The notes under the pieces were generated by a model. The model worked only from the letters and a program-made list of their open reading frames with translations, was not told the origin of the DNA and did no database searches. Positions 1-64,000 of a DNA stretch of 64,000 nt are shown piece by piece. The position numbers and the translations under genes were made by a program. How positions within the stretch are numbered: the first letter of the stretch is position 1; each line of letters starts with the position of its first letter. The stretch lies in IMG/VR virus record IMGVR_UViG_3300030616_000016, positions 1-64,000 of that record. One strand, written 5' to 3'.

Positions 1-127
1 AAGTAGTAGTTCATCTAATTCTTCAAGTAGTAGTTCATCTAATTCTTCAAGTAGTAGTTCATCTAATTCTTCAAGTAGTAGTTCATCTAATTCTTCAAGT
101 AGTAGTTCATCTAATTCTTCAAGTAGC
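1..127 (+). repeat. 24-bp tandem repeat AAGTAGTAGTTCATCTAATTCTTC x5 plus a partial copy, encoding SSSSSNSS
   Basis: Exact tandem copies seen directly. Confidence 0.95.
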
Positions 128-775
128 TCTAGAAGTAGTAGTATGAGCTCGTCTTCAAATTCGTCAGCTAGCTCAGCGTCATCTGCTAGTTCGGCGTCTC
201 CAGAGTATCCTAAAGTTGACATCACAGTATCTTGGGATGAAGATGTTCTTGTAGATACCGATGAGCTTGATTTTATGGGTAAGACATTCACCAATGGACA
301 AACCCATACCTATGACTCCAATAAATATATTCATTATGATTTTTCTGGTCGCCATGAGGAGTTTTGGAGTGCTTACACATCTGCAATTGGCAGTCACGAT
401 AGACTGATGCTTCAGAATTCTTGGAGAAACTACCCTTGGACAACCTATTACACTTTTACGCATGATTTTTATAATGCTGACGTTTATCTCTTTCAAGAAT
501 GGTCTCCTGACAAAAAATTAGACATGGAAAGGTATGATATATTCTGGTACACTCTTACACCTTCACTTTCTTATACATTGACGTTTGGAACAACTTATAA
601 TACAGTGTCAGCTGGTGTTTCTACTAAAAACCAGGACGCAAGCTCATTGCCATTTTCTAAGAATATTGCAGACGGGTTATTTGGTTATGTTACTTTCACA
701 AACGGTGTTACAATCACTTGGTCAAGAAATAATTCTGTCAACTGGGGAACACAAACTGTTACACCTTATATGTAA
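2..775 (+). CDS. Ser-rich putative virion/surface protein, C-terminal part (5'-truncated by window)
   Basis: Frame is open from base 2 (agt agt agt tca tct aat...) into ORF 143..775; poly-Ser linker followed by a Trp/Tyr-rich domain. Confidence 0.7.
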   Translation, partial: SSSSSNSSSSSSSNSSSSSSSNSSSSSSSNSSSSSSSNSSSSSRSSSMSSSSNSSASSASSASSASPEYPKVDITVSWDEDVLVDTDELDFMGKTFTNGQTHTYDSNKYIHYDFSGRHEEFWSAYTSAIGSHDRLMLQNSWRNYPWTTYYTFTHDFYNADVYLFQEWSPDKKLDMERYDIFWYTLTPSLSYTLTFGTTYNTVSAGVSTKNQDASSLPFSKNIADGLFGYVTFTNGVTITWSRNNSVNWGTQTVTPYM

Positions 776-796
776 ATATTAAATGGAGAATTAATT

Positions 797-1807
797 ATGA
801 TTATTGTAAGCGGATGTCCTAGAAGTGGAACAAGTCTTATGATGGACACCTTAAGAACCGCCCTCGGAGATGATCGAATACTTGGTGCTAAATTCCCACA
901 AGAACACACTCCCAAAAAAGGACCAAACGAATCCAGCTCCCGCTTTGCGGCTAGAAAATATGTTCTTGATAAACACAAAAAATCCAGGAACAAACAACAA
1001 GAAAAAACTAAGGACATGAATCCAAATGGCTTCTTTGAGTGTCGTTATTCAGTTGGCGGTGTATTGTGGCATCTTGGAATCGAAGATATATGCACTCCTG
1101 AGAAGGTTTGCAAGGTTGTTTCTCAAGGCTTGATACATACTGATCCTAAATGGGTTGATAAGATTATATATATGATACGTCATCCAAAAGCTGTAGCTAC
1201 GTCCCAAGAGCAACTAAAACGCTCCAATCTTCCATTGGATGATCTCGGTGTAGTCCATACTCCAAAGATGTTTGTTGATACAACATATAAAGCAGCGGTT
1301 TGGCTTAAAAAATACTCTAATATTCCTATTATTATTATTGATTTTGATGATCTTATCTCTGATCCAGACAATGTCTTATCAAACGTTCAAGAATTTGTTG
1401 GAGAAGGAGATTTCTCAAGTCATCCTGTCGATAAAACCCTGAGACGCAGTAAATACAAGGATATTCCTTCTCTTCTATGGGATATGGCAGAATCTATGTA
1501 TGAAGCCATGTCAAAGCAAGACTACGACTCTGTTATTAAGACGTTTGAGTCTAACAACGGCAGTATTATAAGAGATTCTGGTCGCCATGCGTGCGCTAGG
1601 CTAGGGCGTAGAGTGTCTTATAGAGAATGCCTTAACTGTTATAATAACAAAAAAGTAGCTGCCAATTTTAGATTAAATGCTGAGAAAAGAGGAATTGTTT
1701 GGAGAGAAGAGCCATGCTTGTTTGAGTGTGGTTTTTCTTGTGAAGAAGGCTTTGATCACAAAACAATTGAAGAAAGTATATCAGAGAATCACTGGGAGGA
1801 TTTTTAA
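797..1807 (+). CDS. Sulfotransferase-family protein
   Basis: N-terminal PAPS loop GCPRSGTS, IYMIRHP motif, Cys-rich C-terminus; SD GGAG upstream. Confidence 0.75.
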   Translation: MIIVSGCPRSGTSLMMDTLRTALGDDRILGAKFPQEHTPKKGPNESSSRFAARKYVLDKHKKSRNKQQEKTKDMNPNGFFECRYSVGGVLWHLGIEDICTPEKVCKVVSQGLIHTDPKWVDKIIYMIRHPKAVATSQEQLKRSNLPLDDLGVVHTPKMFVDTTYKAAVWLKKYSNIPIIIIDFDDLISDPDNVLSNVQEFVGEGDFSSHPVDKTLRRSKYKDIPSLLWDMAESMYEAMSKQDYDSVIKTFESNNGSIIRDSGRHACARLGRRVSYRECLNCYNNKKVAANFRLNAEKRGIVWREEPCLFECGFSCEEGFDHKTIEESISENHWEDF

Positions 1808-1811
1808 TTGC

Positions 1812-2120
1812 ATGGGATTATTCAAAACTGTAAATGTTGCTAAGTTCGATATTCCTGTTAATAGCAATATTAATAACATAAATGACTTTTTTGCTTCGCG
1901 CAATATTACCGCTGGAAGGATTTTGAAGGTTAAGACCGTCCCTCGTGATGATAAAATGCAAAGCATATATGTTTTCTATATAAACGGCAAACTTGATAAT
2001 CTGCCTATACCTCCCGGCCTTGAAGGAGAACCTGGAGTTGATGGACAACAAGGCCCTGTTGGAGACACGGGAGTCAATGCATATACTGTAGAAGCTGTAT
2101 GTGTTTATTTCTATAGATAA
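1812..2120 (+). CDS. Hypothetical protein with a short collagen-like G-X-Y tract
   Basis: GLEGEPGVDGQQGPVGDTG; ATG just after the preceding stop. Confidence 0.55.
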   Translation: MGLFKTVNVAKFDIPVNSNINNINDFFASRNITAGRILKVKTVPRDDKMQSIYVFYINGKLDNLPIPPGLEGEPGVDGQQGPVGDTGVNAYTVEAVCVYFYR

Positions 2121-2123
2121 TCA

Positions 2124-2151
2124 TTGAAAATAACTCATAAGGCGTTATAAT
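2124..2151 (+). promoter_or_regulatory. sigma70-like promoter TTGAAA-N16-TATAAT
   Basis: Intergenic, upstream of 2207 gene. Confidence 0.6.
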
Positions 2152-2206
2152 TATTATAGTAACATGAATTATTTTATTCACTAGTAATTATAATGAGGTC
2201 AGATAA

Positions 2207-3769
2207 ATGGCAATAATCAATCCAGTACCAGACACTCCGCTAGGCCCAGATCACCTCAAGGTCCATGATGTTATTAGATCAGATGACGCTGCTCCAAATC
2301 AGTCACTTTGGGTAGATGCATCTGGTAGAATCAATACTCAGGCTAATGGTATTTATATAGGTGAAAGCTATATCGCACGTGATTCTGTTTCTAATGAATT
2401 GAATATTGCCAATATTGACGCTTCTAATGAAATAAATTATGGCGATGAAGATTATGATGTTAATATCGATGCTTCTAATGAAATAAATATGCACGCGGAT
2501 GTTGATATGAATGGCAATTCATTGACAAATGCCGCCGGTTTAATTTCTCAATGGACCAATGATTCTTCTTATGAGCTTCAATCCAATAAAGGATCCGCGC
2601 TTGGCTATGCTTCATTGGATGGCGGTGGTAAAGTTCTTGTGTCAGAACTTCCTTCTGCTGTTATGATATACAAGGGCACATGGGATGCTTCAACTAATAC
2701 TCCGACGCTCGCAGATGGTTCAGGGGACGCTGGAGATGTTTATAGAGTATCAGTAGCGGGAACTCAGGATCTTGGCTCAGGAAGCATAACATTTGGCGTA
2801 GGAGACTATTGTATTTATAATGGTTCAACCTGGGAGAAATCTGATACGACTGATGCTGTCGCTTCTGTCAACGGATATACAGGGGTGGTTGCTCTTGCTC
2901 ATTCAGACATCAATACAATCCTTGGTGATGGTGAGTATCATTTGGACTCAGCCACGGAATCAGCCTTGACGGATGCTAATGCTCAATTATCAGCACTACA
3001 TACGGATGGGACGCCGACTTTTACATCTGTAACTACCGACACAGTTCGGGCGATTGATGGTGACGGACTTCAATTATTTGATGATGGGGGGAATGGAATA
3101 TTTGTTAAAGATGGTGGAAATGTTGGTTTCAACACAACTGATATTGAAAGCGCTGGCTCAACATATAAAGCTATTGAGGCGTATGCTTCAACGCTGGTTT
3201 TTGGTGCGTCAACTGCTGGACTTGGCCTTGCTTCAAATGCTTACAATGATGGAGCTTGGAAAAGAAAAATAGCAGATGAGGCCGCAATGATTTATATGTC
3301 TACAAGTGGAGGTATATATTTGCGAACCGCTGGTTCTGATTCCGCTGATTCTACTATCAGTTGGACTGAGGCAATTAGGGTTCATAATAGTGGTAATGTT
3401 TCAGTTGGTACAGCAGACTTTCCAACCCCAGCCAGTTATAAATTTTTTGTCAAAGCATCAGATACTGGATTGGCTGATGCTGATTTTTATGCTTCAGCAG
3501 TTGCTGCGTTTGAATGTAATGGGGCTTGTTATTTAAATTTTGTAACACCTAATGATCAACCAGGCGGTATAGCAATGCAGGATGAAGATGGGCATACAGC
3601 TACTCTTGATTATGATCATAACACAAATAGTTTTAGAATGTCTGGCGTAGGATGGACTGATACATTACATATTACTAATGCTGTTGATACAGGTGGAACT
3701 GATTCTGGATATATAACATTATCTGTTGGTGGTACAACTAGGTATATTAGACTTAATAGTACGAGTTAG
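2207..3769 (+). CDS. Tail fibre / virion appendage-like protein
   Basis: Gly/Asp/Ser/Thr-rich; YKGTWDASTNTPTL, VASVNGYTGVV and GNVG motifs typical of phage fibre proteins. Confidence 0.6.
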   Translation: MAIINPVPDTPLGPDHLKVHDVIRSDDAAPNQSLWVDASGRINTQANGIYIGESYIARDSVSNELNIANIDASNEINYGDEDYDVNIDASNEINMHADVDMNGNSLTNAAGLISQWTNDSSYELQSNKGSALGYASLDGGGKVLVSELPSAVMIYKGTWDASTNTPTLADGSGDAGDVYRVSVAGTQDLGSGSITFGVGDYCIYNGSTWEKSDTTDAVASVNGYTGVVALAHSDINTILGDGEYHLDSATESALTDANAQLSALHTDGTPTFTSVTTDTVRAIDGDGLQLFDDGGNGIFVKDGGNVGFNTTDIESAGSTYKAIEAYASTLVFGASTAGLGLASNAYNDGAWKRKIADEAAMIYMSTSGGIYLRTAGSDSADSTISWTEAIRVHNSGNVSVGTADFPTPASYKFFVKASDTGLADADFYASAVAAFECNGACYLNFVTPNDQPGGIAMQDEDGHTATLDYDHNTNSFRMSGVGWTDTLHITNAVDTGGTDSGYITLSVGGTTRYIRLNSTS

Positions 3770-3806
3770 AATATGAAAATCAAACGAACCATATTTAGTA
3801 GACCAT

Positions 3807-4010
3807 ATGCATTTAATAACAAAGTTTCGTCGCGATGTCGAAACACAGGCGTTTATCAAGGAAATGCTTATTAGAGATATGAATGCACAGTTATATAATA
3901 ACTATTTGAATGATATGTTTAATGATTATTGGGGCGCGTTTTCTTTTCTAGATGCGCTTAATGATATATCGCATGTTAGGAATATTAAGGAGAATGTAAA
4001 TGAAGGTTAA
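3807..4010 (+). CDS. Hypothetical protein
   Basis: ORF coupled to the next gene. Confidence 0.4.
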   Translation: MHLITKFRRDVETQAFIKEMLIRDMNAQLYNNYLNDMFNDYWGAFSFLDALNDISHVRNIKENVNEG

Positions 4011-4422
4011 AGAAATAGTTTCTACTGTTGAAGGAATCGAGATATCACTTAAAGCAGATTGGACTCCTAAACAAGCTAATTGCTTATCAAAAATAAAGCG
4101 TGCTCTTGTTGGAGAATATGAAGACTATATGGAATCTGTTAAAGCTTACGATAATGCTAGAATTAAGCTTGTAAAAGAATTTGCTGAGAAAGATAAAGAC
4201 GGCAATCCTGTTTTTACAGATGATAATTCTAGTTATAAAATAGTAGACACAGCTGGTTTTAGAAACAAATATGAAGAGAAAATAAAGCCACTTGTTGATG
4301 AACTTGAAGAAATATCGAATAAGGAAATTGATATAAAGTTTGATAAATTTAATATTGATGATTTCCCTAAAAACTGTCCCGCTGAAGCTGTTTATAAAAT
4401 GTATGCTTTGATAGAAGACTAG
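4000..4422 (+). CDS. Hypothetical phage protein (possible fibre-associated chaperone)
   Basis: SD AAGGAG; acidic helical protein downstream of the fibre gene. Confidence 0.55.
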   Translation: MKVKEIVSTVEGIEISLKADWTPKQANCLSKIKRALVGEYEDYMESVKAYDNARIKLVKEFAEKDKDGNPVFTDDNSSYKIVDTAGFRNKYEEKIKPLVDELEEISNKEIDIKFDKFNIDDFPKNCPAEAVYKMYALIED

Positions 4423-4442
4423 ATTAGATGGAGTAACGAAGT

Positions 4443-6401
4443 GTGGCGAAGAGTTATTGGAATGATCCTTATGCGAGTTGGAATGACCCATGTTATACAT
4501 GGCAGGGAGATAATTTTTGCTCGTCTTCCAGTAGTGCTTCATCTGATTCTAGTTCATCAGTGTCAAGCTCAAGTTCTGTTTCTAGCTCAAGTGTATCGAG
4601 TAGTTCAAGGTCATCTGATTCAAGTTCTAGTATCAGCTCTTCGAGCAGATCTTCATCAAGTATAAGTTCAGATAGTTCATCATCTATTTCAAGTTCTAGT
4701 AGCTCAATATCAAGTCTATCGTCGTCTAGCATTAGCTCTGATTCTAGCAGTAGTATTTCAAGCGACAGTTCTTCTTCTGTATCATCTGATTCATCTTCCA
4801 GTAATTCATCATCGTCTTATGCATCTTATTTAAAATACTATGAAGACTGGACTAATCTTGATGACTGGACGACTACAGACGGAACTCCAACTGTAGGTTC
4901 TGCTCTTAGCTCACCTCCGTTTTCTGGTAATGTGTTAAAACTGGATGATGGAGATCCTGATTGTGGAGTATCGCAAGATTTCTCTCCAGTGTTAGGTATT
5001 AATCCTCATATAACTTGGTATTTTTACGCACATAATAGCGACGATCTTGAAATCCAGCTTTATGATAATAATAATGATTTAATTGTAAAAGCGGGGTTTT
5101 TAAGTGTTCAGAATGTATTATACACTGAAAATGGAGCTCAACAAACAGAGTTAGGTGGATGGAGCACAAAGACATGGTACAAGTTAGAGCTAAAGGATTG
5201 GGATTGGCAAAATGAGACTGTTGGATTTTATCTAAACGGTGTTAAGAAGTGGGACGCAAATATCTATGCCGGAACAAAGAGTATCAGATATATTAAGTTT
5301 TTATCTGGCGGTACTTTTGGTACTCAGGTTGGTCCTTTAAATATAAACGAAACTCAGCCTTCAAGCAAGTCTTCGAAGAGCAGTAGGTCAGGATCATCAA
5401 AAAGTTCCAAGAGTAGTAAATCTAGTTTAAGTTCTAGCTCTTCTGACAGTAGTGCATCGTCAGACAGCAGCCGCAGTAGCAGTTCTATCAGTTCAGATTC
5501 ATCGAGTTCCATTAGCAGCAGTTCAATTTCTAGCGATTCGTCGTCTAGTACTTCCTCTTCAAGTATAAGCTCTGATAGCTCAAGTAGTGTTAGTTCTGAT
5601 AGTTCTTCTAGTGTTAGTTCTACATCTAGTGATAGCTCATCTTCTGTCTCAAGCGATAGCAGCTCGTCTATATCTTCTTCAAGTATATCTTCTTCAAGTA
5701 CTTCCTCTTCGAGTGTGTCTTCTTCAAGTACTTCCTCTGATAGTAGTTCTTCATTAAGCTCAGACAGCTCTAGTTCAGTCAGCTCTGACAGTAGTTCATC
5801 GATAAGCAGTAGCTTGTCTTCTTCAAGTTCTGTTAGTTCTTCTAGTATATCTTCATCCAGTAGTGTATCTGATAGCAGCGTATCTTCTAGTAGCTCGAAG
5901 AGCAGCTCTTCAGTAAGTAGCAGCTCTACTAGCTCCTCTTCAGTAAGTAGTTTGTCTTCGACGAGTAGCTCATCTATTAGCTCTGAATCCAGTTCTTCAA
6001 GATCTTCATATAGCTCTAGTAGTATTTCTTCCGATAGCTCAGATAGTTCTAGTAGTACATCAAGCTCTTCTTCTTTATCTAGATCTTCTTTTAGTTCCAG
6101 TTCTGTATCGTCTTATAGCAGTCAATCAAGCTTAAGCAGTTTCTCTAGTTCTAGCGCTCAAAAAACACTACAGGCTGTTTGTTGTGTGAGACTTGAAGAT
6201 CCTATTGTTACCAAAGATGGCTATACTGTTGATGATTGGGCGCCAGGTAATTACTATTATATTGGTCCTTGGACTATATATGTAAGCAAATCCCAGTGTG
6301 ATCCGAATGCTCCATTTGATACTCCTTGCTGTCCTCCATGTGCATCTTGTTTTTCATCAAGCAGTTCTAGCACTAGTTCTTCTAGTAGCTCTGGCGCATG
6401 A
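4443..6401 (+). CDS. Poly-Ser (mucin-like) protein with a central lectin/ConA-like beta domain and Cys-rich C-terminus
   Basis: Two long Ser tracts flank a domain with WSTKTWYKLEL...FYLNG. Confidence 0.65.
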   Translation: MAKSYWNDPYASWNDPCYTWQGDNFCSSSSSASSDSSSSVSSSSSVSSSSVSSSSRSSDSSSSISSSSRSSSSISSDSSSSISSSSSSISSLSSSSISSDSSSSISSDSSSSVSSDSSSSNSSSSYASYLKYYEDWTNLDDWTTTDGTPTVGSALSSPPFSGNVLKLDDGDPDCGVSQDFSPVLGINPHITWYFYAHNSDDLEIQLYDNNNDLIVKAGFLSVQNVLYTENGAQQTELGGWSTKTWYKLELKDWDWQNETVGFYLNGVKKWDANIYAGTKSIRYIKFLSGGTFGTQVGPLNINETQPSSKSSKSSRSGSSKSSKSSKSSLSSSSSDSSASSDSSRSSSSISSDSSSSISSSSISSDSSSSTSSSSISSDSSSSVSSDSSSSVSSTSSDSSSSVSSDSSSSISSSSISSSSTSSSSVSSSSTSSDSSSSLSSDSSSSVSSDSSSSISSSLSSSSSVSSSSISSSSSVSDSSVSSSSSKSSSSVSSSSTSSSSVSSLSSTSSSSISSESSSSRSSYSSSSISSDSSDSSSSTSSSSSLSRSSFSSSSVSSYSSQSSLSSFSSSSAQKTLQAVCCVRLEDPIVTKDGYTVDDWAPGNYYYIGPWTIYVSKSQCDPNAPFDTPCCPPCASCFSSSSSSTSSSSSSGA

Positions 6402-6417
6402 CATCATACATTACCTA

Positions 6418-6445
6418 TTGACATTTAATCATTAATGTGTATAAT
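6418..6445 (+). promoter_or_regulatory. sigma70-like promoter TTGACA-N16-TATAAT
   Basis: Perfect hexamers, intergenic. Confidence 0.75.
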
Positions 6446-6488
6446 TATACCCTTTTAGTTTCTGCAACTTATTTAATGGAGGTTAAAT

Positions 6489-6680
6489 ATGCAGAGTATT
6501 AAGAATTGGTTTAAGAATGTTATTGGTGAAGCAGTTAGCAGTAAGAAAACTCTTGCAACAGCAGGCGTTGTTGGAACACTTGGGCTTACCAATCCTAAGT
6601 ATGTTCTTATTGCTTTCGGTATCTGGTGTGTATGTCAGGCAGCAGTTGATGTTGCTAAGGTAATGAAGGGTAGTAAATAG
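6489..6680 (+). CDS. Small membrane protein (holin-like)
   Basis: SD GGAGG; two short hydrophobic segments, SSKK motif. Confidence 0.5.
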   Translation: MQSIKNWFKNVIGEAVSSKKTLATAGVVGTLGLTNPKYVLIAFGIWCVCQAAVDVAKVMKGSK

Positions 6681-6700
6681 TTATTATTGTGCCCTAATAA

Positions 6701-6735
6701 AAATAAAGCCCGTCATTAAGGCGGGCTTTTTATTT
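6701..6735. terminator. Bidirectional intrinsic terminator
   Basis: AAAGCCCG...CGGGCTTTTTATTT between convergent genes. Confidence 0.85.
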
Positions 6736-6739
6736 GTAC

Positions 6740-7048
6740 TTAGGTTACTGTGATGTTCCATTGATAGTCGCCATCTATTTCACATCCACAAAATGAACAT
6801 AGTTTCTTTGAATCGTTTTTACTATAACTAATATTATATGTTCTTACTATATCGCCCTCTAATACTACATCAAAGTGCGGTGAAACTCCTATGATCCTTA
6901 TCATGTTTCTTTCCCAGTTATTTTCTGTTGTCAAAATTGTTAGCTTCATTGCTCTGAATACTTCACACAACTCATCAAAATTATTGTTATAAAACTCAGC
7001 TGCGATATATATTATGCCTCTTCTTTCTAATAGTCCTGGCTTACTCAT
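6740..7048 (-). CDS. Hypothetical protein with C-terminal CxxCG
   Basis: ORF overlapping upstream stop. Confidence 0.55.
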   Translation of the reverse strand: MSKPGLLERRGIIYIAAEFYNNNFDELCEVFRAMKLTILTTENNWERNMIRIIGVSPHFDVVLEGDIVRTYNISYSKNDSKKLCSFCGCEIDGDYQWNITVT

Positions 7049-7851
7049 CTGTTGTCTCCTAGTTCTATTGCTCTGTCTACCATATTTCCTATCTTTAATA
7101 TAGACTGCTTGTTGTCATATCCTTTCAGTAATGCGTCCACCATTCTATTGATTCCGTTTGGCTCTGCGAAGTTAAAATGCATTCCCTGGTTTACCCTGTA
7201 CATAAATATATGCCTTATTTTTTCTTCAAACCCACTGTCAAGTGAAACCATTACTTGGACCTTAATATCCTTGACTTGTCTTGTGTTAAATGTCATTTTT
7301 ACTTTTGATGTTGTAGGAAACCCACATGCATTTTTACTTGTAGTTTGTACCACTCCATCTACACTAAAGCTGTAATCTTCACCCATTATTTTGTCTAGCA
7401 GACTAAAAGCATGAGTACCTAGAATAGATAGTACGTGTTCTTGTCTGAATCTTCCTTGTTGCTCTATGTATATTTTAATCTCTTTATTATATATATCGAA
7501 TGCCGATAATATATCGCTTTCCAATGTTTCAGTCATGAATGTATATGTATAGTCGCAGGCTAAAAGCGTTCCTTGATCTATTGACATATCACATAAAGCC
7601 TTTGCATCTCTTAGATTACAAGTGAATGCCTTTTCACACATAACATCTTTACCATGTCTAATGCAATCGCTTACTATTTTGTAGTGAGTATTAACCGGCG
7701 TGGCTACTATGACTCTATTTATTCTTGGATCTGTTAATATATGTTTGTAGTCTCTCGTGGCAGTGACTACTTCCATGTCTTTAATTGATTTCAATGCTTG
7801 CTTGATCTTACTACCCCAATACCCTACGCCTATTAGTCCTATTTTAGCCAT
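7045..7851 (-). CDS. Gfo/Idh/MocA-family oxidoreductase
   Basis: GLIGVGYWG Rossmann motif, ATP..H, CEK. Confidence 0.85.
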   Translation of the reverse strand: MAKIGLIGVGYWGSKIKQALKSIKDMEVVTATRDYKHILTDPRINRVIVATPVNTHYKIVSDCIRHGKDVMCEKAFTCNLRDAKALCDMSIDQGTLLACDYTYTFMTETLESDILSAFDIYNKEIKIYIEQQGRFRQEHVLSILGTHAFSLLDKIMGEDYSFSVDGVVQTTSKNACGFPTTSKVKMTFNTRQVKDIKVQVMVSLDSGFEEKIRHIFMYRVNQGMHFNFAEPNGINRMVDALLKGYDNKQSILKIGNMVDRAIELGDNR

Positions 7852-8377
7852 TTTTATGCCCTGAGTATAGTTCTGCCGCTATTTTCTTTTCTTCTTCAGT
7901 AACTGCACCTAAAATGTCTTCTACAAGCTCTATTGTTATATTGCTGTAGTCTGGATCTTGGTATGTGGTAGATAGATTTTGCATTGTGAGCAATGATGTT
8001 CTAAGCAGTTCTTCATTTGATCTGTTTTTGATGATTTTGGCTGGGTTTCCTACTGCTATAGTTTTATCTGGTATGTTTTTTGTGACAACGCTGCCGGCTC
8101 CAACTAGACTTCTGCTCCCTATTGTCACCCCTGGTAATATAATGGATCCATATCCAATGTATGCATAGTCTCCTATGCGTATTTTAAGTCCGCCTGGCCT
8201 CATACTATTACTTGGACAATGAGTCGCTACAAATACATTCCCTGCTACAATTGCATATTTACCAATGATAACATCTCTTGTATGTAGATCTATTGTGCCC
8301 CATATTCTAGTTCCTTCGCCTATCTGTATTCCATTCTTTATCAGGTGGGTATTTTTATCATGTGTCAGGCTCTTCAT
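7844..8377 (-). CDS. Hexapeptide-repeat (LbH) acyltransferase
   Basis: IGDYAYIGYGSIILPGVTIG...GAGSVVTK...GNPA. Confidence 0.9.
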   Translation of the reverse strand: MKSLTHDKNTHLIKNGIQIGEGTRIWGTIDLHTRDVIIGKYAIVAGNVFVATHCPSNSMRPGGLKIRIGDYAYIGYGSIILPGVTIGSRSLVGAGSVVTKNIPDKTIAVGNPAKIIKNRSNEELLRTSLLTMQNLSTTYQDPDYSNITIELVEDILGAVTEEEKKIAAELYSGHKNG

Positions 8378-8380
8378 ACT

Positions 8381-10546
8381 CTACTCCAATGGGTCTTTGA
8401 CCTTGCCTTGGTTTACTAGTTTGCAGTATTCGGTATTGCATTCGAGTGCCATTCGATTACCCCTAAATCCATGAGCAAAACACTTCTCTCTTGGATTAAA
8501 TGTTGGGTCTTGTGCGCGTAATAGTACTTGCTCAAATTCTTCTATGTCGCTAGTAATTTTAGCAATTCTTAAATGTTCTGCTGTAGGAGTGCTTACTGTT
8601 GAGCATGGATAGAAGTAGCCGTCCGCTCCAAGAGTTATCTGGAAGTAGCCATATACACAATGATCAAAGTCAAATCTTTCTATATCTGTAAACCATGGAT
8701 AATTCCAGAATATATATGGTTTCTCATCTTTGCTTTCTGAAACAAGTGGCGCCAGCCACGCTTCATATTGTTTATCTCCCGGCACTTCAACCATTTCTTT
8801 ATACTTCTTTACATCGTCAAATGATTGATTGTACATAGCGAATGGTATAGAAAACCTTACAGAGTCTACTCCAATGTCTTTTGCTATATTCACAAGCGTG
8901 GAGAACTTCTCAGGGCTTGCTGTGTGCTCTGATATTAGGTATCCTAGCCTTATAGCATGTCCTTTGCCTGCTTTCTCTCTGATGTCCACAGCGCGCTTAA
9001 GAGCGTCTATAACCTCCCAGAACCTTTCTGTGTGTCTATGTCGCTTAACCTTTCCCCATCCCCATGGAGTAGCTGCGTCTAATGAAACCTGAAGATATGA
9101 TATAGTATCACCGTCGGCTAGTCTGTTGAGTTCAGTAAGAAAGCCGGTTTCTTGGTCTAGGCGTTTGAGAGCATATCCGTTGGTATGTATACCAAAGTGA
9201 TTTCCATATTCTCTCGTTTTAGCCATGAATGTCATAAAGTATGGATTCATAAGAGGTTCTGTATATGCACCTCCATATATATGCTGTGGAATTCGTCCTG
9301 CTATATTATCCAGAAGATGAAGACCCGTTATTTCCCAATCACCAAGTGCCTTTATGAACTTTTCGCCCGCACAATTTTTTGATACAAAACCGTTGGCTAC
9401 ATAGTTACCAGTTCCAGTTTCTATGCTATATACATCTTGCATACTTCCCTGCTCAATAGCAATAATTTTTGCATTTCCATGTATGGTACCGTCAAAAATT
9501 GCCTTTCTTTTCCTGGTTATTGATGGATTAGTTATACTAAAAAATTTGATGATGTCAGATGTTTTTGAAACTCGTATTTGAGTTTGTGCTTTGTTAACGC
9601 CCTCTCTTGTGGAAATTCCATATCTAACTTCTATAATATCTAATGCTTTTTTGATACGGTCTATTATATTATTATCTGTATTAGATATGGCAATTGTAGT
9701 TGTGGAATATGATCCTTCTGCATCGAAAATGCCACTTAGGAATCCTATCATAAAATCATATGATTTTTTGTGTGATTCCATAATGTTTTGTATTTCATCA
9801 ACTTGTGATTGAATATTTACCTGTATATAATGCAATTCTTTATTTGTACCTTGCATCTTTCCGCTACAAAATTTTAGATGTGGCATATATGATTTAAATC
9901 TTTGTATTGCTTCATAGTCTGTAAGGGCTAGTCTAAAGTTTCTGCATTTTTCATCATATGCTTTGCCGTACCTCTTCCTTTTATACATATGATTTCTCAG
10001 GCACCCATCGCCATTTGCGATACCACATATCCACCCTTCCTTAAAATCTTTACTTTCTGTACATGTTTTGCTTGGATATGATATCCATCTGATGTTTCTT
10101 GAGTGTCTTTTAGTTGCCTCTGTATATCTTTGATCTATTCTTAGCCATTTATGGTCTGGTGTGCATTCTGTAACACCTTTATTTGTTATAAGTTTGATTG
10201 TTTCTGCTTGCCTAATGCCAATCCATTTGACTTTTGTTTTGGTATTTTTCCAGTGAGTTCCGGATATGCCTTTCTTGAATCCGATCAGCTCGTCTCCTAC
10301 CCGTAAATCCTGTATCGGCTTATATTTTAGTTCGCTTGTTAAAACCATTGTATCTGCAGCATGACAATATTCACAAGACAATTGACAAGGCTTGATATGA
10401 TCTGCCGGCAGGTGTATTTCAAACTGTTTTGGATATACTGGTTTGCCATTGAAGAACTGAGACGGATCATCTTTCATATGGTTCATCAACTGATCCCAGT
10501 ATAAGTATTCCTTTATCCTTGGGTCTTCTCTTTCATTCTCAATCAT
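8381..10546 (-). CDS. Radical SAM protein with SPASM/twitch-like C-terminus, intein-containing
   Basis: CQLSCEY|intein|C reconstitutes CxxxCxxC; GGAYTEP, HTNG, VSLDA motifs. Confidence 0.85.
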   Translation of the reverse strand: MIENEREDPRIKEYLYWDQLMNHMKDDPSQFFNGKPVYPKQFEIHLPADHIKPCQLSCEYCHAADTMVLTSELKYKPIQDLRVGDELIGFKKGISGTHWKNTKTKVKWIGIRQAETIKLITNKGVTECTPDHKWLRIDQRYTEATKRHSRNIRWISYPSKTCTESKDFKEGWICGIANGDGCLRNHMYKRKRYGKAYDEKCRNFRLALTDYEAIQRFKSYMPHLKFCSGKMQGTNKELHYIQVNIQSQVDEIQNIMESHKKSYDFMIGFLSGIFDAEGSYSTTTIAISNTDNNIIDRIKKALDIIEVRYGISTREGVNKAQTQIRVSKTSDIIKFFSITNPSITRKRKAIFDGTIHGNAKIIAIEQGSMQDVYSIETGTGNYVANGFVSKNCAGEKFIKALGDWEITGLHLLDNIAGRIPQHIYGGAYTEPLMNPYFMTFMAKTREYGNHFGIHTNGYALKRLDQETGFLTELNRLADGDTISYLQVSLDAATPWGWGKVKRHRHTERFWEVIDALKRAVDIREKAGKGHAIRLGYLISEHTASPEKFSTLVNIAKDIGVDSVRFSIPFAMYNQSFDDVKKYKEMVEVPGDKQYEAWLAPLVSESKDEKPYIFWNYPWFTDIERFDFDHCVYGYFQITLGADGYFYPCSTVSTPTAEHLRIAKITSDIEEFEQVLLRAQDPTFNPREKCFAHGFRGNRMALECNTEYCKLVNQGKVKDPLE
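9374..10366 (-). mobile_element. LAGLIDADG intein (331 aa) in the radical SAM gene
   Basis: Begins CHAADTMVL, TPDH block B, GIANGDG and GIFDAEG motifs, ends YVANGFVSKN followed by C. Confidence 0.9.
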
Positions 10547-11322
10547 ACTATCTCCTTGATTTCTTTGTCTGTAGTCTCTAGCACGCCTATTCTCTCTTCT
10601 AATTCGCCTATGATTCTGTCATAGTCTTCTTTCTTCTCTCTGAAGTGGTTGTACCACCATTTATTCACAAGTCTTTTCTTATGGTATCCATCTCTAAGAA
10701 GCTTGAAATAGAGTCGATTCTTTCTATCTATGAAATATTGGCTATCGTTGCTCTCATGATGATATCCATGGAATATTATTATGTCTGACAAGGCTGGGCT
10801 CGTATTTGCTTCTATTGGTCCGCCATGTATACATCCACTAATCGTAATAGGAGCTTTTGTCCTAAACAATCTATTATAATTAAATTGCTTAAGCTTTCCA
10901 CCTTTCTTTTTATCAAATATTAATAACGTTCTATAGTAATCTTTATCATGCATTCTTGCATCATCTGGAACATACAGGAACTCACCTGTATCCAGCTGCA
11001 GATGATATTCCGACTCACAAATCCGCTGCTGATACTTCAAAAGACCATCAAATCCATGTGTATATATCCATCCCTCAGGAATACCAAAAACCCTACATCC
11101 ATTATTCTTTGCCAATTCTACTGTATTGTCCTGAGAGCAGTCGTCTAATATGATTATCTTATCTGTTATTCTTCTTGCTGAATCAATGAGCTTTTGCAGA
11201 AAATGCGCTTGGTTTGATGTATGACATACAACTGTAATATCGCCTATATCAATTCTTTCTGCCTTAATGTCATCTACAAGAGCGCGCATTTCACCATCAC
11301 TAAGTTTCCATATCTCACTCAT
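10543..11322 (-). CDS. Glycosyltransferase family 2
   Basis: IIILDDCSQDNT, LDTGE, RLFR motifs. Confidence 0.8.
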   Translation of the reverse strand: MSEIWKLSDGEMRALVDDIKAERIDIGDITVVCHTSNQAHFLQKLIDSARRITDKIIILDDCSQDNTVELAKNNGCRVFGIPEGWIYTHGFDGLLKYQQRICESEYHLQLDTGEFLYVPDDARMHDKDYYRTLLIFDKKKGGKLKQFNYNRLFRTKAPITISGCIHGGPIEANTSPALSDIIIFHGYHHESNDSQYFIDRKNRLYFKLLRDGYHKKRLVNKWWYNHFREKKEDYDRIIGELEERIGVLETTDKEIKEIV

Positions 11323-11337
11323 GAAGCTGTCTCCGTT

Positions 11338-11973
11338 CTATTCGTCATAGAACCCCTGATCAAATGTCCACTTGAACATTTCTCTTATTAATTCTTTAGT
11401 CTTATTAGTGTGCTTCCAGTTTTGATATTTATCTTTTGGTGTTTTATTAACTACCGGAATTGTTATAGAGTCGTCTATTGGCACGCCCAGCTCTTTCAAT
11501 TTAACAGGGAATTGATCCATATCTTCCATCTTTACTATGGTAAGATTATCTGGTATCTTACCATCTATATTAAAGTAATCCCAGAAGCTTAGAGCGGATC
11601 CGCCATTCTTATGTTTCATTTCATCCCTAAACCACTCCACAAACTCTCCAAACTCCCTATCATTAGCCGCAAATGATTGCCTATTCCTTCTTCTATGCTC
11701 ATTGTTTAAGTTGTGAAGCCTTCTCCAGAATCTCCAGAAAGAAGGTAGCAAGTCATAAGGATTACGTATGAGAGTAATAATCTTGTTTTCTTCTAGGTTA
11801 AATGTCGGAACCTGGATCTTTCTGCTGAGGGGTTCATGGTAATTTCTTAATACAACTCTTCCATGAGGTCTATGAAAGGAATCATCTTGTCTTTCTAGAT
11901 ATACTTTAATTGAAGTACCACCACATTTCATGCAGTGTAAGAAACCTACTTTGAACTTTGGACTGTATATCAT
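11338..11973 (-). CDS. Sulfotransferase family 2-like protein
   Basis: FLHCMKCGGTS, IRNPYD; start placed downstream of the promoter. Confidence 0.8.
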   Translation of the reverse strand: MIYSPKFKVGFLHCMKCGGTSIKVYLERQDDSFHRPHGRVVLRNYHEPLSRKIQVPTFNLEENKIITLIRNPYDLLPSFWRFWRRLHNLNNEHRRRNRQSFAANDREFGEFVEWFRDEMKHKNGGSALSFWDYFNIDGKIPDNLTIVKMEDMDQFPVKLKELGVPIDDSITIPVVNKTPKDKYQNWKHTNKTKELIREMFKWTFDQGFYDE

Positions 11974-12006
11974 AGTTAAATCTCTCTTGTGTTTTGTATA
12001 TATATA

Positions 12007-12034
12007 ATTATAACACAGACACAAGACGAGTCAA
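12007..12034 (-). promoter_or_regulatory. sigma70-like promoter TTGACT-N16-TATAAT
   Basis: Upstream of the glycan-modification operon. Confidence 0.7.
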
Positions 12035-12061
12035 TAACTTAATCATATACAAGAAACCCAC

Positions 12062-12103
12062 CACCCAAAAGCGGTTTATCCACAAACAAACCGCTTTTGG
12101 GTG
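12062..12103 (-). terminator. 16-bp perfect hairpin, probable terminator
   Basis: CACCCAAAAGCGGTTT-10 nt-AAACCGCTTTTGGGTG just after stop of 12122 gene. Confidence 0.6.
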
Positions 12104-12121
12104 TTACAAGCACAGGCACAG

Positions 12122-12460
12122 CTAGCGCAAATAGTTGTATCGTCTATCGAAAAGCGCAGCTACATCTGCGTGGGTATTAATATCTTTGATGTTACCTAGA
12201 TCTGCTTTCTGTTTCTTGTTCTTATCTATTTGACCATAAGCTTTTATGTTGAATATCTCGCCCGTACTATTTTCAATCATAAAGTATCCGGTTGACCCAC
12301 AATCCAGATAGGTATATTTTCTTTTCTCACGTATTACCCATGTATATGATTCTGTCAAGTTGCCCATGTCATCAAAAAATGCACCGTTTGTATAACCATT
12401 TTTTATAAGGTCGTCACGCTGCCACATGTTTAAATGATTAGCTATCTCTTCTACTGTCAT
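12122..12460 (-). CDS. Hypothetical phage protein
   Basis: SD AGGAG. Confidence 0.6.
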   Translation of the reverse strand: MTVEEIANHLNMWQRDDLIKNGYTNGAFFDDMGNLTESYTWVIREKRKYTYLDCGSTGYFMIENSTGEIFNIKAYGQIDKNKKQKADLGNIKDINTHADVAALFDRRYNYLR

Positions 12461-12562
12461 TTAGTTCTCCTTATATTGCCTTACAGTAGTGTTCCTGGTG
12501 CAAATACACCGCCAACAGCGCCGCGTCTATGACACTTCTCACATGGATGTGTAAGGTGATGT

Positions 12563-12769
12563 TTACAGCACATCTTTCCTACAGAATGTTATTGTAGCTT
12601 TTGGTGCATATATCCCATGCATACCTTTATGATATGTATAAGCACAGCCCGGCGTTTCTTCTGGCTTCTTATATATCCAGTTTCTTCCGCAGTGACAACA
12701 CACATAAATAATTTCTTGTGGGGTTTCTTGTAGTATATGATCGCAATGATCGCAATCTTTATTGCTCAT
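12563..12769 (-). CDS. Small Cys/His-rich hypothetical protein
   Basis: SD AGGAA; CDHCDH and CCHCG. Confidence 0.5.
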   Translation of the reverse strand: MSNKDCDHCDHILQETPQEIIYVCCHCGRNWIYKKPEETPGCAYTYHKGMHGIYAPKATITFCRKDVL

Positions 12770-12783
12770 TGTTAATTCCTTTC

Positions 12784-13260
12784 CTATTCTGCTTCAAGAT
12801 CAAACTTACACCATGGACACTTTCCGTTCTCTGGTCGCATAAACGTGAATAGACTTTTGCATTTTGGACAGCTTTCATAATCTGATGCTTGTGTTTTATC
12901 AAGCAACGCCTCTCTTATGACATCCCAATTAACATAAGGTTTACCACCAGTACGTGGGTTTTCCTTTAATGGACAGCCAAACGCCGCATCATCAATATAC
13001 AGAGGACAATACATCTTCCGACTTTGATTCCAATCTATCTGTTGCGGGTTTTCGTTTATCCCGTGCAGAAAAATCCCCTTTTCGCAAAACCAATTTACTG
13101 CGTCCTCAAGGGTCTGACCTGAGCGTACAGTCCATAAATAAATCCAATTATCTTCCTTTACTAAGTCTTTAAGAGTTTCAACTGCTCCAGGTACATCTTC
13201 ACCTATATCTGGGAAACAATGGTCAACACATGTTCCATCAAAATCTACAGCGATATTCAT
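12784..13260 (-). CDS. HAD-superfamily hydrolase with C-terminal Zn ribbon
   Basis: VDFDGT and YIDD motifs; SD AGGAG before ATG at 13260. Confidence 0.75.
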   Translation of the reverse strand: MNIAVDFDGTCVDHCFPDIGEDVPGAVETLKDLVKEDNWIYLWTVRSGQTLEDAVNWFCEKGIFLHGINENPQQIDWNQSRKMYCPLYIDDAAFGCPLKENPRTGGKPYVNWDVIREALLDKTQASDYESCPKCKSLFTFMRPENGKCPWCKFDLEAE

Positions 13261-13261
13261 A

Positions 13262-13717
13262 TTATTTAACTCCTGTACTCCCAAATCCGCCCTCACCTCT
13301 TTCAGTATCACTCAGCTCTTTGGCTTCGATAAACTGAGCTATTTCTACTTTGGATAAAACAGCCTGCGCTATTCTATCGCCTTTGGATATTTTGAAGTAT
13401 TCATCACCATGATTGATAAGGATAACGCCAATTGTATTTCTGTAATCAGAGTCAATAGTACCTGGAGAGTTAAGCACAGTTACATGATTTTTGTATGCAA
13501 GCCCGCTTCGAGGACGTATTTGTAGTTCATAACCTTGTGGTATTTCTACAATTACGTTGGTATTAATGAGTGCTGTTTCGCGTGGATTCAATATATAATC
13601 TTCAGCCGCGCATAAATCAGCACCAGCAGAACCAGGCGTTTTATACTCAGGTACCTTGCCATCTTCTTTGACAATAGTTTTAACGATTACAGTCTTGATT
13701 GTGTCATGTCCGTCCAT
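13262..13717 (-). CDS. dut: dUTPase
   Basis: AGADL, RPRSG, GTIDSDYR, RIAQ, RGEGGFGSTG. Confidence 0.97.
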   Translation of the reverse strand: MDGHDTIKTVIVKTIVKEDGKVPEYKTPGSAGADLCAAEDYILNPRETALINTNVIVEIPQGYELQIRPRSGLAYKNHVTVLNSPGTIDSDYRNTIGVILINHGDEYFKISKGDRIAQAVLSKVEIAQFIEAKELSDTERGEGGFGSTGVK

Positions 13718-13758
13718 ACTCTTGGCTCCTTACCTAGTTCATATATAAATTATTTATA

Positions 13759-14415
13759 CTACGCTACATCGTAGCTGATTGTTACAAATCTTGGTGCAAA
13801 CTCACGACTGCCTATTATTTCATCATACAAAACAAAATCCATCTCGCTTATATTTGTTGCATTATGTATGGAATATTTACATTCATTATATCCTAGAATA
13901 CTCATTGTTTCAATCATATTATTTTTAGCATCCTGATGTGAATCACATAAGCCGCCGAATACTTCTTCAGAAGGAGAAAATTGCTTTCTTCCTAATGATA
14001 TATCGAATATAGGATCCATTAAAGCGTTCATAAATAGTTCTGCATGATTTTCATCTGATGTTATAATTACAGAAAATGCGGCGCCTATTAATACACTCTT
14101 AGTAATAATAATTGTATTGTTTGGCGTCCCGTTCTGATTCATTCTATCAGTATAATTTTTATATCCATTAGTGAGTGTGTTTCGTTGGTCTTCTATATGT
14201 CCTTCACTAAACACATAGGTATCCATACTGATACTGTTATTAACTTCAAGAATTTTGTCGGTATCTTCTCTTTCTATTCCAAGTGATGCACATAGCATCC
14301 CAACAACACCGCTTTTGGTTGGAAATCTGAGCGTCTTCTTAAACCTGTTTGGGCTTCTATCTCCCCATGACTGCTCTGGTCCAATTAAATTCATGATAAT
14401 ATATTTACTGTTCAT
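13759..14415 (-). CDS. cas5e: Type I-E Cas5e
   Basis: GPEQSWG, PTKSGVVGML, LGRK motifs. Confidence 0.9.
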   Translation of the reverse strand: MNSKYIIMNLIGPEQSWGDRSPNRFKKTLRFPTKSGVVGMLCASLGIEREDTDKILEVNNSISMDTYVFSEGHIEDQRNTLTNGYKNYTDRMNQNGTPNNTIIITKSVLIGAAFSVIITSDENHAELFMNALMDPIFDISLGRKQFSPSEEVFGGLCDSHQDAKNNMIETMSILGYNECKYSIHNATNISEMDFVLYDEIIGSREFAPRFVTISYDVA

Positions 14416-14439
14416 AGCTTCTCCAATTATATGTTAACA

Positions 14440-14894
14440 ACTTATTCCCCACGCATGTGGGGCAAACGTGCAAGCAGGGACTGACGCCCCTCGGAATTGA
14501 GATTCATCCCCACGCATGTGGGGTACACTGTTCTTGGTGTAACTCTTTTAAAGGCATCTGCGATTCATCCCCACGCATGTGGGGCAAACATTCCGTATAT
14601 TTCTGCTTCACGGCTTAACATGGATTCATCCCCACGTATGTGGGGCAAACGCATCCTCGCACTGCCGGTAAAGATACGCCAGCGATTCATCCCCACGCAT
14701 GTGGGGCAAACATTTGTTTGATGCCATGCTCTCGTGCAAGGCGCGATTCATCCCCACGCATGTGGGGCAAACAATGGGTTTCGGCGGCGGTCATGGCATT
14801 TTCTCGATTCATCCCCACGCATGTGGGGCAAACAATGGGTTTCGGCGGCGGTCATGGCATTTTCTCGATTCATCCCCACGCATGTGGGGCAAAC
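14440..14894 (-). CRISPR. Type I-E CRISPR array 1: 8 repeats (terminal one degenerate), 7 spacers
   Basis: 28-bp repeat GTTTGCCCCACATGCGTGGGGATGAATC (minus strand), 61-bp period. Confidence 0.97.
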
Positions 14895-14941
14895 ACCTAC
14901 ATCTTGTAGATGTAGGTGTTGGTTTTGCTACATATTGTATA

Positions 14942-16081
14942 CTAGATTCCCTCTAATATACCTGCTACCGCTGCATCAATTTTAGTATCACCTTTCATAC
15001 CAGTTGTACACTCGAACTTAGGATTGATACAAAACTTTTCTTTAGCTTCGTTCCACTTGTCAGATACTCTTTTGATAGATTCTTCCAAGCAGTTTTTACC
15101 CAGTTCAACAGGGGTTAAGAACTGATCACCGAACGTTTTTGGATAGCCGTTCTTTCTGATCATAAGAATATATGCAGGATAAGTTGATGCAAAGTAAGAT
15201 GTGCTCATTCCTGATGGAGCGGCCATGATTGAACAGACAAGCGCGCATTTAAGTACACCTCTGAACTCTTCATCGTCAAGAACACCGCCAATATTATTCT
15301 CACTTCTGAGCTGATCAAGATTGATAGACTTGAACATATAATAGCAACCGGTATTTGTTTCTTGATAATCCATATGAGCTGCGCCGGCATCATCTTTCTC
15401 ATGCATTTCTTCAGCAGCAATGAACGCATTGATACTTGGAACAGTTCTATGGGTTGTGAATGCAGAGGAGCTTTTTACAGCAGACTCTATATTATCTCTG
15501 CCGGCAATCATTCTTCCAAACAAATAGATATCTGACATATCCTTACATATAGTATCAGTAGCTTGAGTGATTGCTTTTATCGCTTCACTTCTCTTATCAG
15601 GATCAGTCTTGTATGTCAGCTTTTTGTATTTTTCTTTAGTAAATTCTTGAGAAGTTTTGATATCACATGCTTGGACCTTGCCTATATCCTCTTTGTGAGC
15701 TCTTAGAATATCAGCAATGTTTGCCATTTCCTGATTTGAAACAAATACAATAGTAGACAACTTATTAATATCATCTTTATGTGATCCTTTAATGCCATCA
15801 GTACAAATACGCTGAAAGTATGGCATTTCTTCTTCTGGAACCACGTCTGCTATCGCCTTAGCAACTTCTCTGGTGATGTATTTAGTACGATTGCCGCCGA
15901 AGTATTCCGGCATCTCTTCCTTACATACGGTTCTCCAAGCTCTCTTCAATGCTTGAGAAGAAATCATTCCTCTAAGCGAGTCATTAATGTTGACGCTCTT
16001 AGGTGTTCCATCCATGTCTCTATTCATACAGTGAATAGGAAATTCCTGAATTGTGTGTATCTCGATGTGATCCATTTCCAA
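14942..16081 (-). CDS. cas7: Type I-E Cas7 (Cse4)
   Basis: MNRDMDGTPK, ISSQALKRAWR, LFGRM, AFTTH. Confidence 0.92.
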   Translation of the reverse strand: MEMDHIEIHTIQEFPIHCMNRDMDGTPKSVNINDSLRGMISSQALKRAWRTVCKEEMPEYFGGNRTKYITREVAKAIADVVPEEEMPYFQRICTDGIKGSHKDDINKLSTIVFVSNQEMANIADILRAHKEDIGKVQACDIKTSQEFTKEKYKKLTYKTDPDKRSEAIKAITQATDTICKDMSDIYLFGRMIAGRDNIESAVKSSSAFTTHRTVPSINAFIAAEEMHEKDDAGAAHMDYQETNTGCYYMFKSINLDQLRSENNIGGVLDDEEFRGVLKCALVCSIMAAPSGMSTSYFASTYPAYILMIRKNGYPKTFGDQFLTPVELGKNCLEESIKRVSDKWNEAKEKFCINPKFECTTGMKGDTKIDAAVAGILEGI

Positions 16082-16091
16082 CTCCTAATAG

Positions 16092-16667
16092 TTACTTTAT
16101 TGCTTTAAGTGTGATCATTCCATAACCAAATGATTTATATGGCCCAATGCCATTTCTAAATACATTGATAAGACTCTCTCTATCTTTTACTTCCAATACA
16201 CCTACAAATACAGCAGTGCTTATGATGCCGTTCTCGACTTCATTCTTCATGAATACAGAATCAGTATTCTTTGTAATGCTGGTAATTGTAACTTCTTGTG
16301 GCTTAAGCTTCCTGAGTATCCAATCTTTTTTATCTTCTTCTTTGATTATAGGAATTCTGGTAGGTTTGCCATCGTTGTATTTTTTGATGCATGGCGCGGC
16401 TTCAACATTAAACAAATACTTTGACCAATTAAACATCTTTTCTGGTATGCTTATGGTCTCAACATTGAAGTCATCAATCTTAGAGGGAGTTATATCCGAC
16501 AATATGATAAACATATGTCCTTCTCTTTCCTCAGTATATTTGAATAAAAACTGCCTACTATCCAATTGACTGAAAGCTTTCCATATAAACTGATGTCTAT
16601 GATATGGATCATTTAGACAATTCATATAGAAGTTTTCATCATCTAATATTAATCTTGATGCATACAT
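16092..16667 (-). CDS. cas6e: Type I-E Cas6e (Cse3)
   Basis: MYASRL, DPYHRHQ, GIGPYKSFGYG Gly-rich loop. Confidence 0.92.
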   Translation of the reverse strand: MYASRLILDDENFYMNCLNDPYHRHQFIWKAFSQLDSRQFLFKYTEEREGHMFIILSDITPSKIDDFNVETISIPEKMFNWSKYLFNVEAAPCIKKYNDGKPTRIPIIKEEDKKDWILRKLKPQEVTITSITKNTDSVFMKNEVENGIISTAVFVGVLEVKDRESLINVFRNGIGPYKSFGYGMITLKAIK

Positions 16668-17204
16668 CTATTCATCACCTCCCATACACAACTGTTCTTC
16701 TGTGAGGAGGGAGTTTTTATTTCCCCAATATTGAATAGCCCAGTTTTCTCGTACTTGACAGTTCCATTCAAGAATGTTGTGACAAAGCTCATCAAGATCA
16801 TAATACAATGATTTGAAATCAATTGCAATATTCTTGTCTATCATATGCGTTACAGATCTTTTAATAAGTTCAAGCATAGATGACGTGGTATTTGTTTTCA
16901 TGATGCAGTGGAAAATCGTTTCTGTAGAGCTAGATGATCTATTTACAAGTAGTTTCATACACTTACCAAATTTATTTCTGCCACTGGTCTCAGCCTTTTG
17001 ATATAAATATGCAATTGTAGCAGCTACATCTACTCTAACTTTATCAGATAGATTAAATCCAGCTTCAATTAGAACTGGATATATTTTGCATCTAGTATTC
17101 CTATTAATCCCATATTTAATTAGGCCTCTTAATGCACCATCATACTTACTTCTTGCTACAATCTTCAGTAGCCTGTCTATAGGATATTCTTGTGTTTCTG
17201 ACAT
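16668..17204 (-). CDS. cse2: Type I-E small subunit Cse2/Cas11
   Basis: Operon position, size, IDF..L..DL and WA..YW motifs. Confidence 0.8.
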   Translation of the reverse strand: MSETQEYPIDRLLKIVARSKYDGALRGLIKYGINRNTRCKIYPVLIEAGFNLSDKVRVDVAATIAYLYQKAETSGRNKFGKCMKLLVNRSSSSTETIFHCIMKTNTTSSMLELIKRSVTHMIDKNIAIDFKSLYYDLDELCHNILEWNCQVRENWAIQYWGNKNSLLTEEQLCMGGDE

Positions 17205-17216
17205 TATGTATTTCTC

Positions 17217-18731
17217 CTAGGATTGTATAAACTTGTCTCTTAAATTAACAATATCTCTGTTTAGACTATTCTTAGCTTGAACATAAGCACGAATGTCTCT
17301 AGCTGATGACTTTCCACAGATACTATCAAATATTTGCAAAGCAGTGCGGATAACTGGAGATACCCACTTTATCTTCAGGTTTTCTATAGCATTTTCACTA
17401 TTGTCCTCAATAAGCTCTATTAGTATCTTATATTTATTATCCATCTTTGACCAAAACTCTGTCAAAGGATTATATCCCTGACTAGTATCTCTATTAGACT
17501 TAATCCTTTTAAAATATAAATTTATTTTCTCTAATAAAATACGTCCGATTTCATCCATGAATTTACAACTCTTAATATACTTATCAATAGATGATCTTTC
17601 TCTGATGTTCTTTGGCATTACCCCAATCCACTCATCTATATCAAATAGCTTTGTTTTTCTGTTCATGAAATTTGCTTGTACAGACCAAAGGACTATATAA
17701 GGACTACTAATTTCATTGGCCATTTCTCGTAATTGTCTGATATGTAGATTGGTTTTTGCTTGATCATCATATGTATTAATTACGGCTCCTAGATCTTTCC
17801 ATGCATAACTTCCTTTACGTAATGCAAAGTAGCGCTCTTCGCCCTTATAGTTTTTGCGCACTACAGTTTCAGGCTCTTTAACTAATATATTCCCATTAAC
17901 TTGTTTACGTAATTCAGGACAAATTGTTGTTCCGCTAACGAACCTTTTTGTTTCTCTGTCAATCTTTAATATACATGACCAGCTACACATTCTACCAAGA
18001 TATGTTTTATAAGCGTTTTTAGCAAATTCTTCGTCATTGACAGAACTAGGTTGCGTTTCCCACACTGGTTTACCCCATGATTCTTCTGGATTTGAGTAGC
18101 CAAGAAATGGTAGATTTTCTTTAAATATCATATTCATATGAATAGTTTCTTTAAGTGTATTACCAATAAGCTTAGTCATATTTCTATCGGTTCCAACACC
18201 TCTTACCTGGTAGTTGCCAAGTTTTTCTCCCCATGTGATTGGCTGTGCTGTGCCACCAGATGTAAACGTATGGAATGTAATAAGATTTTTGGCTATATTT
18301 GCGTCGCTAATATCTTCTGGTTTATAAGGCCTTGAATTAATACAATCATCAGATCTTGATGCGGTTTGTGATTGTATATTTAACTGAGATACGCATATGC
18401 CCTTTTCCCAGTCTGTGTTTTCTATTGATGGCACCTGCATAAAAGCCCGGTCTCCATATAGGTCAAACAGGTCTACTTTATTATTAATATATTCAATAGC
18501 AGAATCTTTAAACGTATCTTTAATTCTGGTCCACTCTTCCATGTTATCGGGGCCATCAATAGCTGCTTGGGATATACAAACCAACATTCTAATTAATGAC
18601 ATTCTAACAATAGCAGACTCATTGATAAACATAATATTATCTAAGTTCTGGAATAGATCTTTAAGTCCATATGTAGTGAATCGGTTATCTTGAAGCCTAA
18701 CTCGGATCCATGCATCATTTACTAAGTTCAT
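17217..18731 (-). CDS. cas8e: Type I-E large subunit Cas8e (Cse1)
   Basis: MNLVNDAWI, FDLY...AFMQ, GNTLKETI, PVWE. Confidence 0.88.
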   Translation of the reverse strand: MNLVNDAWIRVRLQDNRFTTYGLKDLFQNLDNIMFINESAIVRMSLIRMLVCISQAAIDGPDNMEEWTRIKDTFKDSAIEYINNKVDLFDLYGDRAFMQVPSIENTDWEKGICVSQLNIQSQTASRSDDCINSRPYKPEDISDANIAKNLITFHTFTSGGTAQPITWGEKLGNYQVRGVGTDRNMTKLIGNTLKETIHMNMIFKENLPFLGYSNPEESWGKPVWETQPSSVNDEEFAKNAYKTYLGRMCSWSCILKIDRETKRFVSGTTICPELRKQVNGNILVKEPETVVRKNYKGEERYFALRKGSYAWKDLGAVINTYDDQAKTNLHIRQLREMANEISSPYIVLWSVQANFMNRKTKLFDIDEWIGVMPKNIRERSSIDKYIKSCKFMDEIGRILLEKINLYFKRIKSNRDTSQGYNPLTEFWSKMDNKYKILIELIEDNSENAIENLKIKWVSPVIRTALQIFDSICGKSSARDIRAYVQAKNSLNRDIVNLRDKFIQS

Positions 18732-21250
18732 TCATCTTCTCCTAGTTTATATTTTTCTAGGCCAATAACATCATTATATTTGTAGCCTATATATTTACCA
18801 TAGAATGAGATTCTGCCGTCAAAACCAATTTTAAGGATTGGTGTTCTAGTGTTAAAGTACTTTTGCAGAAATTCTTCTGTTCTCAAATCGAACTTGTCAA
18901 ATACATATGATGGAAGTGATACAAGATTTCTATGTATTTGTATATCTGTCTCCCTATCCTTTAATCCTGGTATAATGGTAACTTCTATGTCATTAGATAG
19001 AGTAATGGTATTGTGCTTCTTATAATTGGATTGTTTGATAAGCAAACAACCAATCTTTCTTATGTTGCTGTGACGAGTTTCGACTTCTGCATCATCATAG
19101 AGTTCATTATAATTTTCATTTGTGATTGTGGCAGCTAGATTTTCTAGACTGTCCTTCTTTATCATATCTTTCTCAAACAGTTCCTGTATGTTCTTGTTCT
19201 TATGTTCTGTCTCTTTATATACAGCCTCTAAAAGAGTTTTTACATCTTCTGGTGTGTTAATCACTTCTGTATTCTTAATTACTTCATATGTTCTAAAAAG
19301 AATATATGTGGAATAGACGAAGTGATCATTAAATCCAAATATTTTGCTAAGATCAGATTCTTTACATAGCTTATCTATATTATCATGCATGATGAGCACT
19401 TCAGGACATACAGCTATTCTTTCTCGTATGTGTCTCCATAGCCTACCAAGTCTTTGGATTAGCATATCTATTGGACATAGTTTTGTAATGAGAAAATCAA
19501 AGTCGATGTCAACACTTTGTTCTAGTACTTGTGTAGATACAAGGATACATCCTTCAGCGTCTCCATCTTTACCTAAGGCATCTAACCACTCCTTTTCTAT
19601 CTCTATTCTTTTCCACTCTGGATAGTTAGAATGCAAGATGCCTATCTTAATATCATCACTGGTTTTTGATTTAATGAGTTTGTATAGATGCTGACACTCT
19701 TTTACTGTGTTCATTATGCATCCTACTCTTTGACCTGCTCTAGCTCTATTAATGGCTATTTCTGCAGATTTGCAATAGTCCGTTTCTTGCATTGTAACTT
19801 TTATATTTTTGTTTACTCCCTGACTACGTACCTTAATGTTCTTAATCTTAGTGCTTTGCTTAATAGTAATAAGGGGATAATCGTGCTTATTTATATCATC
19901 AGATTCTAGAATTTGAGTGCGCATTTTATTTGTCAGTGTAGCAGATAGAATGATAACTGTGCAATCAATCTTGGATAGTAAATTTATGAGCCTGTGAATA
20001 AGTGTGTTGGTAAACACATCGTATGAATGGATCTCATCTAGAATTACAACCTTTCCAGCCAGTCCGGCTTTTCTCAATGTATTATATCTAACAGGTAGAA
20101 CACCAAGTAAAGATTGATCTATTGTACCAACAGCAAACTGACTAAGCAAAGCATAGTTTTTATAATCAAACCAGTTTTTACCTTCTATCTTAATAGAGCT
20201 ATCTGATACAGGGCTTTGTATATTATTCTCATACATCCATGCCTTACCATGAGCTAATTTTACGTAGTCTTTATTATTAGATATAGTTTTTATGAAAGGC
20301 TGAATTCTTTCATAGATCTTATTACTTGTGGTTCTCGTGGGTAATGCGAAATATATCCCGCTGGCTTCTTTCCTATCAAGCAATTTATATGCTGCATAAA
20401 GAGCCGCTTCAGTTTTGCCTAATCCAGTAGGCGCTTCTACAATGGAAATAGCATTTTTAGTTATATTATTTGACAGTTCATATTGAACGTCATAAGGTGA
20501 ATAACCAAAAATGTCTTTAAAGGATAGATTGGGCAAAATATCCAGCTGTTTCCATCCGCATAGCTGTAATGCTTTGCTTGCATCATTATTATTTATATCT
20601 TCGAATAAGCTATTGTTAGATGCTATATGATCTGATATAGATACAAATCCTGTAATGGTATCTATTATATCTATATCTATTATCTCAGACAGCGCTCTCT
20701 TTTCATCTGCAGTTAGATCAGCTAACTGATGTTCTATAAATAGCTTTCGTTGTTCTGACCACGTACTTGATCCATATCTTTCACTTTCATCATTGTCTGC
20801 TATATCATACTTAGTAGCTCCATGATGCTTATATGCAATAATGCTCAGAATGTTGGCAATAGATGCCTCAGCATATGTTCGTAAAGATGTGTTACCTATT
20901 TTAGCATGGTTATCTTCGAATGACATTCCAAATAGTTTACATAGATACATAAAGATAGGATCATTTCTTAATTCTTCTTGTGCCTCAGCTGGTAGATTGT
21001 TAAACATCTTTTTATCAAACCCTGGACTTATTTTACCAGTATCATGTGTTCTGGATCCGCATATAACTGGTAAACTATATTTATCAATCATAAAATCAGG
21101 CATGATATTGATAAGTTCTCTTGCAACATCTTCTACCTTTTTAGAATGTTGCAACACTGTCTCGCCAAAACCACCATCTTTTGTTTTTGCTGGACAGTCG
21201 AGCCATGGTATAGCAGGAATATCCACGACATTAGATTCTATTCTTGGCAT
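18728..21250 (-). CDS. cas3: Cas3 HD nuclease-helicase
   Basis: HDTGK, HHG, SDH, APTGLGKT, DEIH, SAT, QRLGRLWRH. Confidence 0.95.
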   Translation of the reverse strand: MPRIESNVVDIPAIPWLDCPAKTKDGGFGETVLQHSKKVEDVARELINIMPDFMIDKYSLPVICGSRTHDTGKISPGFDKKMFNNLPAEAQEELRNDPIFMYLCKLFGMSFEDNHAKIGNTSLRTYAEASIANILSIIAYKHHGATKYDIADNDESERYGSSTWSEQRKLFIEHQLADLTADEKRALSEIIDIDIIDTITGFVSISDHIASNNSLFEDINNNDASKALQLCGWKQLDILPNLSFKDIFGYSPYDVQYELSNNITKNAISIVEAPTGLGKTEAALYAAYKLLDRKEASGIYFALPTRTTSNKIYERIQPFIKTISNNKDYVKLAHGKAWMYENNIQSPVSDSSIKIEGKNWFDYKNYALLSQFAVGTIDQSLLGVLPVRYNTLRKAGLAGKVVILDEIHSYDVFTNTLIHRLINLLSKIDCTVIILSATLTNKMRTQILESDDINKHDYPLITIKQSTKIKNIKVRSQGVNKNIKVTMQETDYCKSAEIAINRARAGQRVGCIMNTVKECQHLYKLIKSKTSDDIKIGILHSNYPEWKRIEIEKEWLDALGKDGDAEGCILVSTQVLEQSVDIDFDFLITKLCPIDMLIQRLGRLWRHIRERIAVCPEVLIMHDNIDKLCKESDLSKIFGFNDHFVYSTYILFRTYEVIKNTEVINTPEDVKTLLEAVYKETEHKNKNIQELFEKDMIKKDSLENLAATITNENYNELYDDAEVETRHSNIRKIGCLLIKQSNYKKHNTITLSNDIEVTIIPGLKDRETDIQIHRNLVSLPSYVFDKFDLRTEEFLQKYFNTRTPILKIGFDGRISFYGKYIGYKYNDVIGLEKYKLGEDE

Positions 21251-21269
21251 TAGTCATAATCCTATTATA

Positions 21270-21968
21270 AATAAATCCCCACGTATGTGGGGCAAACAAT
21301 ATTCCTGAGTACAAATTCAGAAAAGATTTCGATTCATCCCCACTTATGTGGGGCAAACTTTGGGGTGGGTTAAAGTGTTGCGACGCTGATCGATTCATCC
21401 CCACGCGTGTGGGGTACACATGTTGACATGATCCGGCAGGACGGCACGCTGAGATTCATCCCCACGCGTGTGGGGTACACATGCAAAGCAAGAAGATGGT
21501 GCAGTCGAGGAGCGATTCATCCCCACGCGTGTGGGGTACACATGATATGCCATGGATTATCCCTGATTACCCTCGATTCATCCCCACGCACGTGGGGTAC
21601 ACTTCAGAGTCGCTATTGGATTTGAACCTGACACCGATTCATCCCCACGCACGTGGGGTACACGCATAACGGGAGATCGGACGCGAAGCGTAGAGCGATT
21701 CATCCCCACGCACGTGGGGTACACCAGTTTTTTGCCAATCAGGATGGAGCAGTTTGCGATTCATCCCCACGCACGTGGGGTACACATAACAAGGCAGCAG
21801 GCCATCAATGCCCAGTGCGATTCATCCCCACGCGTGTGGGGTACACATGTTGACATGATCCGGCAGGACGGCACGCTGAGATTCATCCCCACGCGTGTGG
21901 GGTACACATGATATCGCTTTTGCGAAGCTTCCAGTCCGGAGATTCATCCCCACGCGTGTGGGGTACAC
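21270..21968 (-). CRISPR. Type I-E CRISPR array 2: 12 repeats, 11 spacers
   Basis: Repeat GTGTACCCCACRYGCGTGGGGATGAATC (minus strand), 61-bp period. Confidence 0.97.
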
Positions 21969-22253
21969 GCCAAGATTTGGTGCCATGTGAATACATCAAC
22001 CACAATGTATTGTGGTTAAATCATGCTAAGAGGTTAACGGATTGTCTTATGTTTAGAACAATTTGGACTTGCTTATAAATGCCGCCATATTGTCAACATA
22101 AGTCTCAATCATTTCAAGCTCAGCCAAGGACATAGCTATAAGCTTGTCCTTGGTGATCTTTTTGATAATCGATTCCGCGATTTCTTCTTTCTTTACTTCT
22201 TCAGGTGTACTTGCTGAATCCATATTATATACCTAGAATAATTGTTGGTTGTA

Positions 22254-22505
22254 TTAAAAGCGCTTTTTAGCAATTCTGTCTTCGATATCAAGGAACAGTC
22301 TTTTGGTTACTTGGAATCCGCATACATAGTATGTGAAATCCGTAGGAATGAACTCTTCCCTAATTGGCTGGCCACATAGAACACAGTTCTCAGTAATAAT
22401 CTCTATTTGACGCCTATGATTTAAGCTTATAGGCAAATCGCTATCAATAAGGCTATAAATATCGAACGGCAAACTTGACATAGTTGAATAAACTTTCTCT
22501 TGCAT
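22254..22505 (-). CDS. Hypothetical protein
   Basis: SD AAGGAG. Confidence 0.5.
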   Translation of the reverse strand: MQEKVYSTMSSLPFDIYSLIDSDLPISLNHRRQIEIITENCVLCGQPIREEFIPTDFTYYVCGFQVTKRLFLDIEDRIAKKRF

Positions 22506-22558
22506 ATTCTAACTCCTTACAATAAGTGTTGTGATAAATAGTACGATCAAAACAGTAC

Positions 22559-22892
22559 GACTTTTCCCCACACATTGTGGGGCTAACTTACTCTGGGCAA
22601 TAATTCATAGTCCAGTTAGTGATTCATCCCCACATACGTGGGGTAAACGGAGGAGACCTGGATGGCGATATGTGTATGTTAGATTCATCCCCACGCATGT
22701 GGGGAAAACGCAATTTGTTTACGCTCGCCATCTTTATAAGCAGATTCATCCCCACATACGTGGGGCAAACTTGACGAAGAAAGATCCGTCAATTCAAACG
22801 CTCGATTCATCCCCACGCACGTGGGGTAAACGATTTTGCTCTTTGTGTCGCCTGCTCAACAAAAGATTCATCCCCACATACGTGGGGTACAC
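22559..22892 (-). CRISPR. Type I-E CRISPR array 3: 6 variable repeats, 5 spacers
   Basis: Same repeat family, 61-bp period. Confidence 0.95.
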
Positions 22893-22913
22893 CTACATAT
22901 TGTATAATAAAAA

Positions 22914-22966
22914 TACCCCTGACAGGAGTCGAACCTGCACGCCCGAAGGCACTAGATTCTAAGTCT
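22914..22966 (-). pseudogene. 3' half of an interrupted tRNA-Leu(TAG)
   Basis: AGACTTAGAATCTAG, variable arm, T arm, then CAGGGGTA; no adjoining 5' half. Confidence 0.85.
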
Positions 22967-23363
22967 TACGGCTAAGTTGTAATCTTCTACACCATTTACC
23001 GACGCACGATTTACCGCAGAATGGACCGTTCATTTTATCTTTCTGTCTGCGGCGTTCATCCTTTGCCATTACCTTTTTTGTATTACCACATTCAACGCAT
23101 ACTATGGTTGTCCATTCTATCTGCTTGCGATGATGATTTATATGTTCCGCTTTTGATTTAATTTCTAAGTTATATATACTATTATTCTGTTTGTTTCCAT
23201 CCTTGTGATGTACAAGTTCAGATGAGTCCAATTTTCTTCCAAGACTCTTCTCCATAACTTCTCGGTGCATCAACACAGTTGCTTTGCTGTCATCGCTGTA
23301 TTTTACTGTACACGCAAGATATCCTTCTAGGTTGAACCAATTAGATCGGTAAACTTCTTTCAT
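22959..23363 (-). CDS. HNH homing endonuclease
   Basis: MHR..., VHHKDGNKQNN..NL; SD GGAG before ATG 23363. Confidence 0.88.
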   Translation of the reverse strand: MKEVYRSNWFNLEGYLACTVKYSDDSKATVLMHREVMEKSLGRKLDSSELVHHKDGNKQNNSIYNLEIKSKAEHINHHRKQIEWTTIVCVECGNTKKVMAKDERRRQKDKMNGPFCGKSCVGKWCRRLQLSRKT

Positions 23364-23384
23364 CTTGATCTCCAAATATAATAA

Positions 23385-23466
23385 TGGGAGTAGAGGGACT
23401 CGAACCCTCACGCCTTGCGGCAACGGTTTCTAAGACCGTCCTGTCTGCCATTTCCAGCATACTCCC
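23385..23466 (-). tRNA. tRNA-Leu(TAG)
   Basis: ACGGT-CTTAGAA-ACCGT, long variable arm. Confidence 0.9.
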
Positions 23467-23468
23467 AA

Positions 23469-23496
23469 AGTATAATATATATCCTAAGAAAGTCAA
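23469..23496 (-). promoter_or_regulatory. sigma70-like promoter TTGACT-N16-TATACT
   Basis: Inside the inserted tRNA-HNH cassette, very close to the tRNA 5' end. Confidence 0.5.
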
Positions 23497-23509
23497 GTAA
23501 AGTGTTTGC

Positions 23510-23545
23510 CTAATCTAGCGTGTATGCCAGTTTCACCACAGGGGC
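23510..23545 (-). pseudogene. 5' half of the interrupted tRNA-Leu(TAG)
   Basis: GCCCCTG-TG-D arm-CTAGATTAG; acceptor strand pairs with the 22914 half. Confidence 0.85.
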
Positions 23546-23552
23546 ATAATAA

Positions 23553-23639
23553 TGGTAGCCAGGGAGGGAGTCGAACCCACACACCGCAATGGATATCCGG
23601 GCTTAAACCGGATGCGTCTGCCAGTTCCGCCACCTGGCC
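23553..23639 (-). tRNA. tRNA-Leu(TAA)
   Basis: TCCGG-TTTAAGC-CCGGA, CCA end. Confidence 0.9.
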
Positions 23640-23641
23640 AT

Positions 23642-24145
23642 TTATTCTTGATGTTTATGCTTCATCTTTTCTAGTGCAGTTTGTATGATATGATTAATTT
23701 CTACTTCAGATCCACAGAATGGACAGTTCGTTTTATCATGAATACTGCGAATAAAAATGCTTTGTGTTGGTATTTCATCTCTATCTACTTCTCTAAAGCT
23801 GTCATGTTCTAGTATAATAATAATTGCTTTATCACTGTAGTCTACTTCAATGCTCATGATTCGAGACTCGTTAATCTTTACATCTGGATAGTCTTCTATC
23901 ATATAGCAATAGCAGCTATTGTCCATCATACGAAGCAAGGATATAAAATCACAATCAACTTGTATAAATTTACCTGTTTGTGGTAATATAACATTTCTAT
24001 TCATAGTCGAATAAGGTATCCATCCAGATTCACTAGTAGAAGTAGTAGTATGGGTGCTATTATAAGTAAGACCATTCACGAGATTTACTAGTGAATCCAT
24101 ATTAAAACTATTGCTGGTTGAATCATCCGTTGACATGTATCTCAC
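23642..24145 (-). CDS. Hypothetical protein with C-terminal CPFCG
   Basis: ORF; resembles 6740..7048. Confidence 0.55.
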   Translation of the reverse strand: MRYMSTDDSTSNSFNMDSLVNLVNGLTYNSTHTTTSTSESGWIPYSTMNRNVILPQTGKFIQVDCDFISLLRMMDNSCYCYMIEDYPDVKINESRIMSIEVDYSDKAIIIILEHDSFREVDRDEIPTQSIFIRSIHDKTNCPFCGSEVEINHIIQTALEKMKHKHQE

Positions 24146-24425
24146 TCCATATTAAAAAGAATAAACCAGTTGCGGCGTGTGAAAGATGGCTTAGGCCTGA
24201 TTCTTCATCTAGTTTCTCACCCTTACGATATGCTAAAAGATGACGCAAAACGGCGGCATAATATCTATCATTCATGTTTTCTACATGCTTCCAGTTATCG
24301 TCGTCGTATTTCTTTGCGCCGAATGTAAGTACCTTTCCTACTTCTTCTATACATTCAGGTGGAATAAGATCCATGCGGATTTTATCGCCGTCAAACTTCA
24401 TACCATTAGTATCTGACATTCTCAT
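24123..24425 (-). CDS. dATP/dGTP diphosphohydrolase-like (DUF5664)
   Basis: KFDGDK.RMDLIP, GAKKY..NW, RH, D.ESGLSHL.HA. Confidence 0.8.
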   Translation of the reverse strand: MRMSDTNGMKFDGDKIRMDLIPPECIEEVGKVLTFGAKKYDDDNWKHVENMNDRYYAAVLRHLLAYRKGEKLDEESGLSHLSHAATGLFFLIWSEIHVNG

Positions 24426-24479
24426 TCTCCTATTGCTTACAATACACGCGCCAGCGAGGGCGCGATTCTAAATATTAAA

Positions 24480-24551
24480 AGCATGCGACTGGATTTGAAC
24501 CAGCGTATATGGAATTTGCAATCCCACGCCTAACCACTTGGCTACGCATGC
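24480..24551 (-). tRNA. tRNA-Cys(GCA)
   Basis: TGGGA-TTGCAAA-TTCCA. Confidence 0.9.
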
Positions 24552-24774
24552 ATTATAAATAAACTTCAAAGCCGTTGTCTTGATCAGACATTACTTTGCT
24601 CCCATAAGATATATTACTGATAGATTGAGAGTACCGGCGGCAAACCAGTATAATGAACAGCCCCAGTTTTTGTAATAAAGATATACAAAGCTGGCCACAA
24701 ATGATTCAATCATTATCAGCGTAGGTAGTATTCTAGATATTATACTCTCCATGAAGTTACCTTTCAAGTTAAAA

Positions 24775-24816
24775 ATGGAAGGTTGACTGTAGCTCTACCG
24801 ACTGAGCTACCCAAGC
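24775..24816 (-). pseudogene. Truncated tRNA 5' half
   Basis: GCTTGGG-TA-GCTCAGTCGGTAGAGC with no anticodon or T arm. Confidence 0.65.
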
Positions 24817-24826
24817 ATAAAAATCA

Positions 24827-25023
24827 CCTGATATATAGATACATTTTTCGAAGGAAATATCTCCTGGTGCAGGCGCCTTCCGGATTAAGATCACTCCTCT
24901 ACCGCCCATATGTATTTCTAGGTGTTGAGGGGGATCGGTATCCGGAAGGCGGTTATCATTTATGCGATGAATACACCGCACTATTCTTTTTACATTCAAA
25001 AGAATAAAACTCTATATACCAGG
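24827..25023 (-). ncRNA. Unknown structured RNA family, copy 1
   Basis: Closing stem, long hairpin with loop GAAAUACAUAU (24908-24918), 7-bp tetraloop hairpin. Confidence 0.75.
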
Positions 25024-25030
25024 CTTATTT

Positions 25031-25105
25031 TGGAGCGCCATGTGGGAATCAAACCCACTCCTTCAGGTTGGAGGCCTGACATGCGATCATTAACACCTAT
25101 GGCGC
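25031..25105 (-). tRNA. tRNA-Gly(TCC)
   Basis: TCAGG-CCTCCAA-CCTGA, CCA. Confidence 0.85.
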
Positions 25106-25114
25106 GTTATATTA

Positions 25115-25393
25115 TTACAATTCAATTGAACATGTTATTGCATCCACACGCATTATCATACTAGACAATCTATTGTTGCATACCCTAATATTATCTGCTA
25201 AAGGAACCAATTCTTGTTCTTTTTCTGCATTTATTGTGTCTGTATTTTTGGTACTAAGAATTGGTATAAGACGATCTTGTAATGCACTTAGTTTTCCATT
25301 TAGTAGATCAATATTTTGTTCTAATGACTCTATTTGTGTATAAACTTGGGGGTTCTTTTGCTGGTACTGCTTTTTTATCAGCCTCGCTATCAT
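25115..25393 (-). CDS. Coiled-coil hypothetical protein
   Basis: ORF between tRNAs. Confidence 0.5.
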   Translation of the reverse strand: MIARLIKKQYQQKNPQVYTQIESLEQNIDLLNGKLSALQDRLIPILSTKNTDTINAEKEQELVPLADNIRVCNNRLSSMIMRVDAITCSIEL

Positions 25394-25473
25394 ATCTTTC
25401 TGCCATTGTTATTTTCCTTAAAAAGGGTTTAAGTATAAAAAGCCCGTGCTGCCACGGATTATAAATTAAATAG

Positions 25474-25545
25474 AGCGCCTAGCGGGGCTCGAACCCGCAG
25501 CATCAACCTCGGCAAGGTTGCACTCTACCATTGAGTTATAGGCGC
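25474..25545 (-). tRNA. tRNA-Gly(GCC)
   Basis: CAACC-TTGCCGA-GGTTG. Confidence 0.9.
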
Positions 25546-25554
25546 TTTGTTTAT

Positions 25555-25630
25555 TGGTACTCCTGCGAGGACTCGAACCCCGAGAGCCAGATTAGAAATC
25601 TGGTGCTTTGTCCAGTTAAGCAACAGGAGC
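25555..25630 (-). tRNA. tRNA-Arg(TCT)
   Basis: CCAGA-TTTCTAA-TCTGG, CCA. Confidence 0.9.
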
Positions 25631-25631
25631 T

Positions 25632-26234
25632 CTAGTCTTCATCAAGTTCAACATCCCAATAAGCATCAGAAACAAACTTCTGCCATGACACTTTTCTCTT
25701 AAATATAGGTATTTTAAGAGCAGTCATGCCATGAGGCTCAATTGGTTTCTTTCTTAGCTTCATACCAGATTCTGCAGGAGTTCTATTGCCCTTATTGTTG
25801 TTACATTTAACACAGGCAATAACACAGTTCTTCCAGGTAGTTTTACCACCCTGTGCTTTAGGGATGATATGATCAATTGTGGCGTCTGAAGTTTGTAGCT
25901 GAACACCGCAGTATTGACATGAACAGCTATCACGTTTAAATAGATTGCGGCGTGACAGCTTCAACCGATGTGTAGGCATCTTGCCATAGCTAATCAGACG
26001 TATTACTTCAGGCACCTTTACTTCTAGTCTAACAGTTTTTATAAACTGTTCTCCTTCAACGACTTTCAAATCGGCCCATTCCTCAAAATTATATATAGAA
26101 TAGTCATCTGGTAGTATGGCTTGTGCACGGTCTTTAGCCATTAATTCAATGGCATGACGTACAGATGCAAATCCGATTGGCGTCCAGTTTTTGTTTAGTA
26201 CAAGCGTTGGTTCCTGAAGTACCACATTAATCAC
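25632..26234 (-). CDS. HNH endonuclease (McrA-like)
   Basis: LVLN..., RD..CQYCG, TIDHIIP..GG..W.N...C..CN. Confidence 0.9.
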   Translation of the reverse strand: MINVVLQEPTLVLNKNWTPIGFASVRHAIELMAKDRAQAILPDDYSIYNFEEWADLKVVEGEQFIKTVRLEVKVPEVIRLISYGKMPTHRLKLSRRNLFKRDSCSCQYCGVQLQTSDATIDHIIPKAQGGKTTWKNCVIACVKCNNNKGNRTPAESGMKLRKKPIEPHGMTALKIPIFKRKVSWQKFVSDAYWDVELDED

Positions 26235-26253
26235 CTCCTAATTGTGGTATAAA

Positions 26254-26328
26254 TGGCACCCCTGCAAGGATTTAAACCTTGATTAATAGGTCCGTAACCT
26301 ATCGTGTTATTCGTTACACTACAGGAGC
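26254..26328 (-). tRNA. tRNA-Arg(ACG)
   Basis: ATAGG-TTACGGA-CCTAT, CCA. Confidence 0.85.
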
Positions 26329-26348
26329 ATTATTAAATAATGGAATAA

Positions 26349-26425
26349 TGGTGGGCTGACTAGGACTTGAACCTAGGACCCGCTGATTATGAGTCAGCTG
26401 CTCTGACCAACTGAGCTACCAGCCC
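26349..26425 (-). tRNA. tRNA-Ile2/Met(CAT)
   Basis: GCTGA-CTCATAA-TCAGC; GGGC acceptor start is Ile2-like. Confidence 0.85.
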
Positions 26426-26427
26426 AA

Positions 26428-26498
26428 ATAGGGTCGTAGGTGGTTACGACTCCGCCAGGCGCCCCTGACTTCTTAGCCGAGTTAACCTCGTGCCCTAT
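26428..26498 (-). ncRNA. Small GC-rich four-way-junction RNA, unknown class
   Basis: ATAGGG/CCCTAT closes three hairpins; lies between two tRNAs. Confidence 0.55.
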
Positions 26499-26507
26499 AT
26501 ATATATT

Positions 26508-26583
26508 TGGTAGCGGGGCCGGGACTCGAACCCGACTTGGCGGATTATGGGGCCACCCAGACCACCTGGCCTTGCCCCCCGCG
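26508..26583 (-). tRNA. Atypical initiator-like tRNA-Met(CAT)
   Basis: CGCGGGG/CCCCGCT with 1:72 mismatch; loop CCCATAA; CCA. Confidence 0.7.
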
Positions 26584-26591
26584 ATATGTCT

Positions 26592-26668
26592 TGGTACACC
26601 CGAGAGGGCTTGAACCTCCATGACCCCTGATTAAAAGTCAGGTGCTTAGCCATTTAAGCTACGGGTGC
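26592..26668 (-). tRNA. tRNA-Lys(TTT)
   Basis: CCTGA-CTTTTAA-TCAGG, CCA. Confidence 0.9.
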
Positions 26669-26868
26669 TCTATAATTTCTTTTATGTTAGTTATGCTCTC
26701 ACGTGCATCTATAAAATTCTCATGCTCCCATTCTATGTCCACGCTGACATAATCAATCATTTTTCTTTTAGCATCTTCTATTGAGTCAGCCTCTATTACT
26801 TTTGTGCTTTCCATGATTTCTTCTCTTCTCATTGTAATTGCATATTTAGGCATTCTATTCCCTTTCAA
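26659..26868 (-). CDS. Hypothetical protein
   Basis: ORF between tRNAs, end overlaps tRNA-Lys 5' end. Confidence 0.5.
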   Translation of the reverse strand: MKGNRMPKYAITMRREEIMESTKVIEADSIEDAKRKMIDYVSVDIEWEHENFIDARESITNIKEIIEHP

Positions 26869-26872
26869 ATAT

Positions 26873-26949
26873 TGGTGCTACTGGTAGGAGTTGAACCTAC
26901 TACCTCTTCGTTATCAGCGAAGCGCTCTGACCAAATGAGCTACAGTAGC
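26873..26949 (-). tRNA. tRNA-Ile(GAT)
   Basis: CTTCG-CTGATAA-CGAAG, CCA. Confidence 0.9.
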
Positions 26950-26956
26950 ATGATAA

Positions 26957-27032
26957 TGGGGTGTCCGACTGGGTTCGAACCAGCAATTACTTGGGCCACA
27001 ACCAAGCGGCTTACCAGTTAGCCTACGGACAC
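26957..27032 (-). tRNA. tRNA-His(GTG)
   Basis: CTTGG-TTGTGGC-CCAAG, C discriminator, CCA. Confidence 0.9.
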
Positions 27033-27041
27033 AAAATATTT

Positions 27042-27446
27042 TCATTCAAATATGACTACTATATCATATTTGAATAGCTGTTTGTTTAGTTCTTTTAGAC
27101 ATGGCAACGGTCCCATGTCCTTAAATACTTCATTTGCAATACGTGTTGTAAGTTCGTTTGCTTTTTCTAAGGACATTGCTTCTGACCAGCCGCCCATGTC
27201 TCCATCATCAATAGTATTTATACGTATTCTTGTGTGGTATACATCGCCCGGCATCATTCGAGTTGTCTCAATAACTACGCAAAGCATACCTACGTTATAG
27301 TCACAAAGTTCTATATTGCCAGTAGGACACATCTTTGTATAACAAAGCTTGTCTGAATAACAAAACTCTTTCATGGGTTTTGTAATTTTCTTGATCTTTT
27401 CAAAGTCATTATACATGGTTGTTGTATGGTCTTTATGATTATTCAT
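27042..27446 (-). CDS. Hypothetical protein
   Basis: ORF with SD GGGGA. Confidence 0.55.
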   Translation of the reverse strand: MNNHKDHTTTMYNDFEKIKKITKPMKEFCYSDKLCYTKMCPTGNIELCDYNVGMLCVVIETTRMMPGDVYHTRIRINTIDDGDMGGWSEAMSLEKANELTTRIANEVFKDMGPLPCLKELNKQLFKYDIVVIFE

Positions 27447-27498
27447 TATGTCTATTCCCCATCAGGATTATTATTATTACAGTAAGTACAACAAAACC

Positions 27499-27690
27499 CT
27501 AGTGCATAAGGGTTGCCACATTCACAGCAAGAATATATAGAAGGACAGTGATCTTTTGCAACACTGTTGCTCGTCTTTCCCACTCATCTTCAGTAGTATC
27601 GTCACCTTCCTCATATGTTCTTTCTCTATCCATAGCAAGATAGATAGCCTCGACTGAGGTCATTTCATCATTCAGGCATTTTAATATCAT
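27499..27690 (-). CDS. Hypothetical protein
   Basis: ATGA overlap with upstream gene. Confidence 0.45.
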   Translation of the reverse strand: MILKCLNDEMTSVEAIYLAMDRERTYEEGDDTTEDEWERRATVLQKITVLLYILAVNVATLMH

Positions 27691-27935
27691 CCAGAATGGA
27701 CTATGTAATACATTTTACAATTGTTGCATTGAGCGCTAGTTTCATAACTGCCAGTTATAAGTATTTCAAAGCTCAATCCACCACAATTACGACATTGTAG
27801 TCTTGTGAATGTATCTTCGTCTGTAAATTTATGACTCAAATTTGTGTCTGACCAGGTTAAATTTGCTCTTTTTACTAGGTCAGCGCTTTCATTGAAACAA
27901 CCGTCTAATTTTTCTACTCTTTCACTTGTTCCCAT
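27687..27935 (-). CDS. Zn-ribbon protein
   Basis: CRNC...CNNC. Confidence 0.55.
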   Translation of the reverse strand: MGTSERVEKLDGCFNESADLVKRANLTWSDTNLSHKFTDEDTFTRLQCRNCGGLSFEILITGSYETSAQCNNCKMYYIVHSG

Positions 27936-28438
27936 ACTTGTGACTCCTTTACCTCAGCATTTTGAACCTCGGATGTTTCTAGCATAATATCATCAAATTT
28001 ACATGTTACTTGTATTTTATTTACAAGATATGTAGTTTTGAATTTGCCGTTTTTTATTCTCACATCTGTGTTCCCATCTACAGATGTGAATATAATATCT
28101 GTTCTATAGTTATTTTCATTCTGCATACGAAGCTTAAGTTGTTTGCAAGTAAGACTATCTATCTCTATTTTCGTTTGATCGTCCATTATAATTAGTTTCA
28201 TCTTGATGTAATATTTATTATCATCGTCGTTGTAATCAAAGGATATGCTTTCAACACAATTCAGTTCCTTATCATCGGCAAATACTTGCATATCTAATCC
28301 ACTATAAGACTCTGGATAAGTAGTATGCTTTCGTGTAGCAATCTCTTGACATACAATATCATGTAATTTTTGAAGCTCTTCTAAACGACTTTTAGAAGAC
28401 TTTACAATGTGTAGTTTTTCTAATATCTTCATAAACAT
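27914..28438 (-). CDS. Hypothetical protein
   Basis: SD AGGAG. Confidence 0.55.
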   Translation of the reverse strand: MFMKILEKLHIVKSSKSRLEELQKLHDIVCQEIATRKHTTYPESYSGLDMQVFADDKELNCVESISFDYNDDDNKYYIKMKLIIMDDQTKIEIDSLTCKQLKLRMQNENNYRTDIIFTSVDGNTDVRIKNGKFKTTYLVNKIQVTCKFDDIMLETSEVQNAEVKESQVWEQVKE

Positions 28439-28594
28439 TTAAGTTCTCCTTAGTTGCAATATTTATTTTGATTTATCTTTCTTTTCAGAATCTTTCTTTG
28501 CCATTTCATAATGAGCCATTGAAGGAAATGAGGTAACAAGTTTTCCATTTACCATTAGAAGAGCTTCAAATAGACATATATTATAGATGAATAA

Positions 28595-28671
28595 TGGAGC
28601 CTCTGGCGTGGAATTGCACCCGCAACATCTGCTTTACAAGAGCAGCGCTCTACTATTGGAGCTACAGAGGC
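28595..28671 (-). tRNA. tRNA-Thr(TGT)
   Basis: CTGCT-CTTGTAA-AGCAG, CCA. Confidence 0.85.
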
Positions 28672-28675
28672 ATTT

Positions 28676-28882
28676 TTATGATTTTTTGTTGTTGTGGATA
28701 GTGACTCCGATATTCAAATCAGCATGACCTTTAATTCCGTGGCAGGATGGCGACTGCGAATATCCGGTGGTTTTCTTGAAGTCCAATCGGGGGTCAGTCA
28801 GAAGCTCAATTGCTTTTGCTCTCGCCTTTCGTACTTGTTCAAGATTATCTCCATCGATTTCTACTTTAAGATGATATTTCAT
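28676..28882 (-). CDS. Hypothetical protein
   Basis: SD GAGG. Confidence 0.5.
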   Translation of the reverse strand: MKYHLKVEIDGDNLEQVRKARAKAIELLTDPRLDFKKTTGYSQSPSCHGIKGHADLNIGVTIHNNKKS

Positions 28883-28902
28883 ATTGTTCCTCTAAAAAAT
28901 AA

Positions 28903-28980
28903 TGGTGGCGGGGGTGGGATTCGAACCCACGACTTTCAGCGTATGAAACTGACGAGCTGACCGGACTGCTCTACCCCGCT
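28903..28980 (-). tRNA. Initiator-like tRNA-Met(CAT)
   Basis: AGCGGGG/CCCCGCC 1:72 mismatch; TCAGT-TTCATAC-GCTGA. Confidence 0.85.
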
Positions 28981-28989
28981 ATGGTTATA

Positions 28990-29781
28990 CTATGTATATT
29001 TAGTTTCTGGTGATGCCCATCCAGCAAAATCAGAAATATCTTGCTTATCAAAATCATCTGAATAATGTATCAAGTACATCTTGTCTTTGATTGATTTATC
29101 AAGCATTTTCAAGTCTGCTAATGGAGCATGAACAGCACCAGGAAAGAACTGCACGTCGTGAAACATTATTTTTGACTTATGAGCATACATTTCAATAAGT
29201 TCTGGATCAAATCTTGTGTCACCAGATACAAATATTTTCTCATCAGGAAGATATATACCAAATGATATAAAGGAGCTTTCCCAGTCTGCAGATTGTTCAG
29301 GGATATGTTTGGTTCTGAATATCTCTATATTTATTCCTTGATATTCAACTTCGAATATCTCTCTAGGTTCATGTTGTTTCCATTTAGGTCTAATAACATC
29401 AAAGAAATCTTCAAAATTAAGTTTCTTCATCTGATCGTTTTCTTCATTGTATTCAAGACCACCGCGTAATGTATAATCCCAGAGAATTCTTTGGTAGTTT
29501 TGTTCAATAATCATCTTGAGTTTTGGTTTACCTAGAAACTCTTGGCCGACATATCTATTCATAAGAGCTAGCATTTCTATTCCACCAACATGATCTGCAT
29601 GAGAATGTGTTGGGAGAATACATTCTATATCTATCGGTTGGATTCCTTTATCGGCGATAGCTCTTGGGCCGGTCATGCCAAAATCTACAAAGACATCGCT
29701 TTTTGTACCATGAATGATAAAGTTAGTTTGGTGATTTTTTGCCGCGAAGGCTGATCCAACACCAAGGAATTCGATGCTCAT
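28990..29781 (-). CDS. Metallo-beta-lactamase-fold hydrolase (RNase Z-like)
   Basis: FLGVGSA, THSHADH, SGDT, VHA, HY motifs; located in the tRNA cluster. Confidence 0.8.
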   Translation of the reverse strand: MSIEFLGVGSAFAAKNHQTNFIIHGTKSDVFVDFGMTGPRAIADKGIQPIDIECILPTHSHADHVGGIEMLALMNRYVGQEFLGKPKLKMIIEQNYQRILWDYTLRGGLEYNEENDQMKKLNFEDFFDVIRPKWKQHEPREIFEVEYQGINIEIFRTKHIPEQSADWESSFISFGIYLPDEKIFVSGDTRFDPELIEMYAHKSKIMFHDVQFFPGAVHAPLADLKMLDKSIKDKMYLIHYSDDFDKQDISDFAGWASPETKYT

Positions 29782-29800
29782 ATATTGCTCCTTCGAATAA

Positions 29801-29887
29801 TGGTGGGGATAGGTAGAATCGAACTACCCTAAGTCAACGACTAACGGATTTACAATCCGCCGCACATCCATAGTGCAATATATCCCC
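29801..29887 (-). tRNA. tRNA-Tyr(GTA)
   Basis: GCGGA-TTGTAAA-TCCGT, variable arm, CCA. Confidence 0.85.
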
Positions 29888-29893
29888 ATTAAA

Positions 29894-30295
29894 TTACCAA
29901 TCTATATCAATTGCGTATTTGCCGGCCTCTATAAGACCTTTCTTATATAAATCGTTTGCAATTACATAAGTATCAGGATAGAAGTTTCTTTCCCAGAACA
30001 TATGTAATTCCCAGTCATATTTCTGGCCCTCAATAGGTTGTTCTGGATCGCGTTCAAGCCATGTTTTTAGCTTTACGCCCATGATTTCGCCATTGACTTT
30101 TTCTGGTATAGAATCATTCATTGCTTTATCATTTGCTTCATTGGATGGAATATCTAAATAAAATATGCTGCGTTCTCTACAACCTGCTTGTTGCTGGAAT
30201 GAATATACACGTTTATATGTATCCATAACCAGTTTGTCCCAGTCATTAACATCAATGATTTGTATAGATTTGGTCTTAATCATTTCTTTCTCCAA
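29894..30295 (-). CDS. Hypothetical phage protein
   Basis: ORF. Confidence 0.6.
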   Translation of the reverse strand: MEKEMIKTKSIQIIDVNDWDKLVMDTYKRVYSFQQQAGCRERSIFYLDIPSNEANDKAMNDSIPEKVNGEIMGVKLKTWLERDPEQPIEGQKYDWELHMFWERNFYPDTYVIANDLYKKGLIEAGKYAIDIDW

Positions 30296-30311
30296 TCGAT
30301 TTTCAGAATAT

Positions 30312-30387
30312 TGGCTACCCGAGAAGGACTTGAACCTTCAACATGCAGTTCCAGAGACTGCCGCTCTACCAATTGAGCTATCGGGTA
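30312..30387 (-). tRNA. tRNA-Gln(CTG)
   Basis: GCAGT-CTCTGGA-ACTGC, CCA. Confidence 0.9.
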
Positions 30388-30394
30388 AAAATAA

Positions 30395-30469
30395 TGGCTC
30401 CGGCGGTTGGGATCGAACCAACGACAAACTGGTTAACAGCCAGCCACTCTACCGCTGAGCTACACCGGA
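30395..30469 (-). tRNA. tRNA-Asn(GTT)
   Basis: GCTGG-CTGTTAA-CCAGT, CCA. Confidence 0.9.
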
Positions 30470-30475
30470 ATGATT

Positions 30476-30895
30476 TTATAATGGTTTTTTGGGACAGTCA
30501 TGCAAATTGTCTTCATCAAACAATCTCCATTTATCATTGATCTGTTTCCATGTAAGATTCTTTTTACCACAACATCTACAGGTCACAGCTGCGCTTTCTT
30601 TTGGATTGCTTCTGCGTCTTGGTTTACGCGACGTATTTCCAACACAATTATGTAGTATCCCCTGATCGAATAGCCTCCATCCATTTTCGGTTTCTCCCCA
30701 TTCGAGGCCGCCTTTACCACAATATCTACATTTGTGGGTTGAAGGGGCTTTAGCACTAAACTCGTACCCTTGGTAATCTATAATGCCTTTTTCGATAGCT
30801 GTTTCAATACCCATATGTCCCATTCTATAGTCTAGAACACTTTCTTCGAAATCCATTACAGTGTCTAGTGTAAAATCTGCCATGTCTCCCATCAT
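30476..30895 (-). CDS. Protein with a duplicated CxxCG..W..WRLFD..HxC Zn module
   Basis: Two internal repeats; SD AGGAG. Confidence 0.6.
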   Translation of the reverse strand: MMGDMADFTLDTVMDFEESVLDYRMGHMGIETAIEKGIIDYQGYEFSAKAPSTHKCRYCGKGGLEWGETENGWRLFDQGILHNCVGNTSRKPRRRSNPKESAAVTCRCCGKKNLTWKQINDKWRLFDEDNLHDCPKKPL

Positions 30896-30917
30896 TTTAC
30901 TCCTAAAATATTATAAA

Positions 30918-30999
30918 ACTTGCGAGTGGGAATTGAACCTGCTTGTCATTTGACAGAGAAACTCCGGAGTCGCTCCAGCCCACCAGGGCTAACCGCAAG
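30918..30999 (-). ncRNA. Atypical tRNA-like RNA with a tRNA-Sec-style D arm
   Basis: CTTGCG/CGCAAG acceptor, AGCCC-TGGT-GGGCT, variable arm, GGTTCAATTCC; no canonical anticodon loop. Confidence 0.6.
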
Positions 31000-31211
31000 A
31001 TTTATTTTAATCGATACTCTCTTCATAGATTTCAGGTATAATGGTTATGCTATCCCTCTCCCAATCTACACGTGGCTCTACTCTCTCGATATACTTTGCA
31101 ATTCTATCGAGAGTTATTGGTGATTTACTCTTGTATTTCATCACATGTGGTTCTGTATTATTAAACTGGACTAATATTATACATGAATGCATGTTTCGCT
31201 CCTTGGTATAT

Positions 31212-31286
31212 TGGCTACCCTGCATGGACTCGAACCATGGTACTCAGCTCCAAAGGCTGATGTCCTACCAACTGGACGACAGGGTA
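31212..31286 (-). tRNA. tRNA-Gln(TTG)
   Basis: TCAGC-CTTTGGA-GCTGA, CCA. Confidence 0.9.
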
Positions 31287-31289
31287 ATA

Positions 31290-31383
31290 TGGCAGTGGGT
31301 GTGGGATTCGAACCCACGGAACCTCTTCCAAGGCCCGCTTGTTTTCAAGACAAGTGCGATCAACCGGACTCTGCCAACCCACT
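31290..31383 (-). tRNA. tRNA-Ser(TGA)
   Basis: CTTGT-CTTGAAA-ACAAG, long variable arm, CCA. Confidence 0.9.
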
Positions 31384-31398
31384 AATAATTTAGAATAT

Positions 31399-31490
31399 TG
31401 GCGGAACGGAGAGGATTTGAACCTCTGGTGCGACGGATGCCGCACGATGATTTAGCAAACCATTGCTTTAAGCCACTCAGCCACCGTTCC
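31399..31490 (-). tRNA. tRNA-Ser(GCT)
   Basis: ATGGT-TTGCTAA-ATCAT, long variable arm, CCA. Confidence 0.9.
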
Positions 31491-31492
31491 TT

Positions 31493-31915
31493 TTATCCAA
31501 CTAAAAGATATACTTTACTGGGTCCAAATGTATTGTATATATCATCTAGTTTTTGTTTTGATATCATAGAAGATATGTCAATTATTACAACATTAATTGA
31601 ACATCCAGCTCTTTCTTTATATGTATCCCATGTTTCTACAAATTTACCATATTTAATGCTAATTTTACTAGATATATTGGGAACTATTGTAATTGTATTT
31701 AGCCAACCTCTTCTTCCTAGTTCATTAGCGATAGTAGAATTACCACATCTTCTAGGTAATCTAACAGAAACAGTGCAAAGCTCTTTACAAGCTGCAAGTG
31801 GTGAAAATTTCTCAATCAATTCAGCTACTTCTTTGCTTGCGTTTCTTTCTAGAGTTTCTTCAACTAAAGTTACTGCAAATTCTTTAGCAGCATTTGATAA
31901 TTTATAATTATCCAT
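31493..31915 (-). CDS. Hypothetical protein with a degenerate P-loop (PRRCGNS)
   Basis: SD AGGAGG. Confidence 0.55.
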   Translation of the reverse strand: MDNYKLSNAAKEFAVTLVEETLERNASKEVAELIEKFSPLAACKELCTVSVRLPRRCGNSTIANELGRRGWLNTITIVPNISSKISIKYGKFVETWDTYKERAGCSINVVIIDISSMISKQKLDDIYNTFGPSKVYLLVG

Positions 31916-31962
31916 GAGACGTCCTCCTAGGCTTACTAGCCTTAAAAATTAAAGTGGAATAA

Positions 31963-32038
31963 TGGTGGAGGTGATCGGGATCGAACCGACGACCTCTTGC
32001 TTGCAAAGCAGGCGCTCTCCCAGCTGAGCTACACCCCC
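31963..32038 (-). tRNA. tRNA-Ala(TGC)
   Basis: GGGGGTG acceptor with G3:U70, TTTGCAA loop, CCA. Confidence 0.92.
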
Positions 32039-32289
32039 ACACTGAATATAATTAGTTCCTTTTCCATCTTTTGGCCACTCAGGGCTTGTCTTGTTAATAA
32101 ACTTATGAAAGTCGAGAATCTTACCATTATCGATAACTAATAGTTTATTACAAGATGGACAGTCTACCGTAGCGCCTTCGGCCTCTTTGATGGAATTACA
32201 GTTGACATCAAATTCAGAATTGCATTCTACACAAACCAACTTAATCATGGTATTACTCCTGAATAATGGTCTCATTATTGAATAATAAA

Positions 32290-32373
32290 TCGGGACGGGA
32301 GGATTTGAACCTCCGAGGGCATTAATGCCACCTGGTCCCAAACATAGCGTTATAGCAGATTTAGCTATAGACC
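32290..32373 (-). pseudogene. Damaged tRNA(TGG) with an intact 3' half (long variable arm) and a diverged 5' half
   Basis: TTTGGGA-CCAGG...GGTTCAAATCC-CGTCCCGA; 5' strand does not pair. Confidence 0.7.
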
Positions 32374-32874
32374 AATATTTTTAATTTGTCCATTATGAAA
32401 TGCGGCATGACAATTTTTACACAATACAGTGCATTTTTTAAGCTCAGACTCTAATCTCTTCCATGACCAATATCTCATTGTTTTAAATGATTGGTCCTTA
32501 ACATTAGGGTCTATATGGTGAATATCCAAAGAGCAAATGAATTTATTGAATCCACAATGCATGCACTTCCCGCCTAAAAACTCCACTGCCTTTTGTCTTG
32601 TTTCTTTTGCCTTTTTGTTATTATACGCATTCTGACATTTGCCGCAAATACTCTTTTTATGTCCATAAAACTTTTTGGGATCCGTCTCTCCACAAGAACA
32701 TTTCCTTATAGTGGCCATATCTTTTGGGAGTTTTCCTTTTGGTCCACGCCTAGTTTTCAATCCAAATTTTTTCAACCAATATCTAACACAGTCCTGAGAT
32801 ACTGACAATTTGTCTGATATCTGGCGTAAGCTCAAACCTTCTTCTATTAATTTATTTAAAATATTCTGTTCCAT
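32365..32874 (-). CDS. HTH-HNH endonuclease
   Basis: N-terminal HTH; GGKCMHCG...LDIHH...KCTVLCKNCH. Confidence 0.85.
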   Translation of the reverse strand: MEQNILNKLIEEGLSLRQISDKLSVSQDCVRYWLKKFGLKTRRGPKGKLPKDMATIRKCSCGETDPKKFYGHKKSICGKCQNAYNNKKAKETRQKAVEFLGGKCMHCGFNKFICSLDIHHIDPNVKDQSFKTMRYWSWKRLESELKKCTVLCKNCHAAFHNGQIKNIGL

Positions 32875-32881
32875 GTAGAGT

Positions 32882-32909
32882 ATTATAACACAGGTTTAAA
32901 AAATGTCAA
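32882..32909 (-). promoter_or_regulatory. sigma70-like promoter TTGACA-N16-TATAAT (likely leaderless HNH mRNA)
   Basis: Perfect hexamers; ATG 7 nt after the -10. Confidence 0.75.
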
Positions 32910-33044
32910 TTTAAGATATCTGCATCTCTATTATTATTTCAAATTACGGTGCGAATCAATGGGCTTTAACCATCGGTCTTTGGCGCTAGTCATAAAGTAT
33001 GCACCAATATTCTTCTAGGTAGGACTAATTCCATACTGAATAAA

Positions 33045-33122
33045 TGGTCCGGGTAGCTGGATTCGGACCAGCGGTTTCCACGCCCCAAACGTGGCGGGAT
33101 GACCAAGCTTCCCCATACCCGG
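33045..33122 (-). tRNA. tRNA-Pro(TGG)
   Basis: CCACG-TTTGGGG-CGTGG, CCA. Confidence 0.85.
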
Positions 33123-33133
33123 ACAGAATTTAA

Positions 33134-33211
33134 TGGCGGGACCAACGAGAGTCGCACTCGCTTCACTCCACCTTGACAGGGTGGCGGCTCCACTACTTTG
33201 CCCTTGGCCCC
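33134..33211 (-). tRNA. tRNA-Asp(GTC)
   Basis: CCACC-CTGTCAA-GGTGG, CCA. Confidence 0.85.
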
Positions 33212-33238
33212 ATGGATATTGGTAGTTCTTATCTAACA

Positions 33239-33667
33239 TTACGATTTTATTGCCATAAATATTATTGCTATGATAGTCACTATTTGGACTATTCCAAATA
33301 CAGGCCAAAATCTTTTTGTATGTTTATCTAATACTTCTTTATGTTTACTATAATAATTTTTATCGCAACATAGCTGGACACTTTTTATATAGCTTGCAGG
33401 ATATTTGGTGTTTGTACTATAATCACTAAATCCTTCTCTTGCTATTTCAGCAGTATCTAGTTGTGATATAAATGAATTTTCGGCAGGGGTATCAATCTTT
33501 TTGCCATCTATCAGTGTAACTCTAATAAAAGATTCATCTTCACGTTCGATCTCATCTTGTGCTTTAGTATATAGAATTGCAGCTGTTACAGCGGCACAGA
33601 AACCAAAGTCAAATAACAAAAATATAAATGTTACTGCGATATTATAAGTCATTTTACTTCCTTCCAA
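33239..33667 (-). CDS. Membrane protein (2 TM)
   Basis: Hydrophobic N- and C-terminal segments. Confidence 0.55.
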   Translation of the reverse strand: MEGSKMTYNIAVTFIFLLFDFGFCAAVTAAILYTKAQDEIEREDESFIRVTLIDGKKIDTPAENSFISQLDTAEIAREGFSDYSTNTKYPASYIKSVQLCCDKNYYSKHKEVLDKHTKRFWPVFGIVQIVTIIAIIFMAIKS

Positions 33668-33685
33668 TACATGAACAAATAAAGA

Positions 33686-33949
33686 TCATTCTACGAAACT
33701 ACCTATTATCATACATGCAATCCACATAACCTGTATTCCACAGAACAATCCATTAATTACAATACCCGCAATGGATAATCCGTGCTGTTTCCAATTTGTT
33801 TGTATTAGACCAAGTATTAAGCCTAAAACAGGTAAAGGCGCTCCTAGTAATGGGATCCATCCAAAAAATATACACATACATCCAAGAACAAATGATGCTA
33901 TACCTAAACCAAAATTTCCTGTGCGCTTTGCTTCCATGATTTTCTCCAA
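33686..33949 (-). CDS. Small membrane protein (DUF4190-like)
   Basis: GIASFVLG...GLILG...AGIVI. Confidence 0.6.
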   Translation of the reverse strand: MEKIMEAKRTGNFGLGIASFVLGCMCIFFGWIPLLGAPLPVLGLILGLIQTNWKQHGLSIAGIVINGLFCGIQVMWIACMIIGSFVE

Positions 33950-33997
33950 ATTAAGTTTGTTTATGACAACCTGTTTAATTATATTTTGAATTTCAAT

Positions 33998-34675
33998 TCA
34001 AAAACGTATAGAAGATTTACTATTTACACTTTGATGATTCTTAAATGTTCTATAAGTTATAATTATCTGTAATCCATAATCTCCTTGATAGAGATATGTA
34101 TCTTCATCTTCTATAGATATATAATGATAGCCCCATTCGCCTAATATATTAGCTACCTGTTTTCTGGACATGCCTCTCGTAATTTTGTTATATCCTATCA
34201 TAGTGACGCCAACATTATTAGGATATAGTCGTTGTTTCATTTCATATCTTTTTTGATACCATGATTTGTTTCTTTCTTTCTCTTTCTCTTTTCTTCTTTC
34301 TTCAGCTTTTCTAGCTGCTTCTTCTTTTTCTAATAGCAAGGCTATCTTTTTACTTTGAATTTCTTGAATCTTATCTTTATATTTTTTACCTAATCCAGTT
34401 TTATAAAATGTATTTTTTGTTTCTGTAAATAATGATTTCCATGCTGGTGCTAATGTATCAGAATTTATTAATCTGTCTATTCTTAATATAATCAGATGTG
34501 CTTGATTTATGTCGTCGGCAGATTCAAGACTGTCTGATAGTGATTGTAAGGCTACTGGAGAAAGTGCAGTTTCGGGACCATCATTAGTATGAGCACATAG
34601 TATTAATAATATTACAAAACCAGTTATTGCAATTAATGATACAGTTATAAGCAGTTTTTTATATCTTTCTTCCAT
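33998..34675 (-). CDS. Membrane-anchored protein with a SmpA/BLIP-like C-terminal domain
   Basis: N-terminal TM; YNKITRGMSRKQVANILG. Confidence 0.55.
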   Translation of the reverse strand: MEERYKKLLITVSLIAITGFVILLILCAHTNDGPETALSPVALQSLSDSLESADDINQAHLIILRIDRLINSDTLAPAWKSLFTETKNTFYKTGLGKKYKDKIQEIQSKKIALLLEKEEAARKAEERRKEKEKERNKSWYQKRYEMKQRLYPNNVGVTMIGYNKITRGMSRKQVANILGEWGYHYISIEDEDTYLYQGDYGLQIIITYRTFKNHQSVNSKSSIRF

Positions 34676-34755
34676 AACGATAAAAATTCTCCTTCATATT
34701 TATCGAACTTATAAAGTATTGTTTTGTTAACAAATAGACGTTAGTTTGATATAAA

Positions 34756-34826
34756 TACCCCTTGATGGAATCGAACCACCGCTCAGTGGATGTAAGCCAC
34801 CAGCCCTGCCATTAGGCTAAAGGGGT
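34756..34826 (-). tRNA. tRNA-Val(TAC)
   Basis: GGTGG-CTTACAT-CCACT. Confidence 0.85.
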
Positions 34827-35177
34827 CTTGGATTATATTCTGTTAATTTTGTCATATGGTCAAATGTAAAAGTAAAATGTAGGTCTTCTACCTTGAAAAT
34901 TGATTTCACTCCGTATATAATCCTTTTATATAACTGACTTAAACCGTCTGCACAAAATATTTCTATTTTGTATATAGAATCCATATTTATCATTTCTTCA
35001 TTTAGAAATAACAATAGAAACATTCCTGTTTTTTGTTTCAGGGTAAGCTGATAAGGCTTGTAATTCTTGCATTTGATTGACGCCTGATTGTGTTATTTCT
35101 GAGGATATTGCAAACATATCGCAGCCGCCAAACTCGTTTATATGTACCGCTTCTGTCTCAATTTCCATTATACTTTC

Positions 35178-35528
35178 CTACAAATTAAATGATATATTGT
35201 TTGTTACAGCATCAAAGATAAATTCACAGACAGTTCCAGTTTCTTTAGTTTCAATATCAGTTATTTTGACACCGATAATATATCTTATATGAGCTAAAGG
35301 ATAGCTATTTGTTACTACTCTAAATAGACATATCATATACATTTTCTTTATATCTTCTATGTCTTCGTTATAACTAGATAATATAAATCTGCCTGTTTTT
35401 GTTTTGGTATTTGCATTAATAGCATATATCATTTGTGTCTTAGGATATCCACCTGCATAATCTTCATGTGTAATACCAAATATATCTGTGTTTTGATAAC
35501 CTGTTACTTTTAGTTCTTCTTTGTCCAT
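35178..35528 (-). CDS. Hypothetical protein
   Basis: SD AAGGA before MDKEELK. Confidence 0.5.
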   Translation of the reverse strand: MDKEELKVTGYQNTDIFGITHEDYAGGYPKTQMIYAINANTKTKTGRFILSSYNEDIEDIKKMYMICLFRVVTNSYPLAHIRYIIGVKITDIETKETGTVCEFIFDAVTNNISFNL

Positions 35529-35549
35529 GATTATCCTTAAGTAAATAAA

Positions 35550-35625
35550 TGGTGACCCCACGGGGAATCGAACCCCGATCCACAGACTGAAAATCTGTTA
35601 TGCTCAACCGTTACACCATGGGGCC
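35550..35625 (-). tRNA. tRNA-Glu(TTC), first tRNA of the cluster
   Basis: ACAGA-TTTTCAG-TCTGT, CCA. Confidence 0.9.
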
Positions 35626-35698
35626 ACATTGAATAAGATACACTGCCTGACTATTGCTGGCCAGGCAGTGTTTGGTTGCCATTATTCTAGATATATAA

Positions 35699-35710
35699 TT
35701 TTCAAAGATC
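35699..35710 (-). promoter_or_regulatory. rrn-type boxA-like antitermination element GATCTTTGAAAA
   Basis: Resembles rRNA-leader boxA; lies between the attenuator and the first tRNA. Confidence 0.55.
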
Positions 35711-35785
35711 TACATTACCCATATTCTACAGAGTAATGATTGCTACAATAATTGCAATATACGTGTTCTCACGGGCACGATATTC

Positions 35786-35821
35786 AAATAAAAAACCCGC
35801 AGGTTTTTAGGTCTGCGGGTT
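35786..35821 (-). terminator. Intrinsic terminator (attenuator) of the tRNA operon leader
   Basis: AACCCGCAG-10 nt-CTGCGGGTT-TTTTATTT. Confidence 0.85.
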
Positions 35822-35850
35822 AGATGTTTTTTATTTCTGTGTTGCTTACC

Positions 35851-35970
35851 CTAACCCGCTCCGCTCCAATCGACCATTGTTCGATATGATCCACTAATGG
35901 ATATACCGGTGGCCGGCAGGCAATCTGCCTGTTCGAACGTATTAATGGGTTGTTTATGTAAGCTAAGCAT
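35851..35970 (-). CDS. 39-aa leader peptide MLSLHKQPINTFEQADCLPATGISISGSYRTMVDWSGAG
   Basis: GGAG upstream, ATG..TAG; all 20 amino acids; its 3' end is complementary to the terminator 5' arm. Confidence 0.75.
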   Translation of the reverse strand: MLSLHKQPINTFEQADCLPATGISISGSYRTMVDWSGAG

Positions 35971-36006
35971 TTGAATTCTATAACTCCATAATTAGGTTAT
36001 AGCATA

Positions 36007-36034
36007 ATAATAGCACTGAAACGTATTAAGTCAA
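36007..36034 (-). promoter_or_regulatory. Promoter TTGACT-N16-TATTAT of the leader/tRNA operon
   Basis: Same geometry as the other promoters in the window. Confidence 0.65.
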
Positions 36035-36054
36035 GAACAAAATTAGTTTTTTGT

Positions 36055-36480
36055 TTAGGACCCGCAGTTCTTACATGTTTCATCTTTGGTTTCTTTCTTC
36101 CAACCACAATACTCACACTTTACATCTAATGGTTTTATCGCATCAAGAAATTCTTCATCATTGCTTTGTAGCAATGAAGCGTATAAGAGATAGTCAGGCT
36201 TATGAGTGTCATATGGCAATTCTTCTAAATAAGTAGCAGTTATTTCTACATCACAATAACCTTTGTTTGCAATCCATATTTCTCTGGCTGCTCTTTCAGA
36301 GAATTCATCTTCACTTTCACCTCCGCATAGATGTCCTTCTCCAGACATCCATATATGATAATCATTTCCAGGGCCTACACTATCTATGCTCCATATTTCT
36401 TCTATAGCTTCGACTATTTCATCACGTCTGTTTTTGTCGAACTCTTTTATACTGAATTCCATTTGGTAATATCTACTCAT
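36055..36480 (-). CDS. Hypothetical protein with C-terminal Zn ribbon
   Basis: CEYC...CKNC. Confidence 0.55.
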   Translation of the reverse strand: MSRYYQMEFSIKEFDKNRRDEIVEAIEEIWSIDSVGPGNDYHIWMSGEGHLCGGESEDEFSERAAREIWIANKGYCDVEITATYLEELPYDTHKPDYLLYASLLQSNDEEFLDAIKPLDVKCEYCGWKKETKDETCKNCGS

Positions 36481-36482
36481 TT

Positions 36483-37910
36483 TTATCTATCCAGTGCAAG
36501 TATATTATTTTTGAAGTATTTGAACGTACTGTGATTTCTAAGAAAATCTGTAATCTTTTCATTAACTTCAAGACCATATGCCTTCATCTTGCATGCTATG
36601 TATTTGACGGGCTGTTCATTTACATGACCACGCCCACCTTGGCCTGGAGTTGCCCAGCTAAGTACCATATGCTTTGAACATACACTGGCAATATTTCTTA
36701 GAAATGCATCTTCCTTTTCTCTTGGAATGTGTTCTCCTACCTCAAGACACATAACAAAATCTGCTTTCTCTTTCCATTCTTGTGGTTCGCTTAGGTCTAT
36801 CTGTGTTATGTCGTCGATCTTGGATACTTCTTCAATATCTCCTGTTCCTTCAAAGCCCTTGATCTTCCATCCACATGATCTTAATATTGACACATATGTG
36901 CCATCACCACAACCAAGATCGAAAGCTAGTTCTGGTGAATATGTATGTGCGATTGCTCCAGCAAGAAGATAGTCGTGTTTATGTTTCTTGGCTTCTTTAA
37001 CAGGCCATATACCACTACTCTTGTCAATCTTTTCTTGCTTCTTATCTTTCTTTGGTTTTGGTTTAATAATTACTTTCTCTATATTATCAGAAATCTTAGG
37101 ATTAGTTGTTTGTTCAAAGTTGGGGCGCTCCCATCCACCTTTATGTCCACGATCTTTATCATAGTTATAATCTTTGATGAATGGATAGAATCTTTCTTTA
37201 AGAATGCTATATAGCCTGTTATCAACTGGTGAGTATCCTAACAGTTCTCTGTCACGAACAAAGGTGTCCCATGCTGTCCTGTTAGTAGGATGAAAGTGGC
37301 AAACCTTGATTGGTTTTTCGGCGTTCTGATACCTCTTTTTGAAGCCGGAACAACCGAGGTTATATGAAGTATCTAACAATGTAACTCGGTCTGCATACTT
37401 TGCATTATTCTTAGGATTCAGCAGTTCATTCAGAACAGGCTCTTCCTTATCCTCATTGCGTTCAATAATGATATCGCGCAGCTCTTTTACAATATCTTTC
37501 GCGCTTGGTCTATAGAATACACTGCCGCCATTTAGCTTAGGTTTGCTGTATGTGGAGATTCCTACATCTTTCATGTCTCCGACTTTGAATTTGCTTATTT
37601 GCCATGCATCAAGGTCATGGACCCATGCAAGTTCATCTATAATACCAGTATCAAATAGCTCAAACATAGACATGGTTTTACTACCAGTAAGACAAGTCTC
37701 ATTCATTTCCATCTTTATGGTAGAAACACCCTTATGCTCAAAATCAATATTAGATGCGATGATGATCTGGCTTGGTTTCCAACCGATAGATAGTGCATTG
37801 TCGATCTGTGCAAGCATATATGCAATGAGCTTTCCTGATTCTGCTTGTTTATGCTTGTCATTTCCAGACTTTGCTCCTTCCTGAAGATTGGCTATCATAA
37901 CATTCTTCAT
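36483..37910 (-). CDS. GT-A-like domain fused to a class I SAM methyltransferase
   Basis: HDLDA (DxD); DLGCGDG, CLEVGEHI, GQGG.GHVN. Confidence 0.75.
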   Translation of the reverse strand: MKNVMIANLQEGAKSGNDKHKQAESGKLIAYMLAQIDNALSIGWKPSQIIIASNIDFEHKGVSTIKMEMNETCLTGSKTMSMFELFDTGIIDELAWVHDLDAWQISKFKVGDMKDVGISTYSKPKLNGGSVFYRPSAKDIVKELRDIIIERNEDKEEPVLNELLNPKNNAKYADRVTLLDTSYNLGCSGFKKRYQNAEKPIKVCHFHPTNRTAWDTFVRDRELLGYSPVDNRLYSILKERFYPFIKDYNYDKDRGHKGGWERPNFEQTTNPKISDNIEKVIIKPKPKKDKKQEKIDKSSGIWPVKEAKKHKHDYLLAGAIAHTYSPELAFDLGCGDGTYVSILRSCGWKIKGFEGTGDIEEVSKIDDITQIDLSEPQEWKEKADFVMCLEVGEHIPREKEDAFLRNIASVCSKHMVLSWATPGQGGRGHVNEQPVKYIACKMKAYGLEVNEKITDFLRNHSTFKYFKNNILALDR

Positions 37911-38704
37911 ACTTCTATCTCCTGTTCGAAATTTACAACCAGTTTTGCTTTACCCCATGGCTTATTTTTGTTAACAGTTAGATTGCCTTGAGATAGATTA
38001 TCTGCAGCAATCTTTTTATTGGCTTCTTCAGTTTCTTTCCACTTGCCTTCCATATATTTGTCTACTTCTGATCTGGGTGTTCTAATTCTGTTCATAAAGT
38101 CGCCTAATTTATTCCACCACATTAGTTTATAGCCACTAGCTAAAGCCCTGTGCATTAAGTCTTTATCATCGGCTCCATAGCCTATCATAGACTCATCGTA
38201 TCCACCAAGCTCCATAAACTCATCTTTATATAAACCTAATCTACCATGAATCAACTTCTTACCTTTAGAGAATACTGCTTTAGCAGGACATATGTTGGCA
38301 AGATCATTTATTGCATGTACAAAATGGTGGCCTATGTAATTATCTGCGTCTACATTGTTTACTATGTCAGCATCTGCTGCCTTAAATGCTATGTTTCTTG
38401 AATGCCCCATCTTATATTTTTCTGGTTCAGTAGTATGTATATATTTCACAATGCCTGATTTTATGTATGGAAGCATATGTGTCTGCATCCATTTATCTAG
38501 ATGGTCTGCACTATTATAATCGAGAATGACAAACTGTACGCCTGGATAATCGATGTTATTCAATATATTTACAGGCAACGTCCTCTCAAGATCATGAGTT
38601 CTGTTCATGCATGTAGTACATATTGCAATGTTATAGTATTTCTTTGGAGCAGTAATAGGTTCTTTATCTGGATCCCAATACTGCCATTTATCTTCTGGTA
38701 CCAA
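37907..38704 (-). CDS. Glycosyltransferase family 2
   Basis: TTCMNR, LDYNS, NVDADN, GGYDE...GYG.DD; TTG start after SD AGGAGA. Confidence 0.8.
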   Translation of the reverse strand: MVPEDKWQYWDPDKEPITAPKKYYNIAICTTCMNRTHDLERTLPVNILNNIDYPGVQFVILDYNSADHLDKWMQTHMLPYIKSGIVKYIHTTEPEKYKMGHSRNIAFKAADADIVNNVDADNYIGHHFVHAINDLANICPAKAVFSKGKKLIHGRLGLYKDEFMELGGYDESMIGYGADDKDLMHRALASGYKLMWWNKLGDFMNRIRTPRSEVDKYMEGKWKETEEANKKIAADNLSQGNLTVNKNKPWGKAKLVVNFEQEIEV

Positions 38705-38725
38705 TGTATATTCTCCTGTAAAAAG

Positions 38726-38920
38726 ATAGCTAGTATGCATTTAATTTTATGTTTTGAAGACATAGTCGTCGTCGTCTTCGCAAACCGTTTGATTTAATAT
38801 GTATTTCTGAAAATCAACTTTGCGAGACGCAGACGACATTGTCTTCAAAAGTTTTGTGAACATAAAGCATTCTTTATGCAATTCTATAATGAGGTAGAAA
38901 TAAAACTGCATACTAGCTAT
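38726..38920 (-). ncRNA. Unknown structured RNA family, copy 2
   Basis: 14-bp perfect closing stem; loop motif at 38797-38807. Confidence 0.75.
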
Positions 38921-39476
38921 TATTAATTGGAAACTGTTGATGAGCTACAGGAAATTGCTCATCTGGTATTTCTTTACCAAGGAATGGGCACAGTTTCTCC
39001 CATCCTTCACCTGCACAAATATTTATTTCCATATACTTGTCTTGTTTGTCAGCAAAAAATTCTCTAACGCCTGCATAGTAACTCCTATAAGCAATGTCAA
39101 ATTTCTCAAACTCATATGTAAAACATCCATATAAATTGAATCTATTTTCCTTTGCTCTAATACTACCAAGACCGCGTCTCCTAGACCATCTTTCATTTGA
39201 TCTATGCCAGCTTTCTCTTTCTCTTATACAGCATATGAACTTAGCATTAGGTAACAGGTACTCTAGGAATCGATACTTAGGAGCTACATAGATATCATTT
39301 ATAAAATCATATTTTTGTACATCTGCAATCTCTTTTGGAGAATGATGTGCTGTGTATCCAAGGATACGCATTGCATGTGTAAGACTCAGTGTTCCTGTCT
39401 TTCCTAAACCTAACCCAAAAATCTTAAAGGCTGGATGTTGGCCTGGCTTGTAATCCTCTGGGATTTCTACGCTCAT
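38913..39476 (-). CDS. Sulfotransferase-family protein (Sulfotransfer_4-like)
   Basis: GLGKTGTLS, RERESWHRS, GWEKLCPFLG..P..FP. Confidence 0.8.
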   Translation of the reverse strand: MSVEIPEDYKPGQHPAFKIFGLGLGKTGTLSLTHAMRILGYTAHHSPKEIADVQKYDFINDIYVAPKYRFLEYLLPNAKFICCIRERESWHRSNERWSRRRGLGSIRAKENRFNLYGCFTYEFEKFDIAYRSYYAGVREFFADKQDKYMEINICAGEGWEKLCPFLGKEIPDEQFPVAHQQFPINNS

Positions 39477-40185
39477 TGTTTAAATACCTCAAGATAAAAA
39501 TTATGCCTATACCAATGGATCCTACAAATCTGTCGTCAGTATTTATAAGTTCTGTGTGAGTATATTTTCTTTTAATCTCATCCCAGAATCTGTGTACTTG
39601 CACCTTAGGTATATGTGTCAGCTTAATATCATGAAAACCAATATACTTTGGTTGCGTATGTTGTATAATAAGTTCGTAATCTGCTTTTACGTTCTCATAT
39701 GTATGTTTTGCATCTATAAAACAAAAATCTGCTTTGTTATTATAGATGATTGTTGCAGCCTTGTCTGATCTCATATCGACTTGTATAAATTTGGAAGATG
39801 GAAACTTCTTTGAATATGATTTGAATTTATTGGCCGCCATATTAGTGATATCAATAGCTGTGCTTTTAAACCAATGATCTTTAAGAGCTTTCATGTAGCT
39901 ATCTACAATGAAGAAAGTGCCTGCTCTTTCACAACCTATTTCAAGATAGCTATTTATATTGCCTCTATTCTTACCCATGAATATTAATAGTTTTGCTAAC
40001 TCTTGTGGATATTGTTTTGACTTTAGTCCGCCCATGTTAGAGACTATTTCTTCTGATATATCCATACTCTTTGCATTAAGATATATGCCACAATCAAGAA
40101 TAAAATCAGTAAGATAATGCATATCAAATATCTTTTCTTTTGAAATTATTGCTCGAAAGTTGTCATATAACTCTAAATGTTTCAT
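39424..40185 (-). CDS. Class I SAM methyltransferase (Methyltransf_24-like)
   Basis: YLEIG, FIDAKHTYE.VK.DY, FHDI. Confidence 0.8.
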   Translation of the reverse strand: MKHLELYDNFRAIISKEKIFDMHYLTDFILDCGIYLNAKSMDISEEIVSNMGGLKSKQYPQELAKLLIFMGKNRGNINSYLEIGCERAGTFFIVDSYMKALKDHWFKSTAIDITNMAANKFKSYSKKFPSSKFIQVDMRSDKAATIIYNNKADFCFIDAKHTYENVKADYELIIQHTQPKYIGFHDIKLTHIPKVQVHRFWDEIKRKYTHTELINTDDRFVGSIGIGIIFILRYLNNERRNPRGLQARPTSSL

Positions 40186-40193
40186 TTATGCCT

Positions 40194-41249
40194 CTAATCA
40201 GATATAAATCTAAGTAGCTTGTTTATAATGTTTTCAGTCTCAAATTCTTTTGAATATATCATAGAATTTTTACGCATTTGTTTTCGTAGTTCTTGATCTT
40301 TAACTAGCTTATATATACAAGTTGCAAAGTCATTGACATTCTTACACAAGAATCCATTGTTGTTGTGTATGACTTGCATTCTGTTGCCTCCGTCAACATC
40401 AGTAGCAACAATTGGGCATCCACTCATCATAGCCTCAGCTACACATCTTGACCAAGGTTCTTGTCTGGAATAGTCTATAAAGAATAAGTATATGTCTATA
40501 CCAAATAGGAAATTAGGTACTGATATAGAGAATTCTTTTCTAGTAATGACATTATCGAATTCTGATAACTCATATGCAACTTGCTGATTTACACCAAGTA
40601 GATCCCACATGATTTTATCATGTATATCTGATCTATTAAGAGTATTAACAAGCTCATAGTAATCACTGTTCCATTTACTTCCCATACCTTTGGAATGTTG
40701 TCCAATCACTATACATGGTCCATTATGCTTGTCTTGATAAACACTTGCTTTGTCAATTGGGCTTTCTAATACCATCTTTGGGAGATGTTTGACAGCATCT
40801 AGTTTCTCCTTGTAGCTGAGCTCATTGTAGAATCTCAGGTTGGTAGTTATGAGGCGGATGTCTTTACATTTACTACATAGACTATCTTTGTCTTGATTTA
40901 GAAACCTAGATGGACTGACAATGAAATTAAATAGAAATATCATTCGCTTGATTTTACATGGATCACAAAACTCTTCCCAGAACTCGCTAGTAGTGAAGCT
41001 TTTACTATCTGTATTTATGGTAAGCAATGCATCAAGATCATATAGAGTCTCTGGTTCATTTCTAAAGTTTAGAACTGTGACTCTATCATCTAGTTTATTT
41101 TTTAGTTCTCTAGATAATGTTTGTTCAGAGTATAGTCTCACGTGATGTCCGGCTCTAGCCATGCCTGACGCCAACTCCATACATCTGAACTCCGAGCCGC
41201 CGTTTATTTTAAACTTAGAAAGAATTCCTACTTCCATAGTCTTTCCCAT
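40194..41249 (-). CDS. Glycosyltransferase family 4
   Basis: GGSE; EPWSRCVAEAMMSGCPIVATD. Confidence 0.85.
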   Translation of the reverse strand: MGKTMEVGILSKFKINGGSEFRCMELASGMARAGHHVRLYSEQTLSRELKNKLDDRVTVLNFRNEPETLYDLDALLTINTDSKSFTTSEFWEEFCDPCKIKRMIFLFNFIVSPSRFLNQDKDSLCSKCKDIRLITTNLRFYNELSYKEKLDAVKHLPKMVLESPIDKASVYQDKHNGPCIVIGQHSKGMGSKWNSDYYELVNTLNRSDIHDKIMWDLLGVNQQVAYELSEFDNVITRKEFSISVPNFLFGIDIYLFFIDYSRQEPWSRCVAEAMMSGCPIVATDVDGGNRMQVIHNNNGFLCKNVNDFATCIYKLVKDQELRKQMRKNSMIYSKEFETENIINKLLRFISD

Positions 41250-42355
41250 TCCATATATTCTCTCAGATGTCTTGAAACATCATCTGCGGTTATCATTTCT
41301 AGACATTTAGGTATAGTATATCCATACTCAGATTCTACTGGAAACTCGCATAAACTTTCATCTTGTAATACTGGTGTACCATCAGCATGCATGCCTTCTG
41401 TTATGGCTCCATCTCCTAATGGTACTGTTCTGGATTTCCAACAACCACCGTTGTCACAACAAGGTAGTTTACCACATGTATGAAGATATGCATGATTGGT
41501 ATATGCTTCCCAATGTGACGGTTCTCTACCGCCAGCAAGAACTATACAAGGCCTGGTTCGTCTGCCATAGTCAAGTTTAGGTTCAATTGCTGCAGCAAGA
41601 TGCATAGGCAAGCTTACGGGAGAGATAACTCCATATGAATGATATACTAGGCGTATAAGCTTTCTTAGATCATCAGTTTGACCAACGAGATTAATTAAAT
41701 TATCTCCAATAAGACTTGGATGATAATGATCAGCCTCATCTTTGCCAATCTGTACAAAAGTAATTTGTGGATTATCATCCACTACTTGCTGGAATCTTCC
41801 TGGACACCAGTGCTTGGCAGTATAGTCTGACTTGCATCCAGCATCTATAATCCAGTAAGGAATATTGATATTCATTATTTCTTTTACTTGACTTATCCAC
41901 GATTTTTCTTCGTTACTAATGTGGATATCGCCTTTGAGATGTTTCACATGAATCTTAACGCCTAGTCTATTCTCCATGTCTTTTGCATAGCCATGAACGA
42001 AATGATATGCACCTTCATTGCATTCATGTACAATGGGGTACTGAATTTTTATCTTCTCAGCTTCAGGATCTTTTGATAGATCTGTAATATATGGGCTATG
42101 CTCAAATATTTCTCTGCATCCTGTACTGACATCTGTTATGAATAGCCCTGGATTGCTCTCATGCAGATCTCTTATGGATCCAGATAGCATTACAAGATCT
42201 CCTGGAGACAACCAGCAGTCAAAGATAATCTTTCTAACCTTCCTGCTTGTCCTGAGATTCAGATTGGCCTTCTGGTACTCTAGAACTTTGATGTTCTTCA
42301 TTCTCTCTCTCCTCTTCCGCTTCTGTGTTTTCTGTGCTCTCTTCTGGCTCATCAA
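41228..42355 (-). CDS. GT9 / heptosyltransferase-like glycosyltransferase
   Basis: SPGDL, KHW, NLVGQT, MHLAAA. Confidence 0.75.
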   Translation of the reverse strand: MMSQKRAQKTQKRKRRERMKNIKVLEYQKANLNLRTSRKVRKIIFDCWLSPGDLVMLSGSIRDLHESNPGLFITDVSTGCREIFEHSPYITDLSKDPEAEKIKIQYPIVHECNEGAYHFVHGYAKDMENRLGVKIHVKHLKGDIHISNEEKSWISQVKEIMNINIPYWIIDAGCKSDYTAKHWCPGRFQQVVDDNPQITFVQIGKDEADHYHPSLIGDNLINLVGQTDDLRKLIRLVYHSYGVISPVSLPMHLAAAIEPKLDYGRRTRPCIVLAGGREPSHWEAYTNHAYLHTCGKLPCCDNGGCWKSRTVPLGDGAITEGMHADGTPVLQDESLCEFPVESEYGYTIPKCLEMITADDVSRHLREYMEWERLWK

Positions 42356-42824
42356 CAGACTCCATAGTATATATTATGCAAAGATTGTTCTTGTCTATTG
42401 GATCATTGTATACAGATATTAATGCATCGGCACCTTCTTCATAAGATATTTCACTTAGTGCTGAGTCAACAGAATCTGCTGGCACAGTCATTTTTACTAA
42501 AGTCTTTCTCTTCTTAGGAATTATAGAGTGAAATGGCGCGAGGTAAAGATTTTTGCCCTTATATATATCAATTTCATTGAGCTTTTCTGCACCAAGCCTT
42601 GCAATATCATAAATAACTCTTCTGTTAATAGCTGAGTTATAGTTTTCTGCAAAGGCCTTAATCCTATCTTGAAGATTTGGGTATGCCGCTGCAAATTTGT
42701 CAGGATACTTTCTGACATGATGAAACAGCGACTCGTAAGTAATTACGAGATTATCTAACATTGATTTCTCCTTGAATATAATAATGATTATGGCAATAAT
42801 ACCTCTTGTGACACCAAAAATCAA
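42234..42824 (-). CDS. Hypothetical protein with acidic tail (true start probably MLDNL)
   Basis: ORF; SD AAGGAG before internal ATG. Confidence 0.5.
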   Translation of the reverse strand: MIFGVTRGIIAIIIIIFKEKSMLDNLVITYESLFHHVRKYPDKFAAAYPNLQDRIKAFAENYNSAINRRVIYDIARLGAEKLNEIDIYKGKNLYLAPFHSIIPKKRKTLVKMTVPADSVDSALSEISYEEGADALISVYNDPIDKNNLCIIYTMESVDEPEESTENTEAEEERENEEHQSSRVPEGQSESQDKQEG

Positions 42825-42832
42825 GTTTAATC

Positions 42833-42860
42833 TTGACTAAATATCTTGATGAGTTATAAT
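42833..42860 (+). promoter_or_regulatory. Promoter TTGACT-N16-TATAAT
   Basis: Upstream of the plus-strand operon. Confidence 0.7.
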
Positions 42861-42895
42861 AATAATAGTAAATCCCTTAATATGAGGAGCTAACT

Positions 42896-43318
42896 ATGAC
42901 ATGGCCTTATAACCCAATGAGAAAAGTTGATGGAACCTTGAATATATCTTGGGATCAGTTCAGAAAAGACGTATTATCTAATGACAAATTTTTAGAAGTA
43001 TTTAGCGACTTATCTAAAGAGATTATTAAGTTTAGAAAGGCTCCAGGTTGTTCTCCTTGTGCTAGAGTTCTGAATAAGATTGCTAATCAGAAGAACAAGC
43101 TGATAGAAATTTACAATGATACTGTTAACATCCTGCCACCTACTGGGCAGAAGCCTGAATTCAAAAGATCCGACGTTATAGAACAAGTTCATGAAGAAGA
43201 GCTATATGATTCTATTGATAGGATAGGCAAAGCCGGCGGTAGAATTATTACAATTGTACCGTCACATGATGGCGAGAGTTATTATATATTATATAGGAAA
43301 ACTATAAGGAATAAATAG
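42896..43318 (+). CDS. Hypothetical protein (CSPC)
   Basis: SD GAGGAG. Confidence 0.6.
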   Translation: MTWPYNPMRKVDGTLNISWDQFRKDVLSNDKFLEVFSDLSKEIIKFRKAPGCSPCARVLNKIANQKNKLIEIYNDTVNILPPTGQKPEFKRSDVIEQVHEEELYDSIDRIGKAGGRIITIVPSHDGESYYILYRKTIRNK

Positions 43319-43581
43319 TGTACGTTTTAATTTTAGTTTTATCTATACTTGCCTTGTTGATATCACTAGTTTCTTTAGTAGTAAGCATCACAATATTTGT
43401 TATGGTATACAATGGTCTTGGTCAATCCGATAAACTATGTTCAGCGTCTGATATGAATTCTTTCAAAAAGAATACTAACTATGAAGAAAGTAGTTGTGGA
43501 GTTGATTCAAGCGATATTATAAATGAGGATATGTTTAAAGACATACCTACTTCAAACTTTGGCCAGAATGCGTCTGACTAG
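43318..43581 (+). CDS. Single-TM membrane protein
   Basis: Hydrophobic N-terminus. Confidence 0.55.
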   Translation: MYVLILVLSILALLISLVSLVVSITIFVMVYNGLGQSDKLCSASDMNSFKKNTNYEESSCGVDSSDIINEDMFKDIPTSNFGQNASD

Positions 43582-43592
43582 GAGGCATATAA

Positions 43593-45647
43593 ATGAAAGC
43601 ATTAGGATTTGATTGTGGAACGTACAACTTAGTAATGGCGTCTCCTGGCAAGGAAGAGGGAAAGCCAAGTATCAAGCGTGAGATTAATGTATTCCTTAAG
43701 ATTGAGAACCCACAAAAGTTTACTTTAGGTATGTTACGCAAACAAGGTGTTCCAATGATGGAAGAAGATGGCTCAGTATATATTCTTGGACAAGCTGCAA
43801 TTGACCTTGCAGTAGATCTAGGTACTACATATCGCAGACCTATGAAAGCAGGGTGCTTGTCTCCTGAAGAGAAAGATGCATTTAAGATCCTTGGTTATAT
43901 GCTCAAAGGAATGGTTGGAAGTCTTAAGGAAGAGACTGTATTGTTCTATAGTGTACCTGCAGAACCTATTGATGCACAAGGCGATACAAAATACCATGAG
44001 AAGGTTATTGGATCCATTCTTGGAACAATTGATAACCTAACGGCTAAACCTCTAAATGAAGCTTCAGCAATCATTTATGCATGTACTAATAATCAAACAG
44101 GCATTGGCATTTCATGTGTTACACCTGATACTTCTATCATAACAGATAAAGGTATTATAGAAATAGCAAAATTACATGAAGGTGATAGAGTTTTAACAAG
44201 ACTTGGTACTTATGAACAAGTATCTAAAGTAACAGTAAGTGAAAGGGATGAAGAGATACAAGAGATAAATTTTTTCTGTTCTAATCGAAACCTTAGAATA
44301 ACGTCGGAACACAAAATTTATACAAAAAGTAATGGCATTGAACAATGGAAGCGTTCTGATCAAGTAACTAATGAAGATTATGTTATGATGCCCAGTGTAT
44401 CTTATAAAGATAAAACGTGTTATATAGCTATAGACAAACGTGTTACATGCTCTAAAGACACAAAACGAGAATTCTATGAAGTACATGAAAATGTAGCAAA
44501 GTTCATAGGCCTTTTTCTAGGAGATGGACATATAGAACTATCTAAAGGTGGAATATTCTTTGATTTTGGTAAGCATGAAACAAATTTGCACCAATTTGTA
44601 ATGGATATAGCAAAAGAAAAATTTGGTAATTCTATGTCTTTTATCGAAAAGGGAGAAGAATGTATAAGATGTCAAATGAATAATAAGGCACTTGCAAGGT
44701 GGTTAAAAGAAAATTGTTACGATAGTAGTGGTAAAAAGAAATTGCCTTGGTTAGTAGACGAGTTAAATAGACCGGCAAGAATCGGTTTGTTGTCAGGATT
44801 ATTAGAGAGCGATGGGCATATTGGAGATAATGAAGTATCATTTGAGAATACTAGCTCAGCTCTTACTATGTTAGTTCAACAATTATGTTTATCTGAGGGA
44901 TATACTGGTAGTTATTGGTTCAGAGATTCTAGGTCTGGTGGAACAATAGAAAATAGAACAATAACAGGAAACGATAGCTGCTGTTTCACATTGCATGAGC
45001 AATATATACAATCGCTCAAGTTTCTGATTAGTGGCAATAGACATAGGACAACATCTTTCCAAGATAGTAAACAATGGAACAAAGTGCGCAGTAATCAAAA
45101 AGTTAAATATACAGGCAAAGTGTATGATTTAACAGTTGAAAATGAACATTCTTTTTGCGTACCAGGATGCTGTATACACAATTGTGGTGCTGGTATGATT
45201 AACGTAGCTTTTGTAAAGATGGGTGTCAATATATTTGAGTTTAGTCTTACAAGCTCTGGTGATTGGATTGATAGGGAAAGTGCTAGGGTTACAGGAGAAT
45301 CAGAAGCTTTTATTAATCAGGCTAAACATAATATTGACTTGTCTAAAGAACCACAAAATATGACTGAGATGGCTATTTCTAAGAATTATGAGATACTTAT
45401 TGAGCGTAGCATTCTTAAGATCAAAGATGGCATTATCAATTCTAAAGGCAAGGCTAAGACACAGAATCCTATACCTATTGTTATAGCAGGTGGTACTAGT
45501 TCTGTGAATGGTTTTATGGCAGTGTTTAAGAAAACACTAGAAAGGATTGAAATGCCTATTCCTATATCAGAATGCATACAGCCTCTGAAGCCATTACATT
45601 CAGTAGCTAAAGGATGTCTTGTTGCTGCAGAGCTTGAAGCTGGATAG
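43593..45647 (+). CDS. Actin-like (MreB/ParM-type) ATPase, intein-containing
   Basis: GFDCGT, RRPMKAG, VPA, NEA.A, GIS|CGAG, AGGTS, VAKG. Confidence 0.8.
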   Translation: MKALGFDCGTYNLVMASPGKEEGKPSIKREINVFLKIENPQKFTLGMLRKQGVPMMEEDGSVYILGQAAIDLAVDLGTTYRRPMKAGCLSPEEKDAFKILGYMLKGMVGSLKEETVLFYSVPAEPIDAQGDTKYHEKVIGSILGTIDNLTAKPLNEASAIIYACTNNQTGIGISCVTPDTSIITDKGIIEIAKLHEGDRVLTRLGTYEQVSKVTVSERDEEIQEINFFCSNRNLRITSEHKIYTKSNGIEQWKRSDQVTNEDYVMMPSVSYKDKTCYIAIDKRVTCSKDTKREFYEVHENVAKFIGLFLGDGHIELSKGGIFFDFGKHETNLHQFVMDIAKEKFGNSMSFIEKGEECIRCQMNNKALARWLKENCYDSSGKKKLPWLVDELNRPARIGLLSGLLESDGHIGDNEVSFENTSSALTMLVQQLCLSEGYTGSYWFRDSRSGGTIENRTITGNDSCCFTLHEQYIQSLKFLISGNRHRTTSFQDSKQWNKVRSNQKVKYTGKVYDLTVENEHSFCVPGCCIHNCGAGMINVAFVKMGVNIFEFSLTSSGDWIDRESARVTGESEAFINQAKHNIDLSKEPQNMTEMAISKNYEILIERSILKIKDGIINSKGKAKTQNPIPIVIAGGTSSVNGFMAVFKKTLERIEMPIPISECIQPLKPLHSVAKGCLVAAELEAG
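44115..45182 (+). mobile_element. LAGLIDADG intein (356 aa)
   Basis: CVTPDT, TSEH, GLFLGDG, GLLESDG, VYDLTV...HN followed by C. Confidence 0.92.
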
Positions 45648-45648
45648 A

Positions 45649-46080
45649 TTATATTATAAAATATTGGTGCTCAATACTTTCAGACAGCATTTCCATGGCT
45701 TGCTCAAAATCTTCACCATATTTATGATGCTTAGTATCTGGTGGTGGACATACTAATCTACTTATCCCAGCATTTATTATACCACCCATACATTGTGAGC
45801 AAGGATGTAATGTAACATATATTGAACATCCATCAAGATTTCTGTCTGCATTATATATTGCATTAACCTCTGCGTGTTGAGTCCAGTAGTATTTCAAAGG
45901 ACGCTCGTATCTTTCTTCTACTTCATCATCAACACCCCTAGGAAACCCATTATATCCTAGTGATACAATGGTCTTTCTATTGTCAACTATAACTGCGCCA
46001 ACCTTTCTTGATTTATCTTTACTCCATTCAGCTATATAAAATGCTAAGTCAACAAATCTTTTGTCCCATTTGTTAAGCAT
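45649..46080 (-). CDS. dCMP deaminase
   Basis: GYNGFP, HAEVN, PCSQC. Confidence 0.9.
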   Translation of the reverse strand: MLNKWDKRFVDLAFYIAEWSKDKSRKVGAVIVDNRKTIVSLGYNGFPRGVDDEVEERYERPLKYYWTQHAEVNAIYNADRNLDGCSIYVTLHPCSQCMGGIINAGISRLVCPPPDTKHHKYGEDFEQAMEMLSESIEHQYFII

Positions 46081-46415
46081 TAACTATCCTTTCTATATTG
46101 ATCTATTTTTGATAGAAGTTCTTCACACTGTTGTTTGTTAAACATAGCTATATGGGCTTTCTTGCTATCCATATTCATAGCTTCACGAAGCCATTTATAC
46201 CTTTTATTTCTGTCACCAATAAACATCTTATCAAACTTAGAATGAGCTTCCATTCTTGCTAATTTAGTCTCTTTGTCTCCAGGTATACCAAGAGGACTTC
46301 CATCAGGATGGGCTCCATGTGTTGCTTTACATCTAGGAAAATGCGAACACCCATAAAATTTTCCATACTTAGATTCTCTTAGAATCATGATACCATCACA
46401 TTCTGGACATTTCAT
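46080..46415 (-). CDS. Topoisomerase-type Zn-ribbon protein (DUF3268-like)
   Basis: CPEC...FYGCS.FP.C; PLG, AH..FD, AHI. Confidence 0.7.
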   Translation of the reverse strand: MKCPECDGIMILRESKYGKFYGCSHFPRCKATHGAHPDGSPLGIPGDKETKLARMEAHSKFDKMFIGDRNKRYKWLREAMNMDSKKAHIAMFNKQQCEELLSKIDQYRKDS

Positions 46416-46642
46416 TTTATTACTTACCTTTTAATTTGCATTGATATTCATTGAATTTTGCATAGAAGTCCTCTATTCTTCGTTTAGCTCTATTTAGCAT
46501 AGTTTTAAGATGTTGTCCCTGCCTACCAGAAAATTCTACCTGGAGAAGTTCAAATGCCATATCCAGTCTTCCTTGAGCTTTATCTATACATTGATCGATG
46601 CCATCTTTAATAGCAATTGATACATGCTTAGATTTGTTTCTC

Positions 46643-47080
46643 TTAGCCATTGTTACCTCTACATTTATCACAAAGTGTTTGAATCCAGCCATCACTGCTT
46701 ATATCACCAGGAGCTCCACACTGCTCACAGATAGTATACGACATCTTTTCAGCAAAACATATTACAGCCTCAATATTACCCATAGTTGTAGCATTTTCTG
46801 ATGGTAAGCCTTTGTTTTCATTATCATTTGACACCCATTGATAATAGAATCTAAGACCGCCCATCTTTTCTTTAACCTGAACTGCTATTAACTGAAAAGA
46901 ATTGGTGCTTCCTTGGTCTAGCTCAGTTTGGATAAATGAGCACAACATATCAATAAGATTGTACCAACCGTCACCGGTTTCAATCCCAAATGCCATACAT
47001 GATTGCTCAGGTCTTGTACCACAATCAGTAAATATTTTTGGATATTTATTGATTAACTTTTGTTCAAGTTCCAGTCTCAT
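46643..47080 (-). CDS. Conserved phage protein
   Basis: GDGW, QVKEKMGGLRFY, CEQCG...TLC. Confidence 0.65.
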   Translation of the reverse strand: MRLELEQKLINKYPKIFTDCGTRPEQSCMAFGIETGDGWYNLIDMLCSFIQTELDQGSTNSFQLIAVQVKEKMGGLRFYYQWVSNDNENKGLPSENATTMGNIEAVICFAEKMSYTICEQCGAPGDISSDGWIQTLCDKCRGNNG

Positions 47081-47354
47081 TTTGTAGCTCCAATACTTGT
47101 TTCATTACTGAATCCAACATCTCTTGGACTGTATCTATATCAGAAATGATATTTTGTTTTAATCGGTGAAAGTCATTCTCTTTTGTATCTGTATTGTTTA
47201 CTTGTTCACAACTACTATTTTCTTCCCATTCAATTAATACGCCTGAAAATGAGCCTTTATGGTTTCCTTCATGTCCTTTTTCTAATGTGCATACAACCAT
47301 ACATCCATTAGGACCTGGCTTTGATGCGCCACATATATTTTTATATTCTGGCAT
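47064..47354 (-). CDS. Hypothetical protein
   Basis: SD GGAG. Confidence 0.5.
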   Translation of the reverse strand: MPEYKNICGASKPGPNGCMVVCTLEKGHEGNHKGSFSGVLIEWEENSSCEQVNNTDTKENDFHRLKQNIISDIDTVQEMLDSVMKQVLELQNETGT

Positions 47355-47369
47355 ATATTGTACTCCCTA

Positions 47370-47858
47370 CTATGTAGATGGATTATTGTTTGTAGGAATA
47401 AACTTACTAACAATGTCTTTCAAAACGATATGTGAATAACAATTATCACATTCTTCCATATGCGCAGTATCACTCAAATCTTTCCCGCAATATGGGCAAT
47501 TACATAAACTGATATTTTCTATAGGCCAAAAGTTTGAAACTGGAAAGCCTCTAGTATGCGTACTATAAATATTAGATGATGTAGAAGATGAAGATATTGA
47601 TGATGATGAATAAGATATTGATGAAGAATAAGGCCTTGTTAAGTATTCTTGTTGTATTCTACTAGCTGTAGCAGACGTGTTTCTGGTATGTTCAGTAGCA
47701 TTTGGACAACTTATACAAAGTAATTGAACTAGTATTGCACCTTGTGAGGTATATGTGTCTATGATTTCATGGGGATAGTTTATGCAATCGAACATAGAAG
47801 CCACAAATACAATTTGTGGATTATCTGCAAATGATTCTATTGGTTTGGCTAATAACAT
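47370..47858 (-). CDS. Hypothetical protein with Ser tract and Zn ribbon
   Basis: CPYC...CDNC. Confidence 0.5.
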   Translation of the reverse strand: MLLAKPIESFADNPQIVFVASMFDCINYPHEIIDTYTSQGAILVQLLCISCPNATEHTRNTSATASRIQQEYLTRPYSSSISYSSSSISSSSTSSNIYSTHTRGFPVSNFWPIENISLCNCPYCGKDLSDTAHMEECDNCYSHIVLKDIVSKFIPTNNNPST

Positions 47859-47895
47859 TTGTCGCCTCTTTTAGCTTAATATTATAGACAATTAT

Positions 47896-48387
47896 TTATC
47901 TAACCCTCTTTCTCAATTCTTCTATATAGGGTTTTAATATAATAGATCGTGTTAGTCTTCTTACTATTCTTTCATTTGCAATACCTACGCTCTCTTCTGT
48001 AGTAAATCTTTGCATGGCGAAGTACTCTATCTCTGCATTCATGAGATGTATGGCTTCATGTACGCCAAATAGAACTGGGTCAAATGGATCATCTTCAGCA
48101 TACTCATTTAGCAAAGTCGCTGTAGCCACCATGCCAGTGTGATCAATTTCTATAGTCGCATAAGCATCAATTCTTTCTAAGGTAAAGAGAACGTCATACT
48201 CTTCGAGACTAAGATCTTTTTGAGTTATGCAAAAACTATTTTTGAATAGTTCGAATTGTTTTTTGGTAGTTCTCTTCAAATGTTTTGACGATATCTTTCT
48301 GTCACGAAGTTTTTCAGCCCTGTATAGGGTATCTTTAGGAGATATAGAAGATCTCTTGGTGATTCGCATATCAAGTCCTTTGAACAT
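47896..48387 (-). CDS. Putative metalloprotease-like protein (start uncertain)
   Basis: HEAIH (HExxH). Confidence 0.45.
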   Translation of the reverse strand: MFKGLDMRITKRSSISPKDTLYRAEKLRDRKISSKHLKRTTKKQFELFKNSFCITQKDLSLEEYDVLFTLERIDAYATIEIDHTGMVATATLLNEYAEDDPFDPVLFGVHEAIHLMNAEIEYFAMQRFTTEESVGIANERIVRRLTRSIILKPYIEELRKRVR

Positions 48388-49034
48388 ACCACTTCAATTG
48401 GATCAATATTAGAAGCGTAGTTGCAAAATAGCATGTATAATTTAACAAAGTTTTCCACTATAGATTTATCTATAGTGCCCTCTCCCAATCTAAACTCAAC
48501 AGTTTTTCTTGAATTATAGTGATATAATGACATAGATGCATGATGGTCTTTAGCTATTTCTTCAGCATCCTTGAAGAAATTAGCTATTCTTCCATATGCT
48601 GGTTTTTTATCTGCAAGTCTCTCACAATAGTATCTGTTTCTTTGTCTACTTTTAGGATAGCAATGCAATATAACAGGTTCTATTTGTAGCCATGCAGCTA
48701 TCATATTATGCGGATTAACATCCTCAATGCATATATGAATATGAACTGAATCTCTATTAGTAATTTCTATGTCATATTTACTCAGCTTAGTTAATACACT
48801 TTGAATTTTCTTAAGGTCTTTAATTGTTGAAACTGGTGTAGCTAGCTCACATCCAGTAGATGGGTCTTGCTTAAGGTGCCATTTCCTATTATTATGAGAG
48901 TCTTTCATCTTGCGATATACTTTAAAGGAATCAGGACCGTAAACACTTGGTATAACTATCTTTATAATATCATGAAGTTCATCTATGTCGCTTGAAAACT
49001 CGAATTCAATACCAAATTTGCGGTAGTATCTCAT
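48276..49034 (-). CDS. Putative amidoligase (Amidoligase_2-like)
   Basis: FGIEFE, W..K.D.S, ELATP, HIH, TVEFR. Confidence 0.75.
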   Translation of the reverse strand: MRYYRKFGIEFEFSSDIDELHDIIKIVIPSVYGPDSFKVYRKMKDSHNNRKWHLKQDPSTGCELATPVSTIKDLKKIQSVLTKLSKYDIEITNRDSVHIHICIEDVNPHNMIAAWLQIEPVILHCYPKSRQRNRYYCERLADKKPAYGRIANFFKDAEEIAKDHHASMSLYHYNSRKTVEFRLGEGTIDKSIVENFVKLYMLFCNYASNIDPIEVVCSKDLICESPRDLLYLLKIPYTGLKNFVTERYRQNI

Positions 49035-49062
49035 GACGTTTACCTCATCAGGTTATATTTTC

Positions 49063-49090
49063 ATTATAACCAAATTGCCTGTTATGTCAA
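49063..49090 (-). promoter_or_regulatory. Promoter TTGACA-N16-TATAAT
   Basis: Perfect hexamers. Confidence 0.75.
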
Positions 49091-49124
49091 TGAAATACTA
49101 TTCAACTATTCACTTATTATTAAA

Positions 49125-49322
49125 TCAATCGTCATCGTCTTTTTGCTTGTAATCAGTTGAATAAAAACCGGATCCTTTAAAGTGGATTGCCGGAGCAAAT
49201 ATGATGCGCTCAAGAGTATCTGTATTGCATTTGGGACATGTCTTATTAGGTTCGGCTTTTATGCTATGCACAACCTTAATTTTCTTAGAACAATTTTTGC
49301 ATTGATATACATACGTTGGCAT
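49125..49322 (-). CDS. FmdB-family Zn-ribbon protein
   Basis: MPTY.Y.C..C...CPKC...FKGSGFY.TDY. Confidence 0.85.
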   Translation of the reverse strand: MPTYVYQCKNCSKKIKVVHSIKAEPNKTCPKCNTDTLERIIFAPAIHFKGSGFYSTDYKQKDDDD

Positions 49323-49918
49323 TATCGTTTCTCCTTCGCCATCATATTTTTTAGTCTCTCAAATTGATGTATAAACATTGCTTCTGCTTCTTTGCACTCC
49401 CAGCAATTTATTTTAATATGATCACTCATCTTTTTATACCATTCTTCATCCTGAATAAGCACTATGCTTGGTGTATCAAATAGAGATCTTTCTTCTAATA
49501 CTGTCATATGTATGTCGGTTTTCTTAACGCAATCACTAAGATTTGTATCTACATTAAAGTGCTTGAGTATTTCGTGCAAACCATCATCTTCGATATCACT
49601 TGGCAATAGTAATTCATCATATTCTTTGATGAGAATATGTCTTTTAATCGGCTGAATTATATCACTCATGTAGGCTTCGAAAGAATCGTGAAGAAGGAAT
49701 TGCATTGCGTGTTCTGTTTTACCACATAGCATAGACTTTTCTAAGAATATGCTGCCAAGAACACAGTGTTCTGCTACAGACATAAATTTGTTGCAATGAC
49801 CATTCCATCTACATTGTAGTGCCAAAGAATGGGCTATGCCTTTTATATCTATATCTTTGGCCTGCAGATCTGTAATATCAATTGGATCATTTCTGCTAAA
49901 TACTTTAAGGACGTTCAT
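49322..49918 (-). CDS. HD phosphohydrolase (YfbR-like deoxynucleotidase)
   Basis: IAHSL...R.NGH, SVAEH, LLHD..EAY..D. Confidence 0.8.
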   Translation of the reverse strand: MNVLKVFSRNDPIDITDLQAKDIDIKGIAHSLALQCRWNGHCNKFMSVAEHCVLGSIFLEKSMLCGKTEHAMQFLLHDSFEAYMSDIIQPIKRHILIKEYDELLLPSDIEDDGLHEILKHFNVDTNLSDCVKKTDIHMTVLEERSLFDTPSIVLIQDEEWYKKMSDHIKINCWECKEAEAMFIHQFERLKNMMAKEKR

Positions 49919-50846
49919 TATATTTCCTTAGTTCTCTAAAGTAATTTCGTATGCTGATATCTCCTGCGCTCTTTGCGAAGGTTTTATGATAGCTATCTCT
50001 ATAATATGTCTCACTAACAGCATCATAGTACATAGTGAAATCGCCATCGTCACCCATATAAAACTTATCCCAGAACTCTTGACTAAGACTAGATTTAACA
50101 TCAAGTTGTTCCAAGGCTAGATTGTCAAAAGATATGATAGCATCATTAAGATTAAGTAGCTTCTCCATATTATTATATATAGAAAGCTGTTTCTCTCTTA
50201 TGATTTTATGATTTCTATTATCAAACATCCTGCCTCTGCCAGTGCCTTTATATCCTAATATTAGGCATCGACACATACCAGTGGCTTCAGATACCCTAGC
50301 AATAGTATTATATATATATTCGAACGAGTGAATACCAGATATAAAATGGAATACTACATGAGGAGAAATCTGTGCTATTGATACCAAATGATTATTACAT
50401 TCTTTGACAGATATACCTAACCCATGTATCATTTTCTTAGATACTATTAGCTTAATTGTGTTCATATATTTTTGGACGTGGGCTTGGTTCACAGTTAAAT
50501 TTGCGATATGTCCTTGTTGTCCTACTATTGTTAGTATCTGAAGTAACCTAGGATGTGCTAAAGGATTTCCACCACCAATAGCAAGCTCACATGGATGTGG
50601 AATATCTGCGAGTGATAGTGTGGTATATATATTGCAATGGTTTCCAACTTCACAAGAAGACTCATAACAGTATGGACAACCAAGATCACAAAAACTAGTT
50701 ATCTTGACGTCCATGCTTTCTGGATATATGGGTTTTGGTTTACCTTCATATCTTCTAATTTTTGTACCATCTTTCAATATTGTTACATGAACATTACCAT
50801 TTGTATATGATGTAAGAATATCATCGGCTATTTCTAGTGTTGCCAT
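49905..50846 (-). CDS. Radical SAM protein
   Basis: CDLGCPYC, GGGNP, TVN. Confidence 0.85.
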   Translation of the reverse strand: MATLEIADDILTSYTNGNVHVTILKDGTKIRRYEGKPKPIYPESMDVKITSFCDLGCPYCYESSCEVGNHCNIYTTLSLADIPHPCELAIGGGNPLAHPRLLQILTIVGQQGHIANLTVNQAHVQKYMNTIKLIVSKKMIHGLGISVKECNNHLVSIAQISPHVVFHFISGIHSFEYIYNTIARVSEATGMCRCLILGYKGTGRGRMFDNRNHKIIREKQLSIYNNMEKLLNLNDAIISFDNLALEQLDVKSSLSQEFWDKFYMGDDGDFTMYYDAVSETYYRDSYHKTFAKSAGDISIRNYFRELRKYNERP

Positions 50847-50859
50847 TAACTATCCATTC

Positions 50860-51312
50860 TCAATGATTATCATTGTCAATATAGAGTATAGAGTTTGGAC
50901 TAAATATGAAATTTATGAGTGTAGTCTTGCTGCGAAATGCAATAGCAGATGTACCTAGAGAGTTATGATCGATGTAAGCGTATTCCTTTCCAGTGCTATT
51001 AATGTCCCAGTCAGTTGTAAAATTAAACTCAATCTCTTGGGCTCCCGTCATTTCTTTAATGACATCTACTAGCATTTCCATTCTTTCTTCGTTATGTTTG
51101 TTGTCTATTGCACAATAAGCTGCTTTTGCATAGCAGTCATTATAAGTCTCATAACCCCAGCCAAATTCATATGCATCAATTACCACACGGCCATTAGAAT
51201 CTGGTTTCATAATGTCTAAAGAAGATTTTAGATTATTGTTGACTGGAGCTATAGATATTGAATGACAACTGGATGAGTTTGTCTCAAACAATCCATTTCT
51301 TATATTAATCAT
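50860..51312 (-). CDS. Conserved phage protein (FETNSSS motif)
   Basis: FETNSSS.HS, FGW, YIDH. Confidence 0.65.
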   Translation of the reverse strand: MINIRNGLFETNSSSCHSISIAPVNNNLKSSLDIMKPDSNGRVVIDAYEFGWGYETYNDCYAKAAYCAIDNKHNEERMEMLVDVIKEMTGAQEIEFNFTTDWDINSTGKEYAYIDHNSLGTSAIAFRSKTTLINFIFSPNSILYIDNDNH

Positions 51313-51329
51313 TGGTTTCTCCTATAATG

Positions 51330-51362
51330 TCAAAAAGCTACTTATAATAAGTAGCTTTTTGA
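51330..51362. terminator. 15-bp perfect inverted repeat (terminator or operator)
   Basis: TCAAAAAGCTACTTA-TAA-TAAGTAGCTTTTTGA. Confidence 0.55.
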
Positions 51363-51456
51363 TAGGTATATACGTAATTATATTGTTTAATACATAGCAA
51401 TTTTAAACATAGTTTCAACTAAACAAATGATTGCAAATGTAAAACAATATGTAACT

Positions 51457-52632
51457 TTATTGATTAGCCAGTTCATAGTCATAGACTTCAGTCTCATTAA
51501 AAAGGTTAACTTTGTATCTTTGAGGTTCTTCTAACTCTTTGGTTTCCCAATCTTTACAACGAATATTAAAATAGTTTCTCCATGTTACCCCATCTTCTGG
51601 ACTCACACCAAATGCCATTTGTGTGGGTTGCAAGAATGCGGCTTTTTCTTCAAAGAGATATTCTGTTGTCCCAAGAAAGGAACCATTAATTAGTACTTCG
51701 CCAGTGTTATGAGGCAATCCTGTTGGTTGATGAAAGTGACCAAGTAGGAAGTAATTATAGGTTATGTCTTTTACGGCGCCTAGAGCTACCATATTGCCCA
51801 CATTTCTTCTTATACCATAGTGAGGTATACCTAAACTGTTTCCGCCTCTTATTTGGTGTCCATGAGAGACTACAAAGTTCCAATTGTGTATACCAAGAGA
51901 TACAGACCATGCATCTGGTATTACAAAATCTACCTTGCCGGCACTCACCATTTCTTTACATCTTGTATATGCATACATTGATGATAGGTAGTCCCAGTTC
52001 GTCTGAGGTTCCTTCCAGTTAACTTTCTTACCAAATCTTCCATGATTACCTGACACACATACAACTGTAATTCCCTGTTCTGGAAACTTAGCTGCTAAGT
52101 CTTGAATCATCATGCCATATACTTCACCAGATGCCATAGATGATTTGATACAATTCTTCCATTCAGAATGTTTTGATAGACCGTGAATGTCACCATCAGA
52201 CCCATGGTCTCCCATAAGCAGAAAGTATATATGATCAAATCGTCTGTTGTTTAAACTGGAACAGTATGTGAACAATGAATCCATATATCGTTCTGCTCTA
52301 TGACAGAAAGGTGTAAAACCATAGTGCTCATAGAACCTGACTCTTTCCTGTTTCAAAATGTGATCTGGATGAGAGTCAGATACCATTAGTACTAATGATT
52401 CTACAATATCTGTATCTGGTCTTGATTTCTTTTGAGTAGGCTTGTATGGCATTGGATCCACAGTATGAATCACATCTACCAAGTCTGAGAATAGTCTGTT
52501 GTAGTCTCCAGCCTGTCTTTTCAAGGAAGCATTTCTAGTCCTAAGACCCTCGGCTTCTTTTATTAAAGATTGCATCTCCGGAGAATACTTATCCTTTGCC
52601 TGCTCTAAGGTGATTCCTTTACTCTTAGCCAT
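51457..52632 (-). CDS. Calcineurin-like metallophosphoesterase
   Basis: SDSH, GD, GNHG, HGH, GHFH. Confidence 0.85.
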   Translation of the reverse strand: MAKSKGITLEQAKDKYSPEMQSLIKEAEGLRTRNASLKRQAGDYNRLFSDLVDVIHTVDPMPYKPTQKKSRPDTDIVESLVLMVSDSHPDHILKQERVRFYEHYGFTPFCHRAERYMDSLFTYCSSLNNRRFDHIYFLLMGDHGSDGDIHGLSKHSEWKNCIKSSMASGEVYGMMIQDLAAKFPEQGITVVCVSGNHGRFGKKVNWKEPQTNWDYLSSMYAYTRCKEMVSAGKVDFVIPDAWSVSLGIHNWNFVVSHGHQIRGGNSLGIPHYGIRRNVGNMVALGAVKDITYNYFLLGHFHQPTGLPHNTGEVLINGSFLGTTEYLFEEKAAFLQPTQMAFGVSPEDGVTWRNYFNIRCKDWETKELEEPQRYKVNLFNETEVYDYELANQ

Positions 52633-52636
52633 TGTT

Positions 52637-53161
52637 CTACTCCTTGCGTAGCAACCTAGAATCAGGCAATTCTTTCTTGAATTTCAATACCTCACTTCTA
52701 GGACCATACGCTATGTCTTTGTTTTCAAACTGAATGGCATACCAACGAACTTCCTCAGACTTAATAGCAGCGAACCACTTAGGGTTACGTCTACAGCCTG
52801 TTTCTTCAAGCAAGACACTTTCAGGATATAGTATGCCTTTTGGCATGTTATTAATAACCTTCTTGATTTTGTACACAACATCAAATTTGTTCTTCAAATC
52901 CTCAATTGTATATCCTTTACCAGATTTATTCTTAGGTTGCTTTTTGCTGATTTCGTCTTCCTCCTTTTTGGGTTTATTTTTCTTGAACTTGACAGAATGT
53001 CCTGGTCCAGGTAAACTGTATCCGAGAGATCTAACTATGCTACCTACTTCGTCTACTGAGAGCCCAGTACTTCTTGAGATTTTATACTCATCCCAGCAAT
53101 CTTTCCTCTGGTTGATATAGTTTTGGATCCTTTTCTGCATATGTGCATTTGCACGACTCAT
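52637..53161 (-). CDS. Hypothetical basic protein
   Basis: Coupled ORF. Confidence 0.55.
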   Translation of the reverse strand: MSRANAHMQKRIQNYINQRKDCWDEYKISRSTGLSVDEVGSIVRSLGYSLPGPGHSVKFKKNKPKKEEDEISKKQPKNKSGKGYTIEDLKNKFDVVYKIKKVINNMPKGILYPESVLLEETGCRRNPKWFAAIKSEEVRWYAIQFENKDIAYGPRSEVLKFKKELPDSRLLRKE

Positions 53162-53799
53162 ATCTTTATGCCTCCTGCAACTGGTTCAGATACTGCACCT
53201 AGGAGACCCTCACAATCTTTTACAAGCTTGTCTGCATCTTCGTCACTGTATACCATTGCTTTTAATGCAATTCTGCACAGACTACCTGTATATGGAAGAA
53301 TTGTTCTAAAAATTACCATTGGTAGCACTGGAATAGAATCATGAAGCATTAGCGTATCACCAGGATTAGGAGCTGTATTTGAAATCCATGATGGTAAGTT
53401 TAGTGAATACTTAGGAGTCATTTCTTTAGGAATTGATGCAGCATCTCTTGGTACCACACATATCATAAGCTTGGCAACAATTACATTTGCCATATAAGGA
53501 AGCCCGAAAGACTCTGCAGCAAGTTTACAAATTTCTTGTGATACTGCGGTGAGTTTTTCTTCTGGTATATTGTTTTCACTCAAAGAAGTTGAAAGCATAT
53601 TTTTAATAACAGGAGAACTGCCGGCAATCCACTTACTGAGAAGATTGTTTTCTCTCATCTGAGTTTTTGAATTCGTTTCTGGTTTAACTTGGTTGATATC
53701 TACTATGTTGTCTTTTTCTTCAGTCATTATTATCTCCCTAGATACAAACTTCTGGTTTGGAGTCGATGATTTCGTCTTCGGTAGGTGTTTCAAGAACAA
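53158..53799 (-). CDS. Hypothetical protein (likely start MTEEK)
   Basis: ORF. Confidence 0.5.
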   Translation of the reverse strand: MFLKHLPKTKSSTPNQKFVSREIIMTEEKDNIVDINQVKPETNSKTQMRENNLLSKWIAGSSPVIKNMLSTSLSENNIPEEKLTAVSQEICKLAAESFGLPYMANVIVAKLMICVVPRDAASIPKEMTPKYSLNLPSWISNTAPNPGDTLMLHDSIPVLPMVIFRTILPYTGSLCRIALKAMVYSDEDADKLVKDCEGLLGAVSEPVAGGIKI

Positions 53800-54055
53800 A
53801 CTCTCTCGTAATTCGGAAGCCTTCGGATCTGTCTACTACGTCTTTGATCTTGTAAATAGTTCCTTTTATCTTGATAATACAAGGACTCTTCTTAGAGTAC
53901 TTTGAAAGCTCTTTGCCATTAATTGCAGACTCTATTTTGCCCTTGATTTCCTTGACAACAAGACCACCTGAGGTGATAAATTTTGTTGAACATACAACTC
54001 CACCACAGAATTCTGGTTTGTCTTTTACCCTAATATCTTCTTTCGCCATATTCAT
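53738..54055 (-). CDS. Hypothetical protein
   Basis: SD GGAG. Confidence 0.5.
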   Translation of the reverse strand: MNMAKEDIRVKDKPEFCGGVVCSTKFITSGGLVVKEIKGKIESAINGKELSKYSKKSPCIIKIKGTIYKIKDVVDRSEGFRITREFVLETPTEDEIIDSKPEVCI

Positions 54056-54086
54056 ATCTCCGAAAAATTAATATACTTAATATAAT

Positions 54087-54114
54087 ATTGTAATGCATAA
54101 GCCCGAAATGTCAA
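54087..54114 (-). promoter_or_regulatory. Promoter TTGACA-N16-TACAAT
   Basis: Intergenic. Confidence 0.65.
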
Positions 54115-54167
54115 CAATCAATTTCGGTTTTTCGGCAGTTAAATTGCCGGATACATTGATTGTAAAA

Positions 54168-54314
54168 GGAATAGGATATGTAGTAGCTTTAAGTCCACAA
54201 CATAAAGTCGTTCAGGTATTGCACTTTTTGGTACGGGGAGGAGAAAGTGCACTCTCACCTTAGGAGAGGAAAGGTATATACCACAGACCCCTAGGTAACT
54301 ACTACTCCTATTCC
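54168..54314 (-). ncRNA. Second type of structured RNA, unknown class
   Basis: GGAATAGGA/TCCTATTCC plus GTAGTAG/CTACTAC closing stem and internal hairpins. Confidence 0.55.
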
Positions 54315-54326
54315 AAGAATAAAAAC

Positions 54327-54497
54327 GGCTTCTCAGAGTTAATTTGCAATTGAAGCTGCAGTTATAAGCTTAGCATGCATTAAAAATCTAATATGTGTTC
54401 CTCGTTTTTAATGCATGCTAAGCTTTACTCTTATACATTGTGTATTCACAATGCTTTATCACCTATATTAAAGATGATTAAAAACCTCTGAGAAGCC
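54327..54497 (-). ncRNA. Unknown structured RNA family, copy 3
   Basis: 12-bp closing stem; 21-bp hairpin with loop GGAACACAUAU (54391-54401). Confidence 0.75.
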
Positions 54498-54503
54498 TTT
54501 TAT

Positions 54504-55511
54504 TTATGCCATCATTTCATTAATCAAAGCGTCTAGGTCGTACATAGGACTCCATCCTAGTTCAGACCGCGCTTTTCTTGAATCTCCAAGGAGAGTATAT
54601 ACCTCTGTAGGTCTATAATATGCTGGATTGACCTTAATCATTGGCTTATCTTCAATCATTCCAACTTCGTCCTCAGGCTTATCTCCCTTAACCCATGTGA
54701 ATTTCTTGCCCGCTAATTTAATAGCGGATTCTATGAACTCTCTTACACTAGTTGTCCTATTGCTTGAAAGTACATAGTCTTGCATAGGCTTATTGTCTTT
54801 TCTGATTTCTCTCTGATTGAGGATTCGCCACATTCCTTCCACCATGTCTTTAGCATGACTCCAATCTCTTCTAGCCTCCATGTTTCCAATCTCTAATGGA
54901 GTATTATCACCAGTGCTTAGTCTTTTTGCCCACTCAGTTATCTTACTTGTGACAAATATTTTGGGCCTGCGTTGTGACTCATGATTAAATAAGATACCAG
55001 AGCACGCCATTAAATCATAAGATTCTCTGTAGTTGATAACAGACCAGTGGGCGGCTAATTTTGCAACTCCATAAGGACTTCTGGGATAGAATGCACTATT
55101 TTCATTATACTTGTCACTCTTTAGTCCACCAAACATTTCTGAAGTTGATGCCTGATAAAACTTAGTGTATGGAGACAATGATTTTATTGCGTCTAGAAAT
55201 ATAATCACAGCTTGAGCATTGATTTTAAAAGTTGCAGCAGGAATATTAAAGCTTTCTTTTACAAAAGACATTGCTCCAAGATTGTATATTTCATCAAACT
55301 TATCTTGCACAAGTCTTTTAATAGAAGTTTCGTCTGTCAGATCGCCTTTTCTGATAATAATATCATTTTTGATATGTTCTATATTACAAAGATTTTCTCT
55401 GGATTGGTGACGAACCATACCATGTACTTCATAACCTTTTTCTAGCATCAGTTCTGCTAGATAAGACCCATCTTGGCCATTTACACCTGTGATCAGGCAC
55501 TTCATACTCAT
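54504..55511 (-). CDS. gmd: GDP-mannose 4,6-dehydratase
   Basis: ITGVNGQDGSYLA, YQASTSE, SPYGVAK, GILFNHES, RPTEV. Confidence 0.95.
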   Translation of the reverse strand: MSMKCLITGVNGQDGSYLAELMLEKGYEVHGMVRHQSRENLCNIEHIKNDIIIRKGDLTDETSIKRLVQDKFDEIYNLGAMSFVKESFNIPAATFKINAQAVIIFLDAIKSLSPYTKFYQASTSEMFGGLKSDKYNENSAFYPRSPYGVAKLAAHWSVINYRESYDLMACSGILFNHESQRRPKIFVTSKITEWAKRLSTGDNTPLEIGNMEARRDWSHAKDMVEGMWRILNQREIRKDNKPMQDYVLSSNRTTSVREFIESAIKLAGKKFTWVKGDKPEDEVGMIEDKPMIKVNPAYYRPTEVYTLLGDSRKARSELGWSPMYDLDALINEMMA

Positions 55512-55538
55512 AGCTCCTTTAGTAAAAGAATAAAAAGG

Positions 55539-55711
55539 TGAAAGCTAGTACGTATGCCAGCCGGCCGATTCCGGGCCCACCAGGCAGAGCTCAGCGTAAG
55601 ATTATATGTATTTCTCTTCGTCGCTGAGCTCAGCCTGGTGGAATTTAGTCACACTAAGTATGCTTAGCGCTATTTACTTATTAAGTAAATATAACTACGT
55701 ACTAGCTTTCA
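55539..55711 (-). ncRNA. Unknown structured RNA family, copy 4
   Basis: 16-bp perfect closing stem; loop motif at 55604-55614. Confidence 0.78.
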
Positions 55712-55722
55712 TAAGATAAAGC

Positions 55723-55903
55723 GACTGGTACACATTACTTCAGGATCCAAGATCCTGAAGCCTAGCGCAGGACCAGGGTGCTCTGGGTAATTTAATATGT
55801 ATTTCAAAAATTACTCTAATGCACCCAGGTCCTGCGATTATTTAATATTGAGCATACTCAATACCTCTAATACATTTGGTATTAAATGCGCTGTGTACCA
55901 GTC
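55723..55903 (-). ncRNA. Unknown structured RNA family, copy 5
   Basis: 12-bp closing stem; loop motif at 55795-55805. Confidence 0.78.
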
Positions 55904-55907
55904 TTTA

Positions 55908-56708
55908 TTAAAGTTTCTTAGAAGCTTTTAGCTTCTTAATATGCGCGACTTCTTCTGGTGTCTGTAACTTCTCTAGCTTGCTGTGTAGTAGATCTAGATG
56001 TCGTTTAGCGTTTTCATCATGTTCTTTCTCCACCTTTTCTTTCAGTTCCGTTCTCATTTCTTGCACCGCCTTCATAGTATTTTTGCCGGCGCTTATTGTT
56101 AATCCAATAGTTGCACCCCATATTCTTCTTGCCAAAGGAATACCTAGTGATGGAACGAATATTATAAGTACTACTACTCCGATTATGATGATCCAAAAAA
56201 TAAGCATAATCCAAGCCCATAAAGATCCAAGTTTTGTCTTCAGAGTTGAGTTCTCTTTGGACTTCATCTCAAGTTCTTTTGCTTTATCTCTTATGATCTT
56301 TGCTTTCTCGTTGTTTACTTGCTTGATCTGTTCCATGAGCACTGCATTTTGCTCACGAATCTTTGCGTTTGCCTCATCGATTCCACTAAATACTTTCTCA
56401 ACAGACTTAGGGTCACTAGGATCGAAATCAGTATTAATGCCAAGTGTAGATATAAATTTCTTGGCAAGCTTAAGTATGATTTCTGCAGACTTTTCTTTTG
56501 GCTCTGCTCCTTCATAGTAAACCTTCTCTGCTTTGTCAAGATTTAAAGCAGTTGCTCTACTTAGTTGCTCCTTATTCTTGAACGGAAGCTCAGGTCTTTG
56601 AGGTACATTCTTTTCTGCGCGAAAAGCATGATCTTCTCTCGTTATTTCTACAAAACTGCAACCTGTTGCAAATAAAGAAAATATACTTATAATAAGTAGT
56701 TTTCTCAT
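55908..56708 (-). CDS. Lipoprotein with coiled coil and an additional TM segment
   Basis: MRKLL...FATGC lipobox; hydrophobic segment near the C-terminus. Confidence 0.6.
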   Translation of the reverse strand: MRKLLIISIFSLFATGCSFVEITREDHAFRAEKNVPQRPELPFKNKEQLSRATALNLDKAEKVYYEGAEPKEKSAEIILKLAKKFISTLGINTDFDPSDPKSVEKVFSGIDEANAKIREQNAVLMEQIKQVNNEKAKIIRDKAKELEMKSKENSTLKTKLGSLWAWIMLIFWIIIIGVVVLIIFVPSLGIPLARRIWGATIGLTISAGKNTMKAVQEMRTELKEKVEKEHDENAKRHLDLLHSKLEKLQTPEEVAHIKKLKASKKL

Positions 56709-56710
56709 GC

Positions 56711-57610
56711 TTACTGCTCCTCGCCACTCCACAACTTCTGGCCATCATATCCATCCCAGCATTTGCTAGAATATTTGCAGTAGCGGCATCGCCAATCGCC
56801 CTTGTCAACAAACCTTCCTTCTTTGGCTTTGGCTGTATCATCTTTGCTTAAATCACCAGCCTCTGCCAGTGCCAATAGTTTCTCTTTATTATATTGTATC
56901 ACATAATCGCGCGGAGGCAACTCATTTGCATTAACATATCCCCAAAATTTGCTAAATCTATCTTTAATTCCTTGAATCTTGAGATCGGGATAGTGTATAT
57001 AAGTGCCGCCTATACCAGATTTTATACATGCATGTTTGTCTTCGCCTTCGAACTTTATTGTATGTTCATTATATTCACCATTATCTCTTGCTATATAAAA
57101 CAGCTTCCATAATTCCATACCAAATTGACTAAAGAAGTCTAGATATATTAATGACTGTAACACATGGTCTTGTTTAGGTTCTAACACACCTCTCTGCGGT
57201 ATGATTACAAGTTTCTTACCATGATAGCCCCATACACTCTTAATTTCTACTCCGATTTTATTATCGGTTTCATCATCAGCTACTATCGCATCAATGCGAC
57301 CGTGGATTCTATATTCTGGAATCCATATATCTGTCTCAATTGCATCTATAATCCTTGCTTCTGTAAGGACTTCTGTTACCAGCTCATGCATTTTATCGCC
57401 CATGCGAAACTTCATTTGTTGCATTGGTGTGGTGCGCTCTGTTGGCTCTTCGCCTGTAATCCGGTAGTATTCTGATCTTAAACATCCACCTACAATACTT
57501 CCGTCACTTAACTCTATTGAAGCAGCTGAAGGATGAGCCGTAAGCCTGGGCCTGATACTTGGAATTGTTGGGTTACATAGCTGTTCGTCCATTATGTCAG
57601 TCAAATTCAT
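56711..57610 (-). CDS. Cas4-like PD-(D/E)XK exonuclease
   Basis: CLR, G..MH, GRIDA, EIKS, Q...Y, CRYC.Y...C. Confidence 0.8.
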   Translation of the reverse strand: MNLTDIMDEQLCNPTIPSIRPRLTAHPSAASIELSDGSIVGGCLRSEYYRITGEEPTERTTPMQQMKFRMGDKMHELVTEVLTEARIIDAIETDIWIPEYRIHGRIDAIVADDETDNKIGVEIKSVWGYHGKKLVIIPQRGVLEPKQDHVLQSLIYLDFFSQFGMELWKLFYIARDNGEYNEHTIKFEGEDKHACIKSGIGGTYIHYPDLKIQGIKDRFSKFWGYVNANELPPRDYVIQYNKEKLLALAEAGDLSKDDTAKAKEGRFVDKGDWRCRYCKYSSKCWDGYDGQKLWSGEEQ

Positions 57611-57893
57611 CGTCTAACTCCATTTCATCATCTAATTGTTCATTGTTTATTTCATCTGCCTGCAGCTCTGCTTCTGCTTCATAACTCATCACTTCTTCCA
57701 ATTCACTGATCTTTCTATTTGCTTTTCTTAACTCGTTGGTAAGCTTAATGTTAAGTATGTTTGCTTTCTTTAGATCAGCTTTTAAACGGTTAATTTCATT
57801 GCTGTTAGAAGATATAGGATTCTTTTTCTTCTTTACAATCTCTATGTCCTTAACCAAGTTTGGAAATAGTTCTTCTATCGGAACGTTTTGCAT
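57597..57893 (-). CDS. Coiled-coil hypothetical protein
   Basis: SD GGAG. Confidence 0.5.
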   Translation of the reverse strand: MQNVPIEELFPNLVKDIEIVKKKKNPISSNSNEINRLKADLKKANILNIKLTNELRKANRKISELEEVMSYEAEAELQADEINNEQLDDEMELDDEFD

Positions 57894-60258
57894 GTCTCCT
57901 CGCTTTTGCCTCTGTTGTCTCGAACATTTCGCCAGTATATGGATTCATCTCTAGATAGATAGTTGTTTCATCGCCGGTATGTTTGTTCTTGGCAATATTT
58001 GCTTCAAAAACAGGCATCTTCATTATTGAAGATTTTTCTTGTAGCCAATATACACTAGATCTATCTCTTAATTCATGTACTTCATTGTAACCAAGAATAA
58101 TTGATGTACAATCATACTCAATTGCACCTGTCTCAAGAATGTCTCTTAACACAGGACGCATTCCATCTAGTGTTTTACACAGCTCAAGAGTACAAATCAT
58201 TGTGAAATCTTCAGATACAACATCATTCTTAATCCTTCCAGACAGTTCTTTATACTTAGTTCTTTCACTATCTCCAACAGAGTCTGAGAGTTTATGTAAA
58301 TTGTCTAAGAATGCTACGATATGTCGTGAAGGATCTAATGTTTTAATGTATCTGATTGTCTCAACCATTTGACTATATAATGAACAAGTACTTGCATCAA
58401 ATATATATAGCCGGCGTTTGCTTGTTAAATCAACGAACTTGTTTTGTGCATTAACCACTCTATTAAAATCATTAATATCAGTAAGGTATTTTCTGGGGAA
58501 TTTAATATGTTTAGATGGAATACCAGAATCAATTCCTAAAAGCCTAGGTATAAATTGCATCTTTGAATCATCAATAGTGAATACTACTATTGTAAGATTC
58601 TCATTTTCTTCTATGGTTGCCATCTTCCATACAAGATTTGCAAAGAAAGTAGTTTTACCCATAGATGGAGATGCTGCCAAGCCTATATAGCCATGTCTTT
58701 TAGGGATTCCGTCATATGTTTCATTGATAAGATCGAATCCGGTGTCCCAACCATCCAGTTTCTTTTCTGGATCTTTGCTTTCCCACTCTCTAAATATTTG
58801 TCCTGCTTCTTCAAGATGAGATTCTATGTTGACAATATCTTCGCTATTCTGTTTGTCGACATTTCTAATCTGGTCCATAGCAGAAGCAAGTGTGATATTT
58901 GGATCTTGTTTATGATGTATAATATCACGATATGCTTCTTGGACAATGTTGGTCTTCTTTGCTGTAAGGGCCGCCTCTTTCTTATCGGCATAATTTATTA
59001 CCTCTCTCAGAATTAAGCCTTCCATTATACCTGTAGCTTTTGACAAGATTTTTATATCATGATTCCATTTGCTAGGTCTAATGCTTCTAGCTATGTGAGG
59101 AATCATTTCCTCACATACTTCTTCTGGCTCTTTATTTTCTGAGAGATATCTTAGCAGCCAATCAAAGCTCTTTTCAACAGGCAACCCAAGAAACGCTTCT
59201 TTACCATTACATCTTATAAAAGCATCTGGGTCACTATTCTCTTTACTAGAACCTTCTGGTAAGTGTACAAGCTGTATAACGATATCACTTAATAAGGTAG
59301 AGATATCTTTTAACTTATCATATGTGGCTCGTTTGCCACCTTTGTCAGCATCAAAGCATAATCTAACGCATTTGAACCCCATGCCTTCAAGCTTAGTAAA
59401 CTGTTGTTTTGTTAAACTTACACCGCCTATAGCAACTGCATTATATATACCATGCTGGTATGCTGTAACCGCGTCTGCATATCCTTCAAATATATACAAG
59501 GGTTCTTCAATATGTTTTCTTGCTAAATGTAGTCCATATAGATAATTACTTTTATCATATATTTCTTTAGACAGATTATAATATTTGGGAAATGGATTTT
59601 TCTCTCCATCTTTGTATCGAAGATCCCTTGCTGCAAATGACACAGTAGATCCATTCTCATCTTTGAGAGAGAATGTAAGCTTGCGTCCGCCAAATATATT
59701 TTTGCCTAGATGTTTAGAATCTTGACTAGAAGGATAAAACTCTTTGTAAAAGTTATTTTTAAAGTCGTTATGAGATATAGTACCTATACCTAAGTCTTCA
59801 CAAAGCTGTGCTGACCAACCTCTTTCTTCACCATATCTGGTTGATCCAAATTCATTTAAGATTTTAGTAGCACCATTAAACAAAGTTTTGTGTTTTAAAT
59901 TTTTAATTTCTTGTTCGGTAAAGTTAACATCATTCTCAAAAGGTATGCCAAATTCTTTGGCTAGGAAGTATATATTTTCTGTTATAAATTCTTTACCATA
60001 CAGAGGTTTATTGTCTAAGAGATGCGCTGCTGTAAAGATATCCCCATGTGCATTACATAAATGACAATACCATCTGGTCTGTTCTTTATCAGCGAATCTG
60101 CAGTTGTAATTACCAGGAGTATCCTTGTGCTCAGGAACATTGATGCACTGAAACTTATTTTGTTCGGTCAGCCTTCTTCCAAATCTTTTGATATACTCAT
60201 ACAGCTTAGGTCGTATCTTTTCTTTTAGAGCTTCAATTTTATCTATTGCTGCTGACAT
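57850..60258 (-). CDS. DnaG primase fused to a DnaB-like helicase
   Basis: Zn finger (C..H..C..C), KYYN, EGY.D, FDADKGG, DPD; ASPSMGKT, DNL, IE.D, KNK. Confidence 0.88.
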   Translation of the reverse strand: MSAAIDKIEALKEKIRPKLYEYIKRFGRRLTEQNKFQCINVPEHKDTPGNYNCRFADKEQTRWYCHLCNAHGDIFTAAHLLDNKPLYGKEFITENIYFLAKEFGIPFENDVNFTEQEIKNLKHKTLFNGATKILNEFGSTRYGEERGWSAQLCEDLGIGTISHNDFKNNFYKEFYPSSQDSKHLGKNIFGGRKLTFSLKDENGSTVSFAARDLRYKDGEKNPFPKYYNLSKEIYDKSNYLYGLHLARKHIEEPLYIFEGYADAVTAYQHGIYNAVAIGGVSLTKQQFTKLEGMGFKCVRLCFDADKGGKRATYDKLKDISTLLSDIVIQLVHLPEGSSKENSDPDAFIRCNGKEAFLGLPVEKSFDWLLRYLSENKEPEEVCEEMIPHIARSIRPSKWNHDIKILSKATGIMEGLILREVINYADKKEAALTAKKTNIVQEAYRDIIHHKQDPNITLASAMDQIRNVDKQNSEDIVNIESHLEEAGQIFREWESKDPEKKLDGWDTGFDLINETYDGIPKRHGYIGLAASPSMGKTTFFANLVWKMATIEENENLTIVVFTIDDSKMQFIPRLLGIDSGIPSKHIKFPRKYLTDINDFNRVVNAQNKFVDLTSKRRLYIFDASTCSLYSQMVETIRYIKTLDPSRHIVAFLDNLHKLSDSVGDSERTKYKELSGRIKNDVVSEDFTMICTLELCKTLDGMRPVLRDILETGAIEYDCTSIILGYNEVHELRDRSSVYWLQEKSSIMKMPVFEANIAKNKHTGDETTIYLEMNPYTGEMFETTEAKARRHAKRSDRRTISKLG

Positions 60259-60467
60259 TTACCTTTCTCCTGGTAGTATCTCATGTTGTATTGTCTTACC
60301 TTCTCTTTATTTGCACGCTTCCAAGCAGCTGAGGTTACATTCATCTTTGCTTTTACACCAGGCCTAGTTTTATAGTCTTCTTTCATATAGCAACTATCAC
60401 ACTTGCCATTTCTACGGCGAATATTCTTTAATTGGTTACAACTTGTACAAATTTTTACTGTTGCCAT
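60243..60467 (-). CDS. Small Zn-finger protein
   Basis: CTSC...CDSC. Confidence 0.5.
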   Translation of the reverse strand: MATVKICTSCNQLKNIRRRNGKCDSCYMKEDYKTRPGVKAKMNVTSAAWKRANKEKVRQYNMRYYQEKGKCQQQ

Positions 60468-60498
60468 ATTAGTATTTTGATGTTATAATAATATTATT

Positions 60499-61296
60499 AT
60501 GAAAACAAATATTAAACAGCTAGACCAAGCGATGCTATGCCCGTCTTATGTAGAACTCTCTAAACAATATTCTCCAATGAATCTTGAAAGTACTGGCTAT
60601 AATTCTAGAGCTGCAGAAATTATTGATATATATTACAGTCGATTTATAGGTGCTACTAATTTTAAGAAAACTAGAATCAGACAAATGTTTTCGGAGTTGG
60701 TTGATGAACATTACTTGAAGCATGGTGGAGATATAAATAAAATAGACGCCGAGAAACTTTTGTTTGACGAGTTTATCAATTGCTGTTTCAAACGAGTTGA
60801 TAACAACTCGGAAGTAATGACAAAAGTACCTATAGAAATGAGCGTTGACTATAATCATATTATTTATGGTACAATAGATGCAATTGTTGATAAAATAAAA
60901 AGACCGAGAACACTCAGCATAATATTATATGAACACAAGCCTTTATATCCAATAGGACGTGAGAGTACATCTAGTATGACTCTAAAATTTATTAAGTCAT
61001 GTCTTATGGATATATATAACTTCGAGTCTTTGTCTAGAAGCAATTTTGTCATTTATAGCTTCTCTCCGCCAAGTGTAAGAATTATTAAAATGTCTTCTGT
61101 GAGCCTCAGAAATTTTAGAAACATAGCAGGAAGAATTGCAACCTCTATTGAGATTGGGTTACTGTATCCTCATCCTGGTCATCATTGTTATACGTGTGAT
61201 ATGCGAAATCGTTGCATGTATCGGATCCACCGCTCAGCTTCTGAGTCAGATGGTCAGCAGGACGGAAACGAACTCTTAAAGTTTCTGGAAGCTTAA
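60499..61296 (+). CDS. PD-(D/E)XK-like protein (possibly inactive)
   Basis: CP, GTIDAI, C..C....C Fe-S-like Cys; ExK degenerate. Confidence 0.55.
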   Translation: MKTNIKQLDQAMLCPSYVELSKQYSPMNLESTGYNSRAAEIIDIYYSRFIGATNFKKTRIRQMFSELVDEHYLKHGGDINKIDAEKLLFDEFINCCFKRVDNNSEVMTKVPIEMSVDYNHIIYGTIDAIVDKIKRPRTLSIILYEHKPLYPIGRESTSSMTLKFIKSCLMDIYNFESLSRSNFVIYSFSPPSVRIIKMSSVSLRNFRNIAGRIATSIEIGLLYPHPGHHCYTCDMRNRCMYRIHRSASESDGQQDGNELLKFLEA

Positions 61297-61504
61297 GTAT
61301 CCTACCTCTTTGCATATCATATCCTACTTTACCTGCTTGACTGGTAATATCAAACCTGCCAAACTTGTATAGCCGAAGCTCCATACCTGAGCCCAATACA
61401 TCAAGCATTGTATCTACCATAGTGTCTATCACTTCTTTCGTATCTTTTTGTGAGACACTACATTTTCTAGATACACGTTTAATTAGTTCTGATTGAGTTA
61501 TCAT
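61145..61504 (-). CDS. HU-family DNA-binding protein
   Basis: ELIK.V, FGRF, VRFRP. Confidence 0.85.
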   Translation of the reverse strand: MITQSELIKRVSRKCSVSQKDTKEVIDTMVDTMLDVLGSGMELRLYKFGRFDITSQAGKVGYDMQRGRILKLPETLRVRFRPADHLTQKLSGGSDTCNDFAYHTYNNDDQDEDTVTQSQ

Positions 61505-61532
61505 GCTTGCTCCGAAATTGGGACGTAGAATA

Positions 61533-61560
61533 AGTATATACTGATAAATAGTATTGTCAA
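61533..61560 (-). promoter_or_regulatory. Promoter TTGACA-N16-TATACT
   Basis: Upstream of the HU gene. Confidence 0.65.
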
Positions 61561-61952
61561 GTCATTAATGATTCTTTTAATTCATCTACTTCACTCATAG
61601 TAGAGTCATATAGATCCTTAAGTGCTTGACTGATATCACTATCTGTAAAAGTTCTTACATTATTTACAAGAGTAAAAATTGTTGTGGCTCTTGCAAGAAC
61701 GACCAGCTTGTGGATCTCGTCTTCCTCAAATCCGAATTCTTCAAGATCCTTTCGTTCCAGACTACGATCAATTATTGCTTGCAATACAGTGTGATGATTT
61801 GGACATAAGACAATTTGGTTGATTGTCATGTCTGAGCCACCATCTGACTTTGAATGTATATGGTGGACATTGACGATGCATTGGGCGCCGCCCCAACCAC
61901 AGATAGAACACTTATATCCACTTCTAATTAATACTTCTTCTTTTGTCTGCAT
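61557..61952 (-). CDS. HNH endonuclease
   Basis: CSICG, VHHI...GG...N...LCPNHH. Confidence 0.85.
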   Translation of the reverse strand: MQTKEEVLIRSGYKCSICGWGGAQCIVNVHHIHSKSDGGSDMTINQIVLCPNHHTVLQAIIDRSLERKDLEEFGFEEDEIHKLVVLARATTIFTLVNNVRTFTDSDISQALKDLYDSTMSEVDELKESLMT

Positions 61953-61953
61953 G

Positions 61954-62310
61954 TTACGACTTCCGTCCCAGTATTTCGTTAATCATATCAAACTCATCAT
62001 TTGTTATAGTCCGAGGATTTAGTTCAAATAATCCAACACTCCCACATCCAAGACATCTTGGACACTGGATAGGTTTTCTGCGAATCGATCCTTTTCCATT
62101 ACACAGATTACAAGTTTGCCTATATCTGAGATTTTGATTTAAGATATGAATCGACTCATTACGTGTCCGATTTTGTGGTTTAGGAGTTGCAGAATCCGTT
62201 TTAGATTCCTTTTTAGACTCTTCTTTGCATGAGACTATGATGCTCACAAACATAAACATTGCAAATACTATAGCGATAGCTATTAAAAAACAAATACAAA
62301 TCATTGTCAA
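61954..62310 (-). CDS. Membrane-anchored DnaJ-type Zn-finger protein
   Basis: TM followed by CxxCxGxG x2. Confidence 0.65.
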   Translation of the reverse strand: MTMICICFLIAIAIVFAMFMFVSIIVSCKEESKKESKTDSATPKPQNRTRNESIHILNQNLRYRQTCNLCNGKGSIRRKPIQCPRCLGCGSVGLFELNPRTITNDEFDMINEILGRKS

Positions 62311-62326
62311 ATCCTTTCATAATAAG

Positions 62327-63502
62327 TTATAATTTACCGGTCATAAATTTTATTGCTTTGCCAAATGAATCAACCTTATTAAGTTCAATTACATTGGCTA
62401 CTTGGAACTCATTCCTGCCTTGTTTAGTTTTATTAGTACGTATACGTCCTCTAACAAGACATGTCTTGTTTGCTTCGCCAAGTTCTTCAAGTGTTTTCTT
62501 CAAAGATTTCTCTGCTTTTTTATATGAAACAACTGGAGCTATGCTATGTCCATCTTCCATATAAAGAATACGCCTCTTTGATTCTTCAACTATGAATAAC
62601 TGGCAGGCAACGGTTACGAACATCCAATGTTGCAATCTGCTATCTTCGCCCATAGCTACTCTAGATGCATCAGATAAAGTTTTAATATCACAATCCTTTA
62701 TCCTCTCAAGTCTTTCTTTGTTGTCATCTAGAAATGGTGCGCTTTCAGATAGACTGAAACCAAGATGATAAAGCTCTTCTTTATGATACACATTTTTATC
62801 CATAGGTTCACAGTCTAACATTTCTATATTAAATACTTCGTTCTTCTTTTCTTCGTCATTCAGAGTCTTGCGTTTCATTATCTTGTTAGACTCTTTTTTT
62901 ATGTTCTCAATATTAATGACAATCCAATTTCTATTTGGCTTACCATCTTCTGTAGTTTCAGCTATTGGATCAAAGAATCCAATCTTTGCCAAAGCATATA
63001 AGGCTGATGTATATATGGTTTTATAATTATTAATATAAGCCCATATAAACTCTGTTAGACTGTCGAATGGTCCATACTTTTTAACCAGTTCTTCAATAGC
63101 TGAGGCAGCATTGCTATTCACATAGCGTATACCATCCATGCCTACTCTTATGCCGTACCCATTCTCTAATGGCTGGCATATTTGTGAGCATCCTTCTATA
63201 CTTGGCGGTCTAACTTCAAGCCCAGCAGATGTCGCTTCTTCAATATATTTACTGACAGTAGATTTGTTGTTGGACCTGGCATTAATCATTGCGCTTATGT
63301 ATTCTTCAAGATATAAGCATTTTAGGTATGCAGTCTTATAGGTAAGATAGGCATAGCTTACACTATGTGAGTTTTTTGATATAAGACCACTAGATAAGAT
63401 ATAATTATGGGGCTCGTTTTCCATTCTAATATTATATAGTCTACGCTTACCTAGTTTTCTTATCTTATTTATCTTTACTTTCTTCAATTGCAAGTTTTGC
63501 AC
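62327..63502 (-). CDS. dnaE: DNA polymerase III alpha C-terminal fragment preceded by a split-intein C-half
   Basis: SHSVSYA..Y.TAYLK, PPSI, GPFDS, GFFD, E...LG, OB-like C-terminus; GTG start with SD AGGAG. Confidence 0.85.
   Translation of the reverse strand: MQNLQLKKVKINKIRKLGKRRLYNIRMENEPHNYILSSGLISKNSHSVSYAYLTYKTAYLKCLYLEEYISAMINARSNNKSTVSKYIEEATSAGLEVRPPSIEGCSQICQPLENGYGIRVGMDGIRYVNSNAASAIEELVKKYGPFDSLTEFIWAYINNYKTIYTSALYALAKIGFFDPIAETTEDGKPNRNWIVINIENIKKESNKIMKRKTLNDEEKKNEVFNIEMLDCEPMDKNVYHKEELYHLGFSLSESAPFLDDNKERLERIKDCDIKTLSDASRVAMGEDSRLQHWMFVTVACQLFIVEESKRRILYMEDGHSIAPVVSYKKAEKSLKKTLEELGEANKTCLVRGRIRTNKTKQGRNEFQVANVIELNKVDSFGKAIKFMTGKL
63371..63502 (-). mobile_element. Split intein IntC (44 aa)
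   Basis: KVKINKIRKLG..LYNI....PHNYILSSGLISKN followed by S. Confidence 0.8.
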
Positions 63503-63998
63503 GATTGAATTTTCTCCTCATACAAAATTCAGCATTATTATACATGAGTCTTAGCACTTTTGTTAAATCCCTTTCTATATACCACTCTATATAATATAAA
63601 ATACCTCTTTGCTGTGAGGGTATTTTATAATCTATATCTAGTATATGGAATAGCATATATGATATTTGTGATACAACAGATTTCGTTCCTAGAAATCTTA
63701 TGCACCATTTTTTATTAACGCTATTTCTATATAGAGTTCCATCACCATCAAAAAATCCTCTTAGCATATGTCCAAATAAATCTATTTTTATAGGAGGTAA
63801 TACTGCATCATTTGTTTTATCACTTGTAAAACCAAATCTGTAAAGATCTTCAACCATTTTTGGAGATGCTACTGTAATTCTGGACATTGGTTTTACATTG
63901 ACTTCTCTGCCTGCTATTATCTTTTTACCTCCAGGTATTTCTATTATCTTGTTATCAGTTTTCCATTGTTTTTTAACATAGTTGATTATATATCTGTC
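63465..63998 (-). CDS. LAGLIDADG homing endonuclease (5'-truncated by window)
   Basis: LRGFFDGDG; frame open to the window edge and different from the IntC frame. Confidence 0.85.
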   Translation of the reverse strand, partial: DRYIINYVKKQWKTDNKIIEIPGGKKIIAGREVNVKPMSRITVASPKMVEDLYRFGFTSDKTNDAVLPPIKIDLFGHMLRGFFDGDGTLYRNSVNKKWCIRFLGTKSVVSQISYMLFHILDIDYKIPSQQRGILYYIEWYIERDLTKVLRLMYNNAEFCMRRKFNRAKLAIEESKDK

Positions 63999-64000
63999 GC

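What the first reader, a model, noticed from the sequence alone, without database searches (positions are those of the whole stretch)
35786..36034. Candidate pan-tRNA-sensing attenuator: an all-20-amino-acid leader peptide gating the phage tRNA operon
Seen on the minus strand, in order: promoter TTGACT-N16-TATTAT (36034-36007), GGAG, then a 39-codon ORF (35970-35851) missed by the ORF track, MLSLHKQPINTFEQADCLPATGISISGSYRTMVDWSGAG*. It contains every one of the 20 amino acids and uses 33 different codons; the first 24 codons are all different and include ATA, CAA/CAG and CTT/TTA/CTG. Even with uniform frequencies about 72 draws are expected to collect 20 types. Its last nucleotides, GCGGGUUAG (stop included), are perfectly complementary to CUAACCCGC (35823-35815), which overlaps the 5' arm of an intrinsic terminator (AACCCGCAG..CUGCGGGUU-UUUUAUUU). 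The first of 25 tRNA genes follows. Established: trp/his-type attenuators use runs of one amino acid. Inference: a ribosome reaching the stop masks the antiterminator and transcription terminates, whereas a stall at almost any codon (tRNA cleaved by a host anticodon nuclease or toxin, or uncharged) frees it and switches on the replacement tRNAs. This would be a general translation-damage sensor for counter-defence. I know of no described example. Caveats: SD spacing is long (13 nt), and no Phe/Trp tRNA is in the window although both codons are in the leader.
Basis: partly seen in the sequence, partly recalled or inferred. Interest (0 to 1): 0.96.

Follow-up and report, generated by a model that had tools for sequence, protein, structure and literature searches.

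The report
Terminator switch before phage tRNA island
An uncultured marine-sediment jumbo phage has, just ahead of its tRNA gene island, a promoter followed by a folded leader RNA that can form either a stop or a go structure; this on/off switch looks real, but the claim that its short reading frame is a purpose-built sensor for all 20 amino acids has no independent support.

Summary

The strongest feature is the terminator/antiterminator pair. Its complementarity beats 99.7% of shuffles and is unique among the window's 5 strict terminators. The two helices have nearly equal energy (-14.2 and -14.7 kcal/mol). So an attenuator-type switch is likely.

The "all-20 by design" reading is weak:
- P(all 20 in 39 codons) is 0.003-0.012, and 2 of the window's 165 small ORFs show it. 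The other lies inside a CRISPR array.
- GGAG sits 13 nt from the ATG, while this phage's genes use 5-9 nt.
- Codon usage is in the lowest 0.8% of real gene segments.
- The ORF lies in a GC-rich, strongly folded domain.
- A stall at the only Trp codon would mask the antiterminator.
- The tRNA island mixes tRNAs with ORFs and has at least one further consensus promoter-like site and further terminator-like hairpins.

No relative or RNA data set could be found, so conservation and translation remain untested. Verdict: probable attenuator, trigger unresolved, pan-tRNA sensing improbable (~7%).

The parts
36007..36034 (-). Sigma-70-type promoter-like site TTGACT-N16-(TGc)TATTAT, 20 nt after the stop of the upstream 141-aa gene. 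Predicted transcript start is near 36000.
   Evidence: 10/12 matches plus extended -10 TG; about 1.5 such TG sites expected per 64-kb strand. It belongs to a set of TTGAC[AT]-N16-TAnnnT sites, most of them about 28-36 nt before an ATG.
35971..36000 (-). Predicted 5' UTR with GGAG at 35987-35984, 13 nt before the ATG. GGAG is partly paired in a small 5' hairpin (36000-35980).
   Evidence: The phage's own genes place GGAG/AGGAG 5-9 nt from the start in 39 of 51 cases.
35851..35970 (-). 39-codon ORF (all 20 amino acids, 33 codons), stop TAG at 35853-35851. Translation is unproven.
   Evidence: codon index 0.55, GC 48%; no small-protein homologue; no PHROG.
35843..35969 (-). Predicted structured domain. 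A closing helix (35969-35947 with 35857-35843) pairs the start-codon region with the stop-codon region and encloses hairpins at 35931-35917 and 35915-35871. It is a GC-rich island (52%) like the tRNA genes.
   Evidence: z -4.5 including the terminator; z -2.6.
35815..35859 (-). Antiterminator: 35859-35851 pairs with 35823-35815 (extendable to 35848/35826), with an A-rich loop. Isolated energy is -14.2 kcal/mol. It overlaps both the closing helix and the terminator 5' arm.
   Evidence: p 0.002-0.003; the only one of 5 strict terminators with such a partner.
35786..35821 (-). Intrinsic terminator T1: 9-bp stem (35821-35813 with 35802-35794), 10-nt loop, U-run to 35786. Energy is -14.7 kcal/mol. 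It would also end transcripts coming from the upstream operon.
   Evidence: Weak, sub-threshold Rfam resemblance to Trp_leader and STnc240.
35640..35671 (-). Second, 12-bp hairpin with a weak U-rich tail, 14 nt before tRNA-Glu. It could be a second terminator or a processing signal.
   Evidence: PyrG_leader-like, 23 bits, below threshold.
35550..35625 (-). tRNA-Glu (TTC), the first gene of the tRNA/ORF island. It is followed directly by a 117-aa ORF (35531-35178) with a good SD.

Best explanation
The region is a transcription attenuator. An early-type promoter (36034-36007) starts a leader of about 215 nt. Its 3' part can fold into either an intrinsic terminator (T1) or an antiterminator that uses the terminator's 5' arm. 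A third helix, which closes the structured leader domain, competes with the antiterminator for the same bases.

The switch meters how many polymerases, from this promoter and from the upstream glycosyltransferase/methyltransferase operon, continue into the first block of the tRNA island (tRNA-Glu, a 117-aa ORF, tRNA-Val and so on).

The simplest trigger is the ribosome on the 39-codon upstream ORF. A ribosome that reaches the last five sense codons or the stop covers the antiterminator arm, so T1 forms and transcription ends. A late, slow or absent ribosome leaves the antiterminator free, and transcription reads through. That would couple expression of this block inversely to translation capacity in general. 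It needs no particular amino-acid content, so the all-20 composition is most likely incidental.

Shown: the sequence elements, the competing helices and their energies, and the statistical excess of the antiterminator complement.
Inferred: that the promoter fires, that T1 terminates, that the ORF is translated, and that any switching occurs. A trigger that is not the ribosome (ligand, protein or RNA binding to the folded domain) stays possible and is listed as a rival. I favour the ribosome only about 2:1.
For: - Antiterminator complement: longest perfect match 9 nt, duplex -17.9 kcal/mol. Only 0.28% and 0.22% of 5000 dinucleotide shuffles of the upstream 171 nt reach these values.
- It is the only one of 5 strict terminators in the window with such a partner (z -4.4).
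- Isolated energies are -14.2 (antiterminator) and -14.7 (terminator). The minimum-energy fold switches to the antiterminator when the 3' end is at 35812 and back to the terminator at 35794.
- Three mutually exclusive helices are mapped.
- Ribosome-masking model: the antiterminator is available for stalls at codons 1-34 and blocked for codons 35 to stop.
- The promoter belongs to a recurring TTGAC[AT]-N16-TAnnnT set that mostly sits about 30 nt before ORFs.
- No site of 9/12 or better lies between T1 and tRNA-Glu, so this block probably depends on read-through.
- The stop-to-terminator distance (about 57 nt) is like that of classical attenuators (own knowledge of trpL).
Against: - This is a single orphan sequence. 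There is no relative for covariation or frame conservation.
- No RNA run was listed.
- The near-identical strain in run X2 has no difference in the leader.
- GGAG spacing of 13 nt lies outside the phage's 5-9 nt norm. The AUG and GGAG are paired in the predicted fold.
- Codon usage is like that of spurious ORFs.
- At full-length equilibrium the terminator wins unless the ribosome sits on codons 2-9, so the model needs kinetic control.
- With no ribosome the antiterminator forms first, so a poorly translated leader would be mostly ON.
- A second hairpin stands before tRNA-Glu.
- Jumbo phages may use promoters that these scans cannot see.
Confidence: 0.45

Rival explanations
1. One reading: the leader peptide is built to contain every amino acid, so that loss or non-charging of almost any tRNA stalls the ribosome, frees the antiterminator, and switches on replacement tRNAs as a counter-defence.
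For: - All 20 amino acids in 39 codons has p = 0.003-0.012 per ORF. First 24 codons all distinct has p = 0.0014-0.0045.
- The geometry allows stalls at codons 1-34 to leave the antiterminator free.
- The island also carries an Apyc1-like anti-defence gene.
- Phage tRNAs are known to counter tRNA-cleaving defences (PMC11464382, PMC11555353; abstracts).
Against: - Post-hoc selection: 2 of 165 ATG-ORFs of 30-50 aa in the window hold all 20, and the other lies in a CRISPR array.
- Balanced base composition, as in structured RNA, raises the chance.
- Trp is codon 35, in the zone where a stall masks the antiterminator, and no Phe or Trp tRNA is supplied.
[quoted passage not shown] A complete stall would escape this argument.
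- Poor SD spacing and non-coding-like codon usage.
- The island has at least one further consensus promoter-like site, so at most the first block is gated.
- No conservation data exist.
Confidence: 0.07
2. RNA-only attenuator. The folded domain 35969-35843, closed by a helix whose 3' strand overlaps the antiterminator, is a binding site for a small molecule, protein or RNA. Binding stabilises the closing helix, the antiterminator cannot form, and T1 terminates (the logic of an OFF riboswitch). The ORF is incidental.
For: - Multi-stem domain closed by a helix that competes with the antiterminator.
- GC island of 52% in a 37% genome, equal to the tRNA genes and in the top 2.4% of 100-nt windows.
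- Folding z-scores of -2.6 (domain) and -4.5 (with the terminator).
- Codon usage is non-coding-like and the SD is mis-spaced.
Against: - No Rfam family reaches threshold, including riboswitches and T-box.
- No homologues, so there is no covariation.
- A z-score of -2.6 is modest.
- An ORF that starts and stops exactly in the two strands of the closing helix would be a coincidence.
Confidence: 0.15
3. A stand-alone small RNA gene, or a 3'-UTR-type small RNA with its own promoter. The promoter at 36034 makes a stable, structured RNA of about 215 nt that ends at T1. Neither the ORF nor the antiterminator complement has a function. The tRNAs are transcribed from promoters that the scans do not recognise.
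For: - Promoter plus structured GC-rich RNA plus a strong terminator is the standard anatomy of a small RNA gene.
- T1 is also the first terminator after the upstream operon.
- From memory, unverified here: phage T4 encodes small stable RNAs of unknown function inside its tRNA cluster.
Against: - The antiterminator complement would be a 0.3% coincidence.
- No candidate promoter of 9/12 or better lies between T1 and tRNA-Glu.
- No Rfam family matches.
- There are no expression data.
Confidence: 0.2
4. An ordinary small early protein gene (39 aa) with its own promoter and a plain terminator, or no function at all: a chance ORF in the spacer between the upstream operon's last gene and its terminator.
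For: - Other promoters of the same type in the window sit about 30 nt before real ORFs. The 5' UTRs of 49090 and 36034 share ATAACCT.
- The island holds many small ORFs.
- Promoter-like sites are not enriched over shuffles in the regional scans, and only mildly on the window's minus strand.
Against: - Codon index is in the lowest 0.8% of real gene segments.
- SD spacing is 13 nt.
- No homologue of similar size among 1.84 billion representatives and no PHROG.
- The antiterminator complement is left unexplained.
Confidence: 0.13

Closest known systems
Ribosome-mediated transcription attenuators of amino-acid operons (trp, his, leu, thr, pheA leaders)
   Same: Promoter-proximal leader, short ORF, three competing helices (closing helix, antiterminator, terminator), stop codon placed so that a terminating ribosome covers the antiterminator strand, and an intrinsic terminator about 57 nt after the stop.
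   Different: No run of regulatory codons; no codon repeats within the first 24. The downstream genes are tRNAs and phage ORFs, not biosynthetic enzymes. SD is mis-spaced. Rfam Trp_leader scores 19.4 bits against a threshold of 41, and Thr_leader 15-16 against 55. With no ribosome the antiterminator is predicted to form first, whereas in trp the untranslated leader terminates (own knowledge).
Translation-stress-sensing upstream ORFs: toiL-topAI of E. coli (PMC12121999) and the antibiotic-responsive attenuators of vmlR and msrD (PMC9226507, PMC10314930)
   Same: A short upstream ORF whose ribosome can stall at different positions and so remodel downstream RNA structure. This gives a response to translation trouble in general rather than to one amino acid (abstracts). 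It is the nearest described logic to a general sensor.
   Different: Those systems respond to ribosome-targeting antibiotics. toiL works through ribosome-binding-site occlusion and Rho-dependent termination. All have experimental support. Here the output would be tRNA genes of a phage, the terminator is intrinsic, and nothing has been tested.
Expression platforms of OFF riboswitches and computationally predicted conditional terminators (PASIFIC, PMC5314783)
   Same: Two mutually exclusive structures, one of them a terminator, plus a closing helix of an upstream folded domain that competes with the antiterminator.
   Different: No known aptamer class matches. No ligand is suggested and there is no conservation.
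Small stable RNAs in phage tRNA clusters (T4) and cis-acting antitermination RNAs such as HK022 put (both from memory, not checked here)
   Same: A structured non-coding RNA placed just after an early promoter and next to, or ahead of, tRNA genes and terminators.
   Different: No sequence or structure comparison was possible. Neither needs an antiterminator that pairs with the terminator arm.

Membership tests
Ribosome-mediated transcription attenuator (trp/his class) | Leader transcript from a nearby promoter that ends in an intrinsic terminator before the regulated genes | tested here: met
   Promoter-like site at 36034-36007 and terminator at 35821-35786, with tRNA-Glu 160 nt further on. 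This is sequence prediction only.
Ribosome-mediated transcription attenuator (trp/his class) | Antiterminator helix that shares bases with the terminator 5' arm, and a third helix that competes with the antiterminator | tested here: met
   9-bp perfect complement, p 0.002-0.003. It is unique among 5 terminators. The helices are mapped.
Ribosome-mediated transcription attenuator (trp/his class) | Short leader ORF that is translated (functional ribosome-binding site) | tested here: inconclusive
   The ORF is present. GGAG lies 13 nt from the ATG against 5-9 nt in this phage. The AUG and GGAG are paired in the fold. Codon index is 0.55 against 0.73 +/- 0.07. No RNA or ribosome data exist.
Ribosome-mediated transcription attenuator (trp/his class) | Cluster of regulatory codons for the controlled amino acid in the control region | tested here: not met
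   33 different codons in 39; no codon repeats before position 25.
Ribosome-mediated transcription attenuator (trp/his class) | Ribosome position decides which helix forms | tested here: met
   In silico only. Masking -15 to +12 around the A site blocks the antiterminator for codons 35-40 and leaves it free for codons 1-34. At equilibrium only codons 2-9 keep it.
Ribosome-mediated transcription attenuator (trp/his class) | ORF frame and helices conserved, with covariation, in relatives | not testable with these tools
   No relative of the leader was found. INPHARED DNA and protein searches were empty. IMG/VR and JGI metagenomes returned only the source contig. The nearest relative of the neighbouring gene (59% identity) has different genes downstream.
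Known riboswitch, T-box or leader RNA families (Rfam 15) | Match to a curated covariance model at its gathering score | tested here: not met
   Nothing at threshold in 35620-36060. The best hits are STnc240 23.5/55, Trp_leader 19.4/41 and PyrG_leader 23.3/65 bits.
Stand-alone small RNA gene | Own promoter, own terminator, stable structure | tested here: met
   (z -4.5). These features do not exclude a cis-acting leader.
Stand-alone small RNA gene | Discrete transcript observed that ends at the terminator | not testable with these tools
   Only DNA runs hold the sequence. No RNA run was listed.
Small protein gene | Homologues of similar length, or coding-like codon usage | tested here: not met
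   phmmer against 1.84 billion representatives gave only 3 hits, all to repeats in proteins of 667-2487 aa. No PHROG. Codon index is in the lowest 0.8% of gene segments.

The most novel reading that the evidence does not exclude
The 39-codon leader really is a designed, near-complete amino-acid/tRNA sensor. A stall at any of about 19 amino-acid types (all but Trp) within codons 1-34 keeps the antiterminator and turns on the phage's first tRNA block. This would give the phage a general read-out of tRNA damage or starvation during infection.
Probability: 0.07. Interest if true: 0.9.

Novelty: new variant of a known kind. Interest (0 to 1): 0.42.

Why it matters
Phage tRNA genes are now known to rescue infection when host defences cut tRNAs (PMC11464382, PMC11555353). 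How phages control these genes is largely unexplored. Two literature searches here found no attenuator or leader described ahead of a phage tRNA cluster.

If the switch works, it would be a first case of conditional termination controlling entry into a phage tRNA island. If the ribosome is the trigger, it would link tRNA supply to translation capacity by feedback. It can be tested cheaply with a synthetic 450-bp template, even though the phage is uncultured. The specific all-20 idea would be striking, but at present it rests on one sequence and one coincidence.

Tried and rejected
1. Relatives for a conservation test. All of these failed:
- megablast, blastn and tblastn against 50,697 phage records were empty.
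- IMG/VR and JGI metagenome scans with the two upstream proteins returned only the source contig, IMGVR_UViG_3300030616_000016.
- The family of the 141-aa upstream protein occurs in 7 other large phage contigs, but none of those copies adjoins a tRNA array; 6 loci have no tRNA and one has a single tRNA 2.7 kb upstream.
- The closest methyltransferase relative (59% identity, L012) is followed by unrelated genes.
- The ORF after tRNA-Glu has only a 97% copy on a 570-bp contig.
- A hairpin pattern scan gave 14 unrelated hairpins besides the source contig itself.
- A tRNA-Glu 20-mer gave 3 unrelated loci.
- A tRNA-rich query gave only generic single-tRNA matches.

3. Strain variation. Run X2 carries a ~99% identical strain, but the leader is identical, so there is no signal.

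4. No paralogue of the leader exists in the window.

5. A three-phage look upstream of other tRNA arrays (Erwinia pEa_SNUABM_4, Pseudomonas phiHQ, Bacillus Mater) found nothing comparable. The sample is too small to mean anything.

6. Rejected ideas: a degenerate tRNA or known RNA family; a T-box (no match). Similarity to boxA or nut was checked by eye only, and none was convincing.

7. No other genetic code was considered, because nothing in the genome calls for one.

Full report
SOURCE AND SETTING

The window is part of a 231,647-bp viral contig from a marine-sediment metagenome, IMGVR_UViG_3300030616_000016 = Ga0272442_10000021. It is 36.7% G+C.

Around the finding, all genes lie on the minus strand. 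Upstream are a glycosyltransferase (38740-37907), a 475-aa protein with a methyltransferase domain (37910-36483), and a 141-aa protein with a zinc-ribbon-like C-terminus (36480-36055). Next comes a 429-nt gap that holds the finding. After that is a 12-kb island in which 25 tRNA genes are interleaved with ORFs. Those ORFs include three HNH endonucleases and an Apyc1-like hydrolase.

THE OBSERVATION

- Promoter-like site: TTGACT-N16-TATTAT at 36034-36007, with an extended -10 TG.
- GGAG at 35987-35984.
- A 39-codon ORF at 35970-35851 with 20 amino-acid types and 33 codon types. The first repeated codon is at position 25.
- GCGGGTTAG (35859-35851) is perfectly complementary to CTAACCCGC (35823-35815).
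- A 9-bp terminator stem (35821-35813 with 35802-35794) followed by a T-run.

The tRNA count of 25 is reached with 21 default ARAGORN calls, three relaxed calls, and one Asp-like gene just under the Rfam threshold. Phe and Trp are indeed missing.

First, tRNA-Glu starts 160 nt after the terminator, behind a second 12-bp hairpin (35671-35640). Second, the tRNAs are not one compact operon.

HOW UNUSUAL IS THE ALL-20 ORF?

Simulated 39-codon ORFs contain all 20 amino acids with the following probabilities:
- 0.007 with the phage's own codon usage.
- 0.003-0.008 with base-composition models.
- 0.012 when the leader's own bases are permuted.

The first 24 codons being all different has p = 0.0014-0.0045, but this is correlated with the first property.

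The window holds 165 ATG-initiated ORFs of 30-50 aa in six frames. Two have all 20 amino acids and six have 19. The other all-20 ORF lies inside a CRISPR array and is certainly not coding.

So the property is expected about once per window. It becomes notable only because of where this ORF sits, and that was noticed after the fact.

THE SWITCH IS THE STRONGER SIGNAL

I shuffled the 171 nt upstream of the terminator arm 5000 times, keeping dinucleotide content. Only 0.28% of shuffles gave a perfect complement of 9 nt or more that overlaps the arm. Only 0.22% gave a duplex as stable as the observed -17.9 kcal/mol.

Among the five perfect-stem terminators that a strict finder locates in the window, this is the only one with such a partner (z -4.4; the next best has p 0.09).

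In isolation the antiterminator folds at -14.2 kcal/mol and the terminator at -14.7 kcal/mol. Folding the growing transcript gives these steps:
- Before the antiterminator's 3' arm is made, the stop-codon region pairs with the start-codon region (35969-35947 with 35857-35843). This closes a multi-hairpin domain.
- When the 3' end reaches 35812, the minimum-energy fold switches to the antiterminator.
- When the terminator's 3' arm is complete (35794), it switches to terminator plus closing helix.

Three mutually exclusive helices of this kind are the hallmark of attenuators and riboswitch expression platforms (PMC5314783; own knowledge).

PROMOTER CONTEXT

Sigma-70-like sites are not enriched over shuffles in the two regional scans. 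On the window's minus strand, sites of 10/12 or better are only mildly above expectation (31 against 22.7 +/- 4.5).

However, the site at 36034 belongs to a recurring set of TTGAC[AT]-N16-TAnnnT sites (61560, 54114, 49090, 36034, 32909, 12034). Most of these lie 28-36 nt before an ATG. Its 5' UTR shares ATAACCT with that of 49090.

Between T1 and tRNA-Glu no site reaches 9/12, and the best are 8/12. So transcription of the first tRNA block plausibly depends on read-through of T1, unless the phage uses promoters of another type.

T1 is also the first terminator after the upstream operon.

IS THE ORF TRANSLATED?

The evidence leans against efficient translation.
- Of 51 long ORFs with an SD-like motif, 39 have it 5-9 nt from the start. 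The leader's GGAG is 13 nt away.
- GGAG and the AUG are both paired in the predicted fold.
- An in-frame AUU lies 7 nt after GGAG, but AUU starts are rare (sequence; own knowledge).
- A codon adaptation index built from the window's 28 longest ORFs gives 0.55 for the leader. Real 39-codon gene segments score 0.73 +/- 0.07, and only 0.8% score as low. All small ORFs of the window, mostly spurious, score 0.61 +/- 0.10.
- The ORF coincides with a G+C island of 52%, as high as the tRNA genes and in the top 2.4% of 100-nt windows.
- It also coincides with above-random folding: z -2.6 for the domain and -4.5 with the terminator.
- No protein of similar size resembles the peptide among 1.84 billion representatives or in PHROGs.

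Rare codons could be argued to be part of a sensor. The simpler reading is that the sequence is shaped by RNA structure.

Partly. I masked 15 nt before to 12 nt after the first base of the A-site codon.
- The antiterminator forms in the pre-terminator transcript when no ribosome is present, and for stalls at codons 1-34.
- It is blocked for codons 35-39 and for the stop codon.
- The only Trp codon is codon 35. A Trp stall would therefore favour termination, so at most 19 amino acids could be sensed.
- If the RNA equilibrates after the terminator is made, only stalls at codons 2-9 (L S L H K Q P I) keep the antiterminator. Only there does the ribosome hold the closing helix open.
- A leader that is not translated at all is predicted to read through. 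Combined with a weak ribosome-binding site, this would make the device mostly ON.

[quoted passage not shown] One codon per amino acid would respond only to near-complete loss of a tRNA.

SCOPE OF CONTROL

The island contains a perfect 12/12 consensus promoter-like site with TG at 32909-32882, directly before an HNH endonuclease gene. Other promoter-like sites and terminator-like hairpins follow, for example at 27514 and 25458.

Whatever the leader does, it can gate only the first block (tRNA-Glu, the 117-aa ORF, tRNA-Val and perhaps a few more), not 25 tRNAs.

COMPARATIVE AND EXPRESSION EVIDENCE

None could be obtained.
- No DNA or protein match in 50,697 phage records.
- Only the source contig in IMG/VR and JGI metagenomes.
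- The 141-aa protein family occurs in other large phage contigs, but not adjoining a tRNA array.
- The nearest methyltransferase relative (59% identity, a 3.7-kb contig) is followed by an unrelated gene and a gene whose product has a radical-SAM-like CxxxCxxC motif (by eye, not searched).
- The ORF after tRNA-Glu has only a 97% copy on a 570-bp contig.
- Pattern scans found nothing related.
- Two marine-sediment DNA runs hold the sequence. The second carries a strain with scattered differences (three at 35742, 35745 and 35760, between T1 and tRNA-Glu), but none in 35849-36041.
- No RNA run was listed.
- Rfam gives only sub-threshold, terminator-driven resemblances: Trp_leader 19.4 bits against 41, STnc240, and PyrG_leader for the second hairpin.

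CONCLUSION

The best-supported reading is a transcription attenuator at the entrance of the tRNA island (confidence about 0.45).
- The ribosome on the upstream ORF is the simplest trigger. In that reading, amino-acid completeness is incidental.
- An RNA-only trigger follows at 0.15.
- A stand-alone small RNA is at 0.20.
- A plain small gene or chance is at 0.13.

The nearest described logic for a general sensor is the toiL upstream ORF, which responds to many translation stresses (PMC12121999), together with antibiotic-responsive attenuators (PMC9226507, PMC10314930).

Two literature searches found no attenuator described ahead of phage tRNA genes. If the switch is confirmed, it would be a new variant of a known kind.

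Noticed in passing
window 14440-14926, 21262-21971, 22613-22892; Cas3 at 18728-21250 (-): Three CRISPR arrays (29-nt repeat, 32-nt spacers, period 61) flank a Cas3 gene with HD-nuclease and helicase domains. The phage therefore carries a type I CRISPR-Cas system right next to its tRNA island. Some spacers are duplicated (14744/14805; 21391/21818).
   Followed up: partly
window about 22685-22811 (-): The only other small ORF in the window with all 20 amino acids (41 aa) lies inside the third CRISPR array. It serves as a built-in control showing that non-coding, base-balanced DNA produces such ORFs.
   Followed up: yes
window 28990-29781 (-): A metallo-beta-lactamase-fold protein matches the anti-Pycsar Apyc1 family (PF23023, 109 bits against a cut-off of 50). 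It sits between tRNA genes and is a likely counter-defence gene inside the tRNA island.
   Followed up: partly
window 32365-32874, 25632-26141, 22959-23363 (-): Three HNH homing-endonuclease genes are interleaved with the tRNAs. The first sits 7 nt after a perfect consensus promoter-like site (32909-32882), which suggests a leaderless transcript.
   Followed up: partly
window 35640-35671 (-): A perfect 12-bp hairpin with a weak U-rich tail lies 14 nt before tRNA-Glu. It could be a second terminator or an RNA-processing signal. It gives a sub-threshold PyrG_leader-like hit.
   Followed up: partly
window 61560, 54114, 49090, 36034, 32909, 12034 (-): A recurring promoter-like motif TTGAC[AT]-N16-TAnnnT, mostly 28-36 nt before an ATG. 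This is probably the phage's host-polymerase (early) promoter set. The 5' UTRs of 49090 and 36034 share ATAACCT.
   Followed up: partly
window about 24790-24820 (-): A fragment that looks like the 5' half of a tRNA (acceptor and D arm) lies in a 480-nt gap between tRNA-Cys and tRNA-Gly. It is likely a decayed tRNA gene.
   Followed up: no
window 43593-45647 (+) and 8381-10546 (-): An actin-like (Volactin family) gene is interrupted by an intein with a LAGLIDADG domain. A radical-SAM-like gene also carries a LAGLIDADG domain. Several kinds of mobile element occur in this genome.
   Followed up: no
window 35742, 35745, 35760: A second marine-sediment run (X2) holds a ~99% identical strain. Its nearest differences to the finding fall in the spacer between T1 and tRNA-Glu, and none falls in the leader.
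   Followed up: yes
window 35976-35978 (-): An AUU codon lies in frame six bases (two codons) upstream of the ATG and 7 nt after GGAG. It is the only start-like codon at normal SD spacing. Whether it is used is unknown.
   Followed up: no

Follow-up and report, generated by a model that had tools for sequence, protein, structure and literature searches.

A fractured phage dnaE gene with probable trans-splicing intein halves around a free-standing LAGLIDADG gene

Introduction

How does a phage make its replicative polymerase when the dnaE gene is interrupted by an intein and an endonuclease gene lies between the two parts? This question is raised by a locus at the end of the window, i.e. the whole 64,000-nucleotide stretch of DNA analysed here, which covers positions 1-64000 of a phage record of 231,647 bp. 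Every part of the locus is on the minus strand, and positions beyond 64000 are genome coordinates counted on from the window. A sequence-only reading had proposed a split intein in DnaE next to a LAGLIDADG gene, and had noted that fractured phage genes with split inteins flanking an endonuclease exist. Such genes were indeed described in 2009 (PMC2677866). We favour, with a probability of roughly 0.8, a fractured phage dnaE whose split intein halves would splice in trans, with a free-standing homing endonuclease gene (HEG) between them that would make the element mobile.

Results

Two adjacent reading frames together encode one DnaE

The downstream fragment, dnaE-C (62327..63502, minus strand; stop codon 62327-62329), starts with GTG and encodes 391 aa, corresponding to the C-terminal intein half (IntC) followed by a 347-aa C-extein. 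The upstream fragment, dnaE-N (64368..67049, minus strand), lies beyond the window and encodes the N-extein followed by the N-terminal intein half (IntN) and a stop codon, as the sequence-only reading had anticipated for the adjoining DNA. The 794-aa N-extein (64668-67049, minus strand) contains PHP, DNA_pol3_alpha and finger domains (Pfam matches at 8e-67, 2e-45 and 6.5e-40) and ends in ...FSRYGFNA. On the full-length DnaE profile NCBIfam PRK05673, N-extein residues 3-794 align to positions 5-751 (2.9e-201), whereas dnaE-C residues 45-376 align to positions 752-1064. Because the alignment ends at 751 and resumes at 752, the exteins abut with neither gap nor overlap. dnaE-C also matches Pfam HHH_6 (3e-10) and PHROG 405 DNA polymerase (2.9e-26). 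The HHH_6, DNA_pol3 and LAGLIDADG_3 domains at the locus are all significant, which excludes a chance origin. As in a fractured gene, two adjacent same-strand ORFs together cover the whole of DnaE, and this is the only DnaE that the genome encodes. The essential phage replicase is made in two pieces.

Between the two fragments lies the free-standing HEG, which encodes an HTH-LAGLIDADG protein (63465..64322 from an ATG, 285 aa, or 63465..64334 from a TTG, 289 aa; minus strand). The 3' two-thirds of HEG are inside the window (63465..64000, minus strand). Its stop codon (63465-63467) is located inside dnaE-C, so that the two genes, in different frames, overlap by exactly 38 nt, in agreement with the earlier reading. 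The latter had also assigned dnaE-C its own Shine-Dalgarno sequence and GTG start; AGGAG is found at 63514..63518 (minus strand), within the HEG coding sequence and 11 nt 5' of the GTG. An alternative TTG start at codon 6 would give a 39-aa IntC, matching the length in relatives, but has no Shine-Dalgarno sequence.

HEG carries its own expression signals. A sigma-70 promoter, TTGACA-17-TATAAT with a TG extension (64362-64390, minus strand), straddles the last IntN codons and the IntN stop, 5' of HEG. It is the sole 12/12 match in a 5-kb scan and one of five perfect matches genome-wide; comparable sites precede HEG in two relatives, L020 (12/12) and L018 (11/12). The HEG ATG (64322) is preceded by GGAG, 7 nt upstream. 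No intrinsic terminator was found on the gene strand within the locus. An RNA hairpin masking the HEG ribosome-binding site, as in Dassa 2009, can be drawn but is not significant (z = -1.2).

The split is a property of the genome

One alternative is a conventional cis intein, with LAGLIDADG nested inside it, whose frame was disrupted by errors in sequencing or assembly or by very recent pseudogenisation. It would account for the reading frame that the HEG ORF shares with dnaE-N and IntN, IntC being in another one. Canonical inteins hold LAGLIDADG domains at exactly this structural position, and the same genome contains several LAGLIDADG-bearing cis inteins. However, IntN ends at a TGA (64368-64370), and the gap before HEG comprises two in-frame TGA stops and a 45-nt spacer that contains the -10 box and the Shine-Dalgarno sequence. 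A single frame would thus require two TGA read-throughs and a frameshift. In addition, HEG has an extra N-terminal HTH, typical of free-standing phage endonucleases, and is covered over its full length by the PHROG 4645 endonuclease family (2e-41). In a separate assembly of public reads, the Logan contigs of the best-matching sequencing run (X1) are identical to the record, with 0 differences and no indel, although this run is probably the sample behind the record's assembly and hence not independent. The same three-gene split is present in 8/8 relatives examined from other metagenomes, and the IntN and HEG frames coincide in only 3/7 relatives with computed frames. Among the best 150 cluster representatives, 138 were parsed; 115 share the insertion site and 96 stop at the end of IntN, i.e. 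are split. A broken cis intein is therefore highly improbable, and the proposal of a split intein in DnaE, as opposed to a LAGLIDADG frame running into DnaE-N, holds: IntN stops, and HEG has its own start, Shine-Dalgarno sequence and promoter.

A fusion of IntN with HEG through an alternative genetic code or through suppression of TGA was also considered and rejected, as TGA ends 41/161 long ORFs and IntC is in another frame. No suppressor tRNA was found among the 21 phage tRNAs.

The intein halves resemble those of Npu DnaE

IntN (64371-64667, minus strand) is 99 aa long (CLSPSTKL...GLDMLQVI), starts with Cys1 and has S-L-E-H as block B. IntC (63371..63502, minus strand) comprises 44 aa from the GTG and ends in ...PHNYILSSGLISKN, with Asn44 as its terminal residue and Ser+1 encoded at 63368-63370. 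The earlier description of a highly basic 44-aa IntC ending in SKN followed by Ser was accurate: the junction reads ...GLISKN then SHSVSYAY and the net charge of IntC is +9, against -8 for IntN.

The best PDB match of IntN is Npu DnaE IntN (4lx3_A), with an E-value of 9e-8 from the single sequence and 7e-18 with an 8-locus profile. Likewise, IntC best matches Npu DnaE IntC (4kl5/4lx3_B), at 0.008-0.017 from the single sequence and 2.7e-7 with a 7-locus profile. The next-best solved inteins in the profile searches are at 5e-4 or worse for IntN and at 7e-5 for IntC. The two intein halves, like the two exteins, entered every search and fold as separate sequences.

Prediction of the IntN-IntC complex gave an ipSAE of 0.86, versus 0.02 for the best control. 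Contacts are at least 95% concordant between runs, and the pLDDT of the partner does not fall below 78. The pair thus passes a mark reached by 51/78 solved complexes and by 2/108 mismatched pairs, a result that may partly reflect the model's memory of the solved Npu DnaE complexes.

The catalytic residues are conserved at low identity

The motifs of a class 1 intein are present, namely Cys1, S-L-E-H (with Ser for Thr), PHNY...SKN and Ser+1. In the eight loci compared for catalytic residues, which are 28-37% identical, Cys1, the block B His, the block F HN and the terminal Asn are all invariant. Three residues ahead of the block B His, the loci have Thr or Ser, and the +1 residue is Ser in seven loci and Cys in one. 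The penultimate His of block G is absent. This does not exclude class 1 membership, because the cyanobacterial DnaE inteins also lack it (Npu ends in ASN). The sequence-only reading had singled out the non-canonical penultimate Lys; this residue is there, but nothing sets it apart, since the eight loci have Lys (three), Ala (two), Gly (two) or Ser (one), and never His. At position 4 of block F, an Asn is found here and in most relatives, whereas Npu has Asp.

These departures could mean that the intein halves are splicing-dead relics. The DnaE fragments would then form a non-covalent heterodimer through IntN and IntC, or the host Pol III would be used. The penultimate Lys, the block F Asn in place of Asp and the block B Ser are compatible with such relics, yet none of the three is known to prevent splicing. 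A precedent exists in the fragmented phage enzyme Aeh1 NrdA, whose fragments are reported to assemble without splicing (PMC3045599). On the other hand, the retention of Cys1 and the terminal Asn in 8/8 loci, and of a Ser or Cys at +1, at such low identity is hard to explain without selection for the chemistry. The cyanobacterial relatives likewise do without the penultimate His. Finally, DnaE function requires splicing of the cis mini-inteins that belong to this lineage (P0020 and P0026, among others), and these have the same residues. Loss of splicing is thus improbable, and the two pieces of the replicase are most likely joined by protein splicing, as judged from sequence conservation and the modelled complex.

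HEG encodes a putative single-chain homing endonuclease

The HEG product matches Pfam LAGLIDADG_3 (1.4e-8; 35.4 bits against a cut-off of 22.5). Its AF2 model has a pLDDT of 86.3 and retrieves single-chain LAGLIDADG enzymes with Foldseek: bI3 maturase and I-AniI score about 2e-8, and bI3, I-AniI and I-OnuI together span 2e-8 to 1e-5. The first LAGLIDADG motif, VIGLLLADG (residues 84-92), is encoded outside the window (64047-64073, minus strand), and its G86, D91 and G92 are invariant in seven orthologues. The second, LRGFFDGDG (residues 187-195; 63738..63764, minus strand), has R188, G189, D192, G193, D194 and G195 invariant in the same comparison. By its motifs and its predicted fold, the alpha-beta-beta-alpha-beta-beta-alpha pseudo-dimer, the protein belongs to the single-chain LAGLIDADG homing endonucleases; it is intact and has an N-terminal HTH. 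The genome contains no HEG paralogue.

A derivation of HEG from a nested intein domain, or its passage into one, is unsupported. The HEG profile misses the inteins found in cis at the same site, both in 94 bacterial sequences and in phage-type relatives. Its two matches among phage-type cis relatives fall in other, upstream inteins.

The module recurs and its endonuclease slot varies

In 7/8 relatives, the slot holds an endonuclease related to ours, at 35-46% identity in six of them and more distant in L023 (profile E 7e-48). In the eighth, L022, the endonuclease is unrelated and possibly of PD-(D/E)xK type, from one weak Pfam match (E 0.0075). This replacement indicates turnover of selfish genes. 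The overlap of HEG with dnaE-C is kept among relatives (20-41 nt).

An empty site was found in near-identical DNA. A 186-nt contig of run X2, from a second marine-sediment study, reads IETFSRYGFNA-AHSVS. The allele is represented by a single contig (depth 4) and suggests that the element is still being gained or lost. The empty-site pattern was not found in IMG/VR or JGI contigs.

The recurrence of the module bears on whether the LAGLIDADG protein has been domesticated and is no longer, or not only, mobile. Its promoter and overlapping 3' end could drive dnaE-C, or the protein could act as a DNA-binding or maturase-like helper. HEG is kept beside the split intein across deeply diverged phages, with a conserved overlap and consensus promoters in front, and its best fold match is the bI3 maturase. 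However, both catalytic LAGLIDADG motifs are invariant, the L022 slot is occupied by an unrelated endonuclease and the X2 contig points to an empty-site allele. Moreover, control elements borne by the endonuclease gene are already part of the selfish-invasion model (PMC2677866). We consider domestication quite improbable, and retain a mobile endonuclease gene as the preferred reading.

Other searches returned few sequences. Word-based protein searches with dnaE-C and the IntN region recovered essentially only the query itself. With patterns, IMG/VR yielded a single distant DnaE, whose cis intein is at another site, and no match for HEG. A cultured-phage collection yielded one weak, unannotated match (MT835601). 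None of the RNA runs looked up contains the stretch.

Discussion

Proposed route to a full-length polymerase

The fractured-dnaE reading rests on what the analysis shows: the order of the genes, their homologies, exteins that abut exactly, conserved catalytic residues, a recurrent module and a confidently predicted IntN-IntC complex. From these, we infer splicing itself, the activity and target of the endonuclease, and homing. Pol III alpha would be produced as two chains, the N-extein with its acidic IntN and the basic IntC with its C-extein. Electrostatic attraction would bring IntN and IntC together, and the two would fold as a single HINT domain. Trans-splicing would then follow the standard class 1 route: an N-S acyl shift at Cys1 would come first, the acyl group would pass to Ser+1, Asn44 would cyclise and an O-N shift would complete the reaction. 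The predicted product is a 1141-aa DnaE, ...RYGFNA-SHSVSYAY.... The HEG 3' end carries the start of dnaE-C. The endonuclease most likely cuts the intein-less dnaE of co-infecting phages at the GFN(K/A)/(S/A)H codons, and repair would copy IntN-HEG-IntC in as a single unit. The apparent empty-site allele would permit a direct test of homing.

Evolutionary reading

Most canonical inteins have an endonuclease of the LAGLIDADG type nested in them, and the locus is therefore a plausible snapshot of the entry of an endonuclease into inteins. A bolder view, which we hold to be unlikely, is that this phage lineage, with its split DnaE intein and free-standing HTH-LAGLIDADG gene, is the living sister or source of the cyanobacterial DnaE split intein, and supplies the intermediate that two steps of the Dassa model lack. 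If this were true, a free-standing LAGLIDADG gene would have been caught inside an intein before in-frame fusion, at the origin of the commonest intein architecture. The dispersed dnaE-n and dnaE-c of cyanobacteria would descend from a fractured phage dnaE, the intein having slid by four codons within YGFNKSH. As a by-product, the lineage would supply around a hundred naturally split inteins with Ser+1 junctions, all of them diverged relatives of the Npu DnaE intein.

Protein ligation makes wide use of the cyanobacterial DnaE split inteins, including Npu. The phage lineage is large and specifically related to them, and so offers a pool of candidate Cys1/Ser+1 trans-splicing pairs.

Comparison with known systems

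Compared with canonical LAGLIDADG inteins, the locus differs in the status of its endonuclease. In the TliVMA intein (PDB 7qss), LAGLIDADG is located between HINT blocks B and F, and the HEG model matches this nested domain. In the phage locus, the endonuclease has a gene to itself, with a promoter, a Shine-Dalgarno sequence and a stop, and carries an extra HTH; two polypeptides therefore make up the HINT domain.

The insertion site, FN(K/A)/SH, reads RYGFNA/SHS here. Bacterial cis inteins (Deinococcus arenicola L069, Chloroflexota and Rokubacteria MAGs) occupy the identical site, GFNK/C...N/SH, also with Ser+1. In contrast to the phage halves, they are contiguous, mostly of 400-450 aa or about 150 aa, and 93/94 end in the canonical HN. 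Pairwise comparison with IntN and with IntC detects no similarity, and the HEG profile has no match among them. By these comparisons, the shared site is occupied by two distinct intein lineages.

With the cyanobacterial DnaE split inteins (Npu, Ssp; PDB 4lx3, 4kl5, 1zd7), the phage intein shares the host protein, the conserved YGFNKSH motif, the split point (IntN of about 100 aa, IntC of about 36-44 aa) and the pairing of an acidic IntN with a basic IntC. They are by far the closest solved relatives of both halves. However, the cyanobacterial intein is inserted at AEY/CFNK, four residues upstream of the phage site, with Cys at +1 where the phage has Ser. The claim that the Ser+1 junction differs from the cyanobacterial one is thus correct (FNA/SHS versus AEY/CFNK), except that the N-extein ends in GFNA and not in GFNK. 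Furthermore, the cyanobacterial halves are at separate chromosomal loci without an endonuclease gene (PMC2677866). The scores of the phage fragments fall short of the curated NCBIfam thresholds set for the two cyanobacterial ones (PRK09532, 484.7 versus 1525 bits; PRK07373, 111 versus 646).

The fractured genes of Dassa, London, Stoddard, Schueler-Furman and Pietrokovski (2009) cover eight host enzymes, including DnaE with three loci (PMC2677866). The proposed pair is candidate trans-splicing material, as the sequence-only reading held, but is new only in a relative sense, given these DnaE cases and the bacterial cis inteins that often occupy the site. In both cases, a conserved replication enzyme is split by an intein into two adjacent same-strand ORFs, a free-standing endonuclease gene lies in between with its 3' end overlapping the downstream start, control elements are found 5' of the endonuclease and the origin is phage (PMC2677866). 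The split inteins described there are only about 40% similar to the cyanobacterial ones (PMC2677866). The difference resides in the endonuclease, GIY-YIG or Vsr-like there and single-chain LAGLIDADG with an HTH here; the word LAGLIDADG is absent from that text (PMC2677866). L022, with its non-LAGLIDADG endonuclease, may be of the Dassa DnaE-2 type. Endonuclease type is a property of the described examples and not of the arrangement, and the locus is therefore a variant. Overall, the fractured dnaE locus does not overturn current understanding: it is a real and widespread variant of the known fractured-gene layout rather than a new kind of system, and it extends this arrangement to the LAGLIDADG family.

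Organization of the dnaE locus

The virus record is a single sequence of 231,647 bp (38% GC, estimated completeness 95%). Its dnaE locus reaches the right edge of the window and runs on past it, and the analysis was extended to bases 62001-74000 of the record (L002; genome coordinates continue the window numbering). Three genes, dnaE-N, a free-standing HTH-LAGLIDADG gene (HEG) and dnaE-C, lie head-to-tail, all on the minus strand. dnaE-N (64368..67049, -) encodes 893 residues and has a TGA stop. Residues 1-794 form the N-extein, with Pfam matches to PHP (6.5e-40), DNA_pol3_alpha (8e-67) and finger (2e-45) domains. Its end, beyond the window, is FSRYGFNA and not FNK as the sequence-only reading had assumed. 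Residues 795-893 are the N-half of the intein (IntN, CLSPSTKL...GLDMLQVI), followed by the TGA. The DnaE-N with an IntN and a stop that was to be looked for in the adjoining sequence is thus present.

A 45-nt spacer with a second in-frame TGA separates the IntN stop from the HEG ORF (63465..64322, -), which encodes 285 residues and starts at an ATG with GGAG 7 nt upstream (alternative TTG at 64334). The product has a helix-turn-helix region at its N terminus and two LAGLIDADG motifs, VIGLLLADG and LRGFFDGDG. With two TGAs, a spacer and its own ATG and GGAG, the LAGLIDADG ORF stands as a gene of its own and not as a tail of DnaE-N. dnaE-C (62327..63502, -; 391 aa) starts with a GTG located 38 nt inside HEG in a different frame; an AGGAG precedes this GTG by 11 nt. 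The C-half of the intein (IntC) forms the first 44 residues of the product, MQNLQLKKVKINKIRKLGKRRLYNIRMENEPHNYILSSGLISKN, and is followed by SHSVSYAY... and an HHH_6 domain. For these in-window features (GTG, AGGAG, 44-aa IntC, 38-nt overlap, other frame), the sequence-only reading was accurate.

The N- and C-exteins fit together exactly. N-fragment residues 3-794 cover positions 5-751 of the full-length DnaE profile NCBIfam PRK05673, and C-fragment residues 45-376 cover positions 752-1064; the PHROG 405 profile agrees, with a break at position 793. The two pieces were analysed separately throughout. No second DnaE was found in the phage genome.

Conservation of the split arrangement

An artefactual split of a single cis-intein frame was considered. 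Although HEG shares the DnaE-N frame, two TGAs would have to be read through to obtain such a frame, and a frameshift into IntC would be required as well. Read-through as the norm was also rejected: TGA ends 41 of the 161 long ORFs, and there is no suppressor among the 21 phage tRNAs, whose genes are clustered at 23384-35625 of the window, all on the minus strand. The indel sought near 63500 is absent from Logan contigs of X1, a public marine-sediment run, which span 63263-64590 with 0 differences and 0 indels; X1 is probably the source sample and so not independent.

In our reading, the decisive evidence against an artefact is the comparison with relatives. An exhaustive phmmer search using IntN together with the 31 N-extein residues before it (E <=1e-3) matched 399 cluster representatives. 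The same junction, Y-[GSAC]-F-N-x followed by C, S or T, occurs in 115 of the 138 best matches that were parsed; 96 of these proteins stop at most 25 residues from the IntN end and 17 continue as cis inteins. Genomic context was compared in eight relatives from other metagenomes, seven picked by IntN and one by HEG (L015, L016/L017, L018, L019-L022, L023). All eight keep the order DnaE-N/IntN, an ORF of 277-318 aa, DnaE-C, and in the seven measured the overlap between the middle ORF and DnaE-C is 20-41 nt. IntN and HEG share a frame in only three of seven relatives, so that the frame coincidence here is without meaning.

The intein halves

In single-sequence searches, IntN finds its best solved matches exclusively among cyanobacterial DnaE split inteins (Npu 4lx3_A, 9e-8; Ssp, ~2e-5), the next intein being gp41-1 at 0.47, and IntC matches Npu IntC at 0.008-0.017. 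Family profiles (IntN from eight loci, IntC from seven) widen the gap between cyanobacterial DnaE inteins and other solved inteins. The IntN profile scores Npu, Ssp and consensus DnaE inteins at 7e-18 to 3e-13 and other solved inteins at 5e-4 or worse, and the IntC profile reaches 2.7e-7 against Npu, followed by a DnaX mini-intein at 7e-5. The catalytic set is present: Cys1, S-x-x-H in block B, HN in block F, the terminal Asn and Ser+1. Charge complementarity is a known trait of split inteins, and the net charges are -8 for IntN and +9 for IntC. The predicted complex of IntN (residues 790-893) with IntC (1-50) gave ipSAE values of 0.86, 0.86 and 0.87 (best control 0.02), which indicate likeness and are not proof of binding because Npu DnaE complexes are already solved. 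Contact agreement between runs was at least 95%, with partner pLDDT of at least 78; 51 of 78 solved complexes attain the pass mark, as against 2 of 108 mismatched pairs. Overall, homology, abutting exteins and recurrent layout support the proposal of a naturally split intein in DnaE with a LAGLIDADG gene between its halves.

Insertion site and intein lineage

The native Npu junction is AEY/CFNK (PMC3759424; slashes outside brackets mark junctions), with Cys-Phe-Asn (PMC3585056). The phage junction, RYGFNA/SHS, lies four residues downstream within the same YGFNKSH motif, and thus differs from the cyanobacterial one, as already noticed from the sequence. The site itself is not a novel one: the pattern F-x-x-Y-G-F-N-K-C-[L/F] found at least 120 places in GTDB genomes, and a cis intein ending N/SH is recognisable at 94 of them. 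These are mostly 400-450 aa or ~150 aa long, in Chloroflexota, Rokubacteria, Deinococcus-Thermus, CPR and other groups, and 93 of the 94 have the canonical HN terminus. They show no phmmer similarity to the IntN or IntC studied here and no match to the HEG profile. At 1744-2037 of L083 (Acidimicrobiia MAG contig CAVVWO010000015.1), a frame stops 98 residues past Cys1, like a split IntN, while the other GTDB matches are cis; a prophage or a phage contig binned in error may account for this.

The phage-type lineage also holds cis mini-inteins and larger cis inteins, ending [G/A/K/S/C/L]N/SH. The eight split loci have K (three), A (two), G (two) or S (one) as their penultimate residue. The non-canonical penultimate Lys is therefore present but not special, being one state of a variable position; cyanobacterial DnaE inteins likewise dispense with the penultimate His. 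Other related inteins (P0058, P0071, P0074, P0080, P0085, P0092, P0097, P0112) lie two residues further downstream, with the P0058-type junction GFN(K/R/L/A)(S/A)H/C. Related inteins are found in at least three registers of the seven-residue YGFNKSH: cyanobacterial Y/CFNK, the phage site and the P0058-type. Another IMG/VR phage locus (L003 3040-6843, IMGVR_UViG_3300027742_000029) encodes a 1267-aa DnaE with a cis intein at another nearby site (...AYAYISYW/CVHGQ ... NIVVHN/CSYMKAHHP); this cis intein and our IntC share the block F sequence MENEPHNY. A further reading, which we consider unlikely, would make the cyanobacterial DnaE split intein a sister or descendant of the phage lineage, and the phage lineage an intermediate toward LAGLIDADG nesting in inteins.

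A second marine-sediment study supplied run X2, in which one contig of 186 nt (depth 4) is perfect over 132 nt of the N-extein up to the intein boundary (L002 2669-2800; genome 64669-64800). Past the boundary are 18 letters, 16 of which are the first C-extein bases (a string unique in the genome). The translation, IETFSRYGFNA-AHSVS, has Ala at +1, where the intein-bearing allele needs Ser. This contig is an apparent intein-less, uninterrupted dnaE allele, which suggests that the whole module was gained or lost recently, and the empty site is a candidate endonuclease target. Searches of IMG/VR and JGI contigs for the empty-site pattern gave no match.

The endonuclease and its expression signals

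HEG matches Pfam LAGLIDADG_3 with 35.4 bits (cut-off 22.5) and, over its full length, PHROG 4645 ("endonuclease"; 2e-41). Orthologues in six relatives are 35-46% identical, HTH region included, and the acidic residues of both LAGLIDADG motifs are invariant. An AlphaFold model built on the orthologue alignment (pLDDT 86.3) resembles enzymes of the single-chain LAGLIDADG type at 2e-8 to 1e-5. These are bI3 maturase, I-AniI, I-Tsp061I, members of the I-OnuI family and the domain nested in the TliVMA intein.

A profile search found 317 relatives, of which the ~30 close ones are probably a DnaE-associated set. One more distant relative checked, P0186, is also within a fractured dnaE (split intein with free-standing endonuclease). 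The rest form a broad family of HTH-LAGLIDADG proteins of 260-340 aa, including the free-standing P0225, which adjoins a helicase gene. In one relative (L022 6990-7946), the slot between the halves holds an unrelated, non-LAGLIDADG protein of 318 aa with only a weak PD-(D/E)xK match (PF18741, E 0.0075). This points to endonuclease replacement within a split intein, and thus to turnover of endonucleases inside one split-intein lineage. Putative NUMOD-like and Vsr-like motifs were read in this protein by eye.

A perfect TTGACA-17-TATAAT promoter with TG extension (64390..64362), one of five perfect matches genome-wide, lies across the last IntN codons and stop; its equivalents are perfect in L020 and 11/12 in L018, two of the relatives. 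Within the locus, terminator prediction gave nothing on the gene strand, and the hairpin upstream of HEG is not significant.

Other intein-type elements and a reverse transcriptase gene

A 721-aa radical-SAM-like protein (window 8381-10546, -; LAGLIDADG_3 3e-6, Radical_SAM 3e-6) contains an ordinary cis intein in which a LAGLIDADG domain is nested; the C-terminal junction of this intein is ...ANGFVSKN/CAG, again with penultimate Lys. A 684-aa actin-like protein (window 43593-45647, +; Volactin 4e-51) has two LAGLIDADG motifs within a cis intein (...GIGIS/CVTPD ... CCIHN/CGAG). Outside the window, LAGLIDADG or intein C-terminal matches at 157249-157554, 163123-163269 and 180472-180633 (all +) lie in open frames of 1033, 1001 and 1813 aa; counting the dnaE intein, the phage has six or more elements of the intein type. 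A 382-aa reverse transcriptase gene (genome 71438-72586, -; L002 9438-10586; RVT_1 7.6e-20, YADD motif), also outside the window, lies between glycosyltransferase-like and RecA-like genes.

Comparison with known systems

Homology and conservation give good support to the predicted mechanism, in which trans-splicing is combined with homing of the IntN-HEG-IntC unit through its endonuclease. A literature search of incomplete coverage found no paper that brings together split intein, LAGLIDADG, DnaE and metagenome; an earlier description may exist. A 2025 actinophage intein preprint gives Vsr-like as the endonuclease type known from split inteins. The arrangement of the phage dnaE locus is that of the fractured genes of Dassa et al. 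2009 (PMC2677866), and the promoter upstream of HEG and the overlap giving the dnaE-C start are as their invasion model predicts. The endonucleases of Dassa et al. are GIY-YIG or Vsr-like, with LAGLIDADG unmentioned, whereas the phage dnaE locus carries a LAGLIDADG endonuclease.
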